From: Planctomycetaceae bacterium
GTDB taxonomy: Bacteria; Planctomycetota; Planctomycetia; Planctomycetales; Planctomycetaceae
Assembly: GCA_041398745.1 (NCBI GenBank)
Contig: JAWKUB010000005.1
Coordinates: 542,497-606,496, forward strand
Direction of reading: 5' to 3'
DNA: 64,000 nucleotides
Below the pieces are notes generated by a model that worked only from the letters and a program-made list of their open reading frames with translations, was not told where the DNA came from and made no database searches. A program made the position numbers and the translations under genes. This document shows, in pieces, positions 1-64,000 of the stretch. Each line of letters starts with the position of its first letter. Position 1 is the stretch's first letter.

Positions 1-3000
1 ACCGTTGAAATCGCCGACCAGGAATGGCCCAGAAAAGGCTGTGTTCGAGAACTGGGGGCCCAGTGAGTTGATGAGGCGGTTCGCTCCAATTGCCCCATTC
101 GGAGTGGGCCCACCAGTGGCTGTGCCAAAAACAAAGCGCCCGTCGTTCCTTCGGGCTGCCACATCGGACCTGCCGTCGTTATCCCAGTCGCCAATTAGGA
201 CAGAGTGCCAGCCAACGGTTTCAATGCGCCCATTAAATGATCCTGCGAATTGGGCAAGGAGTCTTCGGGAACTGTCCGGGATGACATTCGAAATGCCATA
301 CAACCAGTTGACGCGGTCCACACCCACATTCGCATTTCGTAATCCGATAATGTCGTCGACGCCATCTTGATTGACGTCACCAACGCCGAAGTCGACCCAG
401 CCGCTTGCCTCCCATCGCCCGTAGAACGAAGTCCCAAATCCCGAACCATTGAAGGACTTCACGAACCAGCTCCCCGGCAGGGGCGTAGTGTTGTTCGTGT
501 CCTGTTGCACGATGAGATCATCGCGACCGTCGCCATTAAAGTCGCCCACGAGCATATGCTGGAACGTCTCCTGGGAGGAAAAACTTCCCGCCGACATAGT
601 GGTCATGGTACCGTCACCATTGTTGCGAGCGACGAAGACAGCATTCTGAGTTGAAATTCCAAGCCCGTCGGTAAGTCCATCACCATCAAAATCGCCGGTG
701 AAAGTTCGCCAGGAAACGAAAGGATTCCACTTAGGACCATCAATCCAGGTAAACATTGTCCCATCGCTGACACCCATGCGCCATCGCGATGCGCCTTCGT
801 CAAATATGATCAAATCATCACGGCGTCCGTTCCATTTGAGTTGATAATCTGGCCGGCCCCCAGTTTCAATTTCACTAATTTGGAGGTAATACAAACCATC
901 AGCGTCGAAGGTCATCGAGAGCCCTGTTGACGTGGGTGTGAGCTCCAAACCTTGGGCCAGTTCCGTTGTTCCATCAACGTCAAACAGAGTCAGCAATAGT
1001 CGGGCGCCTTCTTCAACATTGACGGTGAAGTCGTACGTTACGCCTGCCTCCACGTTGAGTTCAAAGAAATCTGTGTCCCCGAGATATTGAATGCCGCCGA
1101 CCACAGTGCCTTCCGGGATAAGACTTGCAGTTGATGCTGAATTGGCAAAGTCGTCCGCGAGCCCTTCGACTGCTCCAATGTCAATTGTTCCAAGTGCTCG
1201 GTTCTGATTGCGTTGGTCAACAGCAAGGGGCTGGCTGCCCTGTTGGCCATCTACGGTAGCGAAGACAGGCGAGCCGCTGTCCAAGGCTGGACTGCCCGGT
1301 ACTAAGCCATGAGTCGGCGTTTCACCGCCATTGTCTTGCAGCACAGTGTCCAGAATTGTGTTGATGTCGCGGAGTCCAATGCCGTTGACGCCAACAATAT
1401 TTCCGTTCGCTCCATCCGTCAGTCCACCTCGTGTACCGGCATATCCGATGATGCTGAAAGATGAGTTGGCATTAAGTGCCGCTCCCCGAACGTCATCCGG
1501 AACCGTGCCGAGCCCATTGAAGTTTCCGGCGACAATCGAATTGTGGACAATGACAGTGGTAGGTCCGCTATCGGAGGCGTGAATTCCGCCACCGATGTCA
1601 ATCACACTCCCGTTTCCATCAGCGTCGGCGCGGTTGCCAGTAATCGTACTGTTGATGATCGTGATCACACCGCCCAAGTGCATGATACCGCCACCGTCTC
1701 GATTTGCTGAATTGCCCGATATGGTGCTGTTGACAATGAGGTAATCGCCATGGGGGGCGATCCCTCCGCCGTCAACCAACGCTCGGTTGTTTGAAACCGT
1801 GCTGGAGTCGATGACGACCGGGCCCCAACCAGCAATTGCACCTCCTAATAGCGATATATTGTCGTAGATCCACAAATTCCTCAGCGTCGTGGGAGCAAAT
1901 CCAATCGAAATCGCCGCGCCATCCGACGCATTTTCACCGTTGTTGTTCGACGAGGTGGCTCTACCTTTAGTCAAGGACAAGCCAGAGATCTCGACGGTCG
2001 CAAAATCAATATCGAAAATCTGGAATTCATCGTTGCCGCTGATGGCAAGTTTCGATGGCCCCGGACCAACGATTGTCATGTCGGTGGTAAGTGCCAGCCT
2101 TCCATGCATCAGTGTAATCGTCTGAGGAAGCTCAGCCTCCTTGAAGGTGATGGTACTAGCATCGGGAGAATTGTTGGCGTAGATGATCGCTTCCCGCAAT
2201 GACAACGTGTCAGGCATGTCTATTTCGTCAACAAAGGTGTTGACGTTAAGCCGTTCGAATTCAACGGCCCCGATGTCAACGATTTCATTCATTACGCGAA
2301 CAAAGGGCGCTCCACGCTGATCGAATAGCAGTCGGTCACTCTGTCCATCAGCCGAGTGTGAATTGTTTCCATGGTCAATTGCCGGGCTGGTTGAGACCAG
2401 AGAATGGAAAGGCGTCTTCCCTGTTGGTTTCGTCAGCACCGTTTCGAGTATGGACTCAATTGGTCTTACCCCAGCCCCATCGAGTCCAACGATATTCCCT
2501 TGCTGTCCATCCTGCAGGCCGCCGGCGGTAGCAGCGTCACCAATCAGGTTGTTTGAAGAAGTCGAGTCGAATGGCTTGCCTCCTCGAATGTCATCGGAGG
2601 TACTTCCTGAATCAACGAAGTTTCCTGCCACAATTGAATTGTGCATGATGGGCTTGATGCCTCCATCGTCGCCAACATAAATGCCGCCACCAATTCCATT
2701 TGGAGTCCCTGGCCCATCAGCATTTGCACGGTTGCCGGTAATGGTGCTGTTGATGAAAAGGCCGGAACTGCGAGTACCGAAAATAATCCCTCCGCCGAAC
2801 CGATCGGCAGAGTTTCCTGACACCGTTGTATTGACCAACTCGAGATAACCAGCTCCGTTGTCGATCGCGCCACCGTGGGAGGCAGACATATTTCCGGTAA
2901 TTGCGCTATCCCTGATGACAAGGCTGCCGAGTGAGTTGTAGATCGCACCACCTTCCGACGTGGCAGTGTTCTGTGTAATCCAGGTGCGAGTGAGTGTCAG

Positions 3001-3510
3001 ATTCCCACCGTTACGGATGGCTCCGCCGAAGCCATCGTGTCCATTAGCTAGGGTCATGTCACTAATTGAAACCTCATAGTCCCCGATGAAGAACACGCGA
3101 GTCGTGTCATTTCCGCTGATTGTCAAAAGGTCCACACCCGGTCCAGTAATCGTCAGGTTTCCTTGAATGTTAAGAAAAATACCGCCGACAATGAGGGTCT
3201 GAGGACCGCCTGCAAAGAGACTGGGGTCGAAGGTAATGCTGTCGTCAAATGTGCCTGCTGGTGCATCTCCTGACGGCATGTTCGTGTTTGATGCCTCAAT
3301 CGCCTCTCGCAGGCTGATCAGTCCGTCTTCTACCCCGGGGTTGTCTAGCAACGTGTTTACAACATATGCGGTAAGCAAGGTTCGCGTCTCCAACAACTCC
3401 ACGGAATTCTTGCGTTGCCGAGCCCTCGAAGTCCTTCTCATGTGGAATTGCGATCGAAAATACGGGAGTAGAACGTCCAGAGTAGATCGCAGGGAATTGA
3501 ATTGAATCAT
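1..3510 (-). CDS. Large secreted repeat protein, partial (C-terminus lies beyond position 1). It has a planctomycete-type leader, two right-handed beta-helix blocks each introduced by an SLREAI (CSLREA-like) motif, a PPC-like beta-sandwich, then FG-GAP/VCBS-type GDFNGDG repeats.
   Basis: Absent from the ORF track because the frame stays open to the window edge. Manual minus-strand translation from the ATG at 3510 gives MIQFNSLRSTLDVLLPYFRSQFHMRRTSRARQRKNSVELLETRTLLTAYVVNTLLDNPGVEDGLISLREAIEASN... It also shows repeated NSTI(T/S)GN rungs, DTDFFELNVEAGVTYDFTV, and GDFDGDGLTDG / GDFNGDGRDDL / GDWDNDGRSDV. The frame was spot-checked at 3301-3510, 1981-2040 and 1-60. Confidence 0.8.
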   Translation of the reverse strand, partial: MIQFNSLRSTLDVLLPYFRSQFHMRRTSRARQRKNSVELLETRTLLTAYVVNTLLDNPGVEDGLISLREAIEASNTNMPSGDAPAGTFDDSITFDPSLFAGGPQTLIVGGIFLNIQGNLTITGPGVDLLTISGNDTTRVFFIGDYEVSISDMTLANGHDGFGGAIRNGGNLTLTRTWITQNTATSEGGAIYNSLGSLVIRDSAITGNMSASHGGAIDNGAGYLELVNTTVSGNSADRFGGGIIFGTRSSGLFINSTITGNRANADGPGTPNGIGGGIYVGDDGGIKPIMHNSIVAGNFVDSGSTSDDIRGGKPFDSTSSNNLIGDAATAGGLQDGQQGNIVGLDGAGVRPIESILETVLTKPTGKTPFHSLVSTSPAIDHGNNSHSADGQSDRLLFDQRGAPFVRVMNEIVDIGAVEFERLNVNTFVDEIDMPDTLSLREAIIYANNSPDASTITFKEAELPQTITLMHGRLALTTDMTIVGPGPSKLAISGNDEFQIFDIDFATVEISGLSLTKGRATSSNNNGENASDGAAISIGFAPTTLRNLWIYDNISLLGGAIAGWGPVVIDSSTVSNNRALVDGGGIAPHGDYLIVNSTISGNSANRDGGGIMHLGGVITIINSTITGNRADADGNGSVIDIGGGIHASDSGPTTVIVHNSIVAGNFNGLGTVPDDVRGAALNANSSFSIIGYAGTRGGLTDGANGNIVGVNGIGLRDINTILDTVLQDNGGETPTHGLVPGSPALDSGSPVFATVDGQQGSQPLAVDQRNQNRALGTIDIGAVEGLADDFANSASTASLIPEGTVVGGIQYLGDTDFFELNVEAGVTYDFTVNVEEGARLLLTLFDVDGTTELAQGLELTPTSTGLSMTFDADGLYYLQISEIETGGRPDYQLKWNGRRDDLIIFDEGASRWRMGVSDGTMFTWIDGPKWNPFVSWRTFTGDFDGDGLTDGLGISTQNAVFVARNNGDGTMTTMSAGSFSSQETFQHMLVGDFNGDGRDDLIVQQDTNNTTPLPGSWFVKSFNGSGFGTSFYGRWEASGWVDFGVGDVNQDGVDDIIGLRNANVGVDRVNWLYGISNVIPDSSRRLLAQFAGSFNGRIETVGWHSVLIGDWDNDGRSDVAARRNDGRFVFGTATGGPTPNGAIGANRLINSLGPQFSNTAFSGPFLVGDFNG

Positions 3511-3795
3511 GACATTCCACCTTGGGTGAACCAAACGTGATCGGGAAGAGGCCGATACGATGAAAACTTTCGAACATACATTACTTACTTTTCCGTATTC
3601 TAGACTGCAAGTGACGATGAACGCCATGAATCACAATGTCTCCAAGGCCGCAAAGTCAGATCGCGAAGAATCCCCTTGCGTGTAGATTCTTTCCAACGAT
3701 TATGTTGGCATGGAATGGCTGAATGCCTTTCTCCGAAAGCCGTATGAGGTGTGCGGCGGAGCGTCGGGGGCTTAGGCGACGGTAGGAGCCGGTGG

Positions 3796-3858
3796 CCGCG
3801 ACCCGCGGAGATGTCGCAGCCGGTCCCTCGGCGTCGTCGGCAGCTCCGCGGGTCGCGG
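3796..3858. repeat. 15-bp perfect inverted repeat (CCGCGACCCGCGGAG / CTCCGCGGGTCGCGG) with a 33-nt spacer, inside a locally GC-rich non-coding block
   Basis: Read directly; the arms are 3796-3810 and 3844-3858. Confidence 0.9.
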
Positions 3859-3938
3859 GCAAAGCCCGTCGACGCGACGCCCTCATCGTGGTGTCCGCTT
3901 CTCGGCTCGTCCGAGCGGTGCAAGGGTTCGCTTTCTGC

Positions 3939-3968
3939 GACCCGTTACACGACCCGCAGCGTGACCCG
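3939..3968 (+). repeat. Three direct GACCCG repeats phased at exactly 12 bp (3939, 3951, 3963). A further copy lies at 3800 in the left arm of the inverted repeat.
   Basis: Read directly: cGACCCGttacacGACCCGcagcgtGACCCGttc. Confidence 0.85.
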
Positions 3969-4034
3969 TTCAGGGGACACGTTCCGCATCAGCAAAAAGT
4001 CAGTCGCTGTTTCGCGTCATAGCATGAGTTTTGA

Positions 4035-5462
4035 TCAACAATTCTCACTCTGCACAATGCGAGGCAACTGCCGTTCCACGGCAATCGACTCCAGCACCTG
4101 TAAGTGTGGTTTGGCGGTCTCGACTGCCTCCCGCCGAATGATGTCCGCCAGCCGCGAACTCGTTTCCCGTTCGACCGCCGCCGCAATCCAACGACGACGA
4201 TCTGCGAGCGACGCAATCCCCCACTCCGTCAACAACTGCTGCTGTCGACCATGACGGGCCGCACGTTGCTGCTTGATCTGAGCATCTTCCTGAACCTGCT
4301 GGACATCCTGTTGCCGATGTCGCTGGCGAATCGCGTTGCGTCGTTCCTGCTGCACAATCGACTGCGGCTTCTCCCAGTTCTCCTGAATCGCCTTCCGCAA
4401 CATCCCGACGCGGTTCTCTGTCGGATTGCGAGCATCGAGCCAGTCCAATTGATTTCGGACAACATCCATCCCCTGCTGCTTCACCAGCTTTGTGGCACTG
4501 CCACGATCCAATCCCGCCTCGATCAATAATTGAATCCCCTCTTTCCAGGCAGCAGCCGGTTGTTGTTTTAGAGTGTCTTTGTTTGTTGTCTTTCTACTGC
4601 TGGGGTTTTTGAACCGATGTTCTGCTGGGCTTTCTGAACCGTTCCTGCTGGGGATTTTGGACCGATTGGTCTCTGCTGGGATTTTTGAACCGATCTCGCC
4701 GCTATTCGCTGCCTGAAGCCAACGAACGCCGTAAGTCGTGGCCTGTTGTTGCGACACGTCAGGACTGAAGATTCCGGATTCAAGTCGCTGAATGTATCCC
4801 GCTGATTCGGCACTCTGGATTGCCTGGGACAGCGTTTTGCCATTGCTGAGCCGGGCATAGTTGGCGATCAACTGATACGACAACGGTGCCGATGAACGTC
4901 GTCCACCGAACTGGTTCTGGTATCCAATGGTGTGACGCAACACCGTGCCCACAACCTTCGTGACCGCCAACGGCTCGACAGGCACAATGCGATCAAAGAA
5001 CGCATTCGGCACGGGGGTACGATGTCCTTCCCCGGCATAGAATCCATCGAAGTCGGACGGCGATTTCACATATTCCGTAGCGCTCCCCCACTTCAGTCGG
5101 TACTGGCCAGATTGTCCGGCTGATCCACTGGACTTGGACTTCCCTGAACGGAGTTCATCGATGAACCCACCGTTCATGGCCTCGGTCAACGCATCCTTCA
5201 GGGCTCCGCGACTGATGCCCGCATGCTCAATCAACTCCCGCCACGTGACCGAGATCTCCTGCTCAATCGGTTCTCCATTCGCATCGAGCCATCCCAACGT
5301 CCGCCGCAGCAAATGCGCCACCAATCGCACGCAACCCCGCGATCCATGTGGCAACAGCACGTCAAAGAACTGATTCGGGCAATAGACATAGTTCGCCGTC
5401 AGCGGCTCAAACCCCTGGAACGGCTCTACCGACTGCCGATGCTGTGATTTGGACTCAGGCAT
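4035..5462 (-). CDS. Putative replication-initiator / replisome-organizer-like protein with tandem winged-helix N-domains and a basic Q/R-rich C-terminus
   Basis: 475-aa ORF. Two similar segments (NQFFDVLLP...VRLVAHLLRRTLGW...ISVTWRELIEHAGISRGALKDALTEAMNGGFI and NAFFDRIVP...TKVVGTVLRHTIGY...LSYQLIANYARLSNGKTLSQAIQSAESAGYI) resemble phage or plasmid initiator wHTH modules. The gene lies next to an excisionase-type gene and contains iteron-like repeats. Confidence 0.55.
   Translation of the reverse strand: MPESKSQHRQSVEPFQGFEPLTANYVYCPNQFFDVLLPHGSRGCVRLVAHLLRRTLGWLDANGEPIEQEISVTWRELIEHAGISRGALKDALTEAMNGGFIDELRSGKSKSSGSAGQSGQYRLKWGSATEYVKSPSDFDGFYAGEGHRTPVPNAFFDRIVPVEPLAVTKVVGTVLRHTIGYQNQFGGRRSSAPLSYQLIANYARLSNGKTLSQAIQSAESAGYIQRLESGIFSPDVSQQQATTYGVRWLQAANSGEIGSKIPAETNRSKIPSRNGSESPAEHRFKNPSSRKTTNKDTLKQQPAAAWKEGIQLLIEAGLDRGSATKLVKQQGMDVVRNQLDWLDARNPTENRVGMLRKAIQENWEKPQSIVQQERRNAIRQRHRQQDVQQVQEDAQIKQQRAARHGRQQQLLTEWGIASLADRRRWIAAAVERETSSRLADIIRREAVETAKPHLQVLESIAVERQLPRIVQSENC
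4598..4695. repeat. Four tandem ~22-bp iteron-like direct repeats (consensus CTGCTGGGnTTTTTGAACCGAT) inside the initiator-like gene, next to a T-rich tract (4561-4597)
   Basis: Units at 4598-4619, 4623-4644, 4646-4667 and 4674-4695. They encode the low-complexity linker ...GSKIPAETNRSKIPSRNGSESPAEHRFKNPSS... Confidence 0.8.
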
Positions 5463-5483
5463 GGGAAGGGATTGCGGTCAAAC

Positions 5484-6032
5484 CTAAGAGCGTGACCGGC
5501 CAAACAAATGGAACTCACGCAGCCAGAAAGAACGGCTGCGATCAGTCCCCTGCTTCGGCTCCATCACAACTTCTGCTGGTGATGCTGGCGCCGCAATGGA
5601 AAGTCGCTGCTGCAATTCCTTCATCAGGATGTTCTGCTCACGCATGCGTTCATTCTGATTCCCAATTTGCTCATCCTTGCGGTCGAGTTGCTTTTCCAGG
5701 GTTTCAATCTGACGATCCTTCGACTGCAACTGCTCCCGCAGAACTTCAATCAAAGGTGAAGAGAGTTCATCGATAGGGGAGTCTACTTTGCGAGTTTTCG
5801 GCTTCTGCTCCGGCTCTTTGGGAAGTCGTTGCAACAGAAACTCCCGCTCGATCCGCCACGCATACAGCTCACCCGCCGCCCGCTTGGCCGCCAGTTCGTT
5901 GACGGACGGCTGAATTGATTCCCTGTCAGGGTGGCCTTCCGTCTGCACCACATCATGAATCAACCGCTTAATCGTCGATTCCGACTTGCCCACGAGTGCG
6001 GCGGCATCTTTGACTGTGAGAAACTTTTCCAT
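5484..6032 (-). CDS. Excisionase-family / MerR-type HTH DNA-binding protein with a coiled-coil C-terminus
   Basis: N-terminus MEKFLTVKDAAALVGKSESTIKRLI matches the HTH_17/excisionase pattern. The C-terminal half is E/Q/K-rich and heptad-like. Confidence 0.7.
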   Translation of the reverse strand: MEKFLTVKDAAALVGKSESTIKRLIHDVVQTEGHPDRESIQPSVNELAAKRAAGELYAWRIEREFLLQRLPKEPEQKPKTRKVDSPIDELSSPLIEVLREQLQSKDRQIETLEKQLDRKDEQIGNQNERMREQNILMKELQQRLSIAAPASPAEVVMEPKQGTDRSRSFWLREFHLFGRSRS

Positions 6033-6133
6033 AATGAGGGTGGGGGAGTAACGCCACCAGCATACCCCAGTTCACCGCCCCGTCCAAGAAAATCATGGCC
6101 GAAGTTCACTGATCGCCGTTCAACCACCCCGAT

Positions 6134-6161
6134 CATGACTCATCCATGACCCCGCCATGAC
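6134..6161 (+). promoter_or_regulatory. Three direct CATGAC repeats phased at 11 bp, upstream of the excisionase-type gene; candidate protein-binding array
   Basis: gatCATGACtcatcCATGACcccgcCATGACcgc, with repeats starting at 6134, 6145 and 6156. Confidence 0.45.
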
Positions 6162-6354
6162 CGCATCCATAAACGGGGCAAGAGGGGAGTCGTCGAGTCC
6201 AGACCTGCGTCCCCAGCCGGTCATTGGCCGACCAGTGAACCGTCCACACCCCGATCAACCGCCGGTCAGGTTTCCCTTGCACAAATGCCTGAACGATGTC
6301 ATGACCTCAGCCATGCAGGGCAGTGACGCCGGTTACTGACTCGCGTTGAGCTCC

Positions 6355-6500
6355 ACAGCACTTTTGCAATCTGCTCCGGCGTGTGCCGCTTCCGTCGCTT
6401 CTTCGTCACCCGCAAAGGTCTCTTCAATGCCACACAGGTAGTTGAAACACTCGTGGCACATGGACCAAGTCTTCAATTGCAGACCACTCCAATTCTTGGC
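6355..6500 (-). mobile_element. Remnant of the 5' region of an IS3-family-like element (leader plus the first ~17 codons of an HTH_Tnp_1-type OrfA). It is homologous to the remnant at 34523-34800 but inverted.
   Basis: The minus strand reads ...cttggtccatgtgccacgagtgtttcaactacctgtgtggcattgaagagacctttgcgggtgacgaagaagcgacggaagcggcacacgccggagcagattgcaaaagtgctg. This aligns by eye with 34590-34700. It encodes (V)TKKRRKRHTPEQIAKVL and then diverges. Confidence 0.7.
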
Positions 6501-6593
6501 TGTACGCGATTCATGCTAAACCGCATTACCGCTTGACACGCCTGGAGCTAACGTGGTAGCTTGGCTGCAGCAATTTTCATGCCAGGAACAAGA

Positions 6594-7124
6594 ATGACAA
6601 AAGAACTTGAACTCGAATTGACATTCCTCGCCTCTCCGAGGTTGGTGACCCATTCACTGTTGGAAGGTGTAGATATGGTTGATGTGTACATCCCGTCCAA
6701 CACAAGTGTCGTGCATCCGCGATTACGGCTTCGGCAGCAGGCAGACCGCTACACCGTAACAAAAAAGATTCCCGTGAGCAGCGATGATGCATCGGCGCAC
6801 ACCGAGGAAACCATTTGCCTGACTCTTGACGAATTTGAATGCCTTTCAGCAGCGAGCGGTCGTAGGGTTGCGAAGACGAGATACAAATGTGACTTGGGAG
6901 GCCGAATAGCTGAAGTAGACGTCTTCAAGGAATCGCTTGCGGGCCTTGTCCTCATTGACTTTGAGTTTGCGAATTCTAGTGAACTTCTGGATTTCACCCC
7001 TCCACCTGAGTGCTTGGCAGATGTCACGCAGGAGGAGTTTATTGCGGGAGGAGTGCTCGCTGGAAAGTCCTACAATGATATTAGTCCGCAGCTAGAGAGA
7101 TTCAACTATGAACCAGTCCGGTAA
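6594..7124 (+). CDS. CYTH-domain (triphosphate tunnel metalloenzyme / CyaB-ThTPase-like) protein
   Basis: ExExK-type start (MTKELELELTF), then RLRLRQ, YTVTKK, AKTRYK and EVDVF...GLVLIDFEF acidic/basic strand pattern. The ATG at 6594 is preferred over the TTG at 6561. Confidence 0.65.
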   Translation: MTKELELELTFLASPRLVTHSLLEGVDMVDVYIPSNTSVVHPRLRLRQQADRYTVTKKIPVSSDDASAHTEETICLTLDEFECLSAASGRRVAKTRYKCDLGGRIAEVDVFKESLAGLVLIDFEFANSSELLDFTPPPECLADVTQEEFIAGGVLAGKSYNDISPQLERFNYEPVR

Positions 7125-7626
7125 ACGATCATCGCGGCAGGACACTGTTCGCTACTTTGGCAGTCTCGCCATTGCAGCACAAACTGATAGCGAGTCAGAG
7201 CTAGCCGTGCAGGCCCTAACTGAATGTAGCAACTTCCTTAAGGGCAAGTATGCACCAGGCCGGCATCACGTAGCCTCTGTCCTAAAGTGTGTTGGCAACA
7301 CCTACTTTGGTCTACACATAGACTGCGTAGGTTTCGACAGATGTGCCGAGGGTATAGCGCTTGCTAGCGCTGTAATGGCTGATGAAAGCGACTTTCAGAT
7401 CGTCGTTTCGATGATGTGGAATGGTGAGTCCGGTATTGAACCCTGGCTGATTCCGCCGTGCGGTGATTGTCGGCAATTCCTGCACGAATACGCCCCTAGT
7501 GTAAAGGTTGCTGTTGAGTCCGATGCGAGGATTCGTCTCCATCCGATAGAATGCCTGCTCCCATTTGCGTATAGTTCATCAGCTAAAACTGCTAAACGGA
7601 GGCTTCGCATTGTGGGTCGCGATTGA
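7108..7626 (+). CDS. Cytidine-deaminase-fold zinc enzyme (Cdd / blasticidin-S-deaminase type)
   Basis: CAEGIALASAV and PPCGDCRQFL zinc-ligand motifs. The start overlaps the CYTH gene by 17 nt. Confidence 0.75.
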   Translation: MNQSGKRSSRQDTVRYFGSLAIAAQTDSESELAVQALTECSNFLKGKYAPGRHHVASVLKCVGNTYFGLHIDCVGFDRCAEGIALASAVMADESDFQIVVSMMWNGESGIEPWLIPPCGDCRQFLHEYAPSVKVAVESDARIRLHPIECLLPFAYSSSAKTAKRRLRIVGRD

Positions 7627-8239
7627 TGGCACTGATGCAACTGGTAAGACTACTTTATGTCACCTTATCAGAGATCGCCTAGTTTCTCTTGGTTACAACG
7701 TGACGATAATTGGTGAATTCTCAGATTCGATTCTGGGCGATTTTCTCAATCGCATCGTCCGTGAGAGAAAGTATTTCTCATTCAGCAATGGCGACCCACC
7801 GCTTGCAGTTGCCGAGTCGCTTTGTCTGGTTGCGGATCTCGCCGCAAAGGCAAGCCAAGCGAAATACCAGCGTGGCTGTGATCTGGTGCTATCCGACCGC
7901 GGCGTCCTTTCCGTACTTGGCTATCAGTTTGCTCGGGTCTCGGATGTTTACGGTGCCTCCGTTGCCGAGAGAACGATTGACCAAATCCGTGAACTTATCT
8001 GTAACCTGGAGTTAGGGCCAGACTGTCATGTCTTCTTAGATGCAGGCTCCGCAACATTGCGGTCACGACTCGCCAAGAGATACGGAGGTTCGGTTTCACT
8101 GAGCGACCATGCTAAAGTGCTACGCTACCAGGAATGCTGCAAGAAATATCTGTCGGGTTCCGATTTCTGTATTGTCATTGATGAATGCGAGAATCTTGCA
8201 GGCCGAATTACTGAGATCGCATGCAAGCTAATTAATTGA
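7565..8239 (+). CDS. dTMP-kinase-like P-loop nucleotide kinase
   Basis: Walker A VAIDGTDATGKTT. VLSDRGVLSVLGYQF matches the DR(Y/F)xxSxxAYQ motif of thymidylate kinases. The true start may be the TTG near 7610. Either start overlaps the deaminase gene. Confidence 0.65.
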   Translation: MRIVHQLKLLNGGFALWVAIDGTDATGKTTLCHLIRDRLVSLGYNVTIIGEFSDSILGDFLNRIVRERKYFSFSNGDPPLAVAESLCLVADLAAKASQAKYQRGCDLVLSDRGVLSVLGYQFARVSDVYGASVAERTIDQIRELICNLELGPDCHVFLDAGSATLRSRLAKRYGGSVSLSDHAKVLRYQECCKKYLSGSDFCIVIDECENLAGRITEIACKLIN

Positions 8240-9505
8240 CTCCATATTCTTGATCTGATCGATGTTTTCGCACACCTTCATTAGACCTCGGAGATACTTG
8301 TCCATAATTGCGGCGTCGTCAAGCGTGGTCCACATTGGCATTTTTACGAGGCTCTCGTAGATCTCTTTGGCAACACTAAACCCTTCTTGCTTGGCGATAG
8401 GATCGTCGTAGAGTCGCGGAATTAGGCTTCCAGGAGATGTAAACAATGGCAGCTCATTCAGTAGTCCAGTTGACCCTGGGATGTCAAACTCCACTAGGCC
8501 TTCAGCATGCAAGGCACGCACGAATAGTTCACGGCTGATTCCAGCCAAGTCCTCACGAAAGCGAAATGGGAAGGCGTAAAACGACCATTCGTTCGGATTG
8601 CCGTTAATGTTTTCAAGAAAAGGAGTCGCATTGATATAGTCGAAAAAACGACGACCGTACTTCCGCTTCATGTCAAGGATGTCGTCCAGCCGATTAAGCA
8701 TCTCGAGCGCAATCGCGATTGCGAGTGGATGAGCCCGCAACTTTAGCCCCTCACCAGTAAGGTAGAAGCGTCGAAGTCCGTCGTCCTCAGGGATCTCTTG
8801 CTTGGGACGCTTGTTGTAGTGCCCTTGCAGCAGTGCACGCCTATAAAGGGAGGGATTATCGGTCGCAAAAACTCCCCCTTCTCCCCCCGTAACGATTTTT
8901 TGGCCTTGCAAGCTCCATGCCGCCACATCACCAAACGTTCCAACTAAGCGGCCAGAAATGCTCGCTCCATGAGCGTGTGAACAATCTTCTAGCAGGTAGA
9001 GGCCCCTATCCGAGCAGAACTGGGCAATCTCCTTGGTGTCCCTTGCAGGTACGCCCCACATGTGGGTAATCACCACAGCTCGAGTTCTAGCTGTGGTCTT
9101 GCCCTTCAATTCAGCAAGGGAAAGGCCGCACGATTCGTCACAGTCGGCAAACACCGGGACCGCGCCTGTCTGCATCAGTGGGCTGACTGCAGCATGGAAG
9201 GTATACACCGGGCATATTACCTCGTCGCCAGGACCAACCCCAATAGAATCAAACATTGCGAAGATCGAGGATGTCCCGGAATTTGACACGAGGCAGTACT
9301 GGCGTCCATGGTAGGATGCGAATCGGTCTTCGAAGGATTCGAACACGCCAGAACGGTCGTAGATCGAAATTGTTTGTCGGAGCTGTTCTAGGACCACCTT
9401 CTCGATTCGCTCGTCAATAATCGGCCATTTGAAGGCTGCATATTGGGAGTCTGCAATTGGCATTCCTCCGCATAAAGCCAATCGGGAGTTCGCGTTAGTT
9501 TGCAT
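8228..9505 (-). CDS. DegT/DnrJ/EryC1/StrS-family PLP-dependent aminotransferase
   Basis: DEVICPVYTFHAAVSPL, ITHMWGVPA, LLEDCSHAHGA and SLQGQKIVTGGEGG (PLP-lysine motif). The longest ORF starts at 9529. The 3' end overlaps the kinase gene convergently by 12 nt. Confidence 0.8.
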   Translation of the reverse strand: MQTNANSRLALCGGMPIADSQYAAFKWPIIDERIEKVVLEQLRQTISIYDRSGVFESFEDRFASYHGRQYCLVSNSGTSSIFAMFDSIGVGPGDEVICPVYTFHAAVSPLMQTGAVPVFADCDESCGLSLAELKGKTTARTRAVVITHMWGVPARDTKEIAQFCSDRGLYLLEDCSHAHGASISGRLVGTFGDVAAWSLQGQKIVTGGEGGVFATDNPSLYRRALLQGHYNKRPKQEIPEDDGLRRFYLTGEGLKLRAHPLAIAIALEMLNRLDDILDMKRKYGRRFFDYINATPFLENINGNPNEWSFYAFPFRFREDLAGISRELFVRALHAEGLVEFDIPGSTGLLNELPLFTSPGSLIPRLYDDPIAKQEGFSVAKEIYESLVKMPMWTTLDDAAIMDKYLRGLMKVCENIDQIKNMESIN

Positions 9506-10529
9506 TGAGTGATCTCCCAAGTAGCTCACGAGGATTCACGGTCAATCCGGTACGAGCGGACTCATAGGCCGCATCTACGAAAGCCACCTGTTCTAAGTAG
9601 TGCATTCCGAAGTCGTAATCGCCAATATTGTCCATTGCAAATTTCGCAAAATCTTCGATTTGGTCTGCCAATGCAGATGGCCACGCTCCGAATCGTTCCA
9701 TGGACTCGACAGTAGTTCCATCAATGTCATGACGCGCAATTTTTCCGCGTCGAACGCACGCCATTCCTTTGGTGCCATGTGCGACTAAATGCTCATCTTT
9801 CTCGCCATAAACCCGAGACACAATTAGGCTACCCAGCACTTCCTCACCCGGATTATTCTCGCAATATGAAAAGTTCACAAATGCTGTGTCCTCAACATCA
9901 TATTCCTGTCCAACTCTATTGCGCATCGACGTTCTGCATGTGATCAAATCAGGAAGCCCAAAATACCACACAATGAGGTCCACGTAATGGTATCCAAGGT
10001 CAATTAATGCCCCACCTCCCGAGTAAAGTCGACTTGCGCGCCAGCCGCAATCCAATCGCGATATGTTTAGTGCGTACTTTGCTTCAATGGAGAATATTCG
10101 ACCAATTCGGCGCAGCAACTGGGGAAAGCTTTGAAAGACCGGATTGTATCTCCTCTGAAGCGTTAGCGACAGAAGCACATTATTGGCTTCGACAACAGCT
10201 TTCATCTGCAGGGCTTCCTTCAGTGAAACTGCCAGTGGTTTTTCTTTGAGGATGTGAATGCCGGCCTCAGCGAGTTCGCAAACAGCCTCTAGATAACCAA
10301 CGTGCGGGATCGCAACGAGCGCGGCGGTTGGCTTGGGGTTCTCTTTCAGAAACTCACTGATGCTTTTTGCAAATGGCACCGCCAACGCTTTCCCGACGCG
10401 CGCGGCTTTCTCGATATCGGTGTCCACGACGCCAGCTAGGTGGACATCATCACTGGATTGGATCGCTGGGATGTGATCATCTAGGCTCTGGTGCCCGAGG
10501 CCGACAACAAGAAAATCGAAACTTGACAT
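9495..10529 (-). CDS. Gfo/Idh/MocA-family NAD(P)-dependent oxidoreductase
   Basis: Rossmann start MSSFDFLVVGLGHQSLDDHIPAI and the EKP motif (ILKEKPLAVSL). The longest ORF starts at 10589. Confidence 0.8.
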   Translation of the reverse strand: MSSFDFLVVGLGHQSLDDHIPAIQSSDDVHLAGVVDTDIEKAARVGKALAVPFAKSISEFLKENPKPTAALVAIPHVGYLEAVCELAEAGIHILKEKPLAVSLKEALQMKAVVEANNVLLSLTLQRRYNPVFQSFPQLLRRIGRIFSIEAKYALNISRLDCGWRASRLYSGGGALIDLGYHYVDLIVWYFGLPDLITCRTSMRNRVGQEYDVEDTAFVNFSYCENNPGEEVLGSLIVSRVYGEKDEHLVAHGTKGMACVRRGKIARHDIDGTTVESMERFGAWPSALADQIEDFAKFAMDNIGDYDFGMHYLEQVAFVDAAYESARTGLTVNPRELLGRSLNAN

Positions 10530-10585
10530 TCTCTCTCCCCTTCGCTTGCCCGCCGAACACAAACAGTATGGCATTTTGCTTAACG

Positions 10586-11128
10586 TCAATCAATCGAGAG
10601 CCGATCAAGTATGGTTCGTCGGAAAGGGTTTTGGTCGAGATTCCCGACGCGTAGGGAGTACAGGTCCATCAGGAGAGCCAGGTAGGCGAACTGTCCCCGT
10701 TGACAAAGCGGCAAATACGTGATGTCACCGACCCACACTTCGTTGATCTTCACCGGTTGTGGACGGTCCAGCAGGAGGTTGTCGTTGTAACCCAGTGTGT
10801 GCCTGCTTTCCGTGGTTCGGGGCTGGAACGATTTGGGCTGGATGGCTCTGAGACCCAGTGTTTTCATCACTCGCGAGACTCGATCCACACCACACAGAAC
10901 ATTGCGTTCCCGCAGTTCCGCCGCGATGCGACGTGCTCCATAGCGTCGCTTGTGTTGATGAAAGATCTCGCCAATCATCGCGTGTAGCGGTTCTTCCTGC
11001 TCTCTTTGAGGAGACACTCTTTCACGCTTCCAGGCGTGAAAGCCAGATCGAGAAACGTTCAATGTGCGACACACCACACTCACCGGAAATGCCTCTTGAA
11101 AAATCACCTGCTGAATTGCTGAGTACAC
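10586..11128 (-). pseudogene. IS3-family transposase OrfB, truncated
   Basis: It matches OrfB of the intact copy up to ...FAYLALLMDLYS, then runs into unrelated sequence. Only the first catalytic D region (WVGDITY) is retained. Confidence 0.85.
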
Positions 11129-11499
11129 GTCGGCTACCCGCTGCGGCTGAAAATGGACAAGGCTTTTTTTAGGATGTCACGCTCCCGCTCGACCCGCCGG
11201 AGTTCCTCTTCCAGTTGCCGCACCCGCGCTTCCAGTGACTCGGCCGCCACTCCTGCCTGGCTGATGAACTCCCGCTTCCAGCGGTACAACAAATTCACGC
11301 TGGAAAGCCCCAGCCGCTGTGCCACCGCCGGGGCCGACTGACCATCCAAGTGCAACTGCACAGCGTCTCGCTTGAAGTCCTCGGTGTACGTTCGACGCTC
11401 CCGAGTCGTCGCTTTTGTACTCTTTCCGCGTGCCATCGGTCTTCCTCCCGACCACACAGAATAAGATTTCCAACTGTCCACGAAATCCCAAGCAACTCA
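10650..11499 (-). mobile_element. IS3-family element, 3'-truncated copy. IRL and OrfA are intact; OrfB is cut within the DDE core.
   Basis: The terminal sequence TGAGTTGCTTGGGATTTCGTGGACAG (minus strand, ending at 11499) matches the IR of the intact copy at 43168 except for one base. Homology to the intact copy is lost near 10650, right after ...LALLMDLYS. Confidence 0.85.
11134..11481 (-). CDS. IS3-family transposase OrfA (HTH), in the truncated copy
   Basis: 115 aa, differing from OrfA at 43186-43533 at two residues (KATT versus KTKT). Confidence 0.85.
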   Translation of the reverse strand: MDSWKSYSVWSGGRPMARGKSTKATTRERRTYTEDFKRDAVQLHLDGQSAPAVAQRLGLSSVNLLYRWKREFISQAGVAAESLEARVRQLEEELRRVERERDILKKALSIFSRSG

Positions 11500-11691
11500 T
11501 TTCTCCGAGGCATCTTGATGGAGTAGTTGAAGAGAAGTGGGCGACGACCATTCGTTGACGCTTCATGTCCGCGATCGCTCATGTTCTTTAGTTACGTTTT
11601 CAGTCTTGGACACAATTCAATCTCTACTTTCGGAACCGAAAGTCCGATATACTTCTCAATGTTGACCGATGGCGTCCAAAGGCGATGATGA

Positions 11692-11976
11692 ATGAAAGAC
11701 TCGAACAGAAAGCGGCTTGGTGTGAGTCGGAACAGTCTTGGGATTCGGATTCGCGGGCGACTTGAGCCAAGTCGTGGACGTCGCCCCGGACGGCCTTCGG
11801 ACCCATTACTAACGATTCAGCGTAAGATATCGATGACGGATGACACTCTTGGGTGGTTGGAGGAGTTGGCAGCAGCCGTGAGCACGTCTGAGCGTCAAGT
11901 CAGTCCGATGCAAGTTGCGGCTCACTTGCTTGAAGAGGTAGTAGAAGAATACGCGAAGAGTTCAGCTGCGGCATGA
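11692..11976 (+). CDS. Possible ribbon-helix-helix (CopG/Arc-like) small regulator
   Basis: RKISMTDDTLGWLEELAAAV fits a beta-strand plus helix RHH pattern. It lies 130 nt upstream of the next operon on the same strand. Confidence 0.4.
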   Translation: MKDSNRKRLGVSRNSLGIRIRGRLEPSRGRRPGRPSDPLLTIQRKISMTDDTLGWLEELAAAVSTSERQVSPMQVAAHLLEEVVEEYAKSSAAA

Positions 11977-12112
11977 GGCTGCGAGAGACGGGGAAGCGAG
12001 TCCAAGATGGTGGCAACTCAACAACCTGACGCATCTTTGTCGCTCTTCGGCGTTTGCTAAGTCCGCGACTCAAGGCCGAGAGTGGTAATTTGAACCTCTA
12101 CAGGGTGTGAGC

Positions 12113-12814
12113 ATGACAAGCACGAGCAAGACTGAGGTGAGCTATTTCCGGCCGCGAATTGACGGTCCGGAACTACGTATCGAAGATGCCGTTGTTTCGA
12201 AGCTGACCGAAATCTTCGAGCGAAACGATTGGCCCCTTTGGATAGGAGGTTCCGTTCCAATTGGTGCTGGATTCCCGGACATTGTTTCGGTTTGGTATGA
12301 CCCGCAGGTCATCACCCTCGCTGATTTCCCCGTCACCGATGGCCATATTCTGGCCTACCTCCGCACTGTGCGGCGAGCCACTCTTGAGACGATTGCAAGC
12401 CGTTTGCAGTTTTCGTCGAAGGATGTCGAAGACACTTTGCTTCGACTGACTGAGTCATCTGTTGTGGCTCGGGAGACAGAACGAGCCTTCGCCATTTCCT
12501 CCGCCTGGCGACAGATTCTCCCAGAAGTTATTACTGTCGAGGCCAAAGTCTCAGATTGGCAAGCAGCCTTACAACAAGCGAATCGAAACCGAATATTCGC
12601 ACATCGTTCTTTTGCCGCATTCCCCGAGCCGGTTGCCGAGCGGGTCATGAAGAAGTCCGGCTTTGAACTTCACGGCGTCGGGATTCTATCTGTTTCAGAG
12701 CAAGGTGAAGTCACCGTTGTCAGACCGGCACGCAGGAATAGCCCTTCTGTTTGGGACTATTATTTCCACTTGGCTGCTCTCGCTGCGAAAGACATGAACA
12801 ACAGGAACCACTAA
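12113..12814 (+). CDS. Hypothetical protein; possible PD-(D/E)xK nuclease fold with an inserted winged-helix
   Basis: GFPDIVSVW ... (ILAYLRTVRRATLETIASRLQFSSKDVEDTLLRL, wHTH-like) ... VITVEAKVSDW. The spacing between PD and ExK is unusually long, so the nuclease call is tentative. Confidence 0.4.
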   Translation: MTSTSKTEVSYFRPRIDGPELRIEDAVVSKLTEIFERNDWPLWIGGSVPIGAGFPDIVSVWYDPQVITLADFPVTDGHILAYLRTVRRATLETIASRLQFSSKDVEDTLLRLTESSVVARETERAFAISSAWRQILPEVITVEAKVSDWQAALQQANRNRIFAHRSFAAFPEPVAERVMKKSGFELHGVGILSVSEQGEVTVVRPARRNSPSVWDYYFHLAALAAKDMNNRNH

Positions 12815-13659
12815 TGTCATTCACCGTCGACATTAAGGACGCACAGGCACAGTTTCCGGACTACACGTTCATCAAGCCGCTTACACCAAGCGCTCAAAAA
12901 TGTGCATTTCACGTTCGCGATGCCGATGATACAGACCTTTGTCTGAAAATCATTTCTCCGACGTATGGAAATGACCGCCTACAGCGAGAGATTACTGCCA
13001 TGCAGCAAATCTCTCACGAGAATGTCGTTTCTCTCTTGGAGTACACTTTCTCTTCGACCCCGGGTTCGTTGAAGCACTATGTAATCGAAGAGTTTGTGGA
13101 GGGAGACGACTTACAAGCCCACCTCAACACGCCTTGGGACCGTTCTCGTCTCTCGAAAGTCTTTTCTCAACTGATGGACGGTCTACAGCAACTCAATGAG
13201 AAAGACATCGTTCACCGTGACTTAAAGCCGACAAACATCAGGCTCCGCTCAGATGACTCCCCAGTCATAATTGACTTTGGGCTGGCACGGCATCTGACAA
13301 TGACAGATTTGACCGCCACCGCTCAAGGAGCACAGATTGGGACTCCCCTTTATTTTGCACCTGAGCAATTCCAAGGGACCAAATACGACATCGACCATCG
13401 AACAGACCTGTTTGCGTCTGGGATCATCATCTACCAAGCACTCGTTGCCCGTCATCCATTTTATGCCGCTGGGATGTCGCGACCCGATCTGCAAGACCGA
13501 GTCTGTAGCAATGATGATTTCAAACGTGACGCGGATTTTCTTGCTTTGCCGAAGAAATGGCAACTACTGTTGAGCAAGCTGCTCGAAAAGGAACGTTCGA
13601 AGAGAATCAACTCGGCTCAGCAGGCTGCAATGCTGCTCCGCAAACTGGAGAATGAATAG
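12814..13659 (+). CDS. Hanks-type Ser/Thr protein kinase, stand-alone catalytic domain
   Basis: LCLKI (VAIK-like Lys), IVHRDLKPTNI, IIDFGLAR and PLYFAPEQ. There is no canonical GxGxxG loop. The start overlaps the previous stop (TAATG). Confidence 0.85.
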   Translation: MSFTVDIKDAQAQFPDYTFIKPLTPSAQKCAFHVRDADDTDLCLKIISPTYGNDRLQREITAMQQISHENVVSLLEYTFSSTPGSLKHYVIEEFVEGDDLQAHLNTPWDRSRLSKVFSQLMDGLQQLNEKDIVHRDLKPTNIRLRSDDSPVIIDFGLARHLTMTDLTATAQGAQIGTPLYFAPEQFQGTKYDIDHRTDLFASGIIIYQALVARHPFYAAGMSRPDLQDRVCSNDDFKRDADFLALPKKWQLLLSKLLEKERSKRINSAQQAAMLLRKLENE

Positions 13660-13661
13660 TC

Positions 13662-14852
13662 ATGCGAAGAGGAGCTTGGCATCAACTAGGCTGGAATCAT
13701 CAAAAAATGGTTATAGAGCAGCTGCAAAACAATGCGGGTGTTGGCATTGTTTTGAGTCCCCGAGATTTGAGCTATTCGAAGGCTAAGGAATACGTACCGC
13801 AGTACAAGGCCGAAGGGGCGTCCGTTGTACTTGACCCGCAGTGGCACATACCGGGATTCAGCAATACTCAGTTTGCTGAATACCCGACAGCCGACCTGAG
13901 AGCTTCCATCACGGACCTTGCCGCGATAACCGATACTGAGATGCAGCAGCTCAAGGACAAGCTTGTTTCGGAAAACTCCGCTCTTTCAACGGATGCCTTG
14001 ATTGCACCAGCAGTTCTGTACGCTGCTGGCAGAAGCGACATTGTGCAGTTAAACGCCAAGCTCCATGCCGTTGCCCGCGATGCAGCTGCAACGCTTGGCG
14101 TTCCGTGTTGGGGTACTGCATTTCTTGGCGAATCAATAACAAACAGCCAGCAGCTCGTGGAGTCAACGTTGTCCTCCGTAACCGCTTTGAATTGTGACGG
14201 CTGGTATTTTGGTTTTGAGTTTCCCTCAGAGCGAATACCGTCATCTACCGACACGGTTTACCGTTGCTTGCAGGCAGCTTTGCTGCTCGTGCAGACCGGC
14301 AAACCTGTCCTTCACGGTTACGCTGGGCCGCTTGGAATCCTCTCTTTTTCCTCGGGCTGCACCGGGGCTGCGTTTGGCGGAAGTCAGAAGCAGTGGCGGT
14401 TTTGCCCGGAAAGGTGGGAAGAATCTTCCGATGGTGGTGGAGGAGGACAGGCACCAGCTCGCTACTTCTCACGAAATCTCTGGGGGACAATTGTGTTTCC
14501 GGACGAAACGGCGTTATTGCCGCCCAATGTGCAATCTCAAGTGTTCACGCCCTCACCGTTCGCACCAAATCCACTTCCTACTACGTGGAGCAAGACCAAC
14601 GCACTTAAGCACCTCACGTACACGGTTTGCAAAGGTATCGAAAGTGTCGCAGCGAACACGGATTTGGCATCCTGCAGGCAAGCCGCCGAGAGCATGCTAG
14701 GCACAGCTGTTGGCCTTCACAATGACATAGCTCAACTCGGAATCACGCTAAAGGACGACACTGCCGCATATCAAGCGAATTGGCGTTCCGCATTGACTAT
14801 CCTGCAGCAGAACCACGGAGATGACTTCGAATTTCTTGACATGTTATTGTAA
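13662..14852 (+). CDS. Hypothetical 396-aa protein with no recognisable motif
   Basis: The ORF starts 2 nt after the kinase stop. It contains an internal SSDGGGGGQAP linker. Confidence 0.6.
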   Translation: MRRGAWHQLGWNHQKMVIEQLQNNAGVGIVLSPRDLSYSKAKEYVPQYKAEGASVVLDPQWHIPGFSNTQFAEYPTADLRASITDLAAITDTEMQQLKDKLVSENSALSTDALIAPAVLYAAGRSDIVQLNAKLHAVARDAAATLGVPCWGTAFLGESITNSQQLVESTLSSVTALNCDGWYFGFEFPSERIPSSTDTVYRCLQAALLLVQTGKPVLHGYAGPLGILSFSSGCTGAAFGGSQKQWRFCPERWEESSDGGGGGQAPARYFSRNLWGTIVFPDETALLPPNVQSQVFTPSPFAPNPLPTTWSKTNALKHLTYTVCKGIESVAANTDLASCRQAAESMLGTAVGLHNDIAQLGITLKDDTAAYQANWRSALTILQQNHGDDFEFLDMLL

Positions 14853-15053
14853 GTTATTGTAAGAAGGAGACTGTGTTTGCCATATGGTCTTTGGTGATCA
14901 AGCCATGGCCTCGCGGATCTTTCAGCCTGTCACGGTTTGTCACAGAACCCTTGCAATTTGTCGCATTTCTCGCGAAACTCGCAAGTGTGTGCTTGGCCGA
15001 AAACCCAAGTGACAAAGGGACTTCCAACACAATTTGGTTCCTTAACCACATAA

Positions 15054-15095
15054 CTGGGGGTCAAGAGGCCGCAGGTTCAAATCCTGTCGTCCCGA
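15054..15095 (+). pseudogene. tRNA-Pro(GGG)-like 3' fragment running from the anticodon loop to the discriminator base; a probable att scar
   Basis: CTGGGGG|TCAAG|AGGCC|GCAGG-TTCAAAT-CCTGT|CGTCCCG|A has the layout of a tRNA-Pro 3' half. There is no matching 5' anticodon stem, D-arm or CGGGACG acceptor upstream. Confidence 0.6.
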
Positions 15096-15293
15096 CTATT
15101 CTCAGAAATGAGCCCTTCGGTGAGTACGTCGAAGGGCTTTCTCATCGTGGCGCAAAGACTTGCGCCATCGAGCCTACAGTTCAAACTGCTGTTTGGGTCG
15201 AGGCGTCTTTGCGTGCCATCTTCCGTAAACTCTTGTTATGAAACCACTTGGCGAGTTCAAACCCCGTCACCTTTCTTGGCTCTTCTCACCTTT

Positions 15294-15406
15294 TAGTGGG
15301 TGACCAGTTCTGGTAGCAGTTTGAGCTTTCCGCAGAAGAAGAGGATTCTGGTGCGGTAGTTGTCGAAGTTTCGGAAGTCACGGGCGGCGGTATTCAGTGT
15401 CGCGAA
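15294..15406 (-). pseudogene. C-terminal remnant of a DDE transposase (ISL3-like tail)
   Basis: The minus-strand frame gives FATLNTAARDFRNFDNYRTRILFFCGKLKLLPELVTH*. This resembles the ...AYGFRNFxNYRxRIL... tail of ISL3-family transposases. An in-frame stop lies immediately upstream. Confidence 0.35.
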
Positions 15407-15910
15407 TTACGGTCGAACACAATCTGCGAGGGATGACGCAAACGCCGTGTACTTCCGTGTCAGCGATAAGAAACGGCAAACATTATCCGGCAGTATGCAA
15501 CACCGCTCGCTCTTCCAAGCGGCTAAGGACGGTTCGTCCTGAGTGTGCGACTAATACTCTCCATTGACCTACAGGCTGCTATTTGTGGCAGAGAAGCGCC
15601 TTCAGTTTGACAACAACCAACCATCGAAAGGGGCGGTACACTTGATTTGCTTTCGGTCGTGAAGATCGCGACATGTTGTGTTCGACGCCTGCAGAAAAAT
15701 TGCCCTGATCCCGACTCCGTGCGGCAATCGCGATAGATGTCCATTGGCTTGTCCGCGAACTTCCCCAGAGTTCCCGGCTGTGTACGCCAAAACACGAAGT
15801 CAACATCAAAGTTGATTTTTCTTGAAATCGCTTCCGTGTCACTTGAAATCTTTAAGCAAATACGTCCTAGTGCAGGGTAGATCGTTCTGCTGGGGAGGTC
15901 GAGAAGAAGT

Positions 15911-16900
15911 ATGGCCGGTCGAAGAGCACTTGTCGTTGGAATAGACTATTACGAACACGCCAGTCGCCTGTATGGATGCGCCAGGGATGCGATTTCCGTC
16001 TCTCAAGTCCTCAAACACCACGGTGATTCAGTTGGGAGCCTGAATTTCCAGATACCGGACTTGCTTACTGCCTCGAACGGGCTGCAAGCTGTGTCGGTCG
16101 CGAAATTGCGATCCGCAGTAAAAGAACTGTTCACACATGAGCCGTACGAAGTAGCACTATTCTATTTTGCAGGACATGGTCACCTTGATTCGACTGGCGG
16201 TTTCCTGCTGGGAAGCGATTCCAAGTCGGGAGACGATGGAGTGTCGCTTAACGACATCCTAACGCTCGCGAATCAATCGAAGTCTACAAACCGCGTTATC
16301 GTCCTCGACAGTTGCCATTCTGGCATTGCCGGAGTGTTACCTCTCTCTGGTGTCACGGCCATTGAAGATGGCGTAACCATACTTACAGCTTCGACGGCTC
16401 AGCAGTATGCAACCGAAGAAAATGGGGCGGGAGTCTTCACAGGTCTATTTGTTGACGCCCTGAGAGGTGGTGCGAGTGACATTCTCGGAAATGTTACCCC
16501 CGGCAGCACATATGCACACATTGACCAATCACTGGGTGTCAAATCACAAAGACCGACATTCAAGACGAACACAAGGGCGTTCGTTTCGCTGAGGCGAGTA
16601 GAGCCAAAGATTGGATTACCGGAGTTGCGTAGAATAACGGAGATATTCCCTGAGCCCGAGTACGTCAAGAAATTGAATCCCACGTATGAACCTTACCGTT
16701 CAAGCGATGAAAAGGCGCTTCCAGCACCGCACGAGGAGAACGTAGTGATCTTTGGCATTCTCCAAAAACTAAACCGCACTAATTTGGTAGTACCGGTTGA
16801 TGCTGATGCGATGTATTGGGCAGCCATGAATTCAAAATCATGCCGCCTTACTCCATTGGGAAAACACTACCACAGACTCGTCGCCAATGATTTGATCTAG
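15911..16900 (+). CDS. Caspase-like (peptidase C14) protease with a ~90-aa C-terminal extension
   Basis: RALVVGIDYY, FYFAGHG (catalytic His) and VLDSCHSG (catalytic Cys). Confidence 0.85.
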   Translation: MAGRRALVVGIDYYEHASRLYGCARDAISVSQVLKHHGDSVGSLNFQIPDLLTASNGLQAVSVAKLRSAVKELFTHEPYEVALFYFAGHGHLDSTGGFLLGSDSKSGDDGVSLNDILTLANQSKSTNRVIVLDSCHSGIAGVLPLSGVTAIEDGVTILTASTAQQYATEENGAGVFTGLFVDALRGGASDILGNVTPGSTYAHIDQSLGVKSQRPTFKTNTRAFVSLRRVEPKIGLPELRRITEIFPEPEYVKKLNPTYEPYRSSDEKALPAPHEENVVIFGILQKLNRTNLVVPVDADAMYWAAMNSKSCRLTPLGKHYHRLVANDLI

Positions 16901-16926
16901 CAACACCACTTCTTTGGAGCATAGCA

Positions 16927-19900
16927 ATGGACTCATTCCCGCCGATTCGCGTGTTGCATGTTGGGGTGACTTCCGCTGCCGCCTTTGCATTCATTTCATG
17001 GGTGCTTTTGCCCAGATTGCGTCAACAATTTGCTTTGCCAGCGGACCCCGTCGCAACGGTAGGACGCGCCGGACGTTACGCAATGTTCGCATGGCTACGA
17101 AATGTCTGTGGGATTTGTGTCGTCGCCTCCCTTGTCGTCGCCGGGATCTTGAGCGCGCTCTGGTTGTCCTCAGGGGCAATTGAACGAGACTCGCTAGACT
17201 CTTCACGTGCCCTCTTTGCTTCAGCAAGGGACATTCTCAAAGCGGTGCGCCCATTTTGGTGGATAGCGTCAACCGGGCTTCTAATTGCGGGTATGGCGAT
17301 CATCGCAAGGGCTCGCGCTCGCCGAGGGTGTGAAGAGTTCTATGCCGAGGAAGTGAAGCGACAGGTATTGCGGCTGCAAGAAGACCGGGAGAACGGCAAG
17401 CTTCCGGAGTTGCCGCCAGACGACGTGATGCGGAAGATCTTGGAACATGTCCACACACTTGATCGGCAACTCGGCGAGCTATTGAGCAATTCGCAACTCC
17501 AGGTCGGCGACAAGCAGAGGCTTAAAAAAATCGCCGAGGCAGAAATCGGCAAATTGGTCGCCATGTATCAATGGCGAGATCTTGAGCGCCGAGTTGAATG
17601 GCAGAACATAGACATTGCCTCGGCCTTGATTGCCCCGAGTCCGGATGCGGGAAATAGCTTCAAAAGTCGAATGGCCCGTTTTTTGACGTCTAAGTCGACA
17701 GTGTCTTTTCTGGATCGAGGCACACGCTACTTGGTAATTGCCAGTACATTGCTCACGTTGTTGTCAACCGTTGGCTGGATGTCCGTGCCTGCGGCGAGCG
17801 TTGCGACGTCGGAACACGATCGAATCGAAGATTTGCAGGCTGCGTTCAATGCGATCGACGAGGTTGTTGCCGCTGGGGTACTTCCGGCTTCAGAGGACGA
17901 AGAGGCTCAGGCAGCGATTGATGAGGCAACAGCGGCCCTAAATCAGATTGATCAGGAAGTATCAGCTGGCTCTTCCGATCTTGACGATCTGGAACAGAGG
18001 ATTGCTTCCAAGGTCAAAGCGTACAAGTCAGATGTCGGAGCGGCAGATGCACTCTTTGAGGAAATTGACTCCGCTTTCAAAGAGCAAGAAACGCGGAAAC
18101 CACCCCGTTCTCCTCTCGATATTCCAGCGGACGCACCGGGCAATGCTGATCGAGTCGCTGAGTTGGAGGCACAGCTCGCTGAACTTTCTGAACTGTCTCA
18201 AAAGGCAGAGTCGCTCGAAGCAAAGCCCGCCTCAACGATCCGCCGTGATCTCACTGCGGCCACTGAAAAGGTGGGTGAATCGACTAGACAATCTGCGGTC
18301 TTCGAAACTCAAATTGATCAACAGCGCCGACGTATCCGCGCTGCCCAAGCTAAACAGGATGCACGCTTTGAGAATCGACTCTCAGCACTTAATGCGAAAA
18401 GAGCTGAACTGGAAAGATATGCGTCCAATCCGGCTCTGGAAGCCGATGCGGCTAAGGCTCTTGATTTGGTTGACGGAAACAAGGAGGTTGTAGAACAGCG
18501 GGTGAGGAAGAGTAAGACGCTGTTCGGGGCCGCAGAAGCACGTGTAGCAGCGTCATCAAGAGCAGTCGAATCTCATCTTGCCAAAGCGGAAGGCGTATCA
18601 GCCATGATACCCGGCTCAGTAGATGCACCGCCTTGGGTTGACACTCTACCGAACTTGGTTCGTGAAATTCGACGGCGATACGGACAGACAAAAACCGAAT
18701 TGACGCTGGAGGCTGCTCGTCTGAACCCGCGGCCTCTAACTCTAACTTCAGAAGAAGTGACATTGAAGAATCACGCTCTTGACGTCATTGAAAGCCAAAT
18801 GGCGGAAGCATTTGAAGGGCTGTCGCCGAATGCTCGCGAAATGACGTCGAGCTCCAAATCAACTGCTGCTGCGGAGCAGATTCTGAGGTCACACGCAGCA
18901 AAATTTGATGCTCGGAACGTGCCAGGGACTTACCTGTCGGCGGACGGGTTGCCACCCGAGACACGAGAGTTTCTCAAGGCATTTACTGAGCGGGGCCCGC
19001 CTGAACAATCACTTCGCGGCAAATTAAATAGAATATTGGAGGGAGTCATTCCGTCACTTTCCGAATCTCAAAGGGCGGAGTTGCGCAGTACCCAGCCGCG
19101 CCGTGTAACTGCGACTATGAGCGAGTTCGTGTCACCGCTTTTTCGTAGTGCCACCATGGAAACCCTTCCAGACGTCTTCCATCCGGCAATCGACGCTGCC
19201 AATGAGTTGGTAACAGAACTGGCGTCCGGCACATCACTGAAGCCAACATTCGAAAGTCCGCTGACTGAATTGGAGTCTGGCAGGGCTCTGCAACAGAACC
19301 TTCGCCGCGTTTCAAGCTCTTTCGAACAGTCGGTGGTGACTGAGGCGATTCAGAGAAGCCCGGCGACGTTGGAGACTGAGCGGATTGTCAGTCGCAATGC
19401 TGATGGACCACAGCTCGCAAATGAACAGAATATCAGCAAGGCCTTTGAAGATTATTTTGATCGAGTGCCAGAGTCAGTTCGGCGAAGTCGGCAGGTACCC
19501 GGAATAAGTGCAGTCGAATCTTTTGATTCCCACTTCCCGGGCCAGAATCCTCCTCCTCCTGATATCCCTGATTTCGGGGGACCAACGGCCCCAAAGCCGC
19601 CCAAGGGACCGGCGCCAAGTGGAAGCGGGTCTGCATCGCTAGCGAGAAGGATCGAGCAGAACCTGTACCGCAGCACTAGGCTTAGCAGTCAGGCTGCTCA
19701 GAATCTCCGTTTCACATCGTCTCAGTCGTTCTCTCGTGCTCGAAGCTTCAGCAGACTCCGCGGCTTTCGGAGAATCGGGGGCGTGCTGATTGGACGGGAG
19801 TTGGAAGGTGATCCCCAGATCACTGACATTGACTGGGATTGGAATACAGACGACGACAGGATTCGATTACGCATCAAGGGGAACGATGGCACGTGGCACG

Positions 19901-21696
19901 AATCAGAGTACTTTGATCCGCATACGATGGAACTCGCCCTTGCGTATGCCGCTGATGGTCGGCCAATTACTGTTACCATGGTAACGGCATCACCATTGCC
20001 GGAATTGCAGATACTCCTTCACCCGACTCTGGTTGACACAAGCGTCGGACAGGATGCAATTGAGCTCGACCGCTTCGTTGACACCTATGCTCGACGAGAG
20101 CCCTTCTGTCAAGAGGCCGAAAACCGAGTCCGGTCGGCGAAAGACCTTTTTAGACTTGCTTGGGCCGTCCGAGTTCTCCAACTGAAGGAATATGGTTTCG
20201 GCGCAGTGCAGAGCCCTGACGAAGGAGCAGAGCTTCTTCAAATCTATGCGGCAACCTTCGCCGCTGCCTCTCGAATCCTCGAAGAGGCAGACGAAACCTA
20301 TTTGGTCGCGAAGCAAAACGCCAAGACTCTAAAGGACACCCCAGTGTCCGATCGCCCGGAGTTTTTCGACAAAACACTAGTTGCATACACAGAACGCGCG
20401 TTGGCATCCGACTCGTTTGAGGGATTTCGGGATTCAATTCAAACGGCAGCAAACAACGAAATGAGGTCTGTGATCCGCAAGTCCGGTGGCAGCAATTTCG
20501 AGTGGCTTGTGCAAAACCCAAAAGCGTGGCGAGTTTTCTCCGAAGAGAGTGCGAGATTTGAATCTGCGTTGAATACATACAACCAGAACGTCAAACGATA
20601 CAACAACCGAGTAAACCCTTCACGCACAGACTCTATTCTGGACCGGCTACGAGGTGGTGCATTTGACATAGAAGACTATCAACGATTGCAGGATTCACAT
20701 CAAAACGATCAGCTCGCAAATTCGATAGACGAGCAACTGGCATGGCTGGAAGCCGAGAAACCCAGGATCGAGCAGCAACAAAAGAGTCTGCAAGAGCAAC
20801 AGGAGCAGCTTGAAAAATACCTGTTCCCTGTGGTCTCAGGCACAATCACATGGAGACTACCTCCGGCAGATTTCGAAGTCTGGAGCGGCGTTCGCGAGTC
20901 GAACTTCGAATGCACCCTGGAGAATCTGACTCAACCTAGTGGTGACGAGTTGCCGTTTCGCTTCATGCTGCAAACAGCATTTACATCCCCTGCCTTCTTT
21001 GACGCATCCGGCGAACTAATCGAGGACGAAGAGGACGACAGAAACGAGGATGACATTCCTCCGTGGACGTTTGAAGCGATATCTGACGAGCTGCACCAGT
21101 CTGTGGTTACCAGCGTGACGGAGGAAGAGCGCCTGCTCATCTCTCGCATGTCTGAATTCACGCAACTCCAGCGCATTTTCCGCCTCTTCTTTGAATCCAA
21201 TCATCCGCAGTTGCATCGTCTCGTTGAGCTCAACTCGGAATTGAACCAAGCCGTTCCAGTGAAATTGGTTCGGACATCCCGATGGAATGCTCGGCCCGGG
21301 GCTCTTGAGATAATCTTGCAAATTCAACTTCTCGAGTTTGGCCCGAAGTTGGAAAACACTGAAGCTAAGTCACAGTTGGACGAGCTTTCAGAGCTAGTGA
21401 CTGAGCAGTTGAATGCTGTCGCGACGCTCCGTGAATTACAAGCTGCTGACGAGAGTGACTGGAGTGAGGGCTGGGACAGATACCTCAGGGCAATTGAAGC
21501 TGGAAGAAAGAAGCTTCCAGACATTGTGTCCAGCCTCGGCAGTATCAGTCGGGCCCAACAAGAAAACAAAGTGCTGGAACAGCTGCACCAAACGGCTAAT
21601 CAGTACTCTTTGGCGGTGCAGTTGAGGTCCGAGCTTGGGGTCATAGAAGACGATCGCGCGGTTTTGAAACGCTCGCTTGATAGGGGGAGTGAGTGA
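16927..21696 (+). CDS. 1589-aa hypothetical protein with ~4 N-terminal TM segments, a long coiled-coil, a Pro-rich linker and a large C-terminal region of unknown fold
   Basis: Hydrophobic stretches VGVTSAAAFAFISWVLL, VCGICVVASLVVAGILSALWL, WWIASTGLLIAGMAIIA and YLVIASTLLTLLSTVGWM. The middle is A/E/Q/L-rich, followed by NPPPPDIPDFGGPTAPKPPKGPAPSG. No P-loop or catalytic motif was seen. Confidence 0.75.
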   Translation: MDSFPPIRVLHVGVTSAAAFAFISWVLLPRLRQQFALPADPVATVGRAGRYAMFAWLRNVCGICVVASLVVAGILSALWLSSGAIERDSLDSSRALFASARDILKAVRPFWWIASTGLLIAGMAIIARARARRGCEEFYAEEVKRQVLRLQEDRENGKLPELPPDDVMRKILEHVHTLDRQLGELLSNSQLQVGDKQRLKKIAEAEIGKLVAMYQWRDLERRVEWQNIDIASALIAPSPDAGNSFKSRMARFLTSKSTVSFLDRGTRYLVIASTLLTLLSTVGWMSVPAASVATSEHDRIEDLQAAFNAIDEVVAAGVLPASEDEEAQAAIDEATAALNQIDQEVSAGSSDLDDLEQRIASKVKAYKSDVGAADALFEEIDSAFKEQETRKPPRSPLDIPADAPGNADRVAELEAQLAELSELSQKAESLEAKPASTIRRDLTAATEKVGESTRQSAVFETQIDQQRRRIRAAQAKQDARFENRLSALNAKRAELERYASNPALEADAAKALDLVDGNKEVVEQRVRKSKTLFGAAEARVAASSRAVESHLAKAEGVSAMIPGSVDAPPWVDTLPNLVREIRRRYGQTKTELTLEAARLNPRPLTLTSEEVTLKNHALDVIESQMAEAFEGLSPNAREMTSSSKSTAAAEQILRSHAAKFDARNVPGTYLSADGLPPETREFLKAFTERGPPEQSLRGKLNRILEGVIPSLSESQRAELRSTQPRRVTATMSEFVSPLFRSATMETLPDVFHPAIDAANELVTELASGTSLKPTFESPLTELESGRALQQNLRRVSSSFEQSVVTEAIQRSPATLETERIVSRNADGPQLANEQNISKAFEDYFDRVPESVRRSRQVPGISAVESFDSHFPGQNPPPPDIPDFGGPTAPKPPKGPAPSGSGSASLARRIEQNLYRSTRLSSQAAQNLRFTSSQSFSRARSFSRLRGFRRIGGVLIGRELEGDPQITDIDWDWNTDDDRIRLRIKGNDGTWHESEYFDPHTMELALAYAADGRPITVTMVTASPLPELQILLHPTLVDTSVGQDAIELDRFVDTYARREPFCQEAENRVRSAKDLFRLAWAVRVLQLKEYGFGAVQSPDEGAELLQIYAATFAAASRILEEADETYLVAKQNAKTLKDTPVSDRPEFFDKTLVAYTERALASDSFEGFRDSIQTAANNEMRSVIRKSGGSNFEWLVQNPKAWRVFSEESARFESALNTYNQNVKRYNNRVNPSRTDSILDRLRGGAFDIEDYQRLQDSHQNDQLANSIDEQLAWLEAEKPRIEQQQKSLQEQQEQLEKYLFPVVSGTITWRLPPADFEVWSGVRESNFECTLENLTQPSGDELPFRFMLQTAFTSPAFFDASGELIEDEEDDRNEDDIPPWTFEAISDELHQSVVTSVTEEERLLISRMSEFTQLQRIFRLFFESNHPQLHRLVELNSELNQAVPVKLVRTSRWNARPGALEIILQIQLLEFGPKLENTEAKSQLDELSELVTEQLNAVATLRELQAADESDWSEGWDRYLRAIEAGRKKLPDIVSSLGSISRAQQENKVLEQLHQTANQYSLAVQLRSELGVIEDDRAVLKRSLDRGSE

Positions 21697-23141
21697 GACT
21701 TTTCATCTCCTATAATCGTGACAGCGGCAGCAACTACGCGGAGTTCCTCCTATCAAAGATCGATTCGGAGGATGAGTGGGAGTCGCTCATTGATATTGAA
21801 CCGTCGGTAGTCACGAACGATTACTGGGATGATCTGGTTACTTCGCTAAAGTTTTGTGACTGTGTGCTCTTTGTGGCCACACGAGGAGCGTGCGACTCAG
21901 ATGAATGCAAAGCGGAGGTGCGTTACGCAAAAGCAGAAAACAGGCCCGTCATTATTTGTGAATTCGAAAAGATCGAGTCGTACCCTCGCGGATTTGAATC
22001 ATTCCATATAGTCGAATTTCATGCCAACTTTTCCGTCGGGTGGGATCGCCTTCGAGATGTTATCCTGGCAGCAAAAGCGGCCAAGGCGTCCAAACCGTCA
22101 ACGGGGTCGTCGACGTCACGCGATGCGGATAACACAGAATCAACAACAACTTCGGTCCAGCGGCGTCCCAACATCAACATCACTGGAACCGTATTCACAG
22201 TCTTGGCGGCTTTTGTTTTCGGTGGTTTAAGCGGTGCGAAGTATTTCTCAGCTTCTCCTGTTGCCGAAATCCCAGCGGAGAAACCCTTTCCTGAAAACAC
22301 CATGAAAAAAACAGAGGGTGATGCGCCCCGGGAATCATTTGATAATGAATTTGAGGCCCCTGAGCCAGAAAGAACGTTGGATTTCCTCGCAATGAATGAA
22401 GAATGCGCGGGGATTATTGGTGCTGAAGAGCTAAGCACCCTGCCATTGAAAACAAAGGACCAGCTGCTCCGGGAAATATTTGGACCAGAGATGCAGGATA
22501 AAAACATTACGATTAAAAAGGTAACCGCAGCGCTTACCGAATTAGAAGAAACTGAATCCGCCTTTAAGCAACTGCATGCTGCAGTCCGCAACGCAATACA
22601 GGACCCTAACACCAACGTAGCAATTGTCAATGAACTTACTTTGGCCCTTGGCGAAATCCCGAATGCTGACGTCAGTGCCCCGGATCCGGTGAGGGAAGCC
22701 CAATTCAGTCGATTCGCTGGTGTCAAGAGCACTCTTGGCGACTGTTCTCTTCAGCTTGCAAATGCAAATCATGTCCTGGCTGCAGTTAGGAATCATCCGC
22801 AACACATAGACCGAATCATAAAAGAAATCCGGATAGAAGACCTTGGGATAGACGGGCTTTTCGTTGTCTCCGTAACTATCGATGGCGGAACGGAATCAAC
22901 AATGCTATGTCAGCTGGAAGTCCGGGGAGGTGTGATTGAGAATCCTCTCTATGAACGCCGACGACGCGAAATGGAATTGAGGGGTTATATGGATCGAGCG
23001 GGAATACCGGGTCTCATTCCAACGGGAGTTCCAAAGCTCGGGAAGTTGGCCGAGGAACTTGCCGCGAACGAAGGCAAGGTTTTTGACGTGCCCCCCAGGA
23101 AGCATATGAGAGAGCCTAATGAATCTGCTGGGGGCCACTAG
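21693..23141 (+). CDS. TIR-domain protein with one TM helix and a ~290-aa C-terminal domain
   Basis: MRLFISYNRDSGSNYAEFL... and DECKAEVRYAK (candidate catalytic Glu). The TM candidate is ITGTVFTVLAAFVFGGLSGA. A GTG start overlaps the upstream stop (GTGA). Confidence 0.75.
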   Translation: MRLFISYNRDSGSNYAEFLLSKIDSEDEWESLIDIEPSVVTNDYWDDLVTSLKFCDCVLFVATRGACDSDECKAEVRYAKAENRPVIICEFEKIESYPRGFESFHIVEFHANFSVGWDRLRDVILAAKAAKASKPSTGSSTSRDADNTESTTTSVQRRPNINITGTVFTVLAAFVFGGLSGAKYFSASPVAEIPAEKPFPENTMKKTEGDAPRESFDNEFEAPEPERTLDFLAMNEECAGIIGAEELSTLPLKTKDQLLREIFGPEMQDKNITIKKVTAALTELEETESAFKQLHAAVRNAIQDPNTNVAIVNELTLALGEIPNADVSAPDPVREAQFSRFAGVKSTLGDCSLQLANANHVLAAVRNHPQHIDRIIKEIRIEDLGIDGLFVVSVTIDGGTESTMLCQLEVRGGVIENPLYERRRREMELRGYMDRAGIPGLIPTGVPKLGKLAEELAANEGKVFDVPPRKHMREPNESAGGH

Positions 23142-25728
23142 CGATCTCAGGGTATTCCTCTCGTCGACATTTGTCGACATGATTGCCGAGCGGGACGCGC
23201 TGCAACGGACAACGTTCCCCAGCCTGTACCGTACCGCCCCTGTCGACGTCATCCCAATTGATCTGCGGTGGGGGATACGCGACGAAAATACTATAGGAGG
23301 GAAACTGATCGATCTGTGTCTCGACTCCGTATCACGAAGCTCAGTCTTTGTCGGGATGATTGGTCAACGGTACGGAGCTGTGATAGCAGATGAGATTCTG
23401 GCAACTAAGCTGCCGCAGCGAGACTATCTCAAGCTAGGGCTATCGCTGACAGAATGTGAAATTCGGGCGGCCTTTGCAATGAAGGAAAGTGGCGAGGGGC
23501 CGCAGCATCTCTTCTTTGGATTTCGTAAAAATGACTGGACGTTCTTAGATGAGCGGGTGCGTCTTTTGCTCCCCGACGCGTTTCGAAATTATGCACCCTA
23601 TGAATTTGCAGATGATGATCCGGCTCTACTCGGGAAGCTTGCCGATCTAAGGGATTTTATCCGTTCTCGTGACTGCACGGTCATTGAGTATGCGAATGCC
23701 GACGAGTTTGCAGAATGTGTGCGCCGCGAACTCATACAGATCGCCCCTCGGCTTCGTCAGTACTCCGGCCCGCATTACAGAGGTAACGTAGCTAACAGCG
23801 CTGCTCAGTCATTGATCGATGATTGGCGCAGGGGCAAACGGCTGTTTCTGATCCCAACTCCGCGACGCCTACTTCTGGTCGGGGAATCAGGTATTGGAAA
23901 AACACATGAAGTAACTCGATACCTTTCTGAGAATTCTGAGAACATCCTATGCGTAGTCGCTGACCAGTTCAGTTCGATGGAGGGCTGCCTTCAGTGGCTC
24001 GAAGATCGGCTTCAAGTGAGTGGCCACGAATGTGCCAACGCTGCCAGACCGATTCGCCGCCGGGTATTCGAGCGACTTGTGTCTTTCGGTAATTCGGACC
24101 AGAACTCCTTGATTCTTGATGGCCTTGAAGAGCTATCGGTGATTCCCGATCTGTCATGGCTCCCGGATTGTAGGTTGCGGGTTCTTGCGACGACCACAAC
24201 CGATTCGAAATGGCACGCAGCATTTGAGCGCCTGGATTTCACCGTGGCCGATTTCCCTGCTCTTTCAAATCGCGAAGCATTGAAACTCTCCACTGATCTT
24301 CTTGCGAGGTACGACAAGCAGGAATGGCTATCCATTACTCAGGCTGTCAGAGTAAGGGGGCTTAGGAATCCTCAAATGCTCGCAACACTGATTGGCGGGC
24401 TGCATCGCGAGGTTTATGAAACAGTCGATGAAACGGTAGATGACTACGCGGACTTTTCGTCTGCATCAAGAATGATTGCTCGAACGTGGGGCAAACTTGT
24501 CGAAGACCTTGAAAGAAGTCCGGAAGATGGTGTTGTTCGCCGAATACTCCATTTTGTTTCTATCAGTCCTGCAGGAATTCATTCCTACGATCTCGAAAGA
24601 TTGCTGCGCACGACGGTCAAAGCGAATACGAGCATTGCGATGTCCAACCTTCGACCTTTCCTAAAGGAAGACAGTATGTTCATCCGGTTGCGATCAGCAG
24701 CCTTCAATGCAGCACGGCGACACCTAAACCCAACCCGTGAAGAATTGCGACAAAGGTGGAATGAGTACGGCGAGTTTTTCAGTCGTCGTGACGACATCCC
24801 CTTGAGCAGGCGTTGGGCAGCGTTACGTGGGTTGGGCGAACGGAGTAGCAATGACTCGTGGTGCCTCTCGCTGTTAGCTTCTGCTCCGCGGGAAATCATG
24901 GAATTGGCTTTCAGCAATGTTCGATTATTCCTGCATACCACTACCCGGGACGCTCAACTCAAGATTTTGGACGTTTTGTACGGCAAAGTCCCTGCGGAAT
25001 CACTCGAACTCGCAGCTCAACTTGGCCACACTGCTCTTGCCGCAGAGCGACTAGAACGTTTGCCGCCGCATCAATTTCGATTAGCTGTTATTCGCGTGGC
25101 CCCTGCGCTGATCGACTCGAACACAACGGAGACTGCAAGGCGTCACCTGATGCACTTGCTTCCGCTGGAAATGCCTGTAGCCGAACGGATTCAGACACTT
25201 CTCCTGCTTGCACACTTGGAAGTCAACGAAGGAAATCTAAAGGTTGCCGAACGCATACTTGACTCCTGCGAAGGTCACACTCTAAATGAGGACCCGCTTT
25301 CCCTTTCTAGGTGCTGGATTACGCTGTTTCGCAGTCGAATTGAATTCGCCGTGGGTGCACAAATCCCGATCCAAAGAATGATCAATCTACAGCAGACGTT
25401 TCTACAACACGAGGAGCAACGAGGAGCAGGATGGGCCGCGGTATGGATGTTTGACGTTTACGAAAAACAGGGTAACTACACGGAGGCAAACATGTCGGCG
25501 ATGACGCTGATTGGTGAGCTGGAGCAATCAAAGCTCCTGGGTCTGTACCGCATTATTTCACTAAGGCTTGCACACATGCTCGTCAGCCTTGACAGAGATT
25601 TGAGCTTGGCATTGCGATTGTTGGACAACTACGAACGGATCGGAACTGGGCTTTCGGATAATCGAAAACAAAGTGCCGACACCGAGTCTCTTAGAGCTGA
25701 GATCCTGCGTCGATTTGGAGGAGTTTAA
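23119..25728 (+). CDS. DUF4062-like N-domain + NACHT-like STAND NTPase + C-terminal helical (TPR-like) repeats
   Basis: LRVFLSSTFVDMIAERDALQ (DUF4062 signature), Walker A LLVGESGIGKTH, Walker B SLILDGLEEL and RVLATTT. The C-terminus is alpha-helical and repeat-like. The gene overlaps the TIR gene by 23 nt. Confidence 0.75.
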   Translation: MNLLGATSDLRVFLSSTFVDMIAERDALQRTTFPSLYRTAPVDVIPIDLRWGIRDENTIGGKLIDLCLDSVSRSSVFVGMIGQRYGAVIADEILATKLPQRDYLKLGLSLTECEIRAAFAMKESGEGPQHLFFGFRKNDWTFLDERVRLLLPDAFRNYAPYEFADDDPALLGKLADLRDFIRSRDCTVIEYANADEFAECVRRELIQIAPRLRQYSGPHYRGNVANSAAQSLIDDWRRGKRLFLIPTPRRLLLVGESGIGKTHEVTRYLSENSENILCVVADQFSSMEGCLQWLEDRLQVSGHECANAARPIRRRVFERLVSFGNSDQNSLILDGLEELSVIPDLSWLPDCRLRVLATTTTDSKWHAAFERLDFTVADFPALSNREALKLSTDLLARYDKQEWLSITQAVRVRGLRNPQMLATLIGGLHREVYETVDETVDDYADFSSASRMIARTWGKLVEDLERSPEDGVVRRILHFVSISPAGIHSYDLERLLRTTVKANTSIAMSNLRPFLKEDSMFIRLRSAAFNAARRHLNPTREELRQRWNEYGEFFSRRDDIPLSRRWAALRGLGERSSNDSWCLSLLASAPREIMELAFSNVRLFLHTTTRDAQLKILDVLYGKVPAESLELAAQLGHTALAAERLERLPPHQFRLAVIRVAPALIDSNTTETARRHLMHLLPLEMPVAERIQTLLLLAHLEVNEGNLKVAERILDSCEGHTLNEDPLSLSRCWITLFRSRIEFAVGAQIPIQRMINLQQTFLQHEEQRGAGWAAVWMFDVYEKQGNYTEANMSAMTLIGELEQSKLLGLYRIISLRLAHMLVSLDRDLSLALRLLDNYERIGTGLSDNRKQSADTESLRAEILRRFGGV

Positions 25729-25734
25729 GCAGAT

Positions 25735-26946
25735 CTAGAGAGGAGACGTGGCCATTCCAAAGACTGCATCCGCAGTTCGAATGTTGTCAAGCTTCGTTCC
25801 CGCTCCACATAGGCGAGTCTTCACTTCTGAAGCCTGAATTCTTCCTGTGTCGTTCATTAGACGCTGCCCCCATAGCGCAGCCAGACCAGCAACGTGCGGC
25901 GCAGCCATGCTTGTCCCTGACATCAAAGTAGGTGAGCCGTCGAGGCCTGCTGAAACGATTGATACACCAGGGGCGGCAATAGTGGCTCCATGGTTAGAAA
26001 ACCAAGCGATAGAATAGTCTTGTCCCTCTGCCGCAGTGCCGGTTTCTGAGTCGTTTCCTCGCCCAATTGCACTTACCGAAACGACTCCCTTTGCTGCCGC
26101 AGGAGGCGCTACCTGAATACTGTAGTCAGGACTGATGTGCCGACGACTTTCATTTCCGGCTGCGGCTACCAAGAGCGTACCTCCCCCAATCAGGTCACGA
26201 GCTAAGAGCCAGTCCGACAGCTGCCGAAACACCTCTACATTTTCAACGTACGCAGAGAGAGCCGTTGATGTTGCCAGATCCGCAGGGACGCCGTTGTCTG
26301 TCAGCTGCTTTGCATAACCCGGGAAGTCCATTCCGAGGGACATGGAAATTACATTCGCCCCTTGCTCGACCGCGGCCCACTGAATTGCTGCGGCGATGGT
26401 TTCTGAAGATCCTCCGCCTTTCCCGAGGACTTTCCCAATAATTGCCTTCGACACGCCGCTTGCGACGCCGATTCGAGAACCGCCTGCAGTACGACCAAAG
26501 ATCGTCCCAGCGCAATGTGTTCCATGCCCATCAGTGTCTTGAGGAACGTCCCTTGTAAAGTTCTTAATAATCATCCGATCTGCGATGTGTTCGAATGCTT
26601 CGAGGCCTTCAAATTGCTCACAGATTCCTGTATCAAGTACAGCGACGGCAACGCCCTCTCCGCTTAAAACCGACTCATTGGCGCGGACTGCCAAAATTCC
26701 CCACGAGCTCTCTCTGTCTGTTCCAGTTGGCGAAAATGAACTCAACCGCTCTGGGACACGTGGATACGACATTGGCATCGGTGGTGCCATCGCCAATAGG
26801 GAATCGTCCCTGCGTGCATCTGCTATTTCAGCAGCGGTCAACTTGAAAGTTTCTATTCCGATTTCATGCTGCGCGACGTCGAACCTGCTCGCTCGCACTC
26901 GACTACCAGACGACTGTGACTTAGCTCTCAGTAAAATGTACTGCAT
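25735..26946 (-). CDS. Subtilisin-like (S8) serine protease with no obvious signal peptide
   Basis: VAVLDTGI (Asp), HGTHCAGTI (His) and GTSMAAPHVAGLAAL (Ser). Confidence 0.85.
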   Translation of the reverse strand: MQYILLRAKSQSSGSRVRASRFDVAQHEIGIETFKLTAAEIADARRDDSLLAMAPPMPMSYPRVPERLSSFSPTGTDRESSWGILAVRANESVLSGEGVAVAVLDTGICEQFEGLEAFEHIADRMIIKNFTRDVPQDTDGHGTHCAGTIFGRTAGGSRIGVASGVSKAIIGKVLGKGGGSSETIAAAIQWAAVEQGANVISMSLGMDFPGYAKQLTDNGVPADLATSTALSAYVENVEVFRQLSDWLLARDLIGGGTLLVAAAGNESRRHISPDYSIQVAPPAAAKGVVSVSAIGRGNDSETGTAAEGQDYSIAWFSNHGATIAAPGVSIVSAGLDGSPTLMSGTSMAAPHVAGLAALWGQRLMNDTGRIQASEVKTRLCGAGTKLDNIRTADAVFGMATSPL

Positions 26947-26969
26947 ATGCTTTCGCTCACTTCAGAGAT

Positions 26970-27233
26970 TCAGACATCAACAGGCCACCACTTTCCGTCT
27001 GCATTATCGACGAATGTCGCGATTTCTCCGCTTCTGAGACGGACCTTGTGCAGCTTATCCAAGCGTTTCACGATTGCAGCGGACGAGGGTCTCTTGTCTT
27101 CGGTCAGCGGAAGTAGCTGCCTGATCTCTGATGGGCTGAGCCCGTGGACTTCAGCGTCCATCAAGGTCTTCAAGATCAAGGCATCGAACTCATCGACATT
27201 AGCAGATCTGCGGCGATATTGGTAAAGAAGCAC
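26970..27233 (-). CDS. Small winged-helix-like protein
   Basis: 87 aa. DALILKTLMDAEVHGLSPSEIRQLL...AAIVKRLDKLHKVRL fits a wHTH pattern. It is co-directional with the S8 gene, 23 nt upstream of it. Confidence 0.45.
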   Translation of the reverse strand: MLLYQYRRRSANVDEFDALILKTLMDAEVHGLSPSEIRQLLPLTEDKRPSSAAIVKRLDKLHKVRLRSGEIATFVDNADGKWWPVDV

Positions 27234-27260
27234 TGCCAGCCCCCAAGGCTCGTGAGTGTT

Positions 27261-27674
27261 TCAAACTGGGGGAGTTGCGATTTCGCGATACTCGACGTAA
27301 GTCGTTGACTCCCTTGAAGCGACAGTACGATCGAGACATTGCCCATTCAATGCGGTTTCAAAAACTGACCGGCCCTGTGCCAGCCCCCCAATAGCGGCAG
27401 CCGGGAGCGTCAGGAAACTTGCGAATGCACCAACATTGATGATGGCCTCGAACACAAATTCAGGTACAGACCCCTTCGAAATTCGGAATCCACTACCAAG
27501 TAGGTTCTTTTCCGACGTCCGTTCGGTCGATGTGCTTTGTTGACTCCCTACAGGCGCTGAAGAGGGGTTCGATAGAAGCTCAGCGGCAACTGCGGAAAGT
27601 TCAATTTGGACAGCTGGAGGAAGTTGCTGGCGTTCTAGGGAAGCTTGGACTTCAGCGGCTGTAATTTCCGACAT
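27261..27674 (-). CDS. Small hypothetical protein with one hydrophobic segment
   Basis: Internal ATG start (MSEITAAEVQ...). The hydrophobic stretch is AIINVGAFASFLTLPAAAIGGLAQG. It is the first gene of the minus-strand S8 operon. Confidence 0.45.
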   Translation of the reverse strand: MSEITAAEVQASLERQQLPPAVQIELSAVAAELLSNPSSAPVGSQQSTSTERTSEKNLLGSGFRISKGSVPEFVFEAIINVGAFASFLTLPAAAIGGLAQGRSVFETALNGQCLDRTVASRESTTYVEYREIATPPV

Positions 27675-28027
27675 TTCGCACGTTCTCCCACACGTTCCGT
27701 TTGCTCTGCAAGTCACCAAAGTAGGCAGCTTTCGTCTCCGAAGTCAACGGATGCCCTATCGTACACTATCTCGTTCGTGATGTCCTGTGGCCAGTTCGTC
27801 GAATGTTACTCAAACTCTCAGTCTAACAGACCTGAGAAGAGTTAGTTTTCGGCGATCTGGGAGCACCATTGGCAGGTAAGTGCGCAATGAAGTTCCCCAC
27901 TACCTGTTGAATGGAAACTGCAACAAGTCCGCAATTCCGCTGCGACCCTTCAAGAACCAATCAAGAATGTCGAAGTGACTGGCACATCTGCTTGCGCCGC
28001 GCAGAGAGAAGCGCTATCTTACCTCTT

Positions 28028-28384
28028 ATGGAGCGTCATCAACTGAGATCTATCCCCAGCCATCAATTCGAGCACATTCAATCGTTATCGAATCATGTCC
28101 TCAACTCATCCAACGAGGATGAGATTCTCGAGGAAATCGTCTCGCTTTATCGAGGCCTGACACGATCAAGATTGATTAGTGCGGTGCTCGTGCACAGAGT
28201 TTTTGACCTGTTTCATCGAACTTGCTTGCAGGCAGGATGTTCCGACTCTGAAGCTGAGAAGCTCTGGAATCGCGTCTTGCTTGGCCTGACCTGCGACCTC
28301 AGTCGCGAGAATCTATATCTGTTCCTGTTTGAATCTCCAATTGAGTTGTCGAGAGTTCCTAGAAGCCCAAGTGTCTTTCTGTGA
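28028..28384 (+). CDS. Possible small helical protein (uncertain)
   Basis: The ORF from the internal ATG has plausible amino-acid composition. It has no motif and no tight operon context. Confidence 0.3.
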   Translation: MERHQLRSIPSHQFEHIQSLSNHVLNSSNEDEILEEIVSLYRGLTRSRLISAVLVHRVFDLFHRTCLQAGCSDSEAEKLWNRVLLGLTCDLSRENLYLFLFESPIELSRVPRSPSVFL

Positions 28385-28867
28385 ACTCTTGCACGACAGC
28401 TACCCCAAAGTCATGACTTCTCGGCGTCACCGATGATCTTGAAATAAGGGCAAAAGGAGATCGCCCCCATGCCACATTTCGCAAGGCGCCTTCTTGTCTG
28501 ACTGGCGTCAATTCAAGAATGCAGCTGGGTTGCTTGGATTGCAACTTGAACACGGAGCCGCCTTTTGGGGTTGTCGAGGGATGCGAGAAATCGCCCTGAC
28601 ACGTGGACCAGTATTTCCAGGTGGGACCGCTGGGGCGGTAGCCATTTTATCTCGAACGGCAGAATCGGCTGCGGGCCCGCGGCGAGCTGTTACCCAATAC
28701 TGGAGATGACTTACGTCAAGAGTCGCCTTGCGCCGCATCACAGAAGGCTGAACAGCGATGCCGCTCATTTAGCGACCACTTGTTGAAAACTCAGTGATTC
28801 AATAGCATCCGGATCAGTAATGTTTTGTGATTTGTTGAAGAGAAGCGACTGGGAAGGGCAAACGGGA

Positions 28868-29212
28868 ATGAGCGTGGTTAAGAAAGTATCGCTTTCAAAT
28901 GGCGAACATGTGTTGGTTGAAATGGTAGAAGCCCAACTACCTGATGTGACTGAAGGAAGCAAAGCGGCAGTAGAGTACACGGACGGCAGGCTGGTCGACG
29001 TTCTGAATGCATTCGAATTATTAAAGCCAACCCTGGGAACCGTTTTGAGGTCGGTCCACGATTCAATATCCGAGTCAGGGCCATCTGAATGGGGAGTCGA
29101 GTTTTCGATTGGATTCAAAGGGACGGTCTCCCCGTTGCCGGTTATCGTGACCGGTGAGTCTAGTGCCTCGTTGAAAGTGCACGCCAAGTGGAAGGCAAGC
29201 ACTAACGGCTGA
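28868..29212 (+). CDS. Trypco2-like (trypsin-co-occurring, CU044_2847-type) small protein
   Basis: ~114 aa, immediately upstream of a trypsin-like peptidase. The pattern ...HVLVEM...WGVEFSIGFKG...ASLKVHAKW recalls that family. This is recognition from memory, not a search. Confidence 0.5.
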   Translation: MSVVKKVSLSNGEHVLVEMVEAQLPDVTEGSKAAVEYTDGRLVDVLNAFELLKPTLGTVLRSVHDSISESGPSEWGVEFSIGFKGTVSPLPVIVTGESSASLKVHAKWKASTNG

Positions 29213-29280
29213 ACGATATGACCGACCATTTTGGCCGGTTTGTGTGAAGTCCTGTACCTTTCGACGATTCGCTTTCAACC

Positions 29281-30639
29281 ATGTCTCAGCAAGCTCAAGA
29301 TGCACTAGGCCCAATCTATTCCCTAGTTAATGATCAAAACAAGGTCATCGCGACGGCGTTCCGCTTGGGCAACTCCCGTTTCCTTGCTACGGTCGGCCAT
29401 GTCTTTGGAGCGGCCCATGTCTTCGCAGAGGCAGGAGGGCAATCTCAAAGCTGTAGGAGCGGACAACTCAAACTTCGCAAGGATGGAGAGAGGATTGATT
29501 TTGCCTTGCGGCAGAAGATGTTTGATCCTGATTGTGGAGTCGATTTTGCATTTATTGAAGTGGCTAGTGACCATGAATTGCCAACCCTCCGTGCGCCGCT
29601 GGGCGTTAGCCTGAGTGAGGATGTGTTCACCATCAAGAGCATGAGGGCCACTGTCTGCGGCAACGATGCTGCCCTGGGGGCTAGATCAATCGAAGTAAGA
29701 GTAGAAGGCCCAACGTTCCCCAGGGTCGACGAAGAGAAAAACGCGGTTATCGGGTTGAGTTGTCAGGTAGGGCTTAGTAATGGCTGCAGTGGCGCACCAA
29801 TTGTGAATGACCAAGGTCAGGTCGTCGGCATTTTTTCCTATCGATTCACCCCAAGCAGTAGTGATTCGAGGGCAGGATATTTTGCCATGCCTTTGTTCCG
29901 ATGCTTCCATCTGCATCCCACCTTGCTTCGATGCACTGAGCTACTTGATAGCTCCTGCTCTGCCAACTCGATGCCTTTTAACTCGGACAAGTGCCAACAT
30001 CTCGGGAAGGGCTTCGCTAGGAACTGGACGGACGAGCAAGTGATGCAATGCAACAGCATGAACCTTACTTGTAGATCTCACAAACCTGCTGTTGCATTAG
30101 TGGCCGCTATTACTAAAGCCTCGGCAGGCCGCCAAGTCTCGGCCCCGTTGCTCGATCAACTATTGAACATGTATAAGTTGATTCATACCTGTGGTGAAGA
30201 TGTTTCACGAAAGAAGTACGGAGCTCGATGCCGATATCACATTGACCAAATTCATCGGCTGGCAAAGCGTGTTTGTAGATCGACGTTGGCAGTCGATGCT
30301 GAAGCCGGGTTGGCAAACGGGCTCATGCGAGCCCTCCGGCTCCCAAAGAGTCTGAAGCCAGAGACGACGAAACTGGCTGAAACAATCGAGCGGATTGCTG
30401 AGTTTGAGCTCGCGCCTCGAAACGGACGTCGTGATTCTATGCCCGAAGACTTAGGCTGGTGGTTAGGCGACTTTTCGGATTCATTTGGCCATATCGTCGG
30501 CTGCCTGTCACAGGAATACCGACCTAGTGCCCCCGAGACTCGATACTTACTCGAGGCCAGCGAGGCACATGGAGTCAATCACGATGAATTCTCCGGTTTG
30601 GTCTACCAGCTTGCTAGCATCATTTCCCCAGCAGAATAG
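29281..30639 (+). CDS. Trypsin-like (S1/PA-clan) serine peptidase fused to a ~230-aa unknown C-terminal domain
   Basis: LATVGHVF (His), DFAFIEV (Asp) and SNGCSGAPIVNDQGQVVGI (Ser). Confidence 0.75.
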   Translation: MSQQAQDALGPIYSLVNDQNKVIATAFRLGNSRFLATVGHVFGAAHVFAEAGGQSQSCRSGQLKLRKDGERIDFALRQKMFDPDCGVDFAFIEVASDHELPTLRAPLGVSLSEDVFTIKSMRATVCGNDAALGARSIEVRVEGPTFPRVDEEKNAVIGLSCQVGLSNGCSGAPIVNDQGQVVGIFSYRFTPSSSDSRAGYFAMPLFRCFHLHPTLLRCTELLDSSCSANSMPFNSDKCQHLGKGFARNWTDEQVMQCNSMNLTCRSHKPAVALVAAITKASAGRQVSAPLLDQLLNMYKLIHTCGEDVSRKKYGARCRYHIDQIHRLAKRVCRSTLAVDAEAGLANGLMRALRLPKSLKPETTKLAETIERIAEFELAPRNGRRDSMPEDLGWWLGDFSDSFGHIVGCLSQEYRPSAPETRYLLEASEAHGVNHDEFSGLVYQLASIISPAE

Positions 30640-31107
30640 ATGAAGTGCGTTACGATGGACAATGACTATTGGAACGACGCAGTTGTTGAAGCCAAGAGAA
30701 ATGGATGGGTAGCTCCAGACTCTGACGATTTCTTTGAAGTGCTAAATGAGACAGCCGAACAAAGTAAGGTTGGGCCGGTCTTGCATGCGCCCTTGTTGGC
30801 AATGATTTCCGCAATGGCAGTGCTACTCGCTTCAGACGACAAGCCGTACTTCTGGCTCGTTCCAATCTTTGACTCGATTGCCGACGATCCAGAGTTGACC
30901 GGAACGGAATTCAAGCAATCCGCACGGTTAGGTTCGCTCTTAAATCAGGAGCAGTTCAGCCAAGTAATTGCGTACGCCGAGCGCTTCTCAGCGATTGCGA
31001 TAGTGGCGTCTCTCCTGCCGATCCAAGACGGTAGGCGGGCCCGTTATGGGGCACCATTTCGATATAGCAAAGGGTACTTCGGGGATCTCGATTGCGGTCT
31101 CGACTGA
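30640..31107 (+). CDS. Hypothetical 155-aa protein
   Basis: The ATG directly follows the upstream stop (TAGATG). No motif was seen. Confidence 0.55.
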   Translation: MKCVTMDNDYWNDAVVEAKRNGWVAPDSDDFFEVLNETAEQSKVGPVLHAPLLAMISAMAVLLASDDKPYFWLVPIFDSIADDPELTGTEFKQSARLGSLLNQEQFSQVIAYAERFSAIAIVASLLPIQDGRRARYGAPFRYSKGYFGDLDCGLD

Positions 31108-31319
31108 GATCATGTGCAATTCGGATGGTTTGTAGCGAGGCGATTGTACAATTGGCAGGGTTCCCACCGTCTCTGTCGCGTGTATCATCTTTGAGTAGCG
31201 ATACTGGCACATCCACTTACGAGATGTGAATTTCACCAATTTTGCGTTTGCCAAACTTCAGTGCTACCTGCCAATTGCGGGTATGCATCTCCCATAGCTC
31301 ATCGTGGAAAGTTTCACAG

Positions 31320-34300
31320 ATGCCCCTCTCCTACGACGACTTTGTAGTCCTCTTCTCCTTTCTCGGGGAATCAGAAACAATTCGAATAGGCAAGAATCCT
31401 CAATCGAATACACCTGATCGCGGAGCCAGTTACTCGCGGTTATTTTATGATACTAACCAGCACTTTACCTCTGCGGTTTGCTCACACTTGGAGCGATTAC
31501 GGTCGCGGTCGAGCGAACCGGACTGCGATGCACCATACCTGTACAACCCAGCATGTTTTGCGACGTTTGGGCATGTCGATAGCCTAGCAATCGTTTTATT
31601 GGATGATTTTGATACTGCGTTCTCTCTCACAGCTGACATTGACTCCCGCGTCGAGCAAGCAGCTATTGCGTTCTCGCCTAAGCTTGGATCGCTTGATCTA
31701 AGTGCGGCGGAACTTGTTCGCTTCCAATCGCTTAAGCACCTCCTTGTTGGTGCTCGCCCAAATCGCCAAACCGACAACCAGGGAAAGCCATATTACAATG
31801 CAACAACCCATTCATTTCAACAGCGATTGCCATTAATGATGGTAGCAAAATTCTCTGTCAGTGGGCTCGGAAAAATGGTTTCGGCACTTGAGATGGAGAC
31901 TGCGTTGTATCAGGCGGGAGTTCGACGCATTAACAGGGTGTTCGACCAAGCAGCCAAAGATTCAGTATCGCTCAAGACTGCTCCCAACCTAGTGAGTCCG
32001 ATTGATCTCGACTCAGTGCGAATCTCTCTGCTCGACACGCAGGGGAGTGCAGAATTCACGATGGCAATCTTCTGTACCAATTATTCTGTTGGAGGACTTG
32101 CAGTATCTGCACTACGGTCCTTGACACTTCGAGACCTTTTTCGCGAGTCACCTGATCTTGCTCGGAAGTTTCGTGAATCCAAAGTCCGATCATCGCTTCA
32201 GGAATTACTCAAACGAAACAATGAGTCGGCTCAATTTGACGATTTCTTCGACAATCATGTTTTTTCGCGAAGCTATACAACGGCCGGTGTTGTCGCCGAG
32301 TGTCTTCGCGAGGACGCCAGTCTGTCGCAGATATCTGGTTTTGTCTCCGTAACTCCAAACTTCCAAGTGGCACCTGGGCATACGGGTGAAGCTGAACGGA
32401 GCGTTTGGCAGGCTCTGTCCGCCACAAATAAGAATCGACCTTTTCGTGTTCGCGACATTGGAGAACGGAGTCGGTTTCACGTACTATCGCTCGGCCGGTA
32501 CGATATGGTTTTGCACCCCAGCTTAAGCACCAAACATGTCATTGGCGAGTTCCCAGCTCATACGACCCAAGAGTTTCTTCGCCATTTGGCGACCTTCTAT
32601 CAACACCTAGGCGTGGTCGCCCCCGACTGGATGTCCTTGGTGGGCCCTACCAACTGGGAACCCAATGATGTTCACGAAACGATAGTGGCGGAGACATCAT
32701 GCTCAATCGAGATTCCGGTTCCGATGGTCAAGTTAATCCATCCAGATGGTTCGTCAGGGGCGATGCTGCCGAGAAGGCGGCGAAAATCCCACACTCCGTT
32801 CCTTCCAGCACTTGCACGATTGCAATTCGAGATCTTCCACCACACGGTCCCCAATCGAATGGCAGTTTTCGATATTGACGGCCTAGAATTCCACATGAAA
32901 CGCCTTGGCATTCCACGAGGGCTGCGCCGGTCCATTCGATACGTGTTTCAAAACTTTCGCTTCGCATTGGCGGACCCTGTATTATTCTACAAAGTTCTTG
33001 ACCTGTATGATTCGCTAGCAACACTATACCGAGCCCTTTGTACCCCATCCTGTAATGAGAGTAATTCGGCGCTTATTCCAGAAGAGACCCTCGCCGACAT
33101 TGCACATTTCATGCGGGCTCTGCAGCAGGCTATGTCTTACCGAGTGTCGAGCCGATCACCATTCGTTGAGGAGAGAGATTTTGCGATTGAGTTTCGTGGG
33201 CTATTGTCCCAGATTGTAGCAGCAGTCGACGCACCGCTTAAGTGTGGTGTCGGGATGACCAAAGACTGTATCGAGCATCGGTACGGTGTTCGCCCCCCTA
33301 AAGACACCGTCGGTCGCATCAGTAACCTGACTCTTGGGCGTCAGGTCGAGATCCGGCAGGTACGTTTTGAGGAGAACCTGAGCGAATTGCCTGGCAATTC
33401 CGTTACCTTAGCAAGCGTTGATGTCGGCGTGGATGTGCTCTGCGCCCCAGAGCAGCTTGTATGTCTTTTGCACGAGTCCTTTCACAGTGCCGTGGCAATG
33501 CAGAATTTTTTGCCCGACGACAGGGATCACAGCCGCGATGACTGTTCATTCCACGCGTTGAGGGACCGGCTAGAAGAACTCTTCGTATTGCGGCTGGAAT
33601 TCTTGTTCGTTTTCAACGGCGATTCGCGACTGAATGCCCTACACCATCTTGTCGCCTACGGGACACATCCAATCAGTCGTCCATTGAGCGATCGCGTAAG
33701 TGTCCAAAGATTCCTGGAATGGACTTTGCGAGTCTACGTCTCGACTGCCCAGCCTTCCAATCTCGCAGTCAGTTCGTTGGTTGAGGGCTATTTGCAGTTC
33801 GTCAAGGATTACCGCCAAATTCTTCCACTTGACGATTTTCTAGGGGATTTCTCAAGAGAATTCGACACACTTTGCGTCGGCTACGCGGAAAGATTTACTC
33901 GCTCGGTGATGCCGTGCTTAGCGAAGACGCTGAAGAGTGCCGATGCAGTTTATGAAACGTGGTGGGAGTACGTAAGAGAAAAATCAAGCGCAAAGGGCTC
34001 GATGGATCGCGAGGCTATCATTGCATTGATTGAAGCGACGGTAGACGATTGCATGAGCAACGGAATACCGGACGTTGAAGCCGCCGTTCCGTATGAGGCG
34101 AAGCAGTGGGACAAGATTTCGTCCTTCTACTACATCTGTGTCGTCTTTCGGCGATATTTTCATTTTCTTTTTGAGGGCGTTGATGGCAGCGTTCAACTCT
34201 TCGTCAGGCCGAATAACGGTACAGTTCGAAGGCCGGCGCATCCGAGTTTTCGATTTGAACACGGTAGCGCCGTGTCACTGTGTTCTGACTTTGAGCAGCG

Positions 34301-34433
34301 CCGCAACAGAGTGCAGCGTCATGTGCAGCTCTACAAGTACCTTTGGGGAGTTGCATGCCGACTCAATGGCGAACGGTTCGTGGACTTGGTCGACGCAGTT
34401 TCCAGCGCAGGTCGAAATGACAGTTTGACTTGA
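31320..34433 (+). CDS. Hypothetical ~1037-aa protein with a single HExxH motif
   Basis: Long uninterrupted ORF; an alternative TTG start lies at 31242. LLHESFHSAVAM occurs at about nt 33470-33490. No P-loop was seen. Confidence 0.7.
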   Translation: MPLSYDDFVVLFSFLGESETIRIGKNPQSNTPDRGASYSRLFYDTNQHFTSAVCSHLERLRSRSSEPDCDAPYLYNPACFATFGHVDSLAIVLLDDFDTAFSLTADIDSRVEQAAIAFSPKLGSLDLSAAELVRFQSLKHLLVGARPNRQTDNQGKPYYNATTHSFQQRLPLMMVAKFSVSGLGKMVSALEMETALYQAGVRRINRVFDQAAKDSVSLKTAPNLVSPIDLDSVRISLLDTQGSAEFTMAIFCTNYSVGGLAVSALRSLTLRDLFRESPDLARKFRESKVRSSLQELLKRNNESAQFDDFFDNHVFSRSYTTAGVVAECLREDASLSQISGFVSVTPNFQVAPGHTGEAERSVWQALSATNKNRPFRVRDIGERSRFHVLSLGRYDMVLHPSLSTKHVIGEFPAHTTQEFLRHLATFYQHLGVVAPDWMSLVGPTNWEPNDVHETIVAETSCSIEIPVPMVKLIHPDGSSGAMLPRRRRKSHTPFLPALARLQFEIFHHTVPNRMAVFDIDGLEFHMKRLGIPRGLRRSIRYVFQNFRFALADPVLFYKVLDLYDSLATLYRALCTPSCNESNSALIPEETLADIAHFMRALQQAMSYRVSSRSPFVEERDFAIEFRGLLSQIVAAVDAPLKCGVGMTKDCIEHRYGVRPPKDTVGRISNLTLGRQVEIRQVRFEENLSELPGNSVTLASVDVGVDVLCAPEQLVCLLHESFHSAVAMQNFLPDDRDHSRDDCSFHALRDRLEELFVLRLEFLFVFNGDSRLNALHHLVAYGTHPISRPLSDRVSVQRFLEWTLRVYVSTAQPSNLAVSSLVEGYLQFVKDYRQILPLDDFLGDFSREFDTLCVGYAERFTRSVMPCLAKTLKSADAVYETWWEYVREKSSAKGSMDREAIIALIEATVDDCMSNGIPDVEAAVPYEAKQWDKISSFYYICVVFRRYFHFLFEGVDGSVQLFVRPNNGTVRRPAHPSFRFEHGSAVSLCSDFEQRRNRVQRHVQLYKYLWGVACRLNGERFVDLVDAVSSAGRNDSLT

Positions 34434-34522
34434 ATATTGGACTCATCAGCGAGACCTTGAGCACGTTTCTACAGTTGACACAAGGCTTTAATATTGGCGC
34501 AATCAGTCGCCATCCAGAGTTT

Positions 34523-34800
34523 CCTTTGAGAAATCTGGTCAATGTGTCATAGAGGTTTCAACTGCCGGTGGTTATGGTCTGCCTTTGAAAAACTGGTCCA
34601 TGTGTTATGAAGGCTTCAACTGCCCGTGATGGGCTGAGGAGACCTTTGAGATGACGAAGAAACGACGGAAGCGACACACGCCGGAGCAGACAGCCAAGAT
34701 TTTGCGGAGGGCCGATGCAATGCTGAATGAGGCAACGGTGTTACAGTAACTGGAGATCAGTGAAGCCACACCGTGGCGCATGGACCTGACGTCAATCCAC
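34523..34800 (+). mobile_element. Remnant of the 5' region of an IS3-family-like element. It has two ~47-bp leader repeats ~59 bp apart, followed by a degraded HTH_Tnp_1-type OrfA.
   Basis: The repeats are 34523-34570 and 34582-34628. The ATG at 34651 opens MTKKRRKRHTPEQTAKILRRADAMLNEATVLQ*. After the stop the same frame reads LEISEATPWRM, which resembles the ...ISExTYYRW... helix of IS3 OrfA. Confidence 0.7.
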
Positions 34801-34995
34801 TTGAGTTCAACTCGTCCAAGATTCGCGGCCTTCTACCTCAATGCCAATTTCGTAACCGGTACAGAATTCGGTACTGAATCTATCGCAAAGTGGCCGAAAG
34901 CCGCGTAGGATTTGGAAAGTTGAGCAGCTGTGTGCTTGCCTTAAACTGTTTGGCACCAAACGATTGGTGTCTATCGGTGGACTGCGTTCGATTGA

Positions 34996-35040
<45 letters not shown>

Positions 35041-35383
35041 CTTTTCGGGCATGGGCTGACAAGAGAACTGCTGTTCTCACATTCTCTTCGGTATTTGTTC
35101 AGGGACTTACGACGGTGGTCGCCCCACCCTCCAGGAACGTCCATGGGATTTATCATTTCCCGTGTCTGACGATAATCGCGCTGGTCGCTTTCGGTATTTG
35201 ATCGGGTTGGAAGCACAGGTTTGGCCAGTCGTTTCAACACGAGTTCTGGCGGTGCTTACTCCGGCACGGCGCATGTACCGACTCCCCCAGTTCGCCCGCG
35301 TGCCACTATGCATTGGTTCGCCCGGAATCTGCTGCTAAGGTATTTCCGCAGTCCCGCCCTTGCTTGCTCCATTCAGGCCGCCC

Positions 35384-38300
35384 ATGTTCACCGATTTATT
35401 CTCAGGTACGAATTGTCGGTTGCTGACTGCCGTCTGCATGTTGAGTCAATTCCTGATTGTCACGGCGTTCGCCCAAACGACGACGCCTGCGAAACCAACA
35501 CCCACTGTTCAGGAGTTCCAGACAAACATTCAGCCGTTGCTGCAGGACCATTGTTTCGGTTGTCACAACGTCGACGAAACTACCTCTGGAGTGCGGGTGG
35601 ATCATCTCGATGGCACGTTGCCCGAGGCACGCATGCGATTATGGGAAGCGATTGAGCGTGAAGTTTCGCATCGCAAAATGCCTCCGGAAGACGAGACGCC
35701 GCTTTCGGAACAGGAGTTTGAGCAACTCACCTCCTGGATGGGCAGGGCACTTACGGAAGCTCGGTCGCGTCCGACTCCCAGGAACGGCCTGATGCGGCGG
35801 CTCACTGTGGCTCAGTACCGCAACACGTTGCGAGACCTGTTGGGAATTGATGATAACCTGACGGACATTCTCCCGCCCGACGCTGTTTCCCGCGACGGGT
35901 TCGTCAACAATCACGAAACGCTGCAACTCACACCGCTACTGGCAGAAGCCTGTTTCGACATTGCTGAGGAGGCACTGAATCGGTGCCTGGTTGATGAGTC
36001 GGCAAAGCCATCCATCCAGAATTTTCGGATGGACTTGGGGCGACACATCAATCCGAATCCGTGCCCCGACCCACTCATTCTCGGGGCGCTCAGCATGCTG
36101 CTGAACAACGACGACTTCATGGTCACGCAGTTGGCCAACGAGAAGCCGTTCGACTACACGCCGTTCTTCATGCAGACCAACTACCGGTTCATTGAAGGGT
36201 ATCAGGGAAATGACACGGTCCGCGGCTGGCGGGAGTACGACAGTATTTATCACTCCGTCTTCGCCTGCGTGCGGGGGACCGATGGATATCCGAAGGGAGA
36301 CCCCTGGAACACTGTACCCGAGGGACTCTTGCTGCGTCCTGCTATTCCGAGTGCTGAGTTGTTTCAGGTCGAGAGTACGTACGGGCCGAAAGCGAATTTC
36401 AAAATTTCGCTGCGGGAACTTCCCGATACAGGCAAGTTCCGCGTCACCGTCAATGCCGCACGCTATGACGACGCACTCTTATTGGAGCCGGATGTACCGC
36501 ATCGAATGGAAGCGAAAGGGGCGCCGTCGCAAATTGTCATCAACAAACCACAGAACGCTCAGGAAGTCACACTTCCGCGTGGCAGGATTTATCAGGTCGA
36601 CGTATTCCCCCGGCAGCCGGAAGCAATTCAGGTTCCGGCAGATGCCTCCCGACTCGACCAACAACTCGTCGGACACTGGACGTTTGATGACACAACCGCG
36701 GCGGTGGATCGTCCCGAAGGATTCACGGGGCAACTGGCTGGCGATGCCCATTTCGTCGAGTCGCCATTTCAACACGCACTCTCGCTCGACGGTGACAATG
36801 ACGCGTTCGTCGCACCGCGCAATGCCTCGATGGACGTGAGGGACGGAGACTTCACCGTCGCCGCCTGGATTTATCCCACAGAGCTGCGGCAGTCTGGGAT
36901 TTTCTGTCTCGGAAAATACAGTTGGACGCACGGATGGTATTTCGACATGCCCAACAATCAGGGTGTGCTGAGAATTGAGACTGTGGGGCCGAACAATTCG
37001 CCCAATGGCACGGTTGCCAGTCGTCCCGGAGCAATTCGGGCCAATCGCTGGCAGCACGTGGCCGCCGTTGTGCGACGCGGCGAGAACGAGACACGTTTGT
37101 TTGTGAATGGCTATCAGGTCGCGACCGGCACCATTGGCAAGGAAGTTCTGGATAATCCTAAGGTCAGCCTGCATATTGGCCGCATCCAGGATGCTCAACA
37201 GTTCAAAGGGGAAATCGACGAAGTCTATTTTTACCGTCGCGCGCTGGACGAGGCAGAACTACAGGCACTGCTGGAAAATGGTCGACCGTTCGTCACTCCT
37301 CCTCCCACAGAGAAGCCACAAAGGTTGCAGTTATTTGTCGGGCAGGAGGGCAGCGGCCAACGTGAATTCAGCGGCGTGCTGCACAGTCCTGCATTTGCCG
37401 CAATGCGGCTCGAACAAGGTCCCCTCTCCATTCAGGCTGCCTATCCGGGTTCGACGCCATTGGACCGACTCATGTTGACACCGCTTCCCGCGGAGGATGA
37501 AATCGCCCAGCGTTTCGCTGTGTTTGAAAGTCGGTCGCCGCGAGTGGGGGTTCACTTGGGATTACGTCGCGACTGCGGGAGTACGCTGACTCAAGTTGGG
37601 AACGCCCAGCGTGTCGATGGCCGCGAAGTGCAGCCTTACGTTTTTGAAGGGGCCATCTCAAATTATCCCAGCCCCGACGTCGAGAAGGACAACGTCAACT
37701 ATCTTGCGGGCATCAAAGAAATAGGTGTGCGCAGCGAATACACAGACGGGCGCGACATGCCCCGACTTCTCATTCGCTCGATCGAGTTCGAAGGTCCGTA
37801 CTACGACACATGGCCACCTTCAACGCATCGACAGATTTTCGTCGACTCACCGCACCCGAAAGATTCAGCCGAGTATGCGCATGAGGTCATTAAGAGATTC
37901 GCTCAGCGTGCCTATCGTCGACCGTTAACCAAGCTAGAAGAAGATCAGCTGACACGAGTCTTCGATGAATCTCGCGGAGATGGAAATTCTTTCGGACAAT
38001 CAGTCCGTGACGCTTTGCTCGTCGTGCTTACATCCCCTCAGTTTCTCATGTTGATTGAAAGTAGTTCCGGACCGGAGCCGGAGCCGCTGGATCAGTATGA
38101 GTTGGCTTCAAAGCTGTCATACTTTCTCTGGAACGCTCCACCCGACGAAGGATTGTTGGAGTGCGCGGCCGACGGTCGCCTGTATGAGGAACTGGATGAG
38201 CAAACGGACCGGCTCATTGATGATCCTCGCTTCTCGCAGTTTACCAACGAGTTTGTGCCGCAGTGGTTGAATCTTGAGAAGCTGGCGGTGCTCGAACCGG

Positions 38301-39073
38301 ACCGCAGTCGCTTCCCGGAACTCACCAGAGACGTGAAGCAGCAACTGGCGCAGGAACCGGTTTCGTATGTCAGCCATCTGGTTCGTGAGAATCGGCCGGT
38401 GAGCGAATTGATTTCAGCGGATTACATCATCGCCAATGAAGTCGTCGCGGCATACTACAATTTGGGAGAGAAGACAGAGCAGGGGTTCGATTTTGTATGC
38501 ATTCCGCATCAGCGAAATGATCTGGGCGGTGTGCTGAGCCATGCGGGGACGCTCGCAGGCCTCTCCGATGGGCGTGAGCCGAATCCCATTAAGCGGGGTG
38601 CGTGGATAGCCAGGAAAATCATCGCCGAACCGCCAGCTGATCCTCCACCCAATGTTCCGAAACTTGGCGAACAGAACGGGAACCTGTCGCTGCGTGCGCG
38701 GTTGGAACACCATCGTAACCAACCTGGATGTGCGAAATGCCACTCGGGAATCGATCCCTGGGGATTGCCATTCCAGCAATACGATGCGGGAGGACGCTTT
38801 CGTCGTGAACCAGTCGCCGCCGATTCGACGCTGCCCGATCAAACTGAGGTCAATGGAGTGGCTGAGCTGAAGCGGTATCTGGCAGAAGACCGCATCGATC
38901 AGGTGGCCTTCGGCATGTTGAAACATCTGTCGATTTACGCCAGTGGCCGCAGTCTCACCTATCACGAGATTGAGTTACTTCGGCGTGAAGGTATAGCATT
39001 ACGGGACGATGGCTACCGAATGCGCGACCTCATCCACTTCGTCGTCCATAGCCCCGTCTTTCTGGAGAAGTAA
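35384..39073 (+). CDS. DUF1592/DUF1595/DUF1587/DUF1588/DUF1585-family protein with an N-terminal cytochrome-c-like CxxCH and an inserted LamG-like domain
   Basis: Signal-like N-terminus, then CFGCHN. The LamG-like block runs LVGHWTFDD...FTVAAWIYP...[24 protein letters not shown] lies near the C-terminus. A DUF1552 gene follows 2 nt downstream. Confidence 0.8.
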
Positions 39074-39075
39074 CC

Positions 39076-40413
39076 ATGGCTGCATTACGACTCGATCGCC
39101 GAGCCGTTCTCAAAGGCATTGCCGGTGCCACGCTGGCGCTGCCCGTACTCGACGCCATGGGTGACGAAGTTGCCAGCCAAATCCCACGGCGGTTCTGTGC
39201 CTTGTACACGGCGAACGGCATGTCACTGCCGAACGCTCAGCACGGTATGGAGGAGTGGAGTTGGTTTCCCACGCAGGAAGAAAATGGTCGGTTTGTGTTG
39301 GGCAAGTCGACAGAGCCACTCGCGGCGTTCCAAAATCACATGACGTTTTTCGGGGGGATGTATCACCCCAGCGGACCGAAGGCCGATCCACACGTTTGTT
39401 CTGACATGTGGTTGACGGGCGCCCCGCTCCATAATCCCAAACCGGGAACATACAACTCCGTCGGGCTCGACCAAATCATCGCACTACATACAAAACAGTA
39501 CTGCCGTCAGCCTTCGCTGGTCCTCTCCATCGATGCCGGAACAGGATTCCTGTCCCGCACCGGTACGATTTCTTATAGCCTCGAAGGGAAGCCGATTCCG
39601 GCGGAAAACAATCCCAGACGTGTATTTGATCGACTATTCCGGGGAGACCGAGCCTCACTGCAATCGGAGCGTGAACAACTCAAACGCAGAATTCGACTGG
39701 TCGACGCTGTCCTCGAAAATGCCCGTTCGCTGAATCAACAGTTGGGCCAGTCGGACCGCGACCGGATGGACCAGTATTTGACGTCGCTGAATGAAGTGGA
39801 GTCACGTCTCATTGCCTCGGAACAGTGGATCGATATTCCGCTGAAGCAGCAGGACTATTCTCACCTCGACCTGGATGTGACGAACGAGAGTGCGCCGGCG
39901 GACTATTACCGCAACATGTTCGACCTGATTGCACTGGCTTTTGATGCCGACATTACCCGGTCTGTCGCCTTCATGCTGAATCGGGAAGATGGCATGGGGA
40001 TTAGCGATACGTTTCCGCTGAAGCTAGGTTTGACGAGAACACATCACAGCCTGTCCCATGCGGGCGACAAAGACGGACAGCTCGAGTTCGCCAGGTACGA
40101 CCGCTTCCTCAGCGAGCAACTGGCCCACCTGTTTGGTCAACTGCAGAACTATCGAGACCGCGAAGGAAGCGTGCTCGACAACACGCTTGTCCTTTACGGC
40201 AGCGGTGCGAGCACCACTCATAACCCCCGCAATTTGCCCACGCTCATTGCCGGTGGAAACAATCTGGGACTGCAGCATGGAACGTATTGGCGGGATGGCG
40301 AATCGCGCATGTCCAATTTGTTCGTCAGCATTTTGCGAACACTGGATTTGCCAGTTGAGTCATTCTCCGACAGTACAGGAACTGTCGCTGAGTCGGTCTT
40401 TACCCGCACATGA
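39076..40413 (+). CDS. DUF1552-family protein (partner of DUF1592 proteins) with a Tat-like leader
   Basis: [25 protein letters not shown]. Size and gene pairing are typical for this family. Confidence 0.75.
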
Positions 40414-40542
40414 ATTTGCCACTGATTCCGCTTCTAAGTTCTTGAGGGAATCAAACGCATGACATGCGAAGTAGCACATCGGTCCCCACTGGGACACGGA
40501 GAGGCAATTCTAATGGGGACAGCCTACCGCGAATTGCGACAC

Positions 40543-40575
40543 CCATCACTTCACTACGCTTCGTACTGGGGCGTG
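40543..40575 (+). repeat. REP-like element, family 1, copy 1 (CCATCACTTCACTnCGyTTCGTnCnGGGnCGTG)
   Basis: Aligned by eye with 41712-41744 and 42648-42680. Confidence 0.8.
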
Positions 40576-40599
40576 CCACCCCAACCGTGGCCACCGACG

Positions 40600-41715
40600 T
40601 CATGCATCTTGCCAGCGAGTGGACGGCAAGTTTTCCATTAGGTGTTCGCTCCCCTTGTCGATAGCAGTTTGTCTTTCATTTTCTGTTATCGGGATGAACC
40701 AAAGCAGATTCACTGGATCCCCGAACTGATGGTCAGTGGGTAATTCGTTCAAAGCTGGATGGCTCTTTGTCACTAGCCCATGTGTGTATTTCGGATTTTT
40801 CCAGGAGCCGCACGGAATCGTGTGACCATCGCCAAACCAGGTGAAATGGCTCCAAGGCAGGCCACTCTGAGCGCTCAAATAAGAATCGAACGCTCGTTCG
40901 TCGTCAGCTGACCATGTTTTTGGTAGCACCACACCCAATTCAATTCTGCGGATCAGTTCGGGGTGTTCGGACAACGAATCAACGTTCGGCTGAGGCCTCA
41001 AACTGAGCCCAATCGTGGAATGAATGGAACGGTCCTTTTGTGGAATTCGTATGAGTGCTTTAGGTGGCCAGCAACCGCCATCAATGGCGTAATAGATCGA
41101 ATGACTTCCGAATTGTTCTTCGAGGTACGACAGTCTTGCGGACTGGAATGTGGGCCAGAATTCCTGACTATCCCACTGTTCCCAGTAATCTGCTGCGTCG
41201 CTGAACCTCTCAACCAGGACATTCTCCGGAGACAATTCCCAAGCCAGGGGACCTTGTCCCACGCATTCGGTTGAATAGCCATGGAACCCTTCAAAACCAC
41301 TCCACGGAGGGATGATGCTCAGCAGTTCTTCGTCATCATAGAGTGCGGCACCGTTCCCTTCAGGAAGCCAGACGACGCGTAGGCTATCAGATCGTAACGG
41401 TGACAGTCCCTCCGGATGTCGACAGAACGGTGCGGGATTAGCTGGCGGCAACCCTTGTCGCATTGAGCCCACATCAAGCGCTTCAGGCGCTGGGGTCAGG
41501 TTCCGCACCCACACCGACTTCATTGGGAACTCGATTTTAGGAGAGCCATACAGATAGAAGTAAACGGCTTGATCAGTCGACTCAACTACAGCCTGAACGT
41601 TGCCGTTCGGATTCACCTGTTCCAGTAAGACATCATTCACCGCGCAACTCCTTGAACAAAAGTTCTTCTCCTCAACTAAGCGGAACGGGTGGTCTACCGT
41701 GATCGCCAGTCCCAT
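40600..41715 (-). CDS. Suppressor-of-fused (SUFU)-like, immunity-type protein
   Basis: The C-terminal half (...IHSTIGLSLRP...IELGVVLP...VNLLWFIPITENERQTAIDKGSEHLMENL) fits the bacterial SUFU-like domain pattern. The ORF track start at 41763 runs through a REP element, so the ATG at 41715 is preferred. Confidence 0.55.
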   Translation of the reverse strand: MGLAITVDHPFRLVEEKNFCSRSCAVNDVLLEQVNPNGNVQAVVESTDQAVYFYLYGSPKIEFPMKSVWVRNLTPAPEALDVGSMRQGLPPANPAPFCRHPEGLSPLRSDSLRVVWLPEGNGAALYDDEELLSIIPPWSGFEGFHGYSTECVGQGPLAWELSPENVLVERFSDAADYWEQWDSQEFWPTFQSARLSYLEEQFGSHSIYYAIDGGCWPPKALIRIPQKDRSIHSTIGLSLRPQPNVDSLSEHPELIRRIELGVVLPKTWSADDERAFDSYLSAQSGLPWSHFTWFGDGHTIPCGSWKNPKYTHGLVTKSHPALNELPTDHQFGDPVNLLWFIPITENERQTAIDKGSEHLMENLPSTRWQDA

Positions 41716-41744
41716 CACTTCACTCCGTTTCGTTCCGGGTCGTG
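41712..41744 (+). repeat. REP-like element, family 1, copy 2
   Basis: CCATCACTTCACTCCGTTTCGTTCCGGGTCGTG. Confidence 0.8.
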
Positions 41745-41759
41745 TCACCCGTCCCGGAA

Positions 41760-42170
41760 TCAATCGAAGTCCTCGTCGAAAGGTTCATATTGAATTGGCT
41801 TCTTGCCTGTTTCCTTGACGACACGCGGGTACTTGACCCCAGCTGCTGGATTCTGTGGACGTTTTCGCGACTTGCTCACCCTGAACAGCCAACTGTCACC
41901 GTAATCGAACAGATAAAACAACTGCTGCTTCGGCGGAAGAGGAAACAGGTTGGCGAGCTTGGTTTCGTAGAGACCGCCATTCTCGTCATCGTATCGAACC
42001 CGATTGTAAGCCCGCACGTGACGGGCGACGTAGAATTCGTAGAGGTGGTCATTATCGAAGTTCACTGCCTTCTGGATGGCCCAATGGAGATGTTCGAGAA
42101 CAGATTCGTCCTCGATTTCAATGTCAGCACTCCATTCAGAGCCCAGTCTGATGGTCAGCGTGATAATCAA
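41760..42170 (-). CDS. pRiA4b ORF-3-like family protein
   Basis: LHWAIQKAVNFDNDHLYEFY and FYLFDYGDSWLFRV match the characteristic LHxxIQxAFGW..HLxxF / YxYDFGDxW pattern. Confidence 0.65.
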   Translation of the reverse strand: MIITLTIRLGSEWSADIEIEDESVLEHLHWAIQKAVNFDNDHLYEFYVARHVRAYNRVRYDDENGGLYETKLANLFPLPPKQQLFYLFDYGDSWLFRVSKSRKRPQNPAAGVKYPRVVKETGKKPIQYEPFDEDFD

Positions 42171-42280
42171 CGTCGGTCATCCCAGGTTGAAGGCAACAGC
42201 AAGGCCCGCTGTGAATTGTGGCACATAAGCCGTCCAACCTACAAGGGCATCCAGCACCGGTAATTTCATCCAATTCCATA

Positions 42281-42315
42281 ACCCCCTCCGCGTTCCCCGC
42301 GTCTCGGCGTGAGAC
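42281..42315 (+). repeat. REP-like element, family 2, copy 1 (CCCCTCCGCGwTCCCCGCGTnnnnGCGTGAG)
   Basis: Aligned by eye with 42595-42629 and, inverted, with 54638-54672. Confidence 0.8.
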
Positions 42316-42594
42316 TACTCTTCTGGACTACTACTCGATCCGGACGATGATACCCAACAGGAATCAAAGACTCACGCGGAGACACGGAGAAAGAATTTCT
42401 TTGGACACTCAGTCCAATTCCCGCCTGTTTGGTTGGTCGATTCTGAGTTTCTTGGCTGAGTTGAAGCCGAAGACGTAACCCGGCTTTGCGATATCAACTC
42501 TCGAATGCCAAGGACTCATCGCAGCCTACGCTCGTTCCCGATGAATCTTCATAGCTTCATCATTGAATCCCCATTGATCTCGTCGAATCCCATT

Positions 42595-42629
42595 ATCCCC
42601 TCCGCGATCCCCGCGTCACCGCGTGAGCC
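42595..42629 (+). repeat. REP-like element, family 2, copy 2
   Basis: ATCCCCTCCGCGATCCCCGCGTCACCGCGTGAGCC, directly followed by a family 1 copy. Confidence 0.8.
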
Positions 42630-42647
42630 TACTGCGGACTGCCACGT

Positions 42648-42680
42648 CCATCACTTCACTCCGTTTCGTTCTGGGTCGTG
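42648..42680 (+). repeat. REP-like element, family 1, copy 3
   Basis: CCATCACTTCACTCCGTTTCGTTCTGGGTCGTG. Confidence 0.8.
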
Positions 42681-43185
42681 ACATCAGACCCTCTACGGGT
42701 TGAACTGGCAGAAGAAATCACAGTCGTAGGCCGTGGTGATGACTGGTACCGGGAATGCCAGTGGCCCACTGGTCAATGCCCTTGCGATTAACTGAACGAC
42801 TCGCATCTTCACAAGGAGTTCCGCTGCATCTGCGACTGATTCCCATTCTTCATCTTCGAATTTCTCTTCCTTCACGTACCATTCAAAATCTTCCTGTGCC
42901 TTCTCCAATCCCGTAAGCGTGAAAGAATCCCATTCGGTTGATTTCGGGTAACAGAGCCATTCGTAGTCGTCGGAAATGCCATGAATAACGTCGTAGGCAT
43001 TTGAATCGAAGTACCAACGATCGTTGTTGAACACGAATCCGTTGTGGGGCAAATAGACCGCTTTCACATCAAAATCGCGCTGGCACTTGATCAGAAATCC
43101 ATTGATGTGATTCAGCACCATTTGAGGAGGATTCGTAAATTCCGAAGTCAATACTGACTCGAATCGCTGAGGTGCTTGGGATTTC

Positions 43186-43533
43186 GTGGACAGTTGGAAA
43201 TCTTATTCTGTGTGGTCGGGAGGAAGACCGATGGCACGCGGAAAGAGTACCAAAACGAAGACGCGGGAGCGTCGTACGTACACCGAGGATTTCAAGCGGG
43301 ATGCTGTGCAGTTGCACTTGGATGGTCAGTCGGCCCCGGCGGTGGCACAGCGGCTGGGGCTCTCTAGCGTGAATCTGTTGTACCGCTGGAAGCGGGAGTT
43401 CATCAGCCAGGCAGGAGTGGCGGCCGAGTCACTGGAAGCGCGGGTGCGGCAACTGGAGGAGGAACTCCGGCGGGTCGAGCGGGAGCGTGACATCCTAAAA
43501 AAAGCCTTGTCCATTTTCAGCCGCAGCGGGTAG
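43186..43533 (+). CDS. IS3-family transposase OrfA (HTH)
   Basis: 115 aa. An A7G slippery run at 43497-43504 lies near its end, typical of -1 frameshifting that yields OrfAB. Confidence 0.9.
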   Translation: MDSWKSYSVWSGGRPMARGKSTKTKTRERRTYTEDFKRDAVQLHLDGQSAPAVAQRLGLSSVNLLYRWKREFISQAGVAAESLEARVRQLEEELRRVERERDILKKALSIFSRSG

Positions 43534-43559
43534 CCGACGTCTACGCAGCAATTCAGCAG

Positions 43560-44408
43560 GTGATTTTTCAAGAGGCATTTCCGGTGAGTGTGGTGTGTCG
43601 CACATTGAACGTTTCTCGGTCTGGCTTTCACGCCTGGAAGCGTGAAAGAGTGTCTCCTCAAAGAGAGCAGGAAGAACCGCTACACGCGATGATTTGTGAG
43701 ATCTTTCATCAACACAAGCAACGCTATGGAGCACGTCGCATCGCGGCGGAACTGCGGGAACGCAATGTTCTCTGTGGTGTGGATCGAGTCTCACGAGTCA
43801 TGAAAACACTGGGTCTCAGAGCTATACAGCCCAAGTCGTTCAAGCCCCGAACCACGGAAAGCAGGCACACACTGGGTTACAACGACAACCTCCTGTTGAA
43901 CCGTCCACAACCGGTTAAGATCAATGAAGTGTGGGTCGGTGACATCACGTATTTGCCGCTTTGTCAACGGGGACAGTTCGCCTATCTGGCTCTACTTATG
44001 GACCTGTACTCTCGGCGTGTTGTTGGCTGGGATGTGCGTGGTGACATGACGACAGACCTCGTGCTCGCCGCTCTCGAGTATGCAATCCGCTCACGCGCAA
44101 TGAGCCCTGGCCTCCTTCATCACACCGATCGAGGCGGACAATACGCCGGCAAGAAATACCGCGGGGTACTGCGTCGCCACGGCATCCTGCAAAGCATGAG
44201 CCGCGCCGGCAACTGCTATGACAATGCATTTCTGGAAAGCTGCTTCGGAACCATCAAGACGGAGCTGGAAATCACCGAATACAAAAACAGCGAGTGTGCC
44301 CGCGCCGAAATCCACAGCTACCTCAGCTACTACAACCTCGAACGCAAACACTCCACCCTGAACTACCAATCACCCCACCAATTCGAACAACAGACCACGC
44401 GGAAATAA
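43560..44408 (+). CDS. IS3-family transposase OrfB (rve/DDE integrase core), probably expressed as an OrfAB fusion
   Basis: WVGDITY, HHTDRGGQY and NCYDNAFLESCFGTIKTE form the D, D, E core. Confidence 0.9.
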   Translation: MIFQEAFPVSVVCRTLNVSRSGFHAWKRERVSPQREQEEPLHAMICEIFHQHKQRYGARRIAAELRERNVLCGVDRVSRVMKTLGLRAIQPKSFKPRTTESRHTLGYNDNLLLNRPQPVKINEVWVGDITYLPLCQRGQFAYLALLMDLYSRRVVGWDVRGDMTTDLVLAALEYAIRSRAMSPGLLHHTDRGGQYAGKKYRGVLRRHGILQSMSRAGNCYDNAFLESCFGTIKTELEITEYKNSECARAEIHSYLSYYNLERKHSTLNYQSPHQFEQQTTRK

Positions 44409-44654
44409 GACACAACACTGTCCACGAAATCCCAAGCACCTCACGCTTCGATTCTTGAGCACGAAGTGCATCCTCGGCAATTCGTACCGCAACGTCCAAT
44501 TCTCCTTTGACAAGGGAGGCGCCAACGCTTGCGAATATGTCTTGGTGCATGGCTACATTCGTCCACAATTTGGGGTTAAGAAATAGTAAGGTCTGCCTTG
44601 AGAACGAGGATCCATTGGAAGTACACACCAATCTTCAAGGCGTCTTCTACTCAA

Positions 44655-46121
44655 CTAGATGAAGAATTGGCTCCGTGCCCAAGTCGTCGACTTAATACCT
44701 GCCGACCTCTGCCTCCACCACGAAAGCAGGTAGGCGACAAGTGCAATGGCCGCGCTTCCGCCCAGTGCGTAGTACGTGGGAATCTGACCGATTCTTCCGT
44801 TGACGACCAAAATTAGCGTGAACAAAAAGCAGGCAAACGAAATGAGGAACCCAGTCCCTTGTATCCAGCTACAACTGGAGTGTACGTCGTAGCACTTCCG
44901 ACAACGCGGCATGGAACCGCTTTTGTAACGAACTGTTCGTCGACCCACATTTTGCGATTCATGAAACGTAAAGTCATAGATGCCGCCGTCCTTTGCAACG
45001 AGTTGCTTGTCACAGAATGGACAGCACGCCAAAACAGACAGTTGCATTTTTTCATGAGCAGCAAACTGCCATTTCCGTGTCCCCCAGGCGGTCAGCAAGA
45101 TCAAGCCAACGACAGTCGCAAGAAGCGACTCGAGGATGATTAAAGCGAGCAACCCGTCCTCATTCTTGAACAAGTCTGCGCGGAATGGCTCCCAGAACAG
45201 AAACGAAAGGGGCAATGCCAGCAGGAATAGAGAGATAGAGATGTTCGAGAAGGAAAAAACTCTGGAGGGCGGATACTGACCAAGGTCCACCTTGAGTCGT
45301 GATTGCTGCACTTGCTCAATTCCGAGGTTTGTCGAGTTGCAATGCAATTCCAGCGGTTTGAGAAAACTCAGAACAAACTCAACAAGCGGACGCCGCTGTC
45401 GCACTAGCATGAGACTTGTGTCGAGGACAACTTCCTCGCTGGCAAACCTAAGAATGAAAACGCCGACTGGTCTTCCTTGAGACTTGGCGCAAACGCGAAC
45501 ACTGAGAAGGTCATCCCAGCGGTACGTTTTCCCAGTGCTCAATTGCAACTCTTGCTCCGAAATCCAGCTATTGTTGCAAGTCCTAAGTAGTGCGAATGAC
45601 ATCGGATTAACGGGATATACGAACGCGACTTTACCCGAATTCACTGCCAACCGCCTCCAGCGGTCTTGAATGGCAAGCACCATCCACATGCCGAGAACAG
45701 TCACTGCTATCGTCGCCGCAACGGCAGCAGCAACCTGAACTCGCAGTTCAATCGCGACTACTGGTCCTTCAAAAGTGACTTCTTTTGGCCATTTGGAGTA
45801 ATCAGCCCCGGTAATAGTCGCGTCATGGAATTGATACGCAATGACATCTGCGGCAATGGTAGCGACAAGGAACAGCATCGCGCCATAGAAAGACGCCCTC
45901 ACGAAAGACGGGAACCCCGTCCACATCTTCCGAAGTATGAGGGCGACCATTGCGAGTGTCGGAGCATTGGACGCCTGGCTGCCAAATGCACCAATGTCAA
46001 ACGTCAATTTCACATCAGGACGACATGTAGCAAGCGAGGGCTTCGTCGTTTTTGGAAGCTGAATTGTTCTACTCGGAGGTGTGTTGGTCATTGCATTTCG
46101 TGGCAGGAGGCAGACTGCCAC
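44655..46121 (-). CDS. Hypothetical multi-pass membrane protein with a Cys-rich (CPFC...CRKC) zinc-ribbon-like insert
   Basis: Several hydrophobic segments and a CCPFCDK...PRCRKC motif. The start is uncertain. Confidence 0.55.
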   Translation of the reverse strand: MAVCLLPRNAMTNTPPSRTIQLPKTTKPSLATCRPDVKLTFDIGAFGSQASNAPTLAMVALILRKMWTGFPSFVRASFYGAMLFLVATIAADVIAYQFHDATITGADYSKWPKEVTFEGPVVAIELRVQVAAAVAATIAVTVLGMWMVLAIQDRWRRLAVNSGKVAFVYPVNPMSFALLRTCNNSWISEQELQLSTGKTYRWDDLLSVRVCAKSQGRPVGVFILRFASEEVVLDTSLMLVRQRRPLVEFVLSFLKPLELHCNSTNLGIEQVQQSRLKVDLGQYPPSRVFSFSNISISLFLLALPLSFLFWEPFRADLFKNEDGLLALIILESLLATVVGLILLTAWGTRKWQFAAHEKMQLSVLACCPFCDKQLVAKDGGIYDFTFHESQNVGRRTVRYKSGSMPRCRKCYDVHSSCSWIQGTGFLISFACFLFTLILVVNGRIGQIPTYYALGGSAAIALVAYLLSWWRQRSAGIKSTTWARSQFFI

Positions 46122-46223
46122 CTGCCATTCCCGAGTTGCGAAGCAAAGAGCGGAAGATTTGCGCTTCCAAAATCAGAAGCATGCCCACGCCACTTCCGCG
46201 GCGTGGGCATGGCACATTCATCC

Positions 46224-47963
46224 CTACAGCCCCGGCTTGGGTGGTTTTACCGGGCCGTCCATTGGTCTGATGCCTTTGGCGTTCAGTTTGCGTTTGAACA
46301 GTTGTGTCCCGCAGGTGACGTAGAGGATGTCGAGGTCGGGGCCGGCGAAGACGCAGTTGGAGAGCCAGCCGGGGCCGGGCTTCGTCAGGATGAGATGCAC
46401 GCGGCCGAGTTGATCGGTGATTTGCAGGCCGACTCGGGTGGTAATGTACACCCGGCCCAGCGTGTCGACCGTCATGCCGTCGGCGCCGCTGGAGTAGTTA
46501 TCATCGGGCACGTGCAAATGGCCGTGTCGCTGCTTGTAGGCGAGTTTGCCATCCGACTGAATTTGATACGAGTACGTGAAACGTCCGTCGGTGTCGGCGA
46601 CGTTCAGCAGGGTTTGATCGGGCGACATAATGACGCCGTTGGGTTTCTTGACCCCCTCGTCTGCGAGCGAGACTTCGCCGCTGGGTGACCATCTCCACAC
46701 TTTGCTGTTGTTGGGATCAGTGAAATAGCCACTGCCGTCAGCAAGTACAACGAGGTCATTCGAGGGTTGTCCTTCGCAGACGGTTTCTTCCTTCCCGTCC
46801 TCGGTGTAGCGCACAATTTTCTTGGTGTCGTTCTGACAGGCGTACAGTTTTCCGTCGGGGCCGAACATGAGTCCGTTCACGCCGGGGCTGTTTTCCGCGA
46901 ACACGGAGACAGAACCATCGGCCTCCAGTTTGTGGATGCGACCGTTCGGAATATCGGTGAAGAAGAGTTCCCCTTTTGCATTCACCGCCGGACCTTCGGT
47001 GAACTTGTAACCTTCGGTGACGAGTTCCCAGCCTTCCCCTTCAATAAGTACGTCGGTGCGGCGTTTGGGAGGATGCCCCGCCACAATGGGCTCGGGATAA
47101 TTCTTCCACAGAAAGCGGAAGGCGTCGGGTGTAATGGCGGCAGATTGTTTGCCATCGTGTCCCCCTTCGCCCCAGGCATGCTCAACCTCGTAGCCAGAGA
47201 ACTTCAGAGCCGAGAGCATTCCCTGGTTGGCGTTCCACCAGTCGCCCGCGTAAATGTTGAGGTCGTTCTCACCATCTTGCAGGAAGACGCGAATGGGCTT
47301 CGGCTCATACTTGCGGACAAGCGTCGGGAAAGCATCACCGCCCCGTAGGCCGACATACGTTCCAATAGTGCTGTAGACGCGGCGGAATTCGTCGGGACGT
47401 TCCCAGGCGACATTGAACGCGCAAATGGCTCCGGAGCTGGCACCACAAATGGCACGGTCGTTGGGATTGGTGCTGAGGTTGTAATCCTTCGCGACGGCGG
47501 GCAGGATTTCTTCGAGCAGGAACCGGGCGTAGGCATCGCCGAGACCGTCGTATTCGAAGCTGCGGTTGTAGCGGGCTTCCGCGTTTTCATTCGCTGCGGG
47601 AACAACACCTGGCTCAATGAAAATTCCAATTTGCGGCGGCACTTCCCCTTTATGTGTCAAATTGTCCAGCACCGTCGGAATTTTCCAGCCGTTCGCGCGG
47701 CCGAGACCATCTTGCACGACGAGTACACAGGTGGGTTTGCTGGCATCGTACTGCGCGGGGACATACACCCAGTAGCGGCGATGCGTCCCCGGGAAAATCT
47801 TGCTGTTGTTCCACTCAAACGGCCCCTTGACTTCCCCCTGCGGCACCCCCTCCTGCGGCATGGAATCTTCCGTGAGGGGATACTCATTCGCCCCCATTGC
47901 CAAAGCCGAACAGGCCACCACGGCCAGACACGTCGCAAACAACTTCCGCATGTGAATCCTCAA
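46224..47963 (-). CDS. Secreted fusion of an esterase (enterochelin-esterase-like alpha/beta hydrolase) and an SMP-30/gluconolactonase/LRE-like beta-propeller
   Basis: Signal peptide MRKLFATCLAVVACSALAMG. The esterase block is AICGASSGAICAF (GxSxG-like). The propeller repeats include GPDGKLYACQ, SGYFTDPNN and LGRVYITT. Confidence 0.75.
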   Translation of the reverse strand: MRIHMRKLFATCLAVVACSALAMGANEYPLTEDSMPQEGVPQGEVKGPFEWNNSKIFPGTHRRYWVYVPAQYDASKPTCVLVVQDGLGRANGWKIPTVLDNLTHKGEVPPQIGIFIEPGVVPAANENAEARYNRSFEYDGLGDAYARFLLEEILPAVAKDYNLSTNPNDRAICGASSGAICAFNVAWERPDEFRRVYSTIGTYVGLRGGDAFPTLVRKYEPKPIRVFLQDGENDLNIYAGDWWNANQGMLSALKFSGYEVEHAWGEGGHDGKQSAAITPDAFRFLWKNYPEPIVAGHPPKRRTDVLIEGEGWELVTEGYKFTEGPAVNAKGELFFTDIPNGRIHKLEADGSVSVFAENSPGVNGLMFGPDGKLYACQNDTKKIVRYTEDGKEETVCEGQPSNDLVVLADGSGYFTDPNNSKVWRWSPSGEVSLADEGVKKPNGVIMSPDQTLLNVADTDGRFTYSYQIQSDGKLAYKQRHGHLHVPDDNYSSGADGMTVDTLGRVYITTRVGLQITDQLGRVHLILTKPGPGWLSNCVFAGPDLDILYVTCGTQLFKRKLNAKGIRPMDGPVKPPKPGL

Positions 47964-48257
47964 TCCTCAGCCGGTTCCCTCGAGCGCCCAGCCACCACGG
48001 CAAGGCCAAAGAAACGGTAGAGGATGGGGGTGGGGAAGTCTATGGTGTGGGGATGGTGACTGAGTCGCAGTTGAAGCTGGAGAGTAACTTCAGGGACATG
48101 TGCGTGAGTTGGTGGACACGATAAGCTGTGACTGAGAGTTGATTGTCTACCAGAATCTCTGTCAAACTCTATTAATAATGGATCAATTTCTTTTGCCAAT
48201 GCCGACCGTAGTTTGCACAGGATTTTACGATCAAAGAAAGCGGGTTTGGCCAGATCG

Positions 48258-51200
48258 ATGATATTCATCAACTATCGAAAGAGCGATACTCAGGGAGTGG
48301 TTGACCATTTGGCGTTTCGCCTGAAGAGCCAGTTTGGAGACGAGGCAGTCTTCAAAGATGATGCCGACCTGCAGGGCGGCGAACGGTGGCCCGCACGCCT
48401 AAGGGATGAGATTAGCAATCGACAAGTCGTCTTGGCCGTTATTGGTCCTGACTGGCTGACAGCCGAAGATCAGAGTGGAAACAGACGGCTTGATAATTGT
48501 GACGACTGGGTTCGTCAAGAACTCTGCTTGGCATTCGACCTCGATCGAGACGTCCTAGTGCTCCTTGTGGACGGTGCCAAAGTTCCCTCCAAGCAAGACC
48601 TGCCAGATTCAGCACTCCGAATGTTACCTGAGATTCAGACACTTCCGTTAAGGACGGGACGGGACTTTGAAGCCGACTTGGAGAGACTTGCTGAACGATT
48701 ACTTCAGTTGACTCATTCTCGGCTTCCTGGCGGCGGCGGGAAAGCACTAGGTACACCTGTCGACACGTCGAATCTGCCTTTCGTCGGCGACAGTTTCATT
48801 GGTCGAGTTGAGGAACTGAGGAGGCTTCAGCAAGCACTAACCGGTTCGCAACAGCAGTCGCTGGTTACGGTTTGGGGACCACCCGGATCTGGAAAGACAA
48901 GACTGGCCGTTCAGGTTGCGAGGCTCATCTCGTCTCGGTTTTCTGGAGGCTGCTGGTTTGCAGATCTTTCCGACTGCCAATCCGCTGACGATGTTGCTCA
49001 TGCGGTGGCCAAGGCATTTTCAGTACCATTAACTGGCAAGACTTCCCCAACTGAAGAAGTTGCGCGTGTCCTCGAATACAGGAAGCCGATGTTGCTTATC
49101 TTGGACAACTTTGAACAAGTCGCGGAAACTGCACCTGACACAATTGTGTACTGGAGGCGGGTTGCCCCGCAAGTTCGTTTCCTCACAACAAGCCGCACGC
49201 TTCTGGCAATTGCAGACGAACATGAGTTCATGTTGGATCCGCTACCTATTCCCGAAGGAAATTGTCAGCAATTTACGGAAGAAGAGCTTCTGAATTATGG
49301 AGCTATTCAATTGTTTGTTGAAAGAGCGAGTAGTGTGCGTCCAGAATTTCGCCTTGACGATCAAAATGCCAGTGATGTCGTGTCAATATGCCAACGTTTG
49401 GATGGTGTGCCGTTGGCGATCGAACTGGCTGCAGCGCGAATGCGGATTTTTCAAACAGGTCAACTGCTTGAGCGACTGGAGAAGCGGTTTGACATTCTGA
49501 AGTCAAATCGGAGAGACATTCATCGTCGTCATCAAACATTATTGGCAGCAATCGATTGGAGTTTTGATCTGCTCCAACCTTGGGAGCAAGAGACGCTCTT
49601 GCAAGCTTCCATCTTCCGCGGGGGCTTCTTCCTTAGTGCTGCGGAGGAAATCATCGACCTTTCCGCCAGCGAGGGATCCCCGACTGTAATGGACGCGGTT
49701 CAGTCCTTATGCGAGAAAGGTCTGCTCGTCGCCTCCGACACAATTCATGGAACGCGATTTCGGATGCTTCTGACAATTCGCGAGTTTGGTCAGTCTCGAA
49801 TTGAGCAATCGTGGAGCCCTGAGAAACTGAGTGCACTGTGGAATGCGTTTACCCAGTCATACCTCAAGTATGCGACGAACTGGAACGATCGAATTCACAG
49901 CGAGAGTTGCCGAGTTGCTTTGGATCGACTGGAACTTGAAATCCCGAACTGTCTTGCAGCATACGACTGGCAGATGGATACGGAAGATTTCGACAACTGT
50001 GCTCTAATCATACTCGCTTTGGGCGAGGTTCTCACGCTTCGCGGGCCAGTGCATGAACGGATCCCAAGGATTGAAATGTGCCTCCAGAACGTCTCGGCAC
50101 TGAAAAAAGAATACGCTGGAGAACTCGCGGTCGTACTCGTTGATGCGATGCACGATATTGGTGAATGGGAACGCGGCATCGAGTTGGCAGTTCGAACGCA
50201 GGAAGAATTGAGCCATGACGCGAATGAATTGATGGCACAGTTGCTGTTTATTCACTCACGGATGCTTTGCCTTCGAGGAAGTTACCTGGAGGCCATCAAC
50301 GGATTGCGCGAGGCGCAGCGACGGTTTGAAGAATTCGGTGACGAGCGAAGATTATCCAACTGTGCAAGCCAGCTGGGTTGGGCTTACATGCACATCGGAG
50401 AAGATGATCTTGCACTTGAATGTTACGTCTCCGCAGAAAGGCACGGCAGAACAGCAGGGGATCCGCTGGCAGTTGCAGCTGCTTACAATAATCGTGGTGT
50501 TTTCCACAATGATCGAAGAGAGTTGGACGATGCACTGAAGCATATGAAACAGGCCGAACTAATGTTTGCAGAGTCAGGAGATCGGCGCTCGTCAGCGCTC
50601 CCAATAAGCAACCAAGCAACTGTGTTCCAGAAGCGCCGACAGTTTGACGCAGCGATTGTGTGTTGTGACAAAGCGGAGGAGATCAACCGGGAGTTCGGAA
50701 ACCACTATTCGCTAGCTGCCAACATCAACAATCGCGCGATGGCAAATCGTAGCTTTGGGCGATTACAAGTTGCCATTGATGGTTACAAGGAAGCGGAAAG
50801 CATTAACCGACGACTTGGAAACCTGCCATGGCTTGCAAAGAATCTCAACAATCGTGGATTAGTGCATATGGATCTTGAACAGTTTGATGAGGCTGTTCAG
50901 AGTTTTCGTGAGTCAGAAGAGATTTGTACTTTGATTGGCAGTGATCGTGGGAGAGCGTATGCTTTGAACAACTGGGGGCGAGTCTTGGGGAGAATGGGAA
51001 ATCACGAACGAGCTTTGGAACTGATTTCCGAGGCCGAGGTGATCAATCGCAGAACTGAGAACTGGGAGGAACTTGCCGAAAATCTGGGAAATCGTGGAAG
51101 ACTTCTATTCGATCAGGGAAGTCTCATCGAAGCAGATTCCGCACTATGTGCATCGCTCGAAATGTACGAAGAAGGTGACGTCCGAAATCTGTACCGATTC

Positions 51201-51380
51201 GAGTTTACAGTGATCCGAGCCTTGGTCTTAAAGGCCTTGGGGCCCCAAACGGAGTGGGAAACCCTTGCTGCCACTGCGATTCAACTTGCCGATGAACTTG
51301 ATTTGGCCGAGCAAGACCAGTCGACATGGTTCGTGCGTCTATTGCCGTTGGTACGGAATCTCACGAACTCTGAGCGTTGA
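48258..51380 (+). CDS. TIR - NB-ARC (STAND) - TPR protein
   Basis: MIFINYRKSDTQ... and DWVRQELCLA (TIR). Walker A WGPPGSGKTRLA, Walker B MLLILDNFE, and DGVPLAIELAAARM (GxP motif). The C-terminus carries many TPR-like NNRG/LG.. repeats. Confidence 0.8.
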   Translation: MIFINYRKSDTQGVVDHLAFRLKSQFGDEAVFKDDADLQGGERWPARLRDEISNRQVVLAVIGPDWLTAEDQSGNRRLDNCDDWVRQELCLAFDLDRDVLVLLVDGAKVPSKQDLPDSALRMLPEIQTLPLRTGRDFEADLERLAERLLQLTHSRLPGGGGKALGTPVDTSNLPFVGDSFIGRVEELRRLQQALTGSQQQSLVTVWGPPGSGKTRLAVQVARLISSRFSGGCWFADLSDCQSADDVAHAVAKAFSVPLTGKTSPTEEVARVLEYRKPMLLILDNFEQVAETAPDTIVYWRRVAPQVRFLTTSRTLLAIADEHEFMLDPLPIPEGNCQQFTEEELLNYGAIQLFVERASSVRPEFRLDDQNASDVVSICQRLDGVPLAIELAAARMRIFQTGQLLERLEKRFDILKSNRRDIHRRHQTLLAAIDWSFDLLQPWEQETLLQASIFRGGFFLSAAEEIIDLSASEGSPTVMDAVQSLCEKGLLVASDTIHGTRFRMLLTIREFGQSRIEQSWSPEKLSALWNAFTQSYLKYATNWNDRIHSESCRVALDRLELEIPNCLAAYDWQMDTEDFDNCALIILALGEVLTLRGPVHERIPRIEMCLQNVSALKKEYAGELAVVLVDAMHDIGEWERGIELAVRTQEELSHDANELMAQLLFIHSRMLCLRGSYLEAINGLREAQRRFEEFGDERRLSNCASQLGWAYMHIGEDDLALECYVSAERHGRTAGDPLAVAAAYNNRGVFHNDRRELDDALKHMKQAELMFAESGDRRSSALPISNQATVFQKRRQFDAAIVCCDKAEEINREFGNHYSLAANINNRAMANRSFGRLQVAIDGYKEAESINRRLGNLPWLAKNLNNRGLVHMDLEQFDEAVQSFRESEEICTLIGSDRGRAYALNNWGRVLGRMGNHERALELISEAEVINRRTENWEELAENLGNRGRLLFDQGSLIEADSALCASLEMYEEGDVRNLYRFEFTVIRALVLKALGPQTEWETLAATAIQLADELDLAEQDQSTWFVRLLPLVRNLTNSER

Positions 51381-51792
51381 AATGAAGTGGCCTGGCAAAA
51401 AAGTAACAGCCCCCGGTCATGAGAATCCATAGGCCGCCTGAGACAGAAAACGCAAAGAGCCACTGCCGGTTCTTTCGAGCCGAAATGAGGGTGTGTGGTG
51501 GCACCTCCATATCGGAGTAGATGTCGTCGCAGTCAAAACCGGTGTCCGGCGACATCATGTTTGGGCCGGACGAGACAATTCGGACGACAATGCCGTTATG
51601 CGTCACAACTCGATATGGCTGGCCCCACGGGTCAAGAAGTTCTGGTGCAGCACCTGATTCCAAAATCTGCCGTGATTGCAAATACGCCTGCGCCAGTCGA
51701 GCTTCGCGGCGCCCCTGCTCGATTGCGGGGGCACAAGCCAAGAAGACGAGAATGCAAACGCAGGAAATCGCAGCGATGATGCTGAATCGCAT
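51361..51792 (-). CDS. GspG-like (type II secretion pseudopilin C-domain) protein lacking the canonical prepilin motif
   Basis: LLDPWGQPYRVV...IVSSGPNMMSPDTGFDCDDIYS resembles the T2SS-G domain. The 3' end overlaps the TIR-STAND gene by 20 nt. Confidence 0.45.
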   Translation of the reverse strand: MRFSIIAAISCVCILVFLACAPAIEQGRREARLAQAYLQSRQILESGAAPELLDPWGQPYRVVTHNGIVVRIVSSGPNMMSPDTGFDCDDIYSDMEVPPHTLISARKNRQWLFAFSVSGGLWILMTGGCYFFARPLHFNAQSS

Positions 51793-52040
51793 AGGGAACT
51801 AAATCGAAACGTCGTCTCAATCGAAAGGTGTCACGCTCGCTATTCTACACCACGTTAGTCCCCACGTGCAGCAGCATGCAGCAGTGATTATTGAACGTCA
51901 CGGTCCACATTTCGATGGTAAAGCGGCGACGAAAACGGCCTCAGGAACGGAATTGTTTGATCCTCCGTGCTGACAAAGGTGTATTGTTACCGATAGACTG
52001 AAAGTGGATGTGCTCCTGTTGATTGAGTTGGAAACCACTA

Positions 52041-52529
52041 ATGGCACTGGTCTTGAAACCGAAAGAAGGCGAGGGGCGTCCCATTCCGCTCGACAAAGCC
52101 ATTGTCTTTCTCGGACGGGGACAGGAGTGTGACGTGATACTGACGGGCAGTCGGAAGGTTTCTCGAAAGCACTGCTGCATTGCCCAAATTGACGACCACT
52201 ACATTGTGCGTGATTTGGGCAGCCTAAATGGCGTTCGCTTGAACGGTGCTCAGGTGGAACGTGAAATGCTGCTGAAACCGGGCGATGAATTGTGCATTGG
52301 AGATTTGCTGTTTCAGGCGTACGAACTGAAGAAGCAACAGGGTAAACCGGCTCCCAAGGCCAAGCCTAAGCCCAATCCTTACATGGTCAGTGGTGATTTG
52401 CCTGTCGCCATCCCCGATGAAGACGAAGACTTCGCCGTTGAAGCAACAAACGCTCAACACATTCCCGTTGCCGAATTTGCCGACAGCGACGACGAAATCC
52501 TCGAAATGCGTGACGAAGATTTTGAGTAG
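52041..52529 (+). CDS. FHA-domain protein with an acidic C-terminal tail
   Basis: VFLGRGQECDVILTGSRKVSRKHCCI...YIVRDLGSLNGVRLNG. Confidence 0.8.
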   Translation: MALVLKPKEGEGRPIPLDKAIVFLGRGQECDVILTGSRKVSRKHCCIAQIDDHYIVRDLGSLNGVRLNGAQVEREMLLKPGDELCIGDLLFQAYELKKQQGKPAPKAKPKPNPYMVSGDLPVAIPDEDEDFAVEATNAQHIPVAEFADSDDEILEMRDEDFE

Positions 52530-52535
52530 CTGGTC

Positions 52536-54509
52536 TTACTCTGCTTCCCGTTCTGGCAACAGCACGAGAAAGTCGAAGAGCTGGCCGTAACGCTTGCCAT
52601 CGAGTGTGATGTCGAATGGGACAATCTGAAGCCCCGAGGTTTTTGGCGAAGCGTCTCTTCGAAGCATTACTTTGAACGACTTGCGACTCTCGGGTGGCAC
52701 TGATCCCTCCAACACCGCGGGTGTTGCGGTGACTCCCTCTGGCAATACGAGAGCAACTTCGTGTTGCTGCTCGGTCGAGCGAAAGTTTCGGATGGTAATT
52801 TCCACTTCCTGCTCTGCCGCTTCGCTTAAATCAACACGGTACGGATACGCCGAAACCCAGTAGGGATCGAACAAATACTCGTAGTCCATTTCTGGCAACA
52901 GGTCTTTGTAGAGAACGACCATTTCCTGCGACCACGCGTGGTAACGCTGCAGAAATGCCTGTGGCTCGGGCATGACGTACGAATGGCTGCCCATGACAAT
53001 GTCGGGCTTTAAGTCCATCAGGTATTTGCTGCCAAGGACGTATCCTTCCTCAAGAATGGCGCTGTTGCGACACACGACCGCTTCGTGTCCGTTTTGAGCG
53101 GGATCGCTCGGAGAGCCGAACAGATTGTCTCCCGTGAACGCGATTTTCTTGCCATCGAGTTCGAGCCATAGACAGCAGTGAAACTCAGTCTGGCCCGGCA
53201 TCCAATCGACGTGGATGGTGTACCCTTCCCACTCGACGGTCTCACCATCTTCAAAGGCCTTTTCGATTTGCATGCCGTCAAAGCCATCACCGTACGCCGA
53301 AACAAGTGCTGCGTAGTCGTAGCGGCGAGGATGCTCACAGCGGTCGACAATACTTTTGAGTGTCCAGGCTTCGGCTCCGAACTCCTTCAGTGCGGGTCCC
53401 AGAAGAAAATGATCGCCATGCATATGCGAAATCCAGAACGCGTCGATTTCCTTCAGTCCCATGTGCTCCCGCAAGCCAACAATGATTTGTTCCAGCACAG
53501 CACGGGGAAATAATCCGGCGTCGAGGATTAAACCGTGACCACTGTCTGAAATGATGATGGCAAAATTGCGTCCCTGATGCTCATGGCTCAGCTTATAGAG
53601 GTGCGGCGTGACCTGATTAATGTGCGGGATGGGAGTTGGCGTTGAAATGGGATCGCGCAGTTCAACGGCCTTGTCGAACACCGGATACCCCCGCACATAA
53701 CTCGCGCGAAACTTCGTCAGCTTCTGTTGATACGTGGCAAGCTGATCTTTCGCACTGAGGATGACCGGCCCCTGCGAGGGGAGAATGACGTCGATGCTTT
53801 CTCCCCTCAGCTTCTCGACCGATTCGATGAGCGTGTCGACGCCTTTGGCGAATCCGTAATCCCATTCGGAATCGAACCAGTTGGTCATGGTGGGGCCGTC
53901 GTGAATGACACTCCCCGTGAATGCAATGGTTTTTCCCTCATGCATCACAACGAAACTCAAGCCGCCCGGTGATGTGCCTGGCGTGCTGAGGCATTTGATT
54001 TCAAAGTCGCGCCACGTGAAAGTTTCTCCCAGCTCCAGTTCTCCCGTGACATCGATGGGCTGCGCCGGCGGTCGTACATAGCTCGCACCGTACACGGTGT
54101 ACTGGTCGCCCAATTTGGGGAACCAGTGGCGAAAGCTCGCTGGGGCCTTGAGGATTTCCGCTTCCGCTGCGGACGTCACAATGTTGAAGGGCATAGTCTG
54201 ATTACGCAGCAGTCCCTGACAGCTCTCTCGATGATGGTCGGTCAGCAGAACCTGCTCGACGTGCTGCACGCCAATGTCCGCGAGATGCTCGAAGACTTTC
54301 CCATCACCCACGTTGACGAGCAACGCGGCCTCGCCACTTCGCAGCACATAGACGTTGCATGTGTCTGTCAGGCGAAACAGATTGCGCGCATTCTCAAATG
54401 CCGGCTCGAGCTTTTCGGCACGGGCTGTTTCAACCATCCCGACGACCAGCAACACTCGAACGGCGAGGGAAAGAGCACCATTATTCCAGGCGGACCATTT
54501 CATGCGCAT
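52536..54509 (-). CDS. Secreted protein with tandem metallo-beta-lactamase-fold domains
   Basis: Signal-like N-terminus. [12 protein letters not shown] is a degenerate first motif and [10 protein letters not shown] is a canonical HxHxDH. Confidence 0.7.
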
Positions 54510-54637
54510 TGCTCCGGTGATTGCTGCGACTGTAGAAGAGTTGATGAAGCGTCGCCTGACGGTTCACCAAACCAAATCCTAGCGGGTGACTTGTTTCGTT
54601 GGGAACCGAGTTGTCCGTTGAGTGCTGGAACGGCGTG

Positions 54638-54672
54638 GCTCACGCGGAAACGCGGGGATCGCGGAGGGGATG
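54638..54672 (-). repeat. REP-like element, family 2, copy 3 (inverted)
   Basis: The reverse complement reads ATCCCCTCCGCGATCCCCGCGTTTCCGCGTGAGCC. Confidence 0.8.
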
Positions 54673-54707
54673 ATTGGGACGCTCCGCGTTAGTGGAAGCC
54701 CTTGTGA

Positions 54708-54812
54708 AATGTAGAGGGAACTCCGGGGGCTTGTCAGCACCATTCACTGCGACGAACACAGAGCTTCTCTCCCTGAAATTGTACCACGCGTTTACGGGGC
54801 GCCCCGCCACCC
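54708..54812 (+). repeat. ~105-bp intergenic repeat, copy 1
   Basis: AATGTAGAGGGAACTCCGGGGGCTTGTCAGCACCATTCACTGCGACGAACACAGAGCTTCTCTCCCTGAAATTGTACCACGCGTTT... is near-identical to 56071-56176. Confidence 0.85.
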
Positions 54813-55025
54813 GGCCGCGCGGAGGGGAATATGAGATTGGATGCAATCCAGATGTTGCTATTGAGTTTCGTAGGTTAGGTGCAGCGAAGCGAAACCCAAC
54901 AATCGGCGCGAGAATCAAATGTTGGGTGATGCGAACGTACTCGACAACGTTCTAGTCGACTGTGACTCACGTCTGAATCAGCTCACGAAGCCGCCCTTCC
55001 GTTCGCGTCACCCAACCAATTGGAA

Positions 55026-55460
55026 CTATGTTGGACTCCATTCGCGCTGCAGCAACGATTCAAGTGTAATTTCCAAATCTTCAATGTCGCATGGTGATTC
55101 ATTTGATTTATCCCATTGCACTAGCAACGGGACAACAGAAGCGTCTCCGGTCAGCTCAGCAAGAATTGGTTCGCCGTCGTAGCCGCACGCAAGGTGCATC
55201 AATGTTCGGCCGTTGAACTTGAAAGTTTCAGTAGTTGGAACGAGCGGTGCAAAACATTGAATCCAGAAGTCAGGGAGAAAACACCCGGGCGTCGACAACA
55301 GCAACGAGGCGTCAGAATAGAGTTGTCGAAGGGAGTGGGGGAGTTCAAGTCCAGTTGCCAGCTCGAATGCGGCAAAGTCCGCACGAGTGAGTTTCTCGCG
55401 ATGACTTTCGCCAAGTCGCCTAGCCTTTTCCTGGGTATCTTCGTGGTCGTGTGGATTCAT
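55026..55460 (-). CDS. SMI1/KNR4-like immunity-type protein
   Basis: LTRADFAAFELATGLELPHSLRQLYS fits the SMI1/KNR4 N-terminal pattern, and the protein is small and acidic. Confidence 0.5.
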   Translation of the reverse strand: MNPHDHEDTQEKARRLGESHREKLTRADFAAFELATGLELPHSLRQLYSDASLLLSTPGCFLPDFWIQCFAPLVPTTETFKFNGRTLMHLACGYDGEPILAELTGDASVVPLLVQWDKSNESPCDIEDLEITLESLLQREWSPT

Positions 55461-55504
55461 GTTCGGCTGTGGCCTAAGAAAGTGTCTCCTCCTTGTTCCA
55501 AACC

Positions 55505-56014
55505 CTACGAAACTTCATCCAAAGCAGTCGGGGGATCAAGGTTGGGCATGATTGGGCCAAAGAACGGGTCATCGAGTTCCGTTACCCGACCATTTTCGAT
55601 TCGATGAACGCGGAACACATTCGTGTAGTCATAGTCGACGGGTGGGGTAAATCGCGAGTACCGCTTTGGGGCGACCGTTGGATCGTGGGCATCCTCATCG
55701 TCGTGGACGTAGAACCGTCCGTAACTACCCGGACCATTTTGGGCAATCCAATCCAGCATGTCCCAGACTGGTGCGGCACGGTGATTGCGAGAAATGCAGA
55801 ACATCAAGATGCCGTTTTGGAAGTTGATGGTCTCATGAAAATAGGTCCGGAACATTGGGTGGGGATTGGCGGCGCACCATTCATTGAACGCAGCCCACAG
55901 TTTTCGGTCCGCCGCGTCAACAGCTTCGTCAATTCGCTCTAGTTCCGAGAACTCAGCGTCCCGGTAAGACTCGTGTGATGATCGGAGAATGCACCATCCA
56001 TAGCCTGAAAACAT
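55505..56014 (-). CDS. Imm7-like immunity-type protein
   Basis: From the internal ATG the protein begins MFSGYGWCILRSSHES..., resembling the M.E.HGW... start of the Imm7 family. The longer ORF runs into the 105-bp repeat. Confidence 0.45.
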   Translation of the reverse strand: MFSGYGWCILRSSHESYRDAEFSELERIDEAVDAADRKLWAAFNEWCAANPHPMFRTYFHETINFQNGILMFCISRNHRAAPVWDMLDWIAQNGPGSYGRFYVHDDEDAHDPTVAPKRYSRFTPPVDYDYTNVFRVHRIENGRVTELDDPFFGPIMPNLDPPTALDEVS

Positions 56015-56070
56015 CACGATCTCCCGACAAAAGTGACCTCGTTCCCAAGCTCCGCTTGGGAACGCCCTGC

Positions 56071-56176
56071 AATGTAGTGGGAACTTCGGGGGCTTGTCAG
56101 CACCATTCACTGCGGCGAACACAGAGCTTCTCTCCCTGAAATTGTACCACGCGTTTGCAAGGCGCCCCCGCCACCC
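56071..56176 (+). repeat. ~105-bp intergenic repeat, copy 2
   Basis: Same orientation as 54708-54812, with a few substitutions. Confidence 0.85.
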
Positions 56177-56447
56177 AGACCGCCATCATTGCCAACAGTA
56201 ATGACCGCGTTGCTGCATTGTGGGCAATGGCCGGAGTAGTGCCAGAGGAACGCAGTTCCGTCCACGACAATCTTGTGTGTGCCTCTTTTGGGCCATGCCA
56301 TTCTTGAGTTCCCCTCGCTCGTGAGTTTAGTCTGCCAAACAAAGGATCACGCCGCAACCGCCGATCATCTTTCGTCGACCACTCCCCTCCTGATACACTT
56401 TGTGTACCTGAATTTGCCCTGCCACCGTGAGTTGTCGAACCGAATCC

Positions 56448-59360
56448 ATGATGATGAAACAAGGTCTGTTGCTGACTTTTCTGTCTGCCCTGCTGTCGGT
56501 CTCGGCGGTAGCTGGCGAAGGGGAGGACTTTTTCGAGAAGCAGGTGCGGCCGTTGTTGGTGGAGCGGTGTTACAAGTGTCACTCCGGGGCGAAGGCGGGG
56601 GGCGGATTGTCGCTGGAATCGGCGAAGGGGTGGCAGCGGGGTGGTGAGAGTGGGCCGGCCCTTGTGCCCGGCAAGCCAGGTGAGAGTTTGCTCGTCGACG
56701 CGATTCATTACCGCACGCTCGAAATGCCGCCGCCTGAGGCTGGTGGGAAACTCTCAGACGAACAAATCGCGGTGCTGGAAAAGTGGATTTCGATGGGGGC
56801 ACCCGATCCCCGAACGGACGCCAACAAAATCGGTGGAATGTCTCTCGACGTGGCGGCCACCTGGTGGTCGTTTCAGCCGTTGCCGCAAGTTGACGCTCCT
56901 GGTCAGCCGGCGGCGGTGGATGCGTTCCTGCAGCAGAAAATTGAGGAGCATGGTCTCACTGTCGCTGCGGCTGCGGACAAGCGGACTCTCATCCGACGGG
57001 CGACTTATGATTTGACAGGACTGCCGCCGACGCCGGCAGAGGTGGCGGCTTTCCTCGCAGATGAATCGCCCGAGGCGTTTGCGAAGGTGGTCGACCGGTT
57101 GCTGGAGTCACCGCAGTATGGTGTGCATTGGGGGCGGCACTGGCTCGACGTGGTCCGTTATGCCGACACGGCGGGGGAGAACACCGACCGACCGCTGCCG
57201 CATGCGTGGCGGTATCGTAACTGGGTGCTCAACTCGCTGAATGAGGACATGCCGTTCGATGAGTTCGTCCGCTGGCAACTGTGTGGCGACCTCATTGGCC
57301 GGGAGTGGGAAAGTGATAAACGGAACGAAGCCATTGTCGCCACCGGGTACCTCGCCATTGCACGGCGGTTCGGGCATGACATCGACAAAGACATTCATTT
57401 GATGCACGAAGATGTCATCGACAACCTCGGCAAGAACATGCTCGGCCTCACGCTGGGCTGTGCCCGATGTCATGATCACAAATACGACCCCGTTTCCTCG
57501 GAGGATTACTACGCACTCTACGGCGTGTTCGATAGCACGCGGTTTGCGTTTCCGGGTTGTGAGCCGAAAGGGCAGCCACGCGATTTGGTGCCGCTGATTG
57601 ACCAGTCGGTGCTCGATGCACGAATGGCGGTGTACAAGGAGCAGCTCGCCGCGTTTGAGCAGCAGGAGAAACGGATTGGTGAAGAGTCGCAGCGTCTGAA
57701 GCAACTGGCGACGGAGAACAGCCAAGTCCTGGCGGAGGCGAATGTGCCAGAAGGGGAGTTGGCATCGATTCACGAGGGACGGGAAGCAACTCTTGATGCA
57801 GTCGCCATGAAACGTGGTGACGTGCTGCAGTTGACCGTGCTTCCGAACGGCAATTACGGAGCCGACACGACCCGGATTGAACTGGAGATTTCGAACACGG
57901 GGCAACCGGAGAAGAAATGGAATGTGCGGGATCTCATCCCGCGCTATGCCGCCGAGGGGCCTGCGTTTGAAGACAACGGAGCCACCTGGTGCCTGTTGGA
58001 CGTGACCGAGGGGCCGCAGTATTTGAAGGACAAGAAGGTGGATTTGAACGGGCAGCCGAGCCTCGATGGCTGGGCGAACGTGGAGAATCCTTCCTCGATT
58101 GTGAATGCATCGACTGATTCCGTTTCCGTGTGGACGACGCTGCCGCCGCAAACGCTGTTCGTGCATCCCGGCCCCGATCGAAACGTCGCGATCGCATGGG
58201 TTTGTCCAGAGGATGGAGCGTACCAGGTTCACGGACTGGTGGCCGATGGTCACCCGGCGCCGGGGCTTGATGGAGTATCGTTCCGACTCGAACACTTTGG
58301 AGCGAAAGGGTTCGGCGAGGGGCTCGTCGCACTGGGTGAGTTGACCACCGGTTCGCAGAAACCCAAACCGGAAGCTCCGACGTTTCCAGTCGCATACGCC
58401 GTCGTTGAGGGACCTCCACATAATGTGAACATGCAATTGCGGGGTGATCCCGAACAAACAGGTGAGGAAATTCCGCGATCGTGGTTGTCAGCCTTTGGTG
58501 ATGAGCCACTCGGCAACGAAGAGAACAGTGGCCGCGATGAACTTGCGGACCGCGTTGTCTCCCATCCGTTGTTTGCGCGAGTGTTGGCGAATCGTATTTG
58601 GCAATGGCATTTTGGCCGGGGCATTGTGGCAACACCGAATGACCTGGGAGCACGTGGCGCCGCGCCAACGCATCCGGAACTGCTCGACTGGCTGGCTGGT
58701 CAACTGGTCGCCCATGATTTTCAACTGAAGCCCATTCATCGACTGCTCATGCAAACCCAAGCGTACCAGCGTGGGAGTCTGCCGGTTGAGGAAGGTGGCG
58801 ATCCTGAGAATCACTGGTTGTCGCACTTTTCGCGACGACGACTGACTGCCGAAGAAATTCGGGACAGTTTTTTGGCTTCCAGCGGTGAGCTTGATGTCGG
58901 CATGGGGGAAAGGCATCCGTTCCCGCCGGAATCGACGTGGTCGTTCACTCAGCACAATCCTTTCAATGCTGTGTACGAAACGAACCGCCGCAGTTGCTTT
59001 CTCATGGTGCAGCGACAGCGGCGGCATCCTTACCTCGCCTTGTTCGACGGGGCCGATGCCAACGCCAGCACGCCGGTGCGCGACTCCACTACCGTCCCCA
59101 CGCAGGCGTTGTATTTCATGAATGCACCCTTTGTGCATGACCGGGCTGGTGCGTTTGCTGGAAGGGTTCTTGGTCATTCACAAGAATTGAATACTCAATT
59201 GGATTTCGCCTACGCCACGCTGTTCCAGCGAGAACCGACTGCAGGCGAACGTGAACGAGCGCTGCAGTTCGTCGAGCGTTATCCCGGTGAACCAACTGAA
59301 AAGTGGGCCGCGTTCGCGCGGGTGCTGATGTCCTCCAGCGAATTCCTGTACGTTGATTAA
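56448..59360 (+). CDS. PSCyt1/PSCyt2 (DUF1549) - PSD1 (DUF1553) planctomycete cytochrome-c-domain protein
   Basis: Signal peptide, then CYKCHSG, WGRHWLDVVRYADT, CARCHDHKYDP, RRRLTAEEIRDS and FDGADANASTPVRDSTTVPTQALYFMN. Confidence 0.85.
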   Translation: MMMKQGLLLTFLSALLSVSAVAGEGEDFFEKQVRPLLVERCYKCHSGAKAGGGLSLESAKGWQRGGESGPALVPGKPGESLLVDAIHYRTLEMPPPEAGGKLSDEQIAVLEKWISMGAPDPRTDANKIGGMSLDVAATWWSFQPLPQVDAPGQPAAVDAFLQQKIEEHGLTVAAAADKRTLIRRATYDLTGLPPTPAEVAAFLADESPEAFAKVVDRLLESPQYGVHWGRHWLDVVRYADTAGENTDRPLPHAWRYRNWVLNSLNEDMPFDEFVRWQLCGDLIGREWESDKRNEAIVATGYLAIARRFGHDIDKDIHLMHEDVIDNLGKNMLGLTLGCARCHDHKYDPVSSEDYYALYGVFDSTRFAFPGCEPKGQPRDLVPLIDQSVLDARMAVYKEQLAAFEQQEKRIGEESQRLKQLATENSQVLAEANVPEGELASIHEGREATLDAVAMKRGDVLQLTVLPNGNYGADTTRIELEISNTGQPEKKWNVRDLIPRYAAEGPAFEDNGATWCLLDVTEGPQYLKDKKVDLNGQPSLDGWANVENPSSIVNASTDSVSVWTTLPPQTLFVHPGPDRNVAIAWVCPEDGAYQVHGLVADGHPAPGLDGVSFRLEHFGAKGFGEGLVALGELTTGSQKPKPEAPTFPVAYAVVEGPPHNVNMQLRGDPEQTGEEIPRSWLSAFGDEPLGNEENSGRDELADRVVSHPLFARVLANRIWQWHFGRGIVATPNDLGARGAAPTHPELLDWLAGQLVAHDFQLKPIHRLLMQTQAYQRGSLPVEEGGDPENHWLSHFSRRRLTAEEIRDSFLASSGELDVGMGERHPFPPESTWSFTQHNPFNAVYETNRRSCFLMVQRQRRHPYLALFDGADANASTPVRDSTTVPTQALYFMNAPFVHDRAGAFAGRVLGHSQELNTQLDFAYATLFQREPTAGERERALQFVERYPGEPTEKWAAFARVLMSSSEFLYVD

Positions 59361-59376
59361 CAACTTCGAGCCGCCC

Positions 59377-60768
59377 ATGTTTCCTTCCCTCATTTCTCGA
59401 CGTAATGCCATTCGATCGGCCGTGGCTGGATCGATGCTGTTTCCCGGCATTGTGCAGCAACTGCTCGCTGACGAAGGCGATCCACTGGCCCCGCGCGATT
59501 CGCATTTTCCCGGCCGTGCGAAGAATGTCATTTTCCTGTTCATGACTGGCGGCGTTTCGCATGTGGACACGTTTGATCCTAAGCCGGCGCTGCACCGAGA
59601 CCATGGCAAGGAAATCCAGGCGGACCATCCCGAAATCAAAGACCGTCCCGGCTACGAACGGATTTTTCTCAAGCGCCCTCAGTGGAATTTCGCTCCGTAT
59701 GGCGAATGCGGAACGGAAGTAAGCGAGTTATTTCCGCACGTCGCGGAATGTGTGGATGACATCGCGATGATTCGGTCCATGCACACTTCGCATTCGAACC
59801 ATTACAACGCCACACTCGGCATGCATACGGGGTCGTTCGCTTTTTCGCGACCGAGCCTGGGCTCGTGGGTGAGTTATGGGTTAGGAACAGAGAACAAAAA
59901 CCTGCCTAGTTTCGTTGTTATTGCTCCGCAGCAGACGTATGCCGGCACACAGGTCTACGCCAACGATTTTCTCCCGGCGGCGCATCAGGGAACACTGGTT
60001 GTGCCCGGGGCCGAGCCGGTGGCGAATGTCAAGCCGCGCGTTTCGGAGGAGCGGCAACGGCTCGAACTGGAAGCCCTGCAGTCCATTAATGAAGAACATT
60101 TACAGGCCCGCCGCCGTGACGCTGATTTGGCAGCGAGGATGCGATCCTTCGAAACGGCCTTCGGTATGCAAATGGCCGTGCCCGAGGTGTTTGATTTCTC
60201 CAATGAAACGCAGGCCACGTTTGAGAGCTACGCCCTGGCGCCCGGCCAGACGAGCGGATTCGGTTGGCAGTGTCTGGCCGCGCGGCGACTCGTTGAACGG
60301 GGTGTGCGGTACGTCGAACTCATTGATACCGGTTCCTCAGGAAACTGGGACGCACACGGCGACATGATGTCGCACGTCGGTCTGGCGAAGAATGTTGATC
60401 AACCCATTGCGGCCTTGCTGAAAGATTTGAAACAGCGCGGAATGCTCGACGACACACTGGTTGTCTGGACCACGGAATTTGGTCGCACGCCCTTCAACAA
60501 CTCGGCCGATGCCAAAGGCCGCGAACACCATCCCTGGGGATTTACGTCATGGCTGGCCGGTGCTGGCGTGAAGCCGGGCATTGTCTACGGGGCGACCGAC
60601 GAGTACGGGTTACGGGCCGTGGAGAATAAAGTCCACGTCCACGACTTCCACGCCACCATTCTGCACTTAATGGGCTTTGACCATGAACGGCTGACATTCC
60701 GTCATGCGGGTCGAGACTATCGCCTGACTGATGTCGCCGGCAATGTGGTTGATGGTTTGTTGGCTTAG
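59377..60768 (+). CDS. DUF1501-family (sulfatase-like) protein with a Tat-like leader
   Basis: SRRNAIRSAVAGSMLF, FLFMTGGVSHVDTFDPKP, EFGRTP and GREHHPWGF. It pairs canonically with the upstream DUF1549/1553 gene. Confidence 0.85.
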   Translation: MFPSLISRRNAIRSAVAGSMLFPGIVQQLLADEGDPLAPRDSHFPGRAKNVIFLFMTGGVSHVDTFDPKPALHRDHGKEIQADHPEIKDRPGYERIFLKRPQWNFAPYGECGTEVSELFPHVAECVDDIAMIRSMHTSHSNHYNATLGMHTGSFAFSRPSLGSWVSYGLGTENKNLPSFVVIAPQQTYAGTQVYANDFLPAAHQGTLVVPGAEPVANVKPRVSEERQRLELEALQSINEEHLQARRRDADLAARMRSFETAFGMQMAVPEVFDFSNETQATFESYALAPGQTSGFGWQCLAARRLVERGVRYVELIDTGSSGNWDAHGDMMSHVGLAKNVDQPIAALLKDLKQRGMLDDTLVVWTTEFGRTPFNNSADAKGREHHPWGFTSWLAGAGVKPGIVYGATDEYGLRAVENKVHVHDFHATILHLMGFDHERLTFRHAGRDYRLTDVAGNVVDGLLA

Positions 60769-60897
60769 GCGTGAAAGCTCGGCTCGATTCGGTGTTTATC
60801 AGCTCTGCGACAGATTCCTGTCGACAGCGGGCCAGGCAAGATGTATTGTCTTTAAGTGAGTGGGCTGCTTTTGATGCGAATCCTCAGAGGAAGAGTT

Positions 60898-61755
60898 ATG
60901 CGAAAAGGTTTTCTGTTTAGTGCGCTACTGAGTTGTTGCTGGCTGACGGTCCAGGTGGGAGCCCAGGAGCCGCGTCCTGAAGAGGACATTCCACGACGCA
61001 TTGAGCATATGCACCGAGCTGCCGAAAACCTGGAAGAGGCGGGATTGCATGATCAGGCCCGGGAGTTGCATGAGCGAGCCGAAGCCATGGAACGGGAATT
61101 CCACGAACGGCACGCGCATGAACATGAAGGGCATGAGCATCCTCACGAAGGAGTGCCCGAAGCTCTCATCCACCGCATGGCAGAATTGCAGGAGCAGGTA
61201 CACGGTCTGCGGAATGAAATCCGTGAAATGCGGGAAGTTATGGAAACGATGCGCCGGGAACTCGCGCATCGCCCCGGACCAGGAATTCCACAACCAGTTC
61301 CAGGTGGCCCATACTATGTCCCAAGCGGTCAATACGTACCGGGGCAGCCCCAGCCGAATCCAGGTGCGCCGATCTACCGTGATCCACAACCAAATCCAGG
61401 AAGTTTTTCTCAGTCCGGTAGGCTAGAACGTGTTCCGCAACTTCAAGCTAGCCCTGCACAACCGATTGAAAACCCGCGAGAACCGATTGAAAATCCGCGA
61501 GTAAGGGGTGGACAACCACGAGATGACTTCCGAGTTCCTAATCAGGACTTCGGCCCCTCGCGGCCTGTTAGCCCTCCACGCGTGGAACAACCCCGTGACG
61601 ACGTTTTTCCTGAAGGAGAATTCGGTCCTGCCGTAGATGAAGAGCGACCGACCCTACTCGAGGAGTCGCCTTCTGGAAGGGACGCGACCGAAGTTATTGA
61701 AGGCGACTTTGCGGCCCCTGAATCTGAGGTCAGTGAGGCAGCCGCTGCCGAATAG
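60898..61755 (+). CDS. Secreted low-complexity protein with a His/Glu-rich helix followed by Pro/Gln/Asn-rich repeats
   Basis: Signal peptide MRKGFLFSALLSCCWLTVQVGAQ. It also contains HERHAHEHEGHEHPHEG, PQPNPG x2 and ENPREPIENPR. Confidence 0.6.
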   Translation: MRKGFLFSALLSCCWLTVQVGAQEPRPEEDIPRRIEHMHRAAENLEEAGLHDQARELHERAEAMEREFHERHAHEHEGHEHPHEGVPEALIHRMAELQEQVHGLRNEIREMREVMETMRRELAHRPGPGIPQPVPGGPYYVPSGQYVPGQPQPNPGAPIYRDPQPNPGSFSQSGRLERVPQLQASPAQPIENPREPIENPRVRGGQPRDDFRVPNQDFGPSRPVSPPRVEQPRDDVFPEGEFGPAVDEERPTLLEESPSGRDATEVIEGDFAAPESEVSEAAAAE

Positions 61756-62010
61756 TCGTATGACTGTTCAGTTTTTTTGTGAAATTCCGACGCGGGAACA
61801 ATCCTCAGTTTTCCCGAAGCGAGTCGTGTGCTAAAGTTGCGTGCCCCAAGTGAAAGATTCTTGGGGCCAATTACTTCCGATTTGATTGAGAAATGGCCTG
61901 CATTCCAAGCATTATTTGGATTTCGATTAATACCTGCGAAGGTATTGGGATTTCCATTATTTCGCAGCAGCCGCCAGCAAATCTGAGGTAAACAAGCACT
62001 GTCTACCACA

Positions 62011-62042
62011 ACCCTCAGGTCTGCTGGCCTGAGGGTTTTTTC
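62011..62042 (+). terminator. Rho-independent-terminator-like hairpin followed by a T-run
   Basis: ACCCTCAGG-tctgctgg-CCTGAGGGT followed by TTTTT. Confidence 0.6.
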
Positions 62043-62097
62043 GTTTTAAGGAACTGTGAAATCGTCCGTTATTCAGGCGGCGAGAAGAAGTCAGGCC

Positions 62098-63693
62098 ATG
62101 TCCACATCGAAAACGATTCAGTTGTACGACACCACGCTCCGCGACGGGAGCCAGGGGGAAGGGGTCAACTTTTCACTGCAGGACAAACTGCTCATTACCT
62201 CTAAGCTCGACGAACTGGGATTCGATTTCATTGAAGGTGGTTACCCGCTCTCCAATGAGAAGGATTTCGAGTACTTCCAGCGCGTTCGCGATTTGGATCT
62301 GAAGCATGCACTCGTATGTGCGTTCGGGATGACGCGGCGACGGGGAATTGGTGCTGAAGAAGATACGGGAATGATCGCCCTCCGCGATTCGATGGCCCCG
62401 ATCTGCACCGTCGTCGGCAAGACGTGGGACCTTCACGTTACAGAAGTGCTGCGAGTCGATTTGGAAGAAAACCTGGCCATGATTCGTGACTCGGTCGCGT
62501 TTCTGGTTGCTGAAGGTCGCCGCGTGTTCTATGACGCCGAGCACTTCTTTGATGGCTATCGGGCGAATCCTGATTACGCCACGAAGACCGTACTGGCTGC
62601 TCAGGAAGGTGGCGCGGAAATCATTGTTTGTTGCGACACCAACGGCGGTACGTTGCCAGAGCAAGTTGTCGCCACTTTGAATGCCGTGCGCAGTGAACTG
62701 AAAATCCCGGTCGGTATTCACTGTCACAACGACTGTGACCTCGCCACGATCAATTCCCTCGCGGCAGTAGACTGTGGGGCCATACAGGTGCAGGGGACAA
62801 TCAACGGAATTGGAGAGCGCTGCGGCAACGCCGACTTGATTGCCGTCGCAGCGAATTTAGCACTTAAAAAGCAGGGATACACCATTCTTGAGCACGGCTC
62901 AGGTTTGGGGCATCTCACCGAACTGTCCCGCTATGTGTATGAACTGGCGAACATGAATTTCCGTTCGAATCAGGCATTCGTGGGACGCAGTGCCTTCGCG
63001 CACAAAGGTGGAATGCACGTGCATGCAGTGAATCGCATCGCCCACAGCTACGAGCACATCAATCCCGAACTTGTGGGTAATGAACGCCGCGTGCTCGTGA
63101 GTGAACTCTCGGGGCGCTCCAACATTGTGGCGAAAACGACCAAGTACAAGCTGGACCACGACAGTGAACTCATGGCGAATATTCTGTCGAGAGTCCAGGA
63201 ACTGGAGAGCGAAGGCTACCAATTCGAGGCGGCTGAAGCATCGTTTGATTTGCTCGTTAAGAAACTTGCTGGCTCATACGAACCGAAGTTTCAGCGGCTG
63301 CATTATCGCGTGAACGTCGACACCGACAGCGACATTTCAACTCCTCCTATCACGGAGGCGACGGTCAAACTGAAAATCAATGGCGACGGTCCCGTGCGTC
63401 ACGAGGTAGGCGAAGGTGATGGTCCTATCAATGCACTCGACAATGCCTTGCGGAAAGCTCTTGCGCCCACCTACCCCAACCTGAGCGGAATGCATTTGGT
63501 GGATTACAAAGTGCGGGTCATCAACTCGACCGAGGGAACGGCAGCCAAGGTTCGTGTGGTCATTGAGTGTGCCGACGAACAGAAGGTGTGGAGCACTGTG
63601 GGAGTCAGCGAAAACGTCATCGAAGCGAGCTGGCTGGCACTTGTGGATGCCATCGAGTTCAAGCTCTTTAAAGATGAAGGCGAGGTCGAGTAG
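62098..63693 (+). CDS. cimA: Citramalate synthase (2-isopropylmalate/homocitrate synthase family, long CimA type with a LeuA-dimer-like C-terminus)
   Basis: LYDTTLRDGSQGEGVNFSLQDKLLITSKLDELGFDFIEGGYPLSNEKDFEYF, HCHNDCDLA and HKGGMHVHAV. The length is ~531 aa from the ATG at 62098. Confidence 0.75.
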   Translation: MSTSKTIQLYDTTLRDGSQGEGVNFSLQDKLLITSKLDELGFDFIEGGYPLSNEKDFEYFQRVRDLDLKHALVCAFGMTRRRGIGAEEDTGMIALRDSMAPICTVVGKTWDLHVTEVLRVDLEENLAMIRDSVAFLVAEGRRVFYDAEHFFDGYRANPDYATKTVLAAQEGGAEIIVCCDTNGGTLPEQVVATLNAVRSELKIPVGIHCHNDCDLATINSLAAVDCGAIQVQGTINGIGERCGNADLIAVAANLALKKQGYTILEHGSGLGHLTELSRYVYELANMNFRSNQAFVGRSAFAHKGGMHVHAVNRIAHSYEHINPELVGNERRVLVSELSGRSNIVAKTTKYKLDHDSELMANILSRVQELESEGYQFEAAEASFDLLVKKLAGSYEPKFQRLHYRVNVDTDSDISTPPITEATVKLKINGDGPVRHEVGEGDGPINALDNALRKALAPTYPNLSGMHLVDYKVRVINSTEGTAAKVRVVIECADEQKVWSTVGVSENVIEASWLALVDAIEFKLFKDEGEVE

Positions 63694-64000
63694 ATCTCCT
63701 CGACCCCGTCGTTCGTTTAGCCCATCCCCACCAGCCGAGCCGTCTGGTTTTATAGAAATGGCTGGGGGCGTGGGCGCTCGCCCGGTGTAACCCTCCGAGG
63801 ATTACCCCGGCCACACCCCCAGCCATCAAGACACTCGCGAGCCAAGTTGACTCGGTAATGATCAATAGCAACGGGCGTGCCAGTCATCGTCCTGCAATTG
63901 CGCTGTTGCCGTAACCCTATTGATGGCAGCAGTTAGGCAATTCGAGTTTCTGGTGAGATTTCCGCAGCACCGTCAGAGCACTTCAGTCAGCACGGTAACG

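Follow-up and report, generated by a model that had tools for sequence, protein, structure and literature searches.

Organisation of the locus

The window analysed here, a stretch of 64,000 nucleotides from a Planctomycetaceae bacterium, carries between positions 28868 and 34433 four co-directional open reading frames on the + strand, which encode in order a small Trypco1 protein, a peptidase of the Trypsin_2 family, a 155-aa protein and a 1037-aa HExxH protein, hereafter BIG. An earlier note on this DNA had described four genes in one direction with no NTPase motif among them; all four reading frames are present at the positions it gave, and a motif scan finds no Walker A motif in any of the four proteins. 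The genes, and the features within and between them on which the argument turns, are as follows:

28868..29212, + strand: Pepco/Trypco1 small protein, 114 aa, a predicted latent pore-forming effector (Pfam and NCBIfam)
29141..29146, + strand: codons for Val92-Ile93 of that protein, a candidate protease cleavage position (direct sequence reading)
29281..30639, + strand: trypsin-like serine peptidase, 452 aa, catalytic domain at residues ~18-200 (Pfam Trypsin_2)
30640..31107, + strand: 155-aa acidic protein, corresponding in position to the small gene upstream of BIG in its relatives
31108..31319, + strand: intergenic gap of 212 nt (scanned for hairpins and promoter-like sites)
31320..34433, + strand: BIG, 1037 aa, a member of an unannotated family (HMMER family, AF2 model, Foldseek)
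33471..33485, + strand: HESFH (H718, E719, H722), a putative metal-binding or catalytic site (conservation and AF2 model)
33576..33578, + strand: E753, a candidate third metal ligand (conservation and AF2 model)

The surroundings of the locus are a conflict island, with caspase, TIR, DUF4062-STAND, S8 subtilase and TIR-NB-ARC-TPR genes. No vWA or MoxR domain occurs among the genes lying between 23 and 35 kb of the window, and no tRNA or Rfam feature was found in the whole window.

A Trypco1 protein paired with a trypsin-like peptidase

The first gene product had been labelled Trypco2-like; it instead matches Trypco1, at 51.5 bits against Pfam PF19493 (cut-off 24.6, E 1.7e-13) and at 41.6 bits against NCBIfam CU044_2847 (NF041216; cut-off 23), and an alternative ATG at 28820 would give a 130-aa version. 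The statement that the mechanism of Trypco proteins is uncharacterised has likewise been superseded by a 2025 preprint (doi 10.1101/2025.11.14.688446), from which the function assumed here is taken: Pepco is described there as a pore activated by cleavage, and Pepco-protease pairs are reported experimentally as cleavage-activated pore toxins mounted on many different sensors. In that account Pepco forms a beta-barrel oligomer whose toxicity to membranes depends on cleavage, the protease taking off some 20 C-terminal residues behind a conserved Ile. The V92-I93 pair of the window protein, with I93 lying 21 residues from the Pepco C-terminus by direct reading, occupies by C-terminal distance a position analogous to Ile97 of SsPepco (117 aa). 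When the window Trypco1 is aligned with that of a second locus of the same composition (L048, described below), the isoleucine of the latter falls one column earlier.

The peptidase gene follows 68 nt downstream in the same direction. Residues 26-184 of its product match Trypsin_2 at 36.7 bits (Pfam cut-off 27.6), and direct reading, together with alignment to the Trypsin_2 protein that L048 encodes at the equivalent place (25% identity, E 9e-7), places the catalytic residues in the motifs AAHVF (H46), DFAF (D87) and GCSGAP (S170), so that the intact H/D/S triad claimed previously is borne out. The C-terminal domain that the earlier note called unknown, residues ~211-452, is without a domain-library match and without relatives by word-based search; these ~240 residues are probably helical.

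The third reading frame opens directly at the peptidase stop, as had been remarked: the TAGATG junction comprises the stop TAG at 30637-30639 and the ATG at 30640. Its codon-position G+C (0.58/0.40/0.57) is coding-like and shows the same pattern as its neighbours. Position and size fit the small gene found upstream of BIG elsewhere, with a gap to BIG that measures 212 nt, close to the ~210 nt first estimated, and is longer than most in the relatives (-35 to +281 nt, median ~17). No sequence homology between the 155-aa protein and the small proteins of those relatives could be demonstrated, a BLAST cluster, a profile, an HMM of the AAxWGxL motif and hhalign all being negative. Its C-terminus (...GYFGDLD) resembles the AAxWGxL motif, an anecdotal likeness. 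Within the gap itself there is a single weak promoter-like site (9/12) and no hairpin of the terminator type, and promoter-like sites are no commoner across the scanned region than in shuffles.

BIG defines a family with a conserved HExxH site

The start of BIG at the ATG at 31320 is backed by N-terminal conservation (Y5 is found in 127 of 134 sequences), and the NCBI gene model of 944 aa places the start too late. An exhaustive HMMER search seeded with the window protein recovers at least 356 family clusters at 50% identity, mostly of 1000-1150 aa, 190 of them at E <= 1e-30. The family occurs chiefly in Planctomycetota and related groups, and the closest non-self relatives of the window protein are ~30-32% identical. 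It is visible only through HMMER: word-based searches with BIG, with the peptidase and with a 50-sequence BIG alignment returned self and one relative only. No match to the family was found in Pfam, NCBIfam, PADLOC or PDB sequences; the novelty suspected for the large and 155-aa proteins has stood, with no library matching either, and searches of Pfam, NCBIfam and PADLOC detected no sensor domain in BIG, the 155-aa protein or the peptidase tail. Tblastn of BIG and Trypco1 against plasmids gave no matches, no BIG relatives were found in IMG/VR viral contigs, and a Foldseek search of BFVD with BIG likewise returned no match.

The HExxH motif occurs once in BIG, as HESFH at residues 718-722, and is nearly invariant among relatives (H718 in 142/143, E719 in 139/143, H722 in 141/143). 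In the AF2 model (pLDDT 84.8, pTM 0.91) residues ~1-480 form ferredoxin-like alpha+beta units and the C-terminal half, which holds the motif, is helical. HESFH sits on a helix (714-728) after a three-stranded sheet (664-703), and on the next long helix (741-763) lies E753, glutamate in 134 of 142 relatives and aspartate in seven, which may serve as the third metal ligand. Comparison with peptidase families gave no Pfam or NCBIfam hit, and PDB sequence and profile searches returned nothing relevant; by structure the HExxH half has no PDB neighbour and resembles no known zincin (best Foldseek E 0.64). The N-terminal part alone matches known folds by Foldseek, namely those of chlorite dismutase, HemQ and DyP. 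A well-conserved N-terminal site (D87, D95, N254, H313, H354, D395) falls outside the model proposed below.

BIG keeps a small partner whilst the first gene changes

Among the 35 BIG relatives having upstream DNA, 30 are preceded by a small co-directional ORF ending <=300 nt before the BIG start (median gap ~17 nt, several overlapping), and in 25 a further co-directional gene lies upstream of the small one. The domains found in this upstream gene include Metallophos (L007, L038, L043), HD-CE (L019, L030), TIR (L039), SEFIR/TIR (L041), KAP NTPase (L014, L017), Sigma70_r4 (L046 and the P0022 contig) and Pfam TCAD9 (L036), and the counterpart of this variable first gene in the window is Trypsin_2 with its ~240-aa tail. 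In the relatives, too, the enzyme or output domain has a helical region behind it at the C-terminus, as does the trypsin of L048. In L047 the upstream gene matches CN_hydrolase weakly (16 bits, below cut-off); the 500-650-aa neighbours in L001-L005 had been read as CN-hydrolases on the strength of E-K-C-like motifs picked out by eye and of that match, a reading that was not retained. A domain shared between the C-termini of the first genes was also considered as an adaptor, after jackhmmer joined those of six relatives with the window peptidase tail, and was rejected: a profile of the first-gene C-termini built without the window ranked the tail first at a non-significant 5.5 bits, a non-circular hhalign of the two scored below shuffled controls, and an hhalign probability of 97% was circular and was discarded.

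Among the sampled BIG proteins, P0018, P0012 and P0013 are mutual nearest relatives (only ~35-37% identical), and even their first genes differ, being trypsin, sigma-70 region 4 and another, respectively. P0018 is the BIG protein of L048, a metagenomic locus that repeats the exact order of the window, with Trypco1 (24.6 bits), Trypsin_2 (53.7 bits), a 184-aa protein and a BIG protein ~27-30% identical to that of the window. Because L048 is independent and highly divergent and yet repeats this order, the arrangement is more than chance, and the four genes very likely constitute one functional unit. The synteny that the earlier note had made its refuting condition thus speaks for linkage: the order Trypco1, Trypsin_2, small gene, BIG recurs in L048. 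Apart from L048, no Trypco or trypsin gene was found among the ~45 distinct related loci recovered, and phmmer with Trypco1, the peptidase and the 155-aa protein as queries found nothing in the full ORF set of L001-L045.

These data bear on whether BIG belongs with its neighbours at all. Were the adjacency accidental, Trypco1 and the peptidase, perhaps with the 155-aa gene, would form a complete module, and BIG would be transcribed separately from the 212-nt gap. The 9/12 promoter-like site in that gap could be read in this way, as could an island packed with independent systems and the want of proven homology between the 155-aa protein and peptidase tail and their BIG-associated counterparts. 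We nevertheless hold this to be decidedly unlikely, given that the complete four-gene order is found independently in L048 at ~25-30% identity, that the small gene (30/35) and the further upstream gene (25/35) are co-directional with BIG in its relatives, that the gap has no terminator and that the extra 240-aa domain of the peptidase has no other obvious partner.

The same neighbourhoods help to assign roles. The earlier note had spoken of a protease-centred system with the large HExxH protein as sensor or effector. A protease is indeed present, but the system is better called BIG-centred, as the peptidase position holds many enzyme domains in the relatives; a sensor role for BIG is plausible, and an effector role is less likely because the gene in the peptidase position varies in its enzyme domain across related loci. 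As an effector, BIG would act as a metallopeptidase or toxin zymogen that stays latent until the trypsin-like protease cleaves it, alongside or instead of Pepco. Protease-effector modules do include large zymogens (MBL nuclease, alpha/beta hydrolase) cleaved by an adjacent protease, and the conserved HExxH...E site would suit such a role. Against this, BIG is constant whilst the front gene varies among classical effector domains that are mostly not proteases (TIR, Metallophos, HD-CE, KAP, sigma-70 region 4), the loci of that kind hold no protease to activate BIG, and in Pepco the window has a dedicated effector already, all of which makes BIG an improbable effector.

It is also worth considering that the three-gene BIG unit serves regulation or stress signalling outside immunity, for example by proteolysis that frees a sigma factor or enzyme, the window version being merely protease-coupled. 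Sigma-70 region-4 proteins as first genes in some relatives, an N-terminal fold like that of haem enzymes (chlorite dismutase/HemQ/DyP) which might respond to a small molecule or to redox conditions, and the lack of BIG relatives among the viral contigs and plasmids searched would all accord with such a device. However, the set of first genes (TIR, SEFIR, HD-CE, Metallophos, KAP, Pepco-protease) consists of classic conflict-system effectors, the first gene differs even among the nearest sampled BIG relatives (P0018, P0012, P0013), and defence-type neighbours surround both the window locus and L039 (SIR2-STALD); a non-immune function is on this evidence unlikely.

A proposed control module for a proteolytic death effector

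With moderate confidence, we favour a four-gene conflict system in which a known output module is joined to a new control module, its role probably being anti-phage, of the abortive-infection type. On the output side, licensing would allow the trypsin-like peptidase to cut off the C-terminal tail of Pepco/Trypco1, with ~V92-I93 as the candidate site, and removal of the tail would turn a pre-assembled Pepco barrel into a membrane pore and bring about cell death. The control module would comprise the 155-aa protein and BIG, with BIG keeping the first-gene product inactive, probably via the C-terminal domain of that product and the small protein, until a trigger causes BIG to release or activate it. 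The most likely chemistry would be proteolytic, the HExxH...E site of BIG cleaving the small protein or a linker of the effector protein, so that metalloprotease, serine protease and pore would follow one another in a cascade. Our best reading is that BIG and the small protein are a constant sensor or regulator core that lacks an NTPase, and the protease-Pepco pair a swappable death effector; BIG is read as the sensor or regulator because it and the small protein are constant whilst the front gene is swapped among effector and output domains. What we observe are the gene order, the domain assignments, the BIG family with its conservation, the second occurrence of the four-gene order and the lack of an NTPase; the role in defence, the sensing by BIG, the catalysis at HExxH, the cleavage targets and the trigger are what we infer.

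A broader version of this proposal, which we offer tentatively and regard as rather doubtful, would make BIG an undescribed NTPase-free immune hub. Its N-terminal ferredoxin-like module would sense a ligand derived from the invader or from stress, and its HExxH site would cleave the small inhibitor protein or the tether of the effector, thereby licensing whichever effector is encoded upstream, be it TIR, SEFIR, phosphoesterase, HD, KAP, a sigma factor or the serine protease of the window. In the last case the serine protease would then open the Pepco pore, in a two-step proteolytic cascade.

As the Pepco-protease pair has already been reported as a defence output in the 2025 preprint, what is new here is what the pair is attached to. 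The BIG family is large, its members are accompanied by a small partner gene and by classic immune effector domains that change from locus to locus, and it appears to be a new sensor or regulator core of immunity. If BIG is indeed a sensor or licensing protease, it would represent a new, NTPase-free control logic in bacterial immunity, the succession of metalloprotease, serine protease and pore would parallel the protease cascades of eukaryotes, and hundreds of 'hypothetical' 1000-aa proteins would gain a function. The 1037-aa reading of BIG also corrects a truncated public gene model.

Comparison with known systems

The closest known relatives of the output side are the Pepco (Trypco1/Trypco2)-protease effector modules (Kaur et al. 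2020 eLife e52696; Evans et al. 2025 bioRxiv 10.1101/2025.11.14.688446). The window locus resembles them in encoding a Trypco1 directly upstream of a co-directional trypsin-like protease whose triad is intact and whose C-terminus is extended, and in lying within a defence island. A hydrophobic V-I pair ~21 residues from the Pepco C-terminus is a candidate equivalent of Ile97 in SsPepco. In the modules described, the fusion or pairing partners of the protease are STAND NTPases (Avs4), FGE, transmembrane STAND, peptidoglycan-binding sensors or VMAP/vWA-MoxR; the window locus, in contrast, has no NTPase, vWA or MoxR, and the partners are a 240-aa tail, the 155-aa protein and BIG. It differs likewise from the vWA-MoxR ternary systems of the VMAP, iSTAND and FtsH types, neither vWA nor MoxR being encoded by the window genes in the 23 to 35 kb interval.

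BIG itself invites two comparisons. Its N-terminal ~430 residues align with the two-ferredoxin-like-domain proteins of the CDE superfamily (chlorite dismutase/HemQ/DyP) with a Foldseek probability of 0.97-1.0, a TM of ~0.5 on the target, 9-13% identity and E from 7e-3 to 0.2, a similarity at the level of fold only; BIG appears to have three ferredoxin-like units and its own set of conserved residues. Its HExxH helix after a small beta-sheet, with a conserved glutamate ~31 residues downstream on the next helix, recalls the gluzincin metallopeptidases; unlike them, BIG matches no peptidase family in sequence or structure, and its activity is putative. The sigma-70 region-4 first genes of some BIG relatives, which have a small partner gene before them, recall regulated proteolysis of anti-sigma factors or inhibitors (such as CalpL-CalpT-CalpS and Csx30 of type III CRISPR).

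In overall logic the locus resembles the 'constant component plus variable effector' systems of the Aravind laboratory (EACC1/EACC2, ternary systems and TRADD-N proteins; eLife 2020 e52696, 2021 e70394). It shares with them a conserved core and a neighbour gene whose N-terminal enzyme is swapped (TIR, calcineurin-like phosphoesterase, peptidase, ECF-like HTH), as well as an enrichment in organisms of the Planctomycetota type, and the first gene of one BIG relative matches Pfam TCAD9. It departs from them in that no vWA, MoxR, VMAP, iSTAND, GAP1, EACC1/2 with caspase or TRADD-N is found by Pfam among the window genes, and in that the core here is a new ~1050-aa HExxH protein.

The four-gene locus and its encoded proteins

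Four genes of the window, all on the + strand and in the same direction, span 28868-34433, an arrangement proposed from the sequence in an earlier note and borne out by the ORF list:

28868-29212, + strand: small protein Pepco/Trypco1, 114 aa (Pfam PF19493, NCBIfam CU044_2847)
29281-30639, + strand: trypsin-like peptidase, 452 aa (Pfam Trypsin_2)
30640-31107, + strand: p155, a protein of 155 aa (ORF)
31320-34433, + strand: BIG, the large HExxH protein, 1037 aa counted from ATG (ORF)

The first protein had been taken as Trypco2-like, but Pfam assigns it to Trypco1 (PF19493, 51.5 bits against a cut-off of 24.6), in agreement with its placement in the CU044_2847 family by NCBIfam. The peptidase matches Trypsin_2 over residues 26-184 (36.7 bits against a cut-off of 27.6) and has the intact H/D/S triad ascribed to it, read from the motifs AAHVF (H46), DFAF (D87) and GCSGAP (S170), which align with the peptidase of L048, a locus bearing a BIG relative. 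Its stop directly abuts the start of p155 (TAGATG, 30637-30642), and the codon-position G+C of p155 (0.58/0.40/0.57) follows the same pattern as neighbouring genes. The gap before BIG, estimated earlier at ~210 nt, measures 212 nt (31108-31319); no terminator-like hairpin was found within it, and it contains a single promoter-like site (9/12), such sites being no commoner over the scanned region than in shuffles. An alternative TTG start at 31242 would extend BIG to 1063 aa. Neither the peptidase tail (residues ~211-452), nor p155, nor the 1037-aa BIG has a match in Pfam, NCBIfam, PADLOC or PDB sequences, which upholds the view of the tail as a domain without known match and of the 155-aa and large proteins as novel. 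Walker A motifs are absent from all four proteins, consistent with the reported lack of NTPase motifs, and the sole HExxH among them is HESFH at BIG residue 718.

A large protein family with a putative metallopeptidase site

Word-indexed searches with BIG recovered only BIG itself and one relative, P0002, which is 24% identical and conserves the HExxH. The family emerged from an exhaustive HMMER search whose profile was built from two sequences: the representative clusters number 356 at E <= 1e-3, 278 at E <= 1e-10 and 190 at E <= 1e-30. Lengths are 953-1389 aa (median 1086) among the 131 aligned relatives that reach 950 aa. In an alignment of 150 family members, H718 is kept in 142/143 relatives, E719 in 139/143, H722 in 141/143 and E753 in 134/142, with Asp in 7 more. 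The N-terminal half has a further group of near-invariant residues (Y5, G84, D87, D95, N254, H313, G340, G353, H354, G392, D395 and H491). BIG is identical to the 'hypothetical protein' R3C18_14095 of a Planctomycetaceae MAG (829-kb contig), for which the NCBI model of 944 aa begins at Leu94 and so removes the conserved N-terminus (window 31320-31601), including Y5, G84 and D87, each present in >90% of relatives in the 150-member alignment. Among GTDB species representatives, nine of the ten recovered BIG loci belong to Planctomycetota MAGs (Gemmataceae, Planctomycetaceae, Phycisphaerae, Tepidisphaeraceae, Sedimentisphaerales) and one to Hydrogenedentes; no relatives were found in IMG/VR or plasmids. 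The family appears to be undescribed in Pfam 2025, NCBIfam 2026, PADLOC 2023, PDB 2026 and full-text literature searches.

An AlphaFold2 model of BIG with 50 family members is confident (mean pLDDT 84.8, pTM 0.91). Up to about residue 480 it consists of beta-alpha-beta-beta-alpha-beta (ferredoxin-like) units, and Foldseek matches in the PDB are confined to this N-terminal part: chlorite dismutase, HemQ and DyP, at E 7e-3 to 0.2, probability 0.97-1.0, TM ~0.5 on the target and 9-13% identity. This module is perhaps a candidate for ligand sensing. The C-terminal half is mostly helical, with a three-stranded sheet (664-703) followed by the HExxH helix (714-728) and E753 on the next long helix (741-763), the same layout of sheet, HExxH helix and following glutamate as in a gluzincin active site. 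When residues 486-1037 were modelled on their own (pLDDT 76.9), no structural neighbour turned up in the PDB (best E 0.64); a PDB profile search gave helical noise only, and a BFVD search gave no match. BIG is thus a putative metallopeptidase by motif and local architecture rather than by family membership.

A constant core with changing first genes

Related loci were gathered from metagenomes and genomes (57, ~45 of them distinct, the remainder redundant or very short), and neighbourhoods were counted in the 35 loci that were non-redundant and extended 1.5 kb or more beyond BIG on its upstream side. A same-direction ORF of at least 100 aa ends within 300 nt of the BIG start in 30/35, with gaps of -35 to +281 nt (median ~17) and many overlaps of 1-4 nt, and a further same-direction gene lies directly upstream of that small ORF in 25/35. 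The small proteins (~110-340 aa) are fast-diverging, and a C-terminal motif, AAxWGxL, ~30-45 residues from the end, is common to at least 13 (L003, L005, L007, L019, L021, L023, L025, L026, L028, L036, L039, L038, L043). BIG might dock or cut at this motif, and an HMM built from it recovered small ORFs missed by gene picking in L014 and L027. The upstream gene, usually directly before the small gene, changes its domain from locus to locus:

Metallophos: L007, L038, L043
HD-CE: L019, L030
TIR: L039
SEFIR/TIR: L041
KAP NTPase: L014, L017
Sigma70_r4: L046 and the contig of the BIG relative P0022
TCAD9: L036
cyclase-like, weak: L021
CN_hydrolase, weak: L047
E-K-C motifs, by eye: L001-L005
no match: several loci

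Judged from these comparisons, such changing domains are the hallmark of a core that stays constant while its effector or output gene is exchanged, a pattern already described for other conflict systems. BIG is more likely a sensor or regulator than an effector, because it remains in place while the effectors beside it differ widely, non-proteolytic ones included; that it is itself a protease-activated effector is disfavoured by the fact that most relatives have no protease gene.

Neighbours of 500-670 aa with FPE...(H/R)K...IC(K/A)D motifs recall the Glu-Lys-Cys triad of nitrilase/CN-hydrolases:

L001: 899-2836 (-)
L002: 2888-4891 (-)
L003: 7321-8847
L004: 6078-7817 (-)
L005: 7015-8889
L047: 3495-4964

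Only the L047 protein has a Pfam match, which is sub-threshold, and at L001, L002 and L004 the gene and BIG are divergently oriented instead of running in the same direction. At L006 (3295-3978), L008 (8610-9545, -) and L009 (8778-9707, -), a small hydrophobic protein with an HExxH of its own (e.g. AVHEAVHV ... GSP) adjoins BIG in place of the usual small protein. BIG relatives are also adjoined by a SIR2-STALD protein (L039, 5921-7375), a type IV secretion coupling protein of a conjugative element (L047, 1-1214) and a NERD-domain protein (L050, 18-593), all of which are defence or mobile-element contexts. The BIG unit may possibly be a non-immune regulatory device, though its range of effectors and its genomic settings speak for conflict.

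Evidence for linkage of the Trypco1/trypsin pair to BIG

Searches with phmmer using the window Trypco1, peptidase and p155 gave no matches in L001-L045. The synteny of the large protein with Trypco/trypsin genes elsewhere, on which the earlier note had staked its reading, is found in L048 (Logan SRR15322243), the contig of P0018, which is among the closer relatives of the window BIG (~27-30% identical). Its genes, all on the + strand, encode in the same order proteins of 127, 426 and 184 aa and a BIG of 1081 aa. Pfam identifies the first as Trypco1 (24.6 bits, just equal to the gathering score; E 3.9e-5) and the second as Trypsin_2 (53.7 bits), and the peptidase domains of the two loci are 25% identical (E 9e-7) with the same catalytic motifs aligned. 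That a four-gene order is kept at ~25-30% protein identity argues strongly for a functional link between the Trypco1/trypsin pair and BIG, and, together with the conserved three-gene architecture, argues against chance adjacency. Among the nearest BIG relatives of P0018, P0012 (37% identical) has a sigma-70 r4 first gene and P0013 (35%) something else, and the closest relative of the window BIG, P0099 (32%), has the arrangement 170-423-169-BIG without recognisable domains; the first gene therefore differs even between the nearest sampled BIG relatives.

The peptidase tail and p155 are positional counterparts only of the first-gene tails and small proteins elsewhere. Among themselves, the first-gene tails of L021, L041, L039, L019, L025 and L010 show a weak but consistent relationship. 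Against a tail profile built without it, the window tail scored a non-significant 5.5 bits; it ranked top among ~4800 decoys and among the window's own ORFs, neither score being significant, and non-circular hhalign against the relatives' tails was negative. Apparent matches of the window tail were discarded as circular. No small-protein profile recognised p155.

Genomic surroundings

The region from ~12 to 35 kb, which also encodes a Ser/Thr kinase, is a conflict island, followed from 35 kb onward by ordinary planctomycete genes (PSD/PSCyt, DUF1501). Features of the island and its surroundings are:

10586-11128, - strand: truncated transposase
15911-25728, + strand: caspase (Peptidase_C14), then a 1589-aa protein without library match, a TIR_2 protein and a DUF4062/P-loop (GESGIGKT) STAND-like protein
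25735-27719, - strand: S8 subtilase (PADLOC 'subtilase' match), with 152-aa and 87-aa ORFs without matches upstream on the same strand
40600-41763, - strand: SUFU-like protein
43560-44408, + strand: complete rve-type IS transposase
48213-51380, + strand: TIR-NB-ARC-TPR STAND protein, downstream of the island
52536-54509, - strand: 657-aa protein of metallo-beta-lactamase fold

The genes at 15911-25728 lie head to tail with overlapping ends and resemble a conflict operon in its own right, with a large uncharacterised component, and the subtilase with its small ORFs may be a second protease-plus-small-effector module adjoining the one studied here. From about 7 to 35 kb the G+C is 0.50-0.53, and after it ~0.56, a difference suggesting that foreign or fast-turnover DNA forms an island here. 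The SUFU-like and metallo-beta-lactamase-fold domain types are both known from toxin/immunity or defence contexts.

Proposed mechanism and comparison with known systems

The statement that Trypco domains are mechanistically uncharacterised is now out of date. Evans et al. (bioRxiv 10.1101/2025.11.14.688446), who name Trypco1/Trypco2 Pepco, report heat-stable and SDS-stable nonameric or decameric beta-barrels, from which the adjacent trypsin-like protease cuts a ~2 kDa tail. Cleavage there follows a conserved Ile (I97 in a protein of 117 residues), the shortened barrel is toxic and probably acts as a pore in the membrane, and the Pepco-protease pair serves as a portable output on many sensors. 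In the window Pepco, V92-I93 lies 21 residues from the C-terminal end, and an Ile of the L048 Trypco1 aligns one column earlier. We therefore read the window locus as a Pepco-protease output module that would be under the control of a core of BIG and its small protein. The linkage and novelty proposed in the earlier note thus stand, but BIG makes a better centre for the system than the protease placed there by that note.

A cleavage role for BIG is suggested by its near-invariant HExxH...E; it would cut the small protein or the effector's tether, and the window would then have a cascade of metalloprotease, serine protease and pore, in that order. Regulated proteolysis of this kind would suit the sigma-70 r4 variants, since they are reminiscent of anti-sigma cleavage systems. 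The Pepco-protease pair itself is of an already known kind; what is new here is its attachment to a core that holds no NTPase and is annotated by no library.
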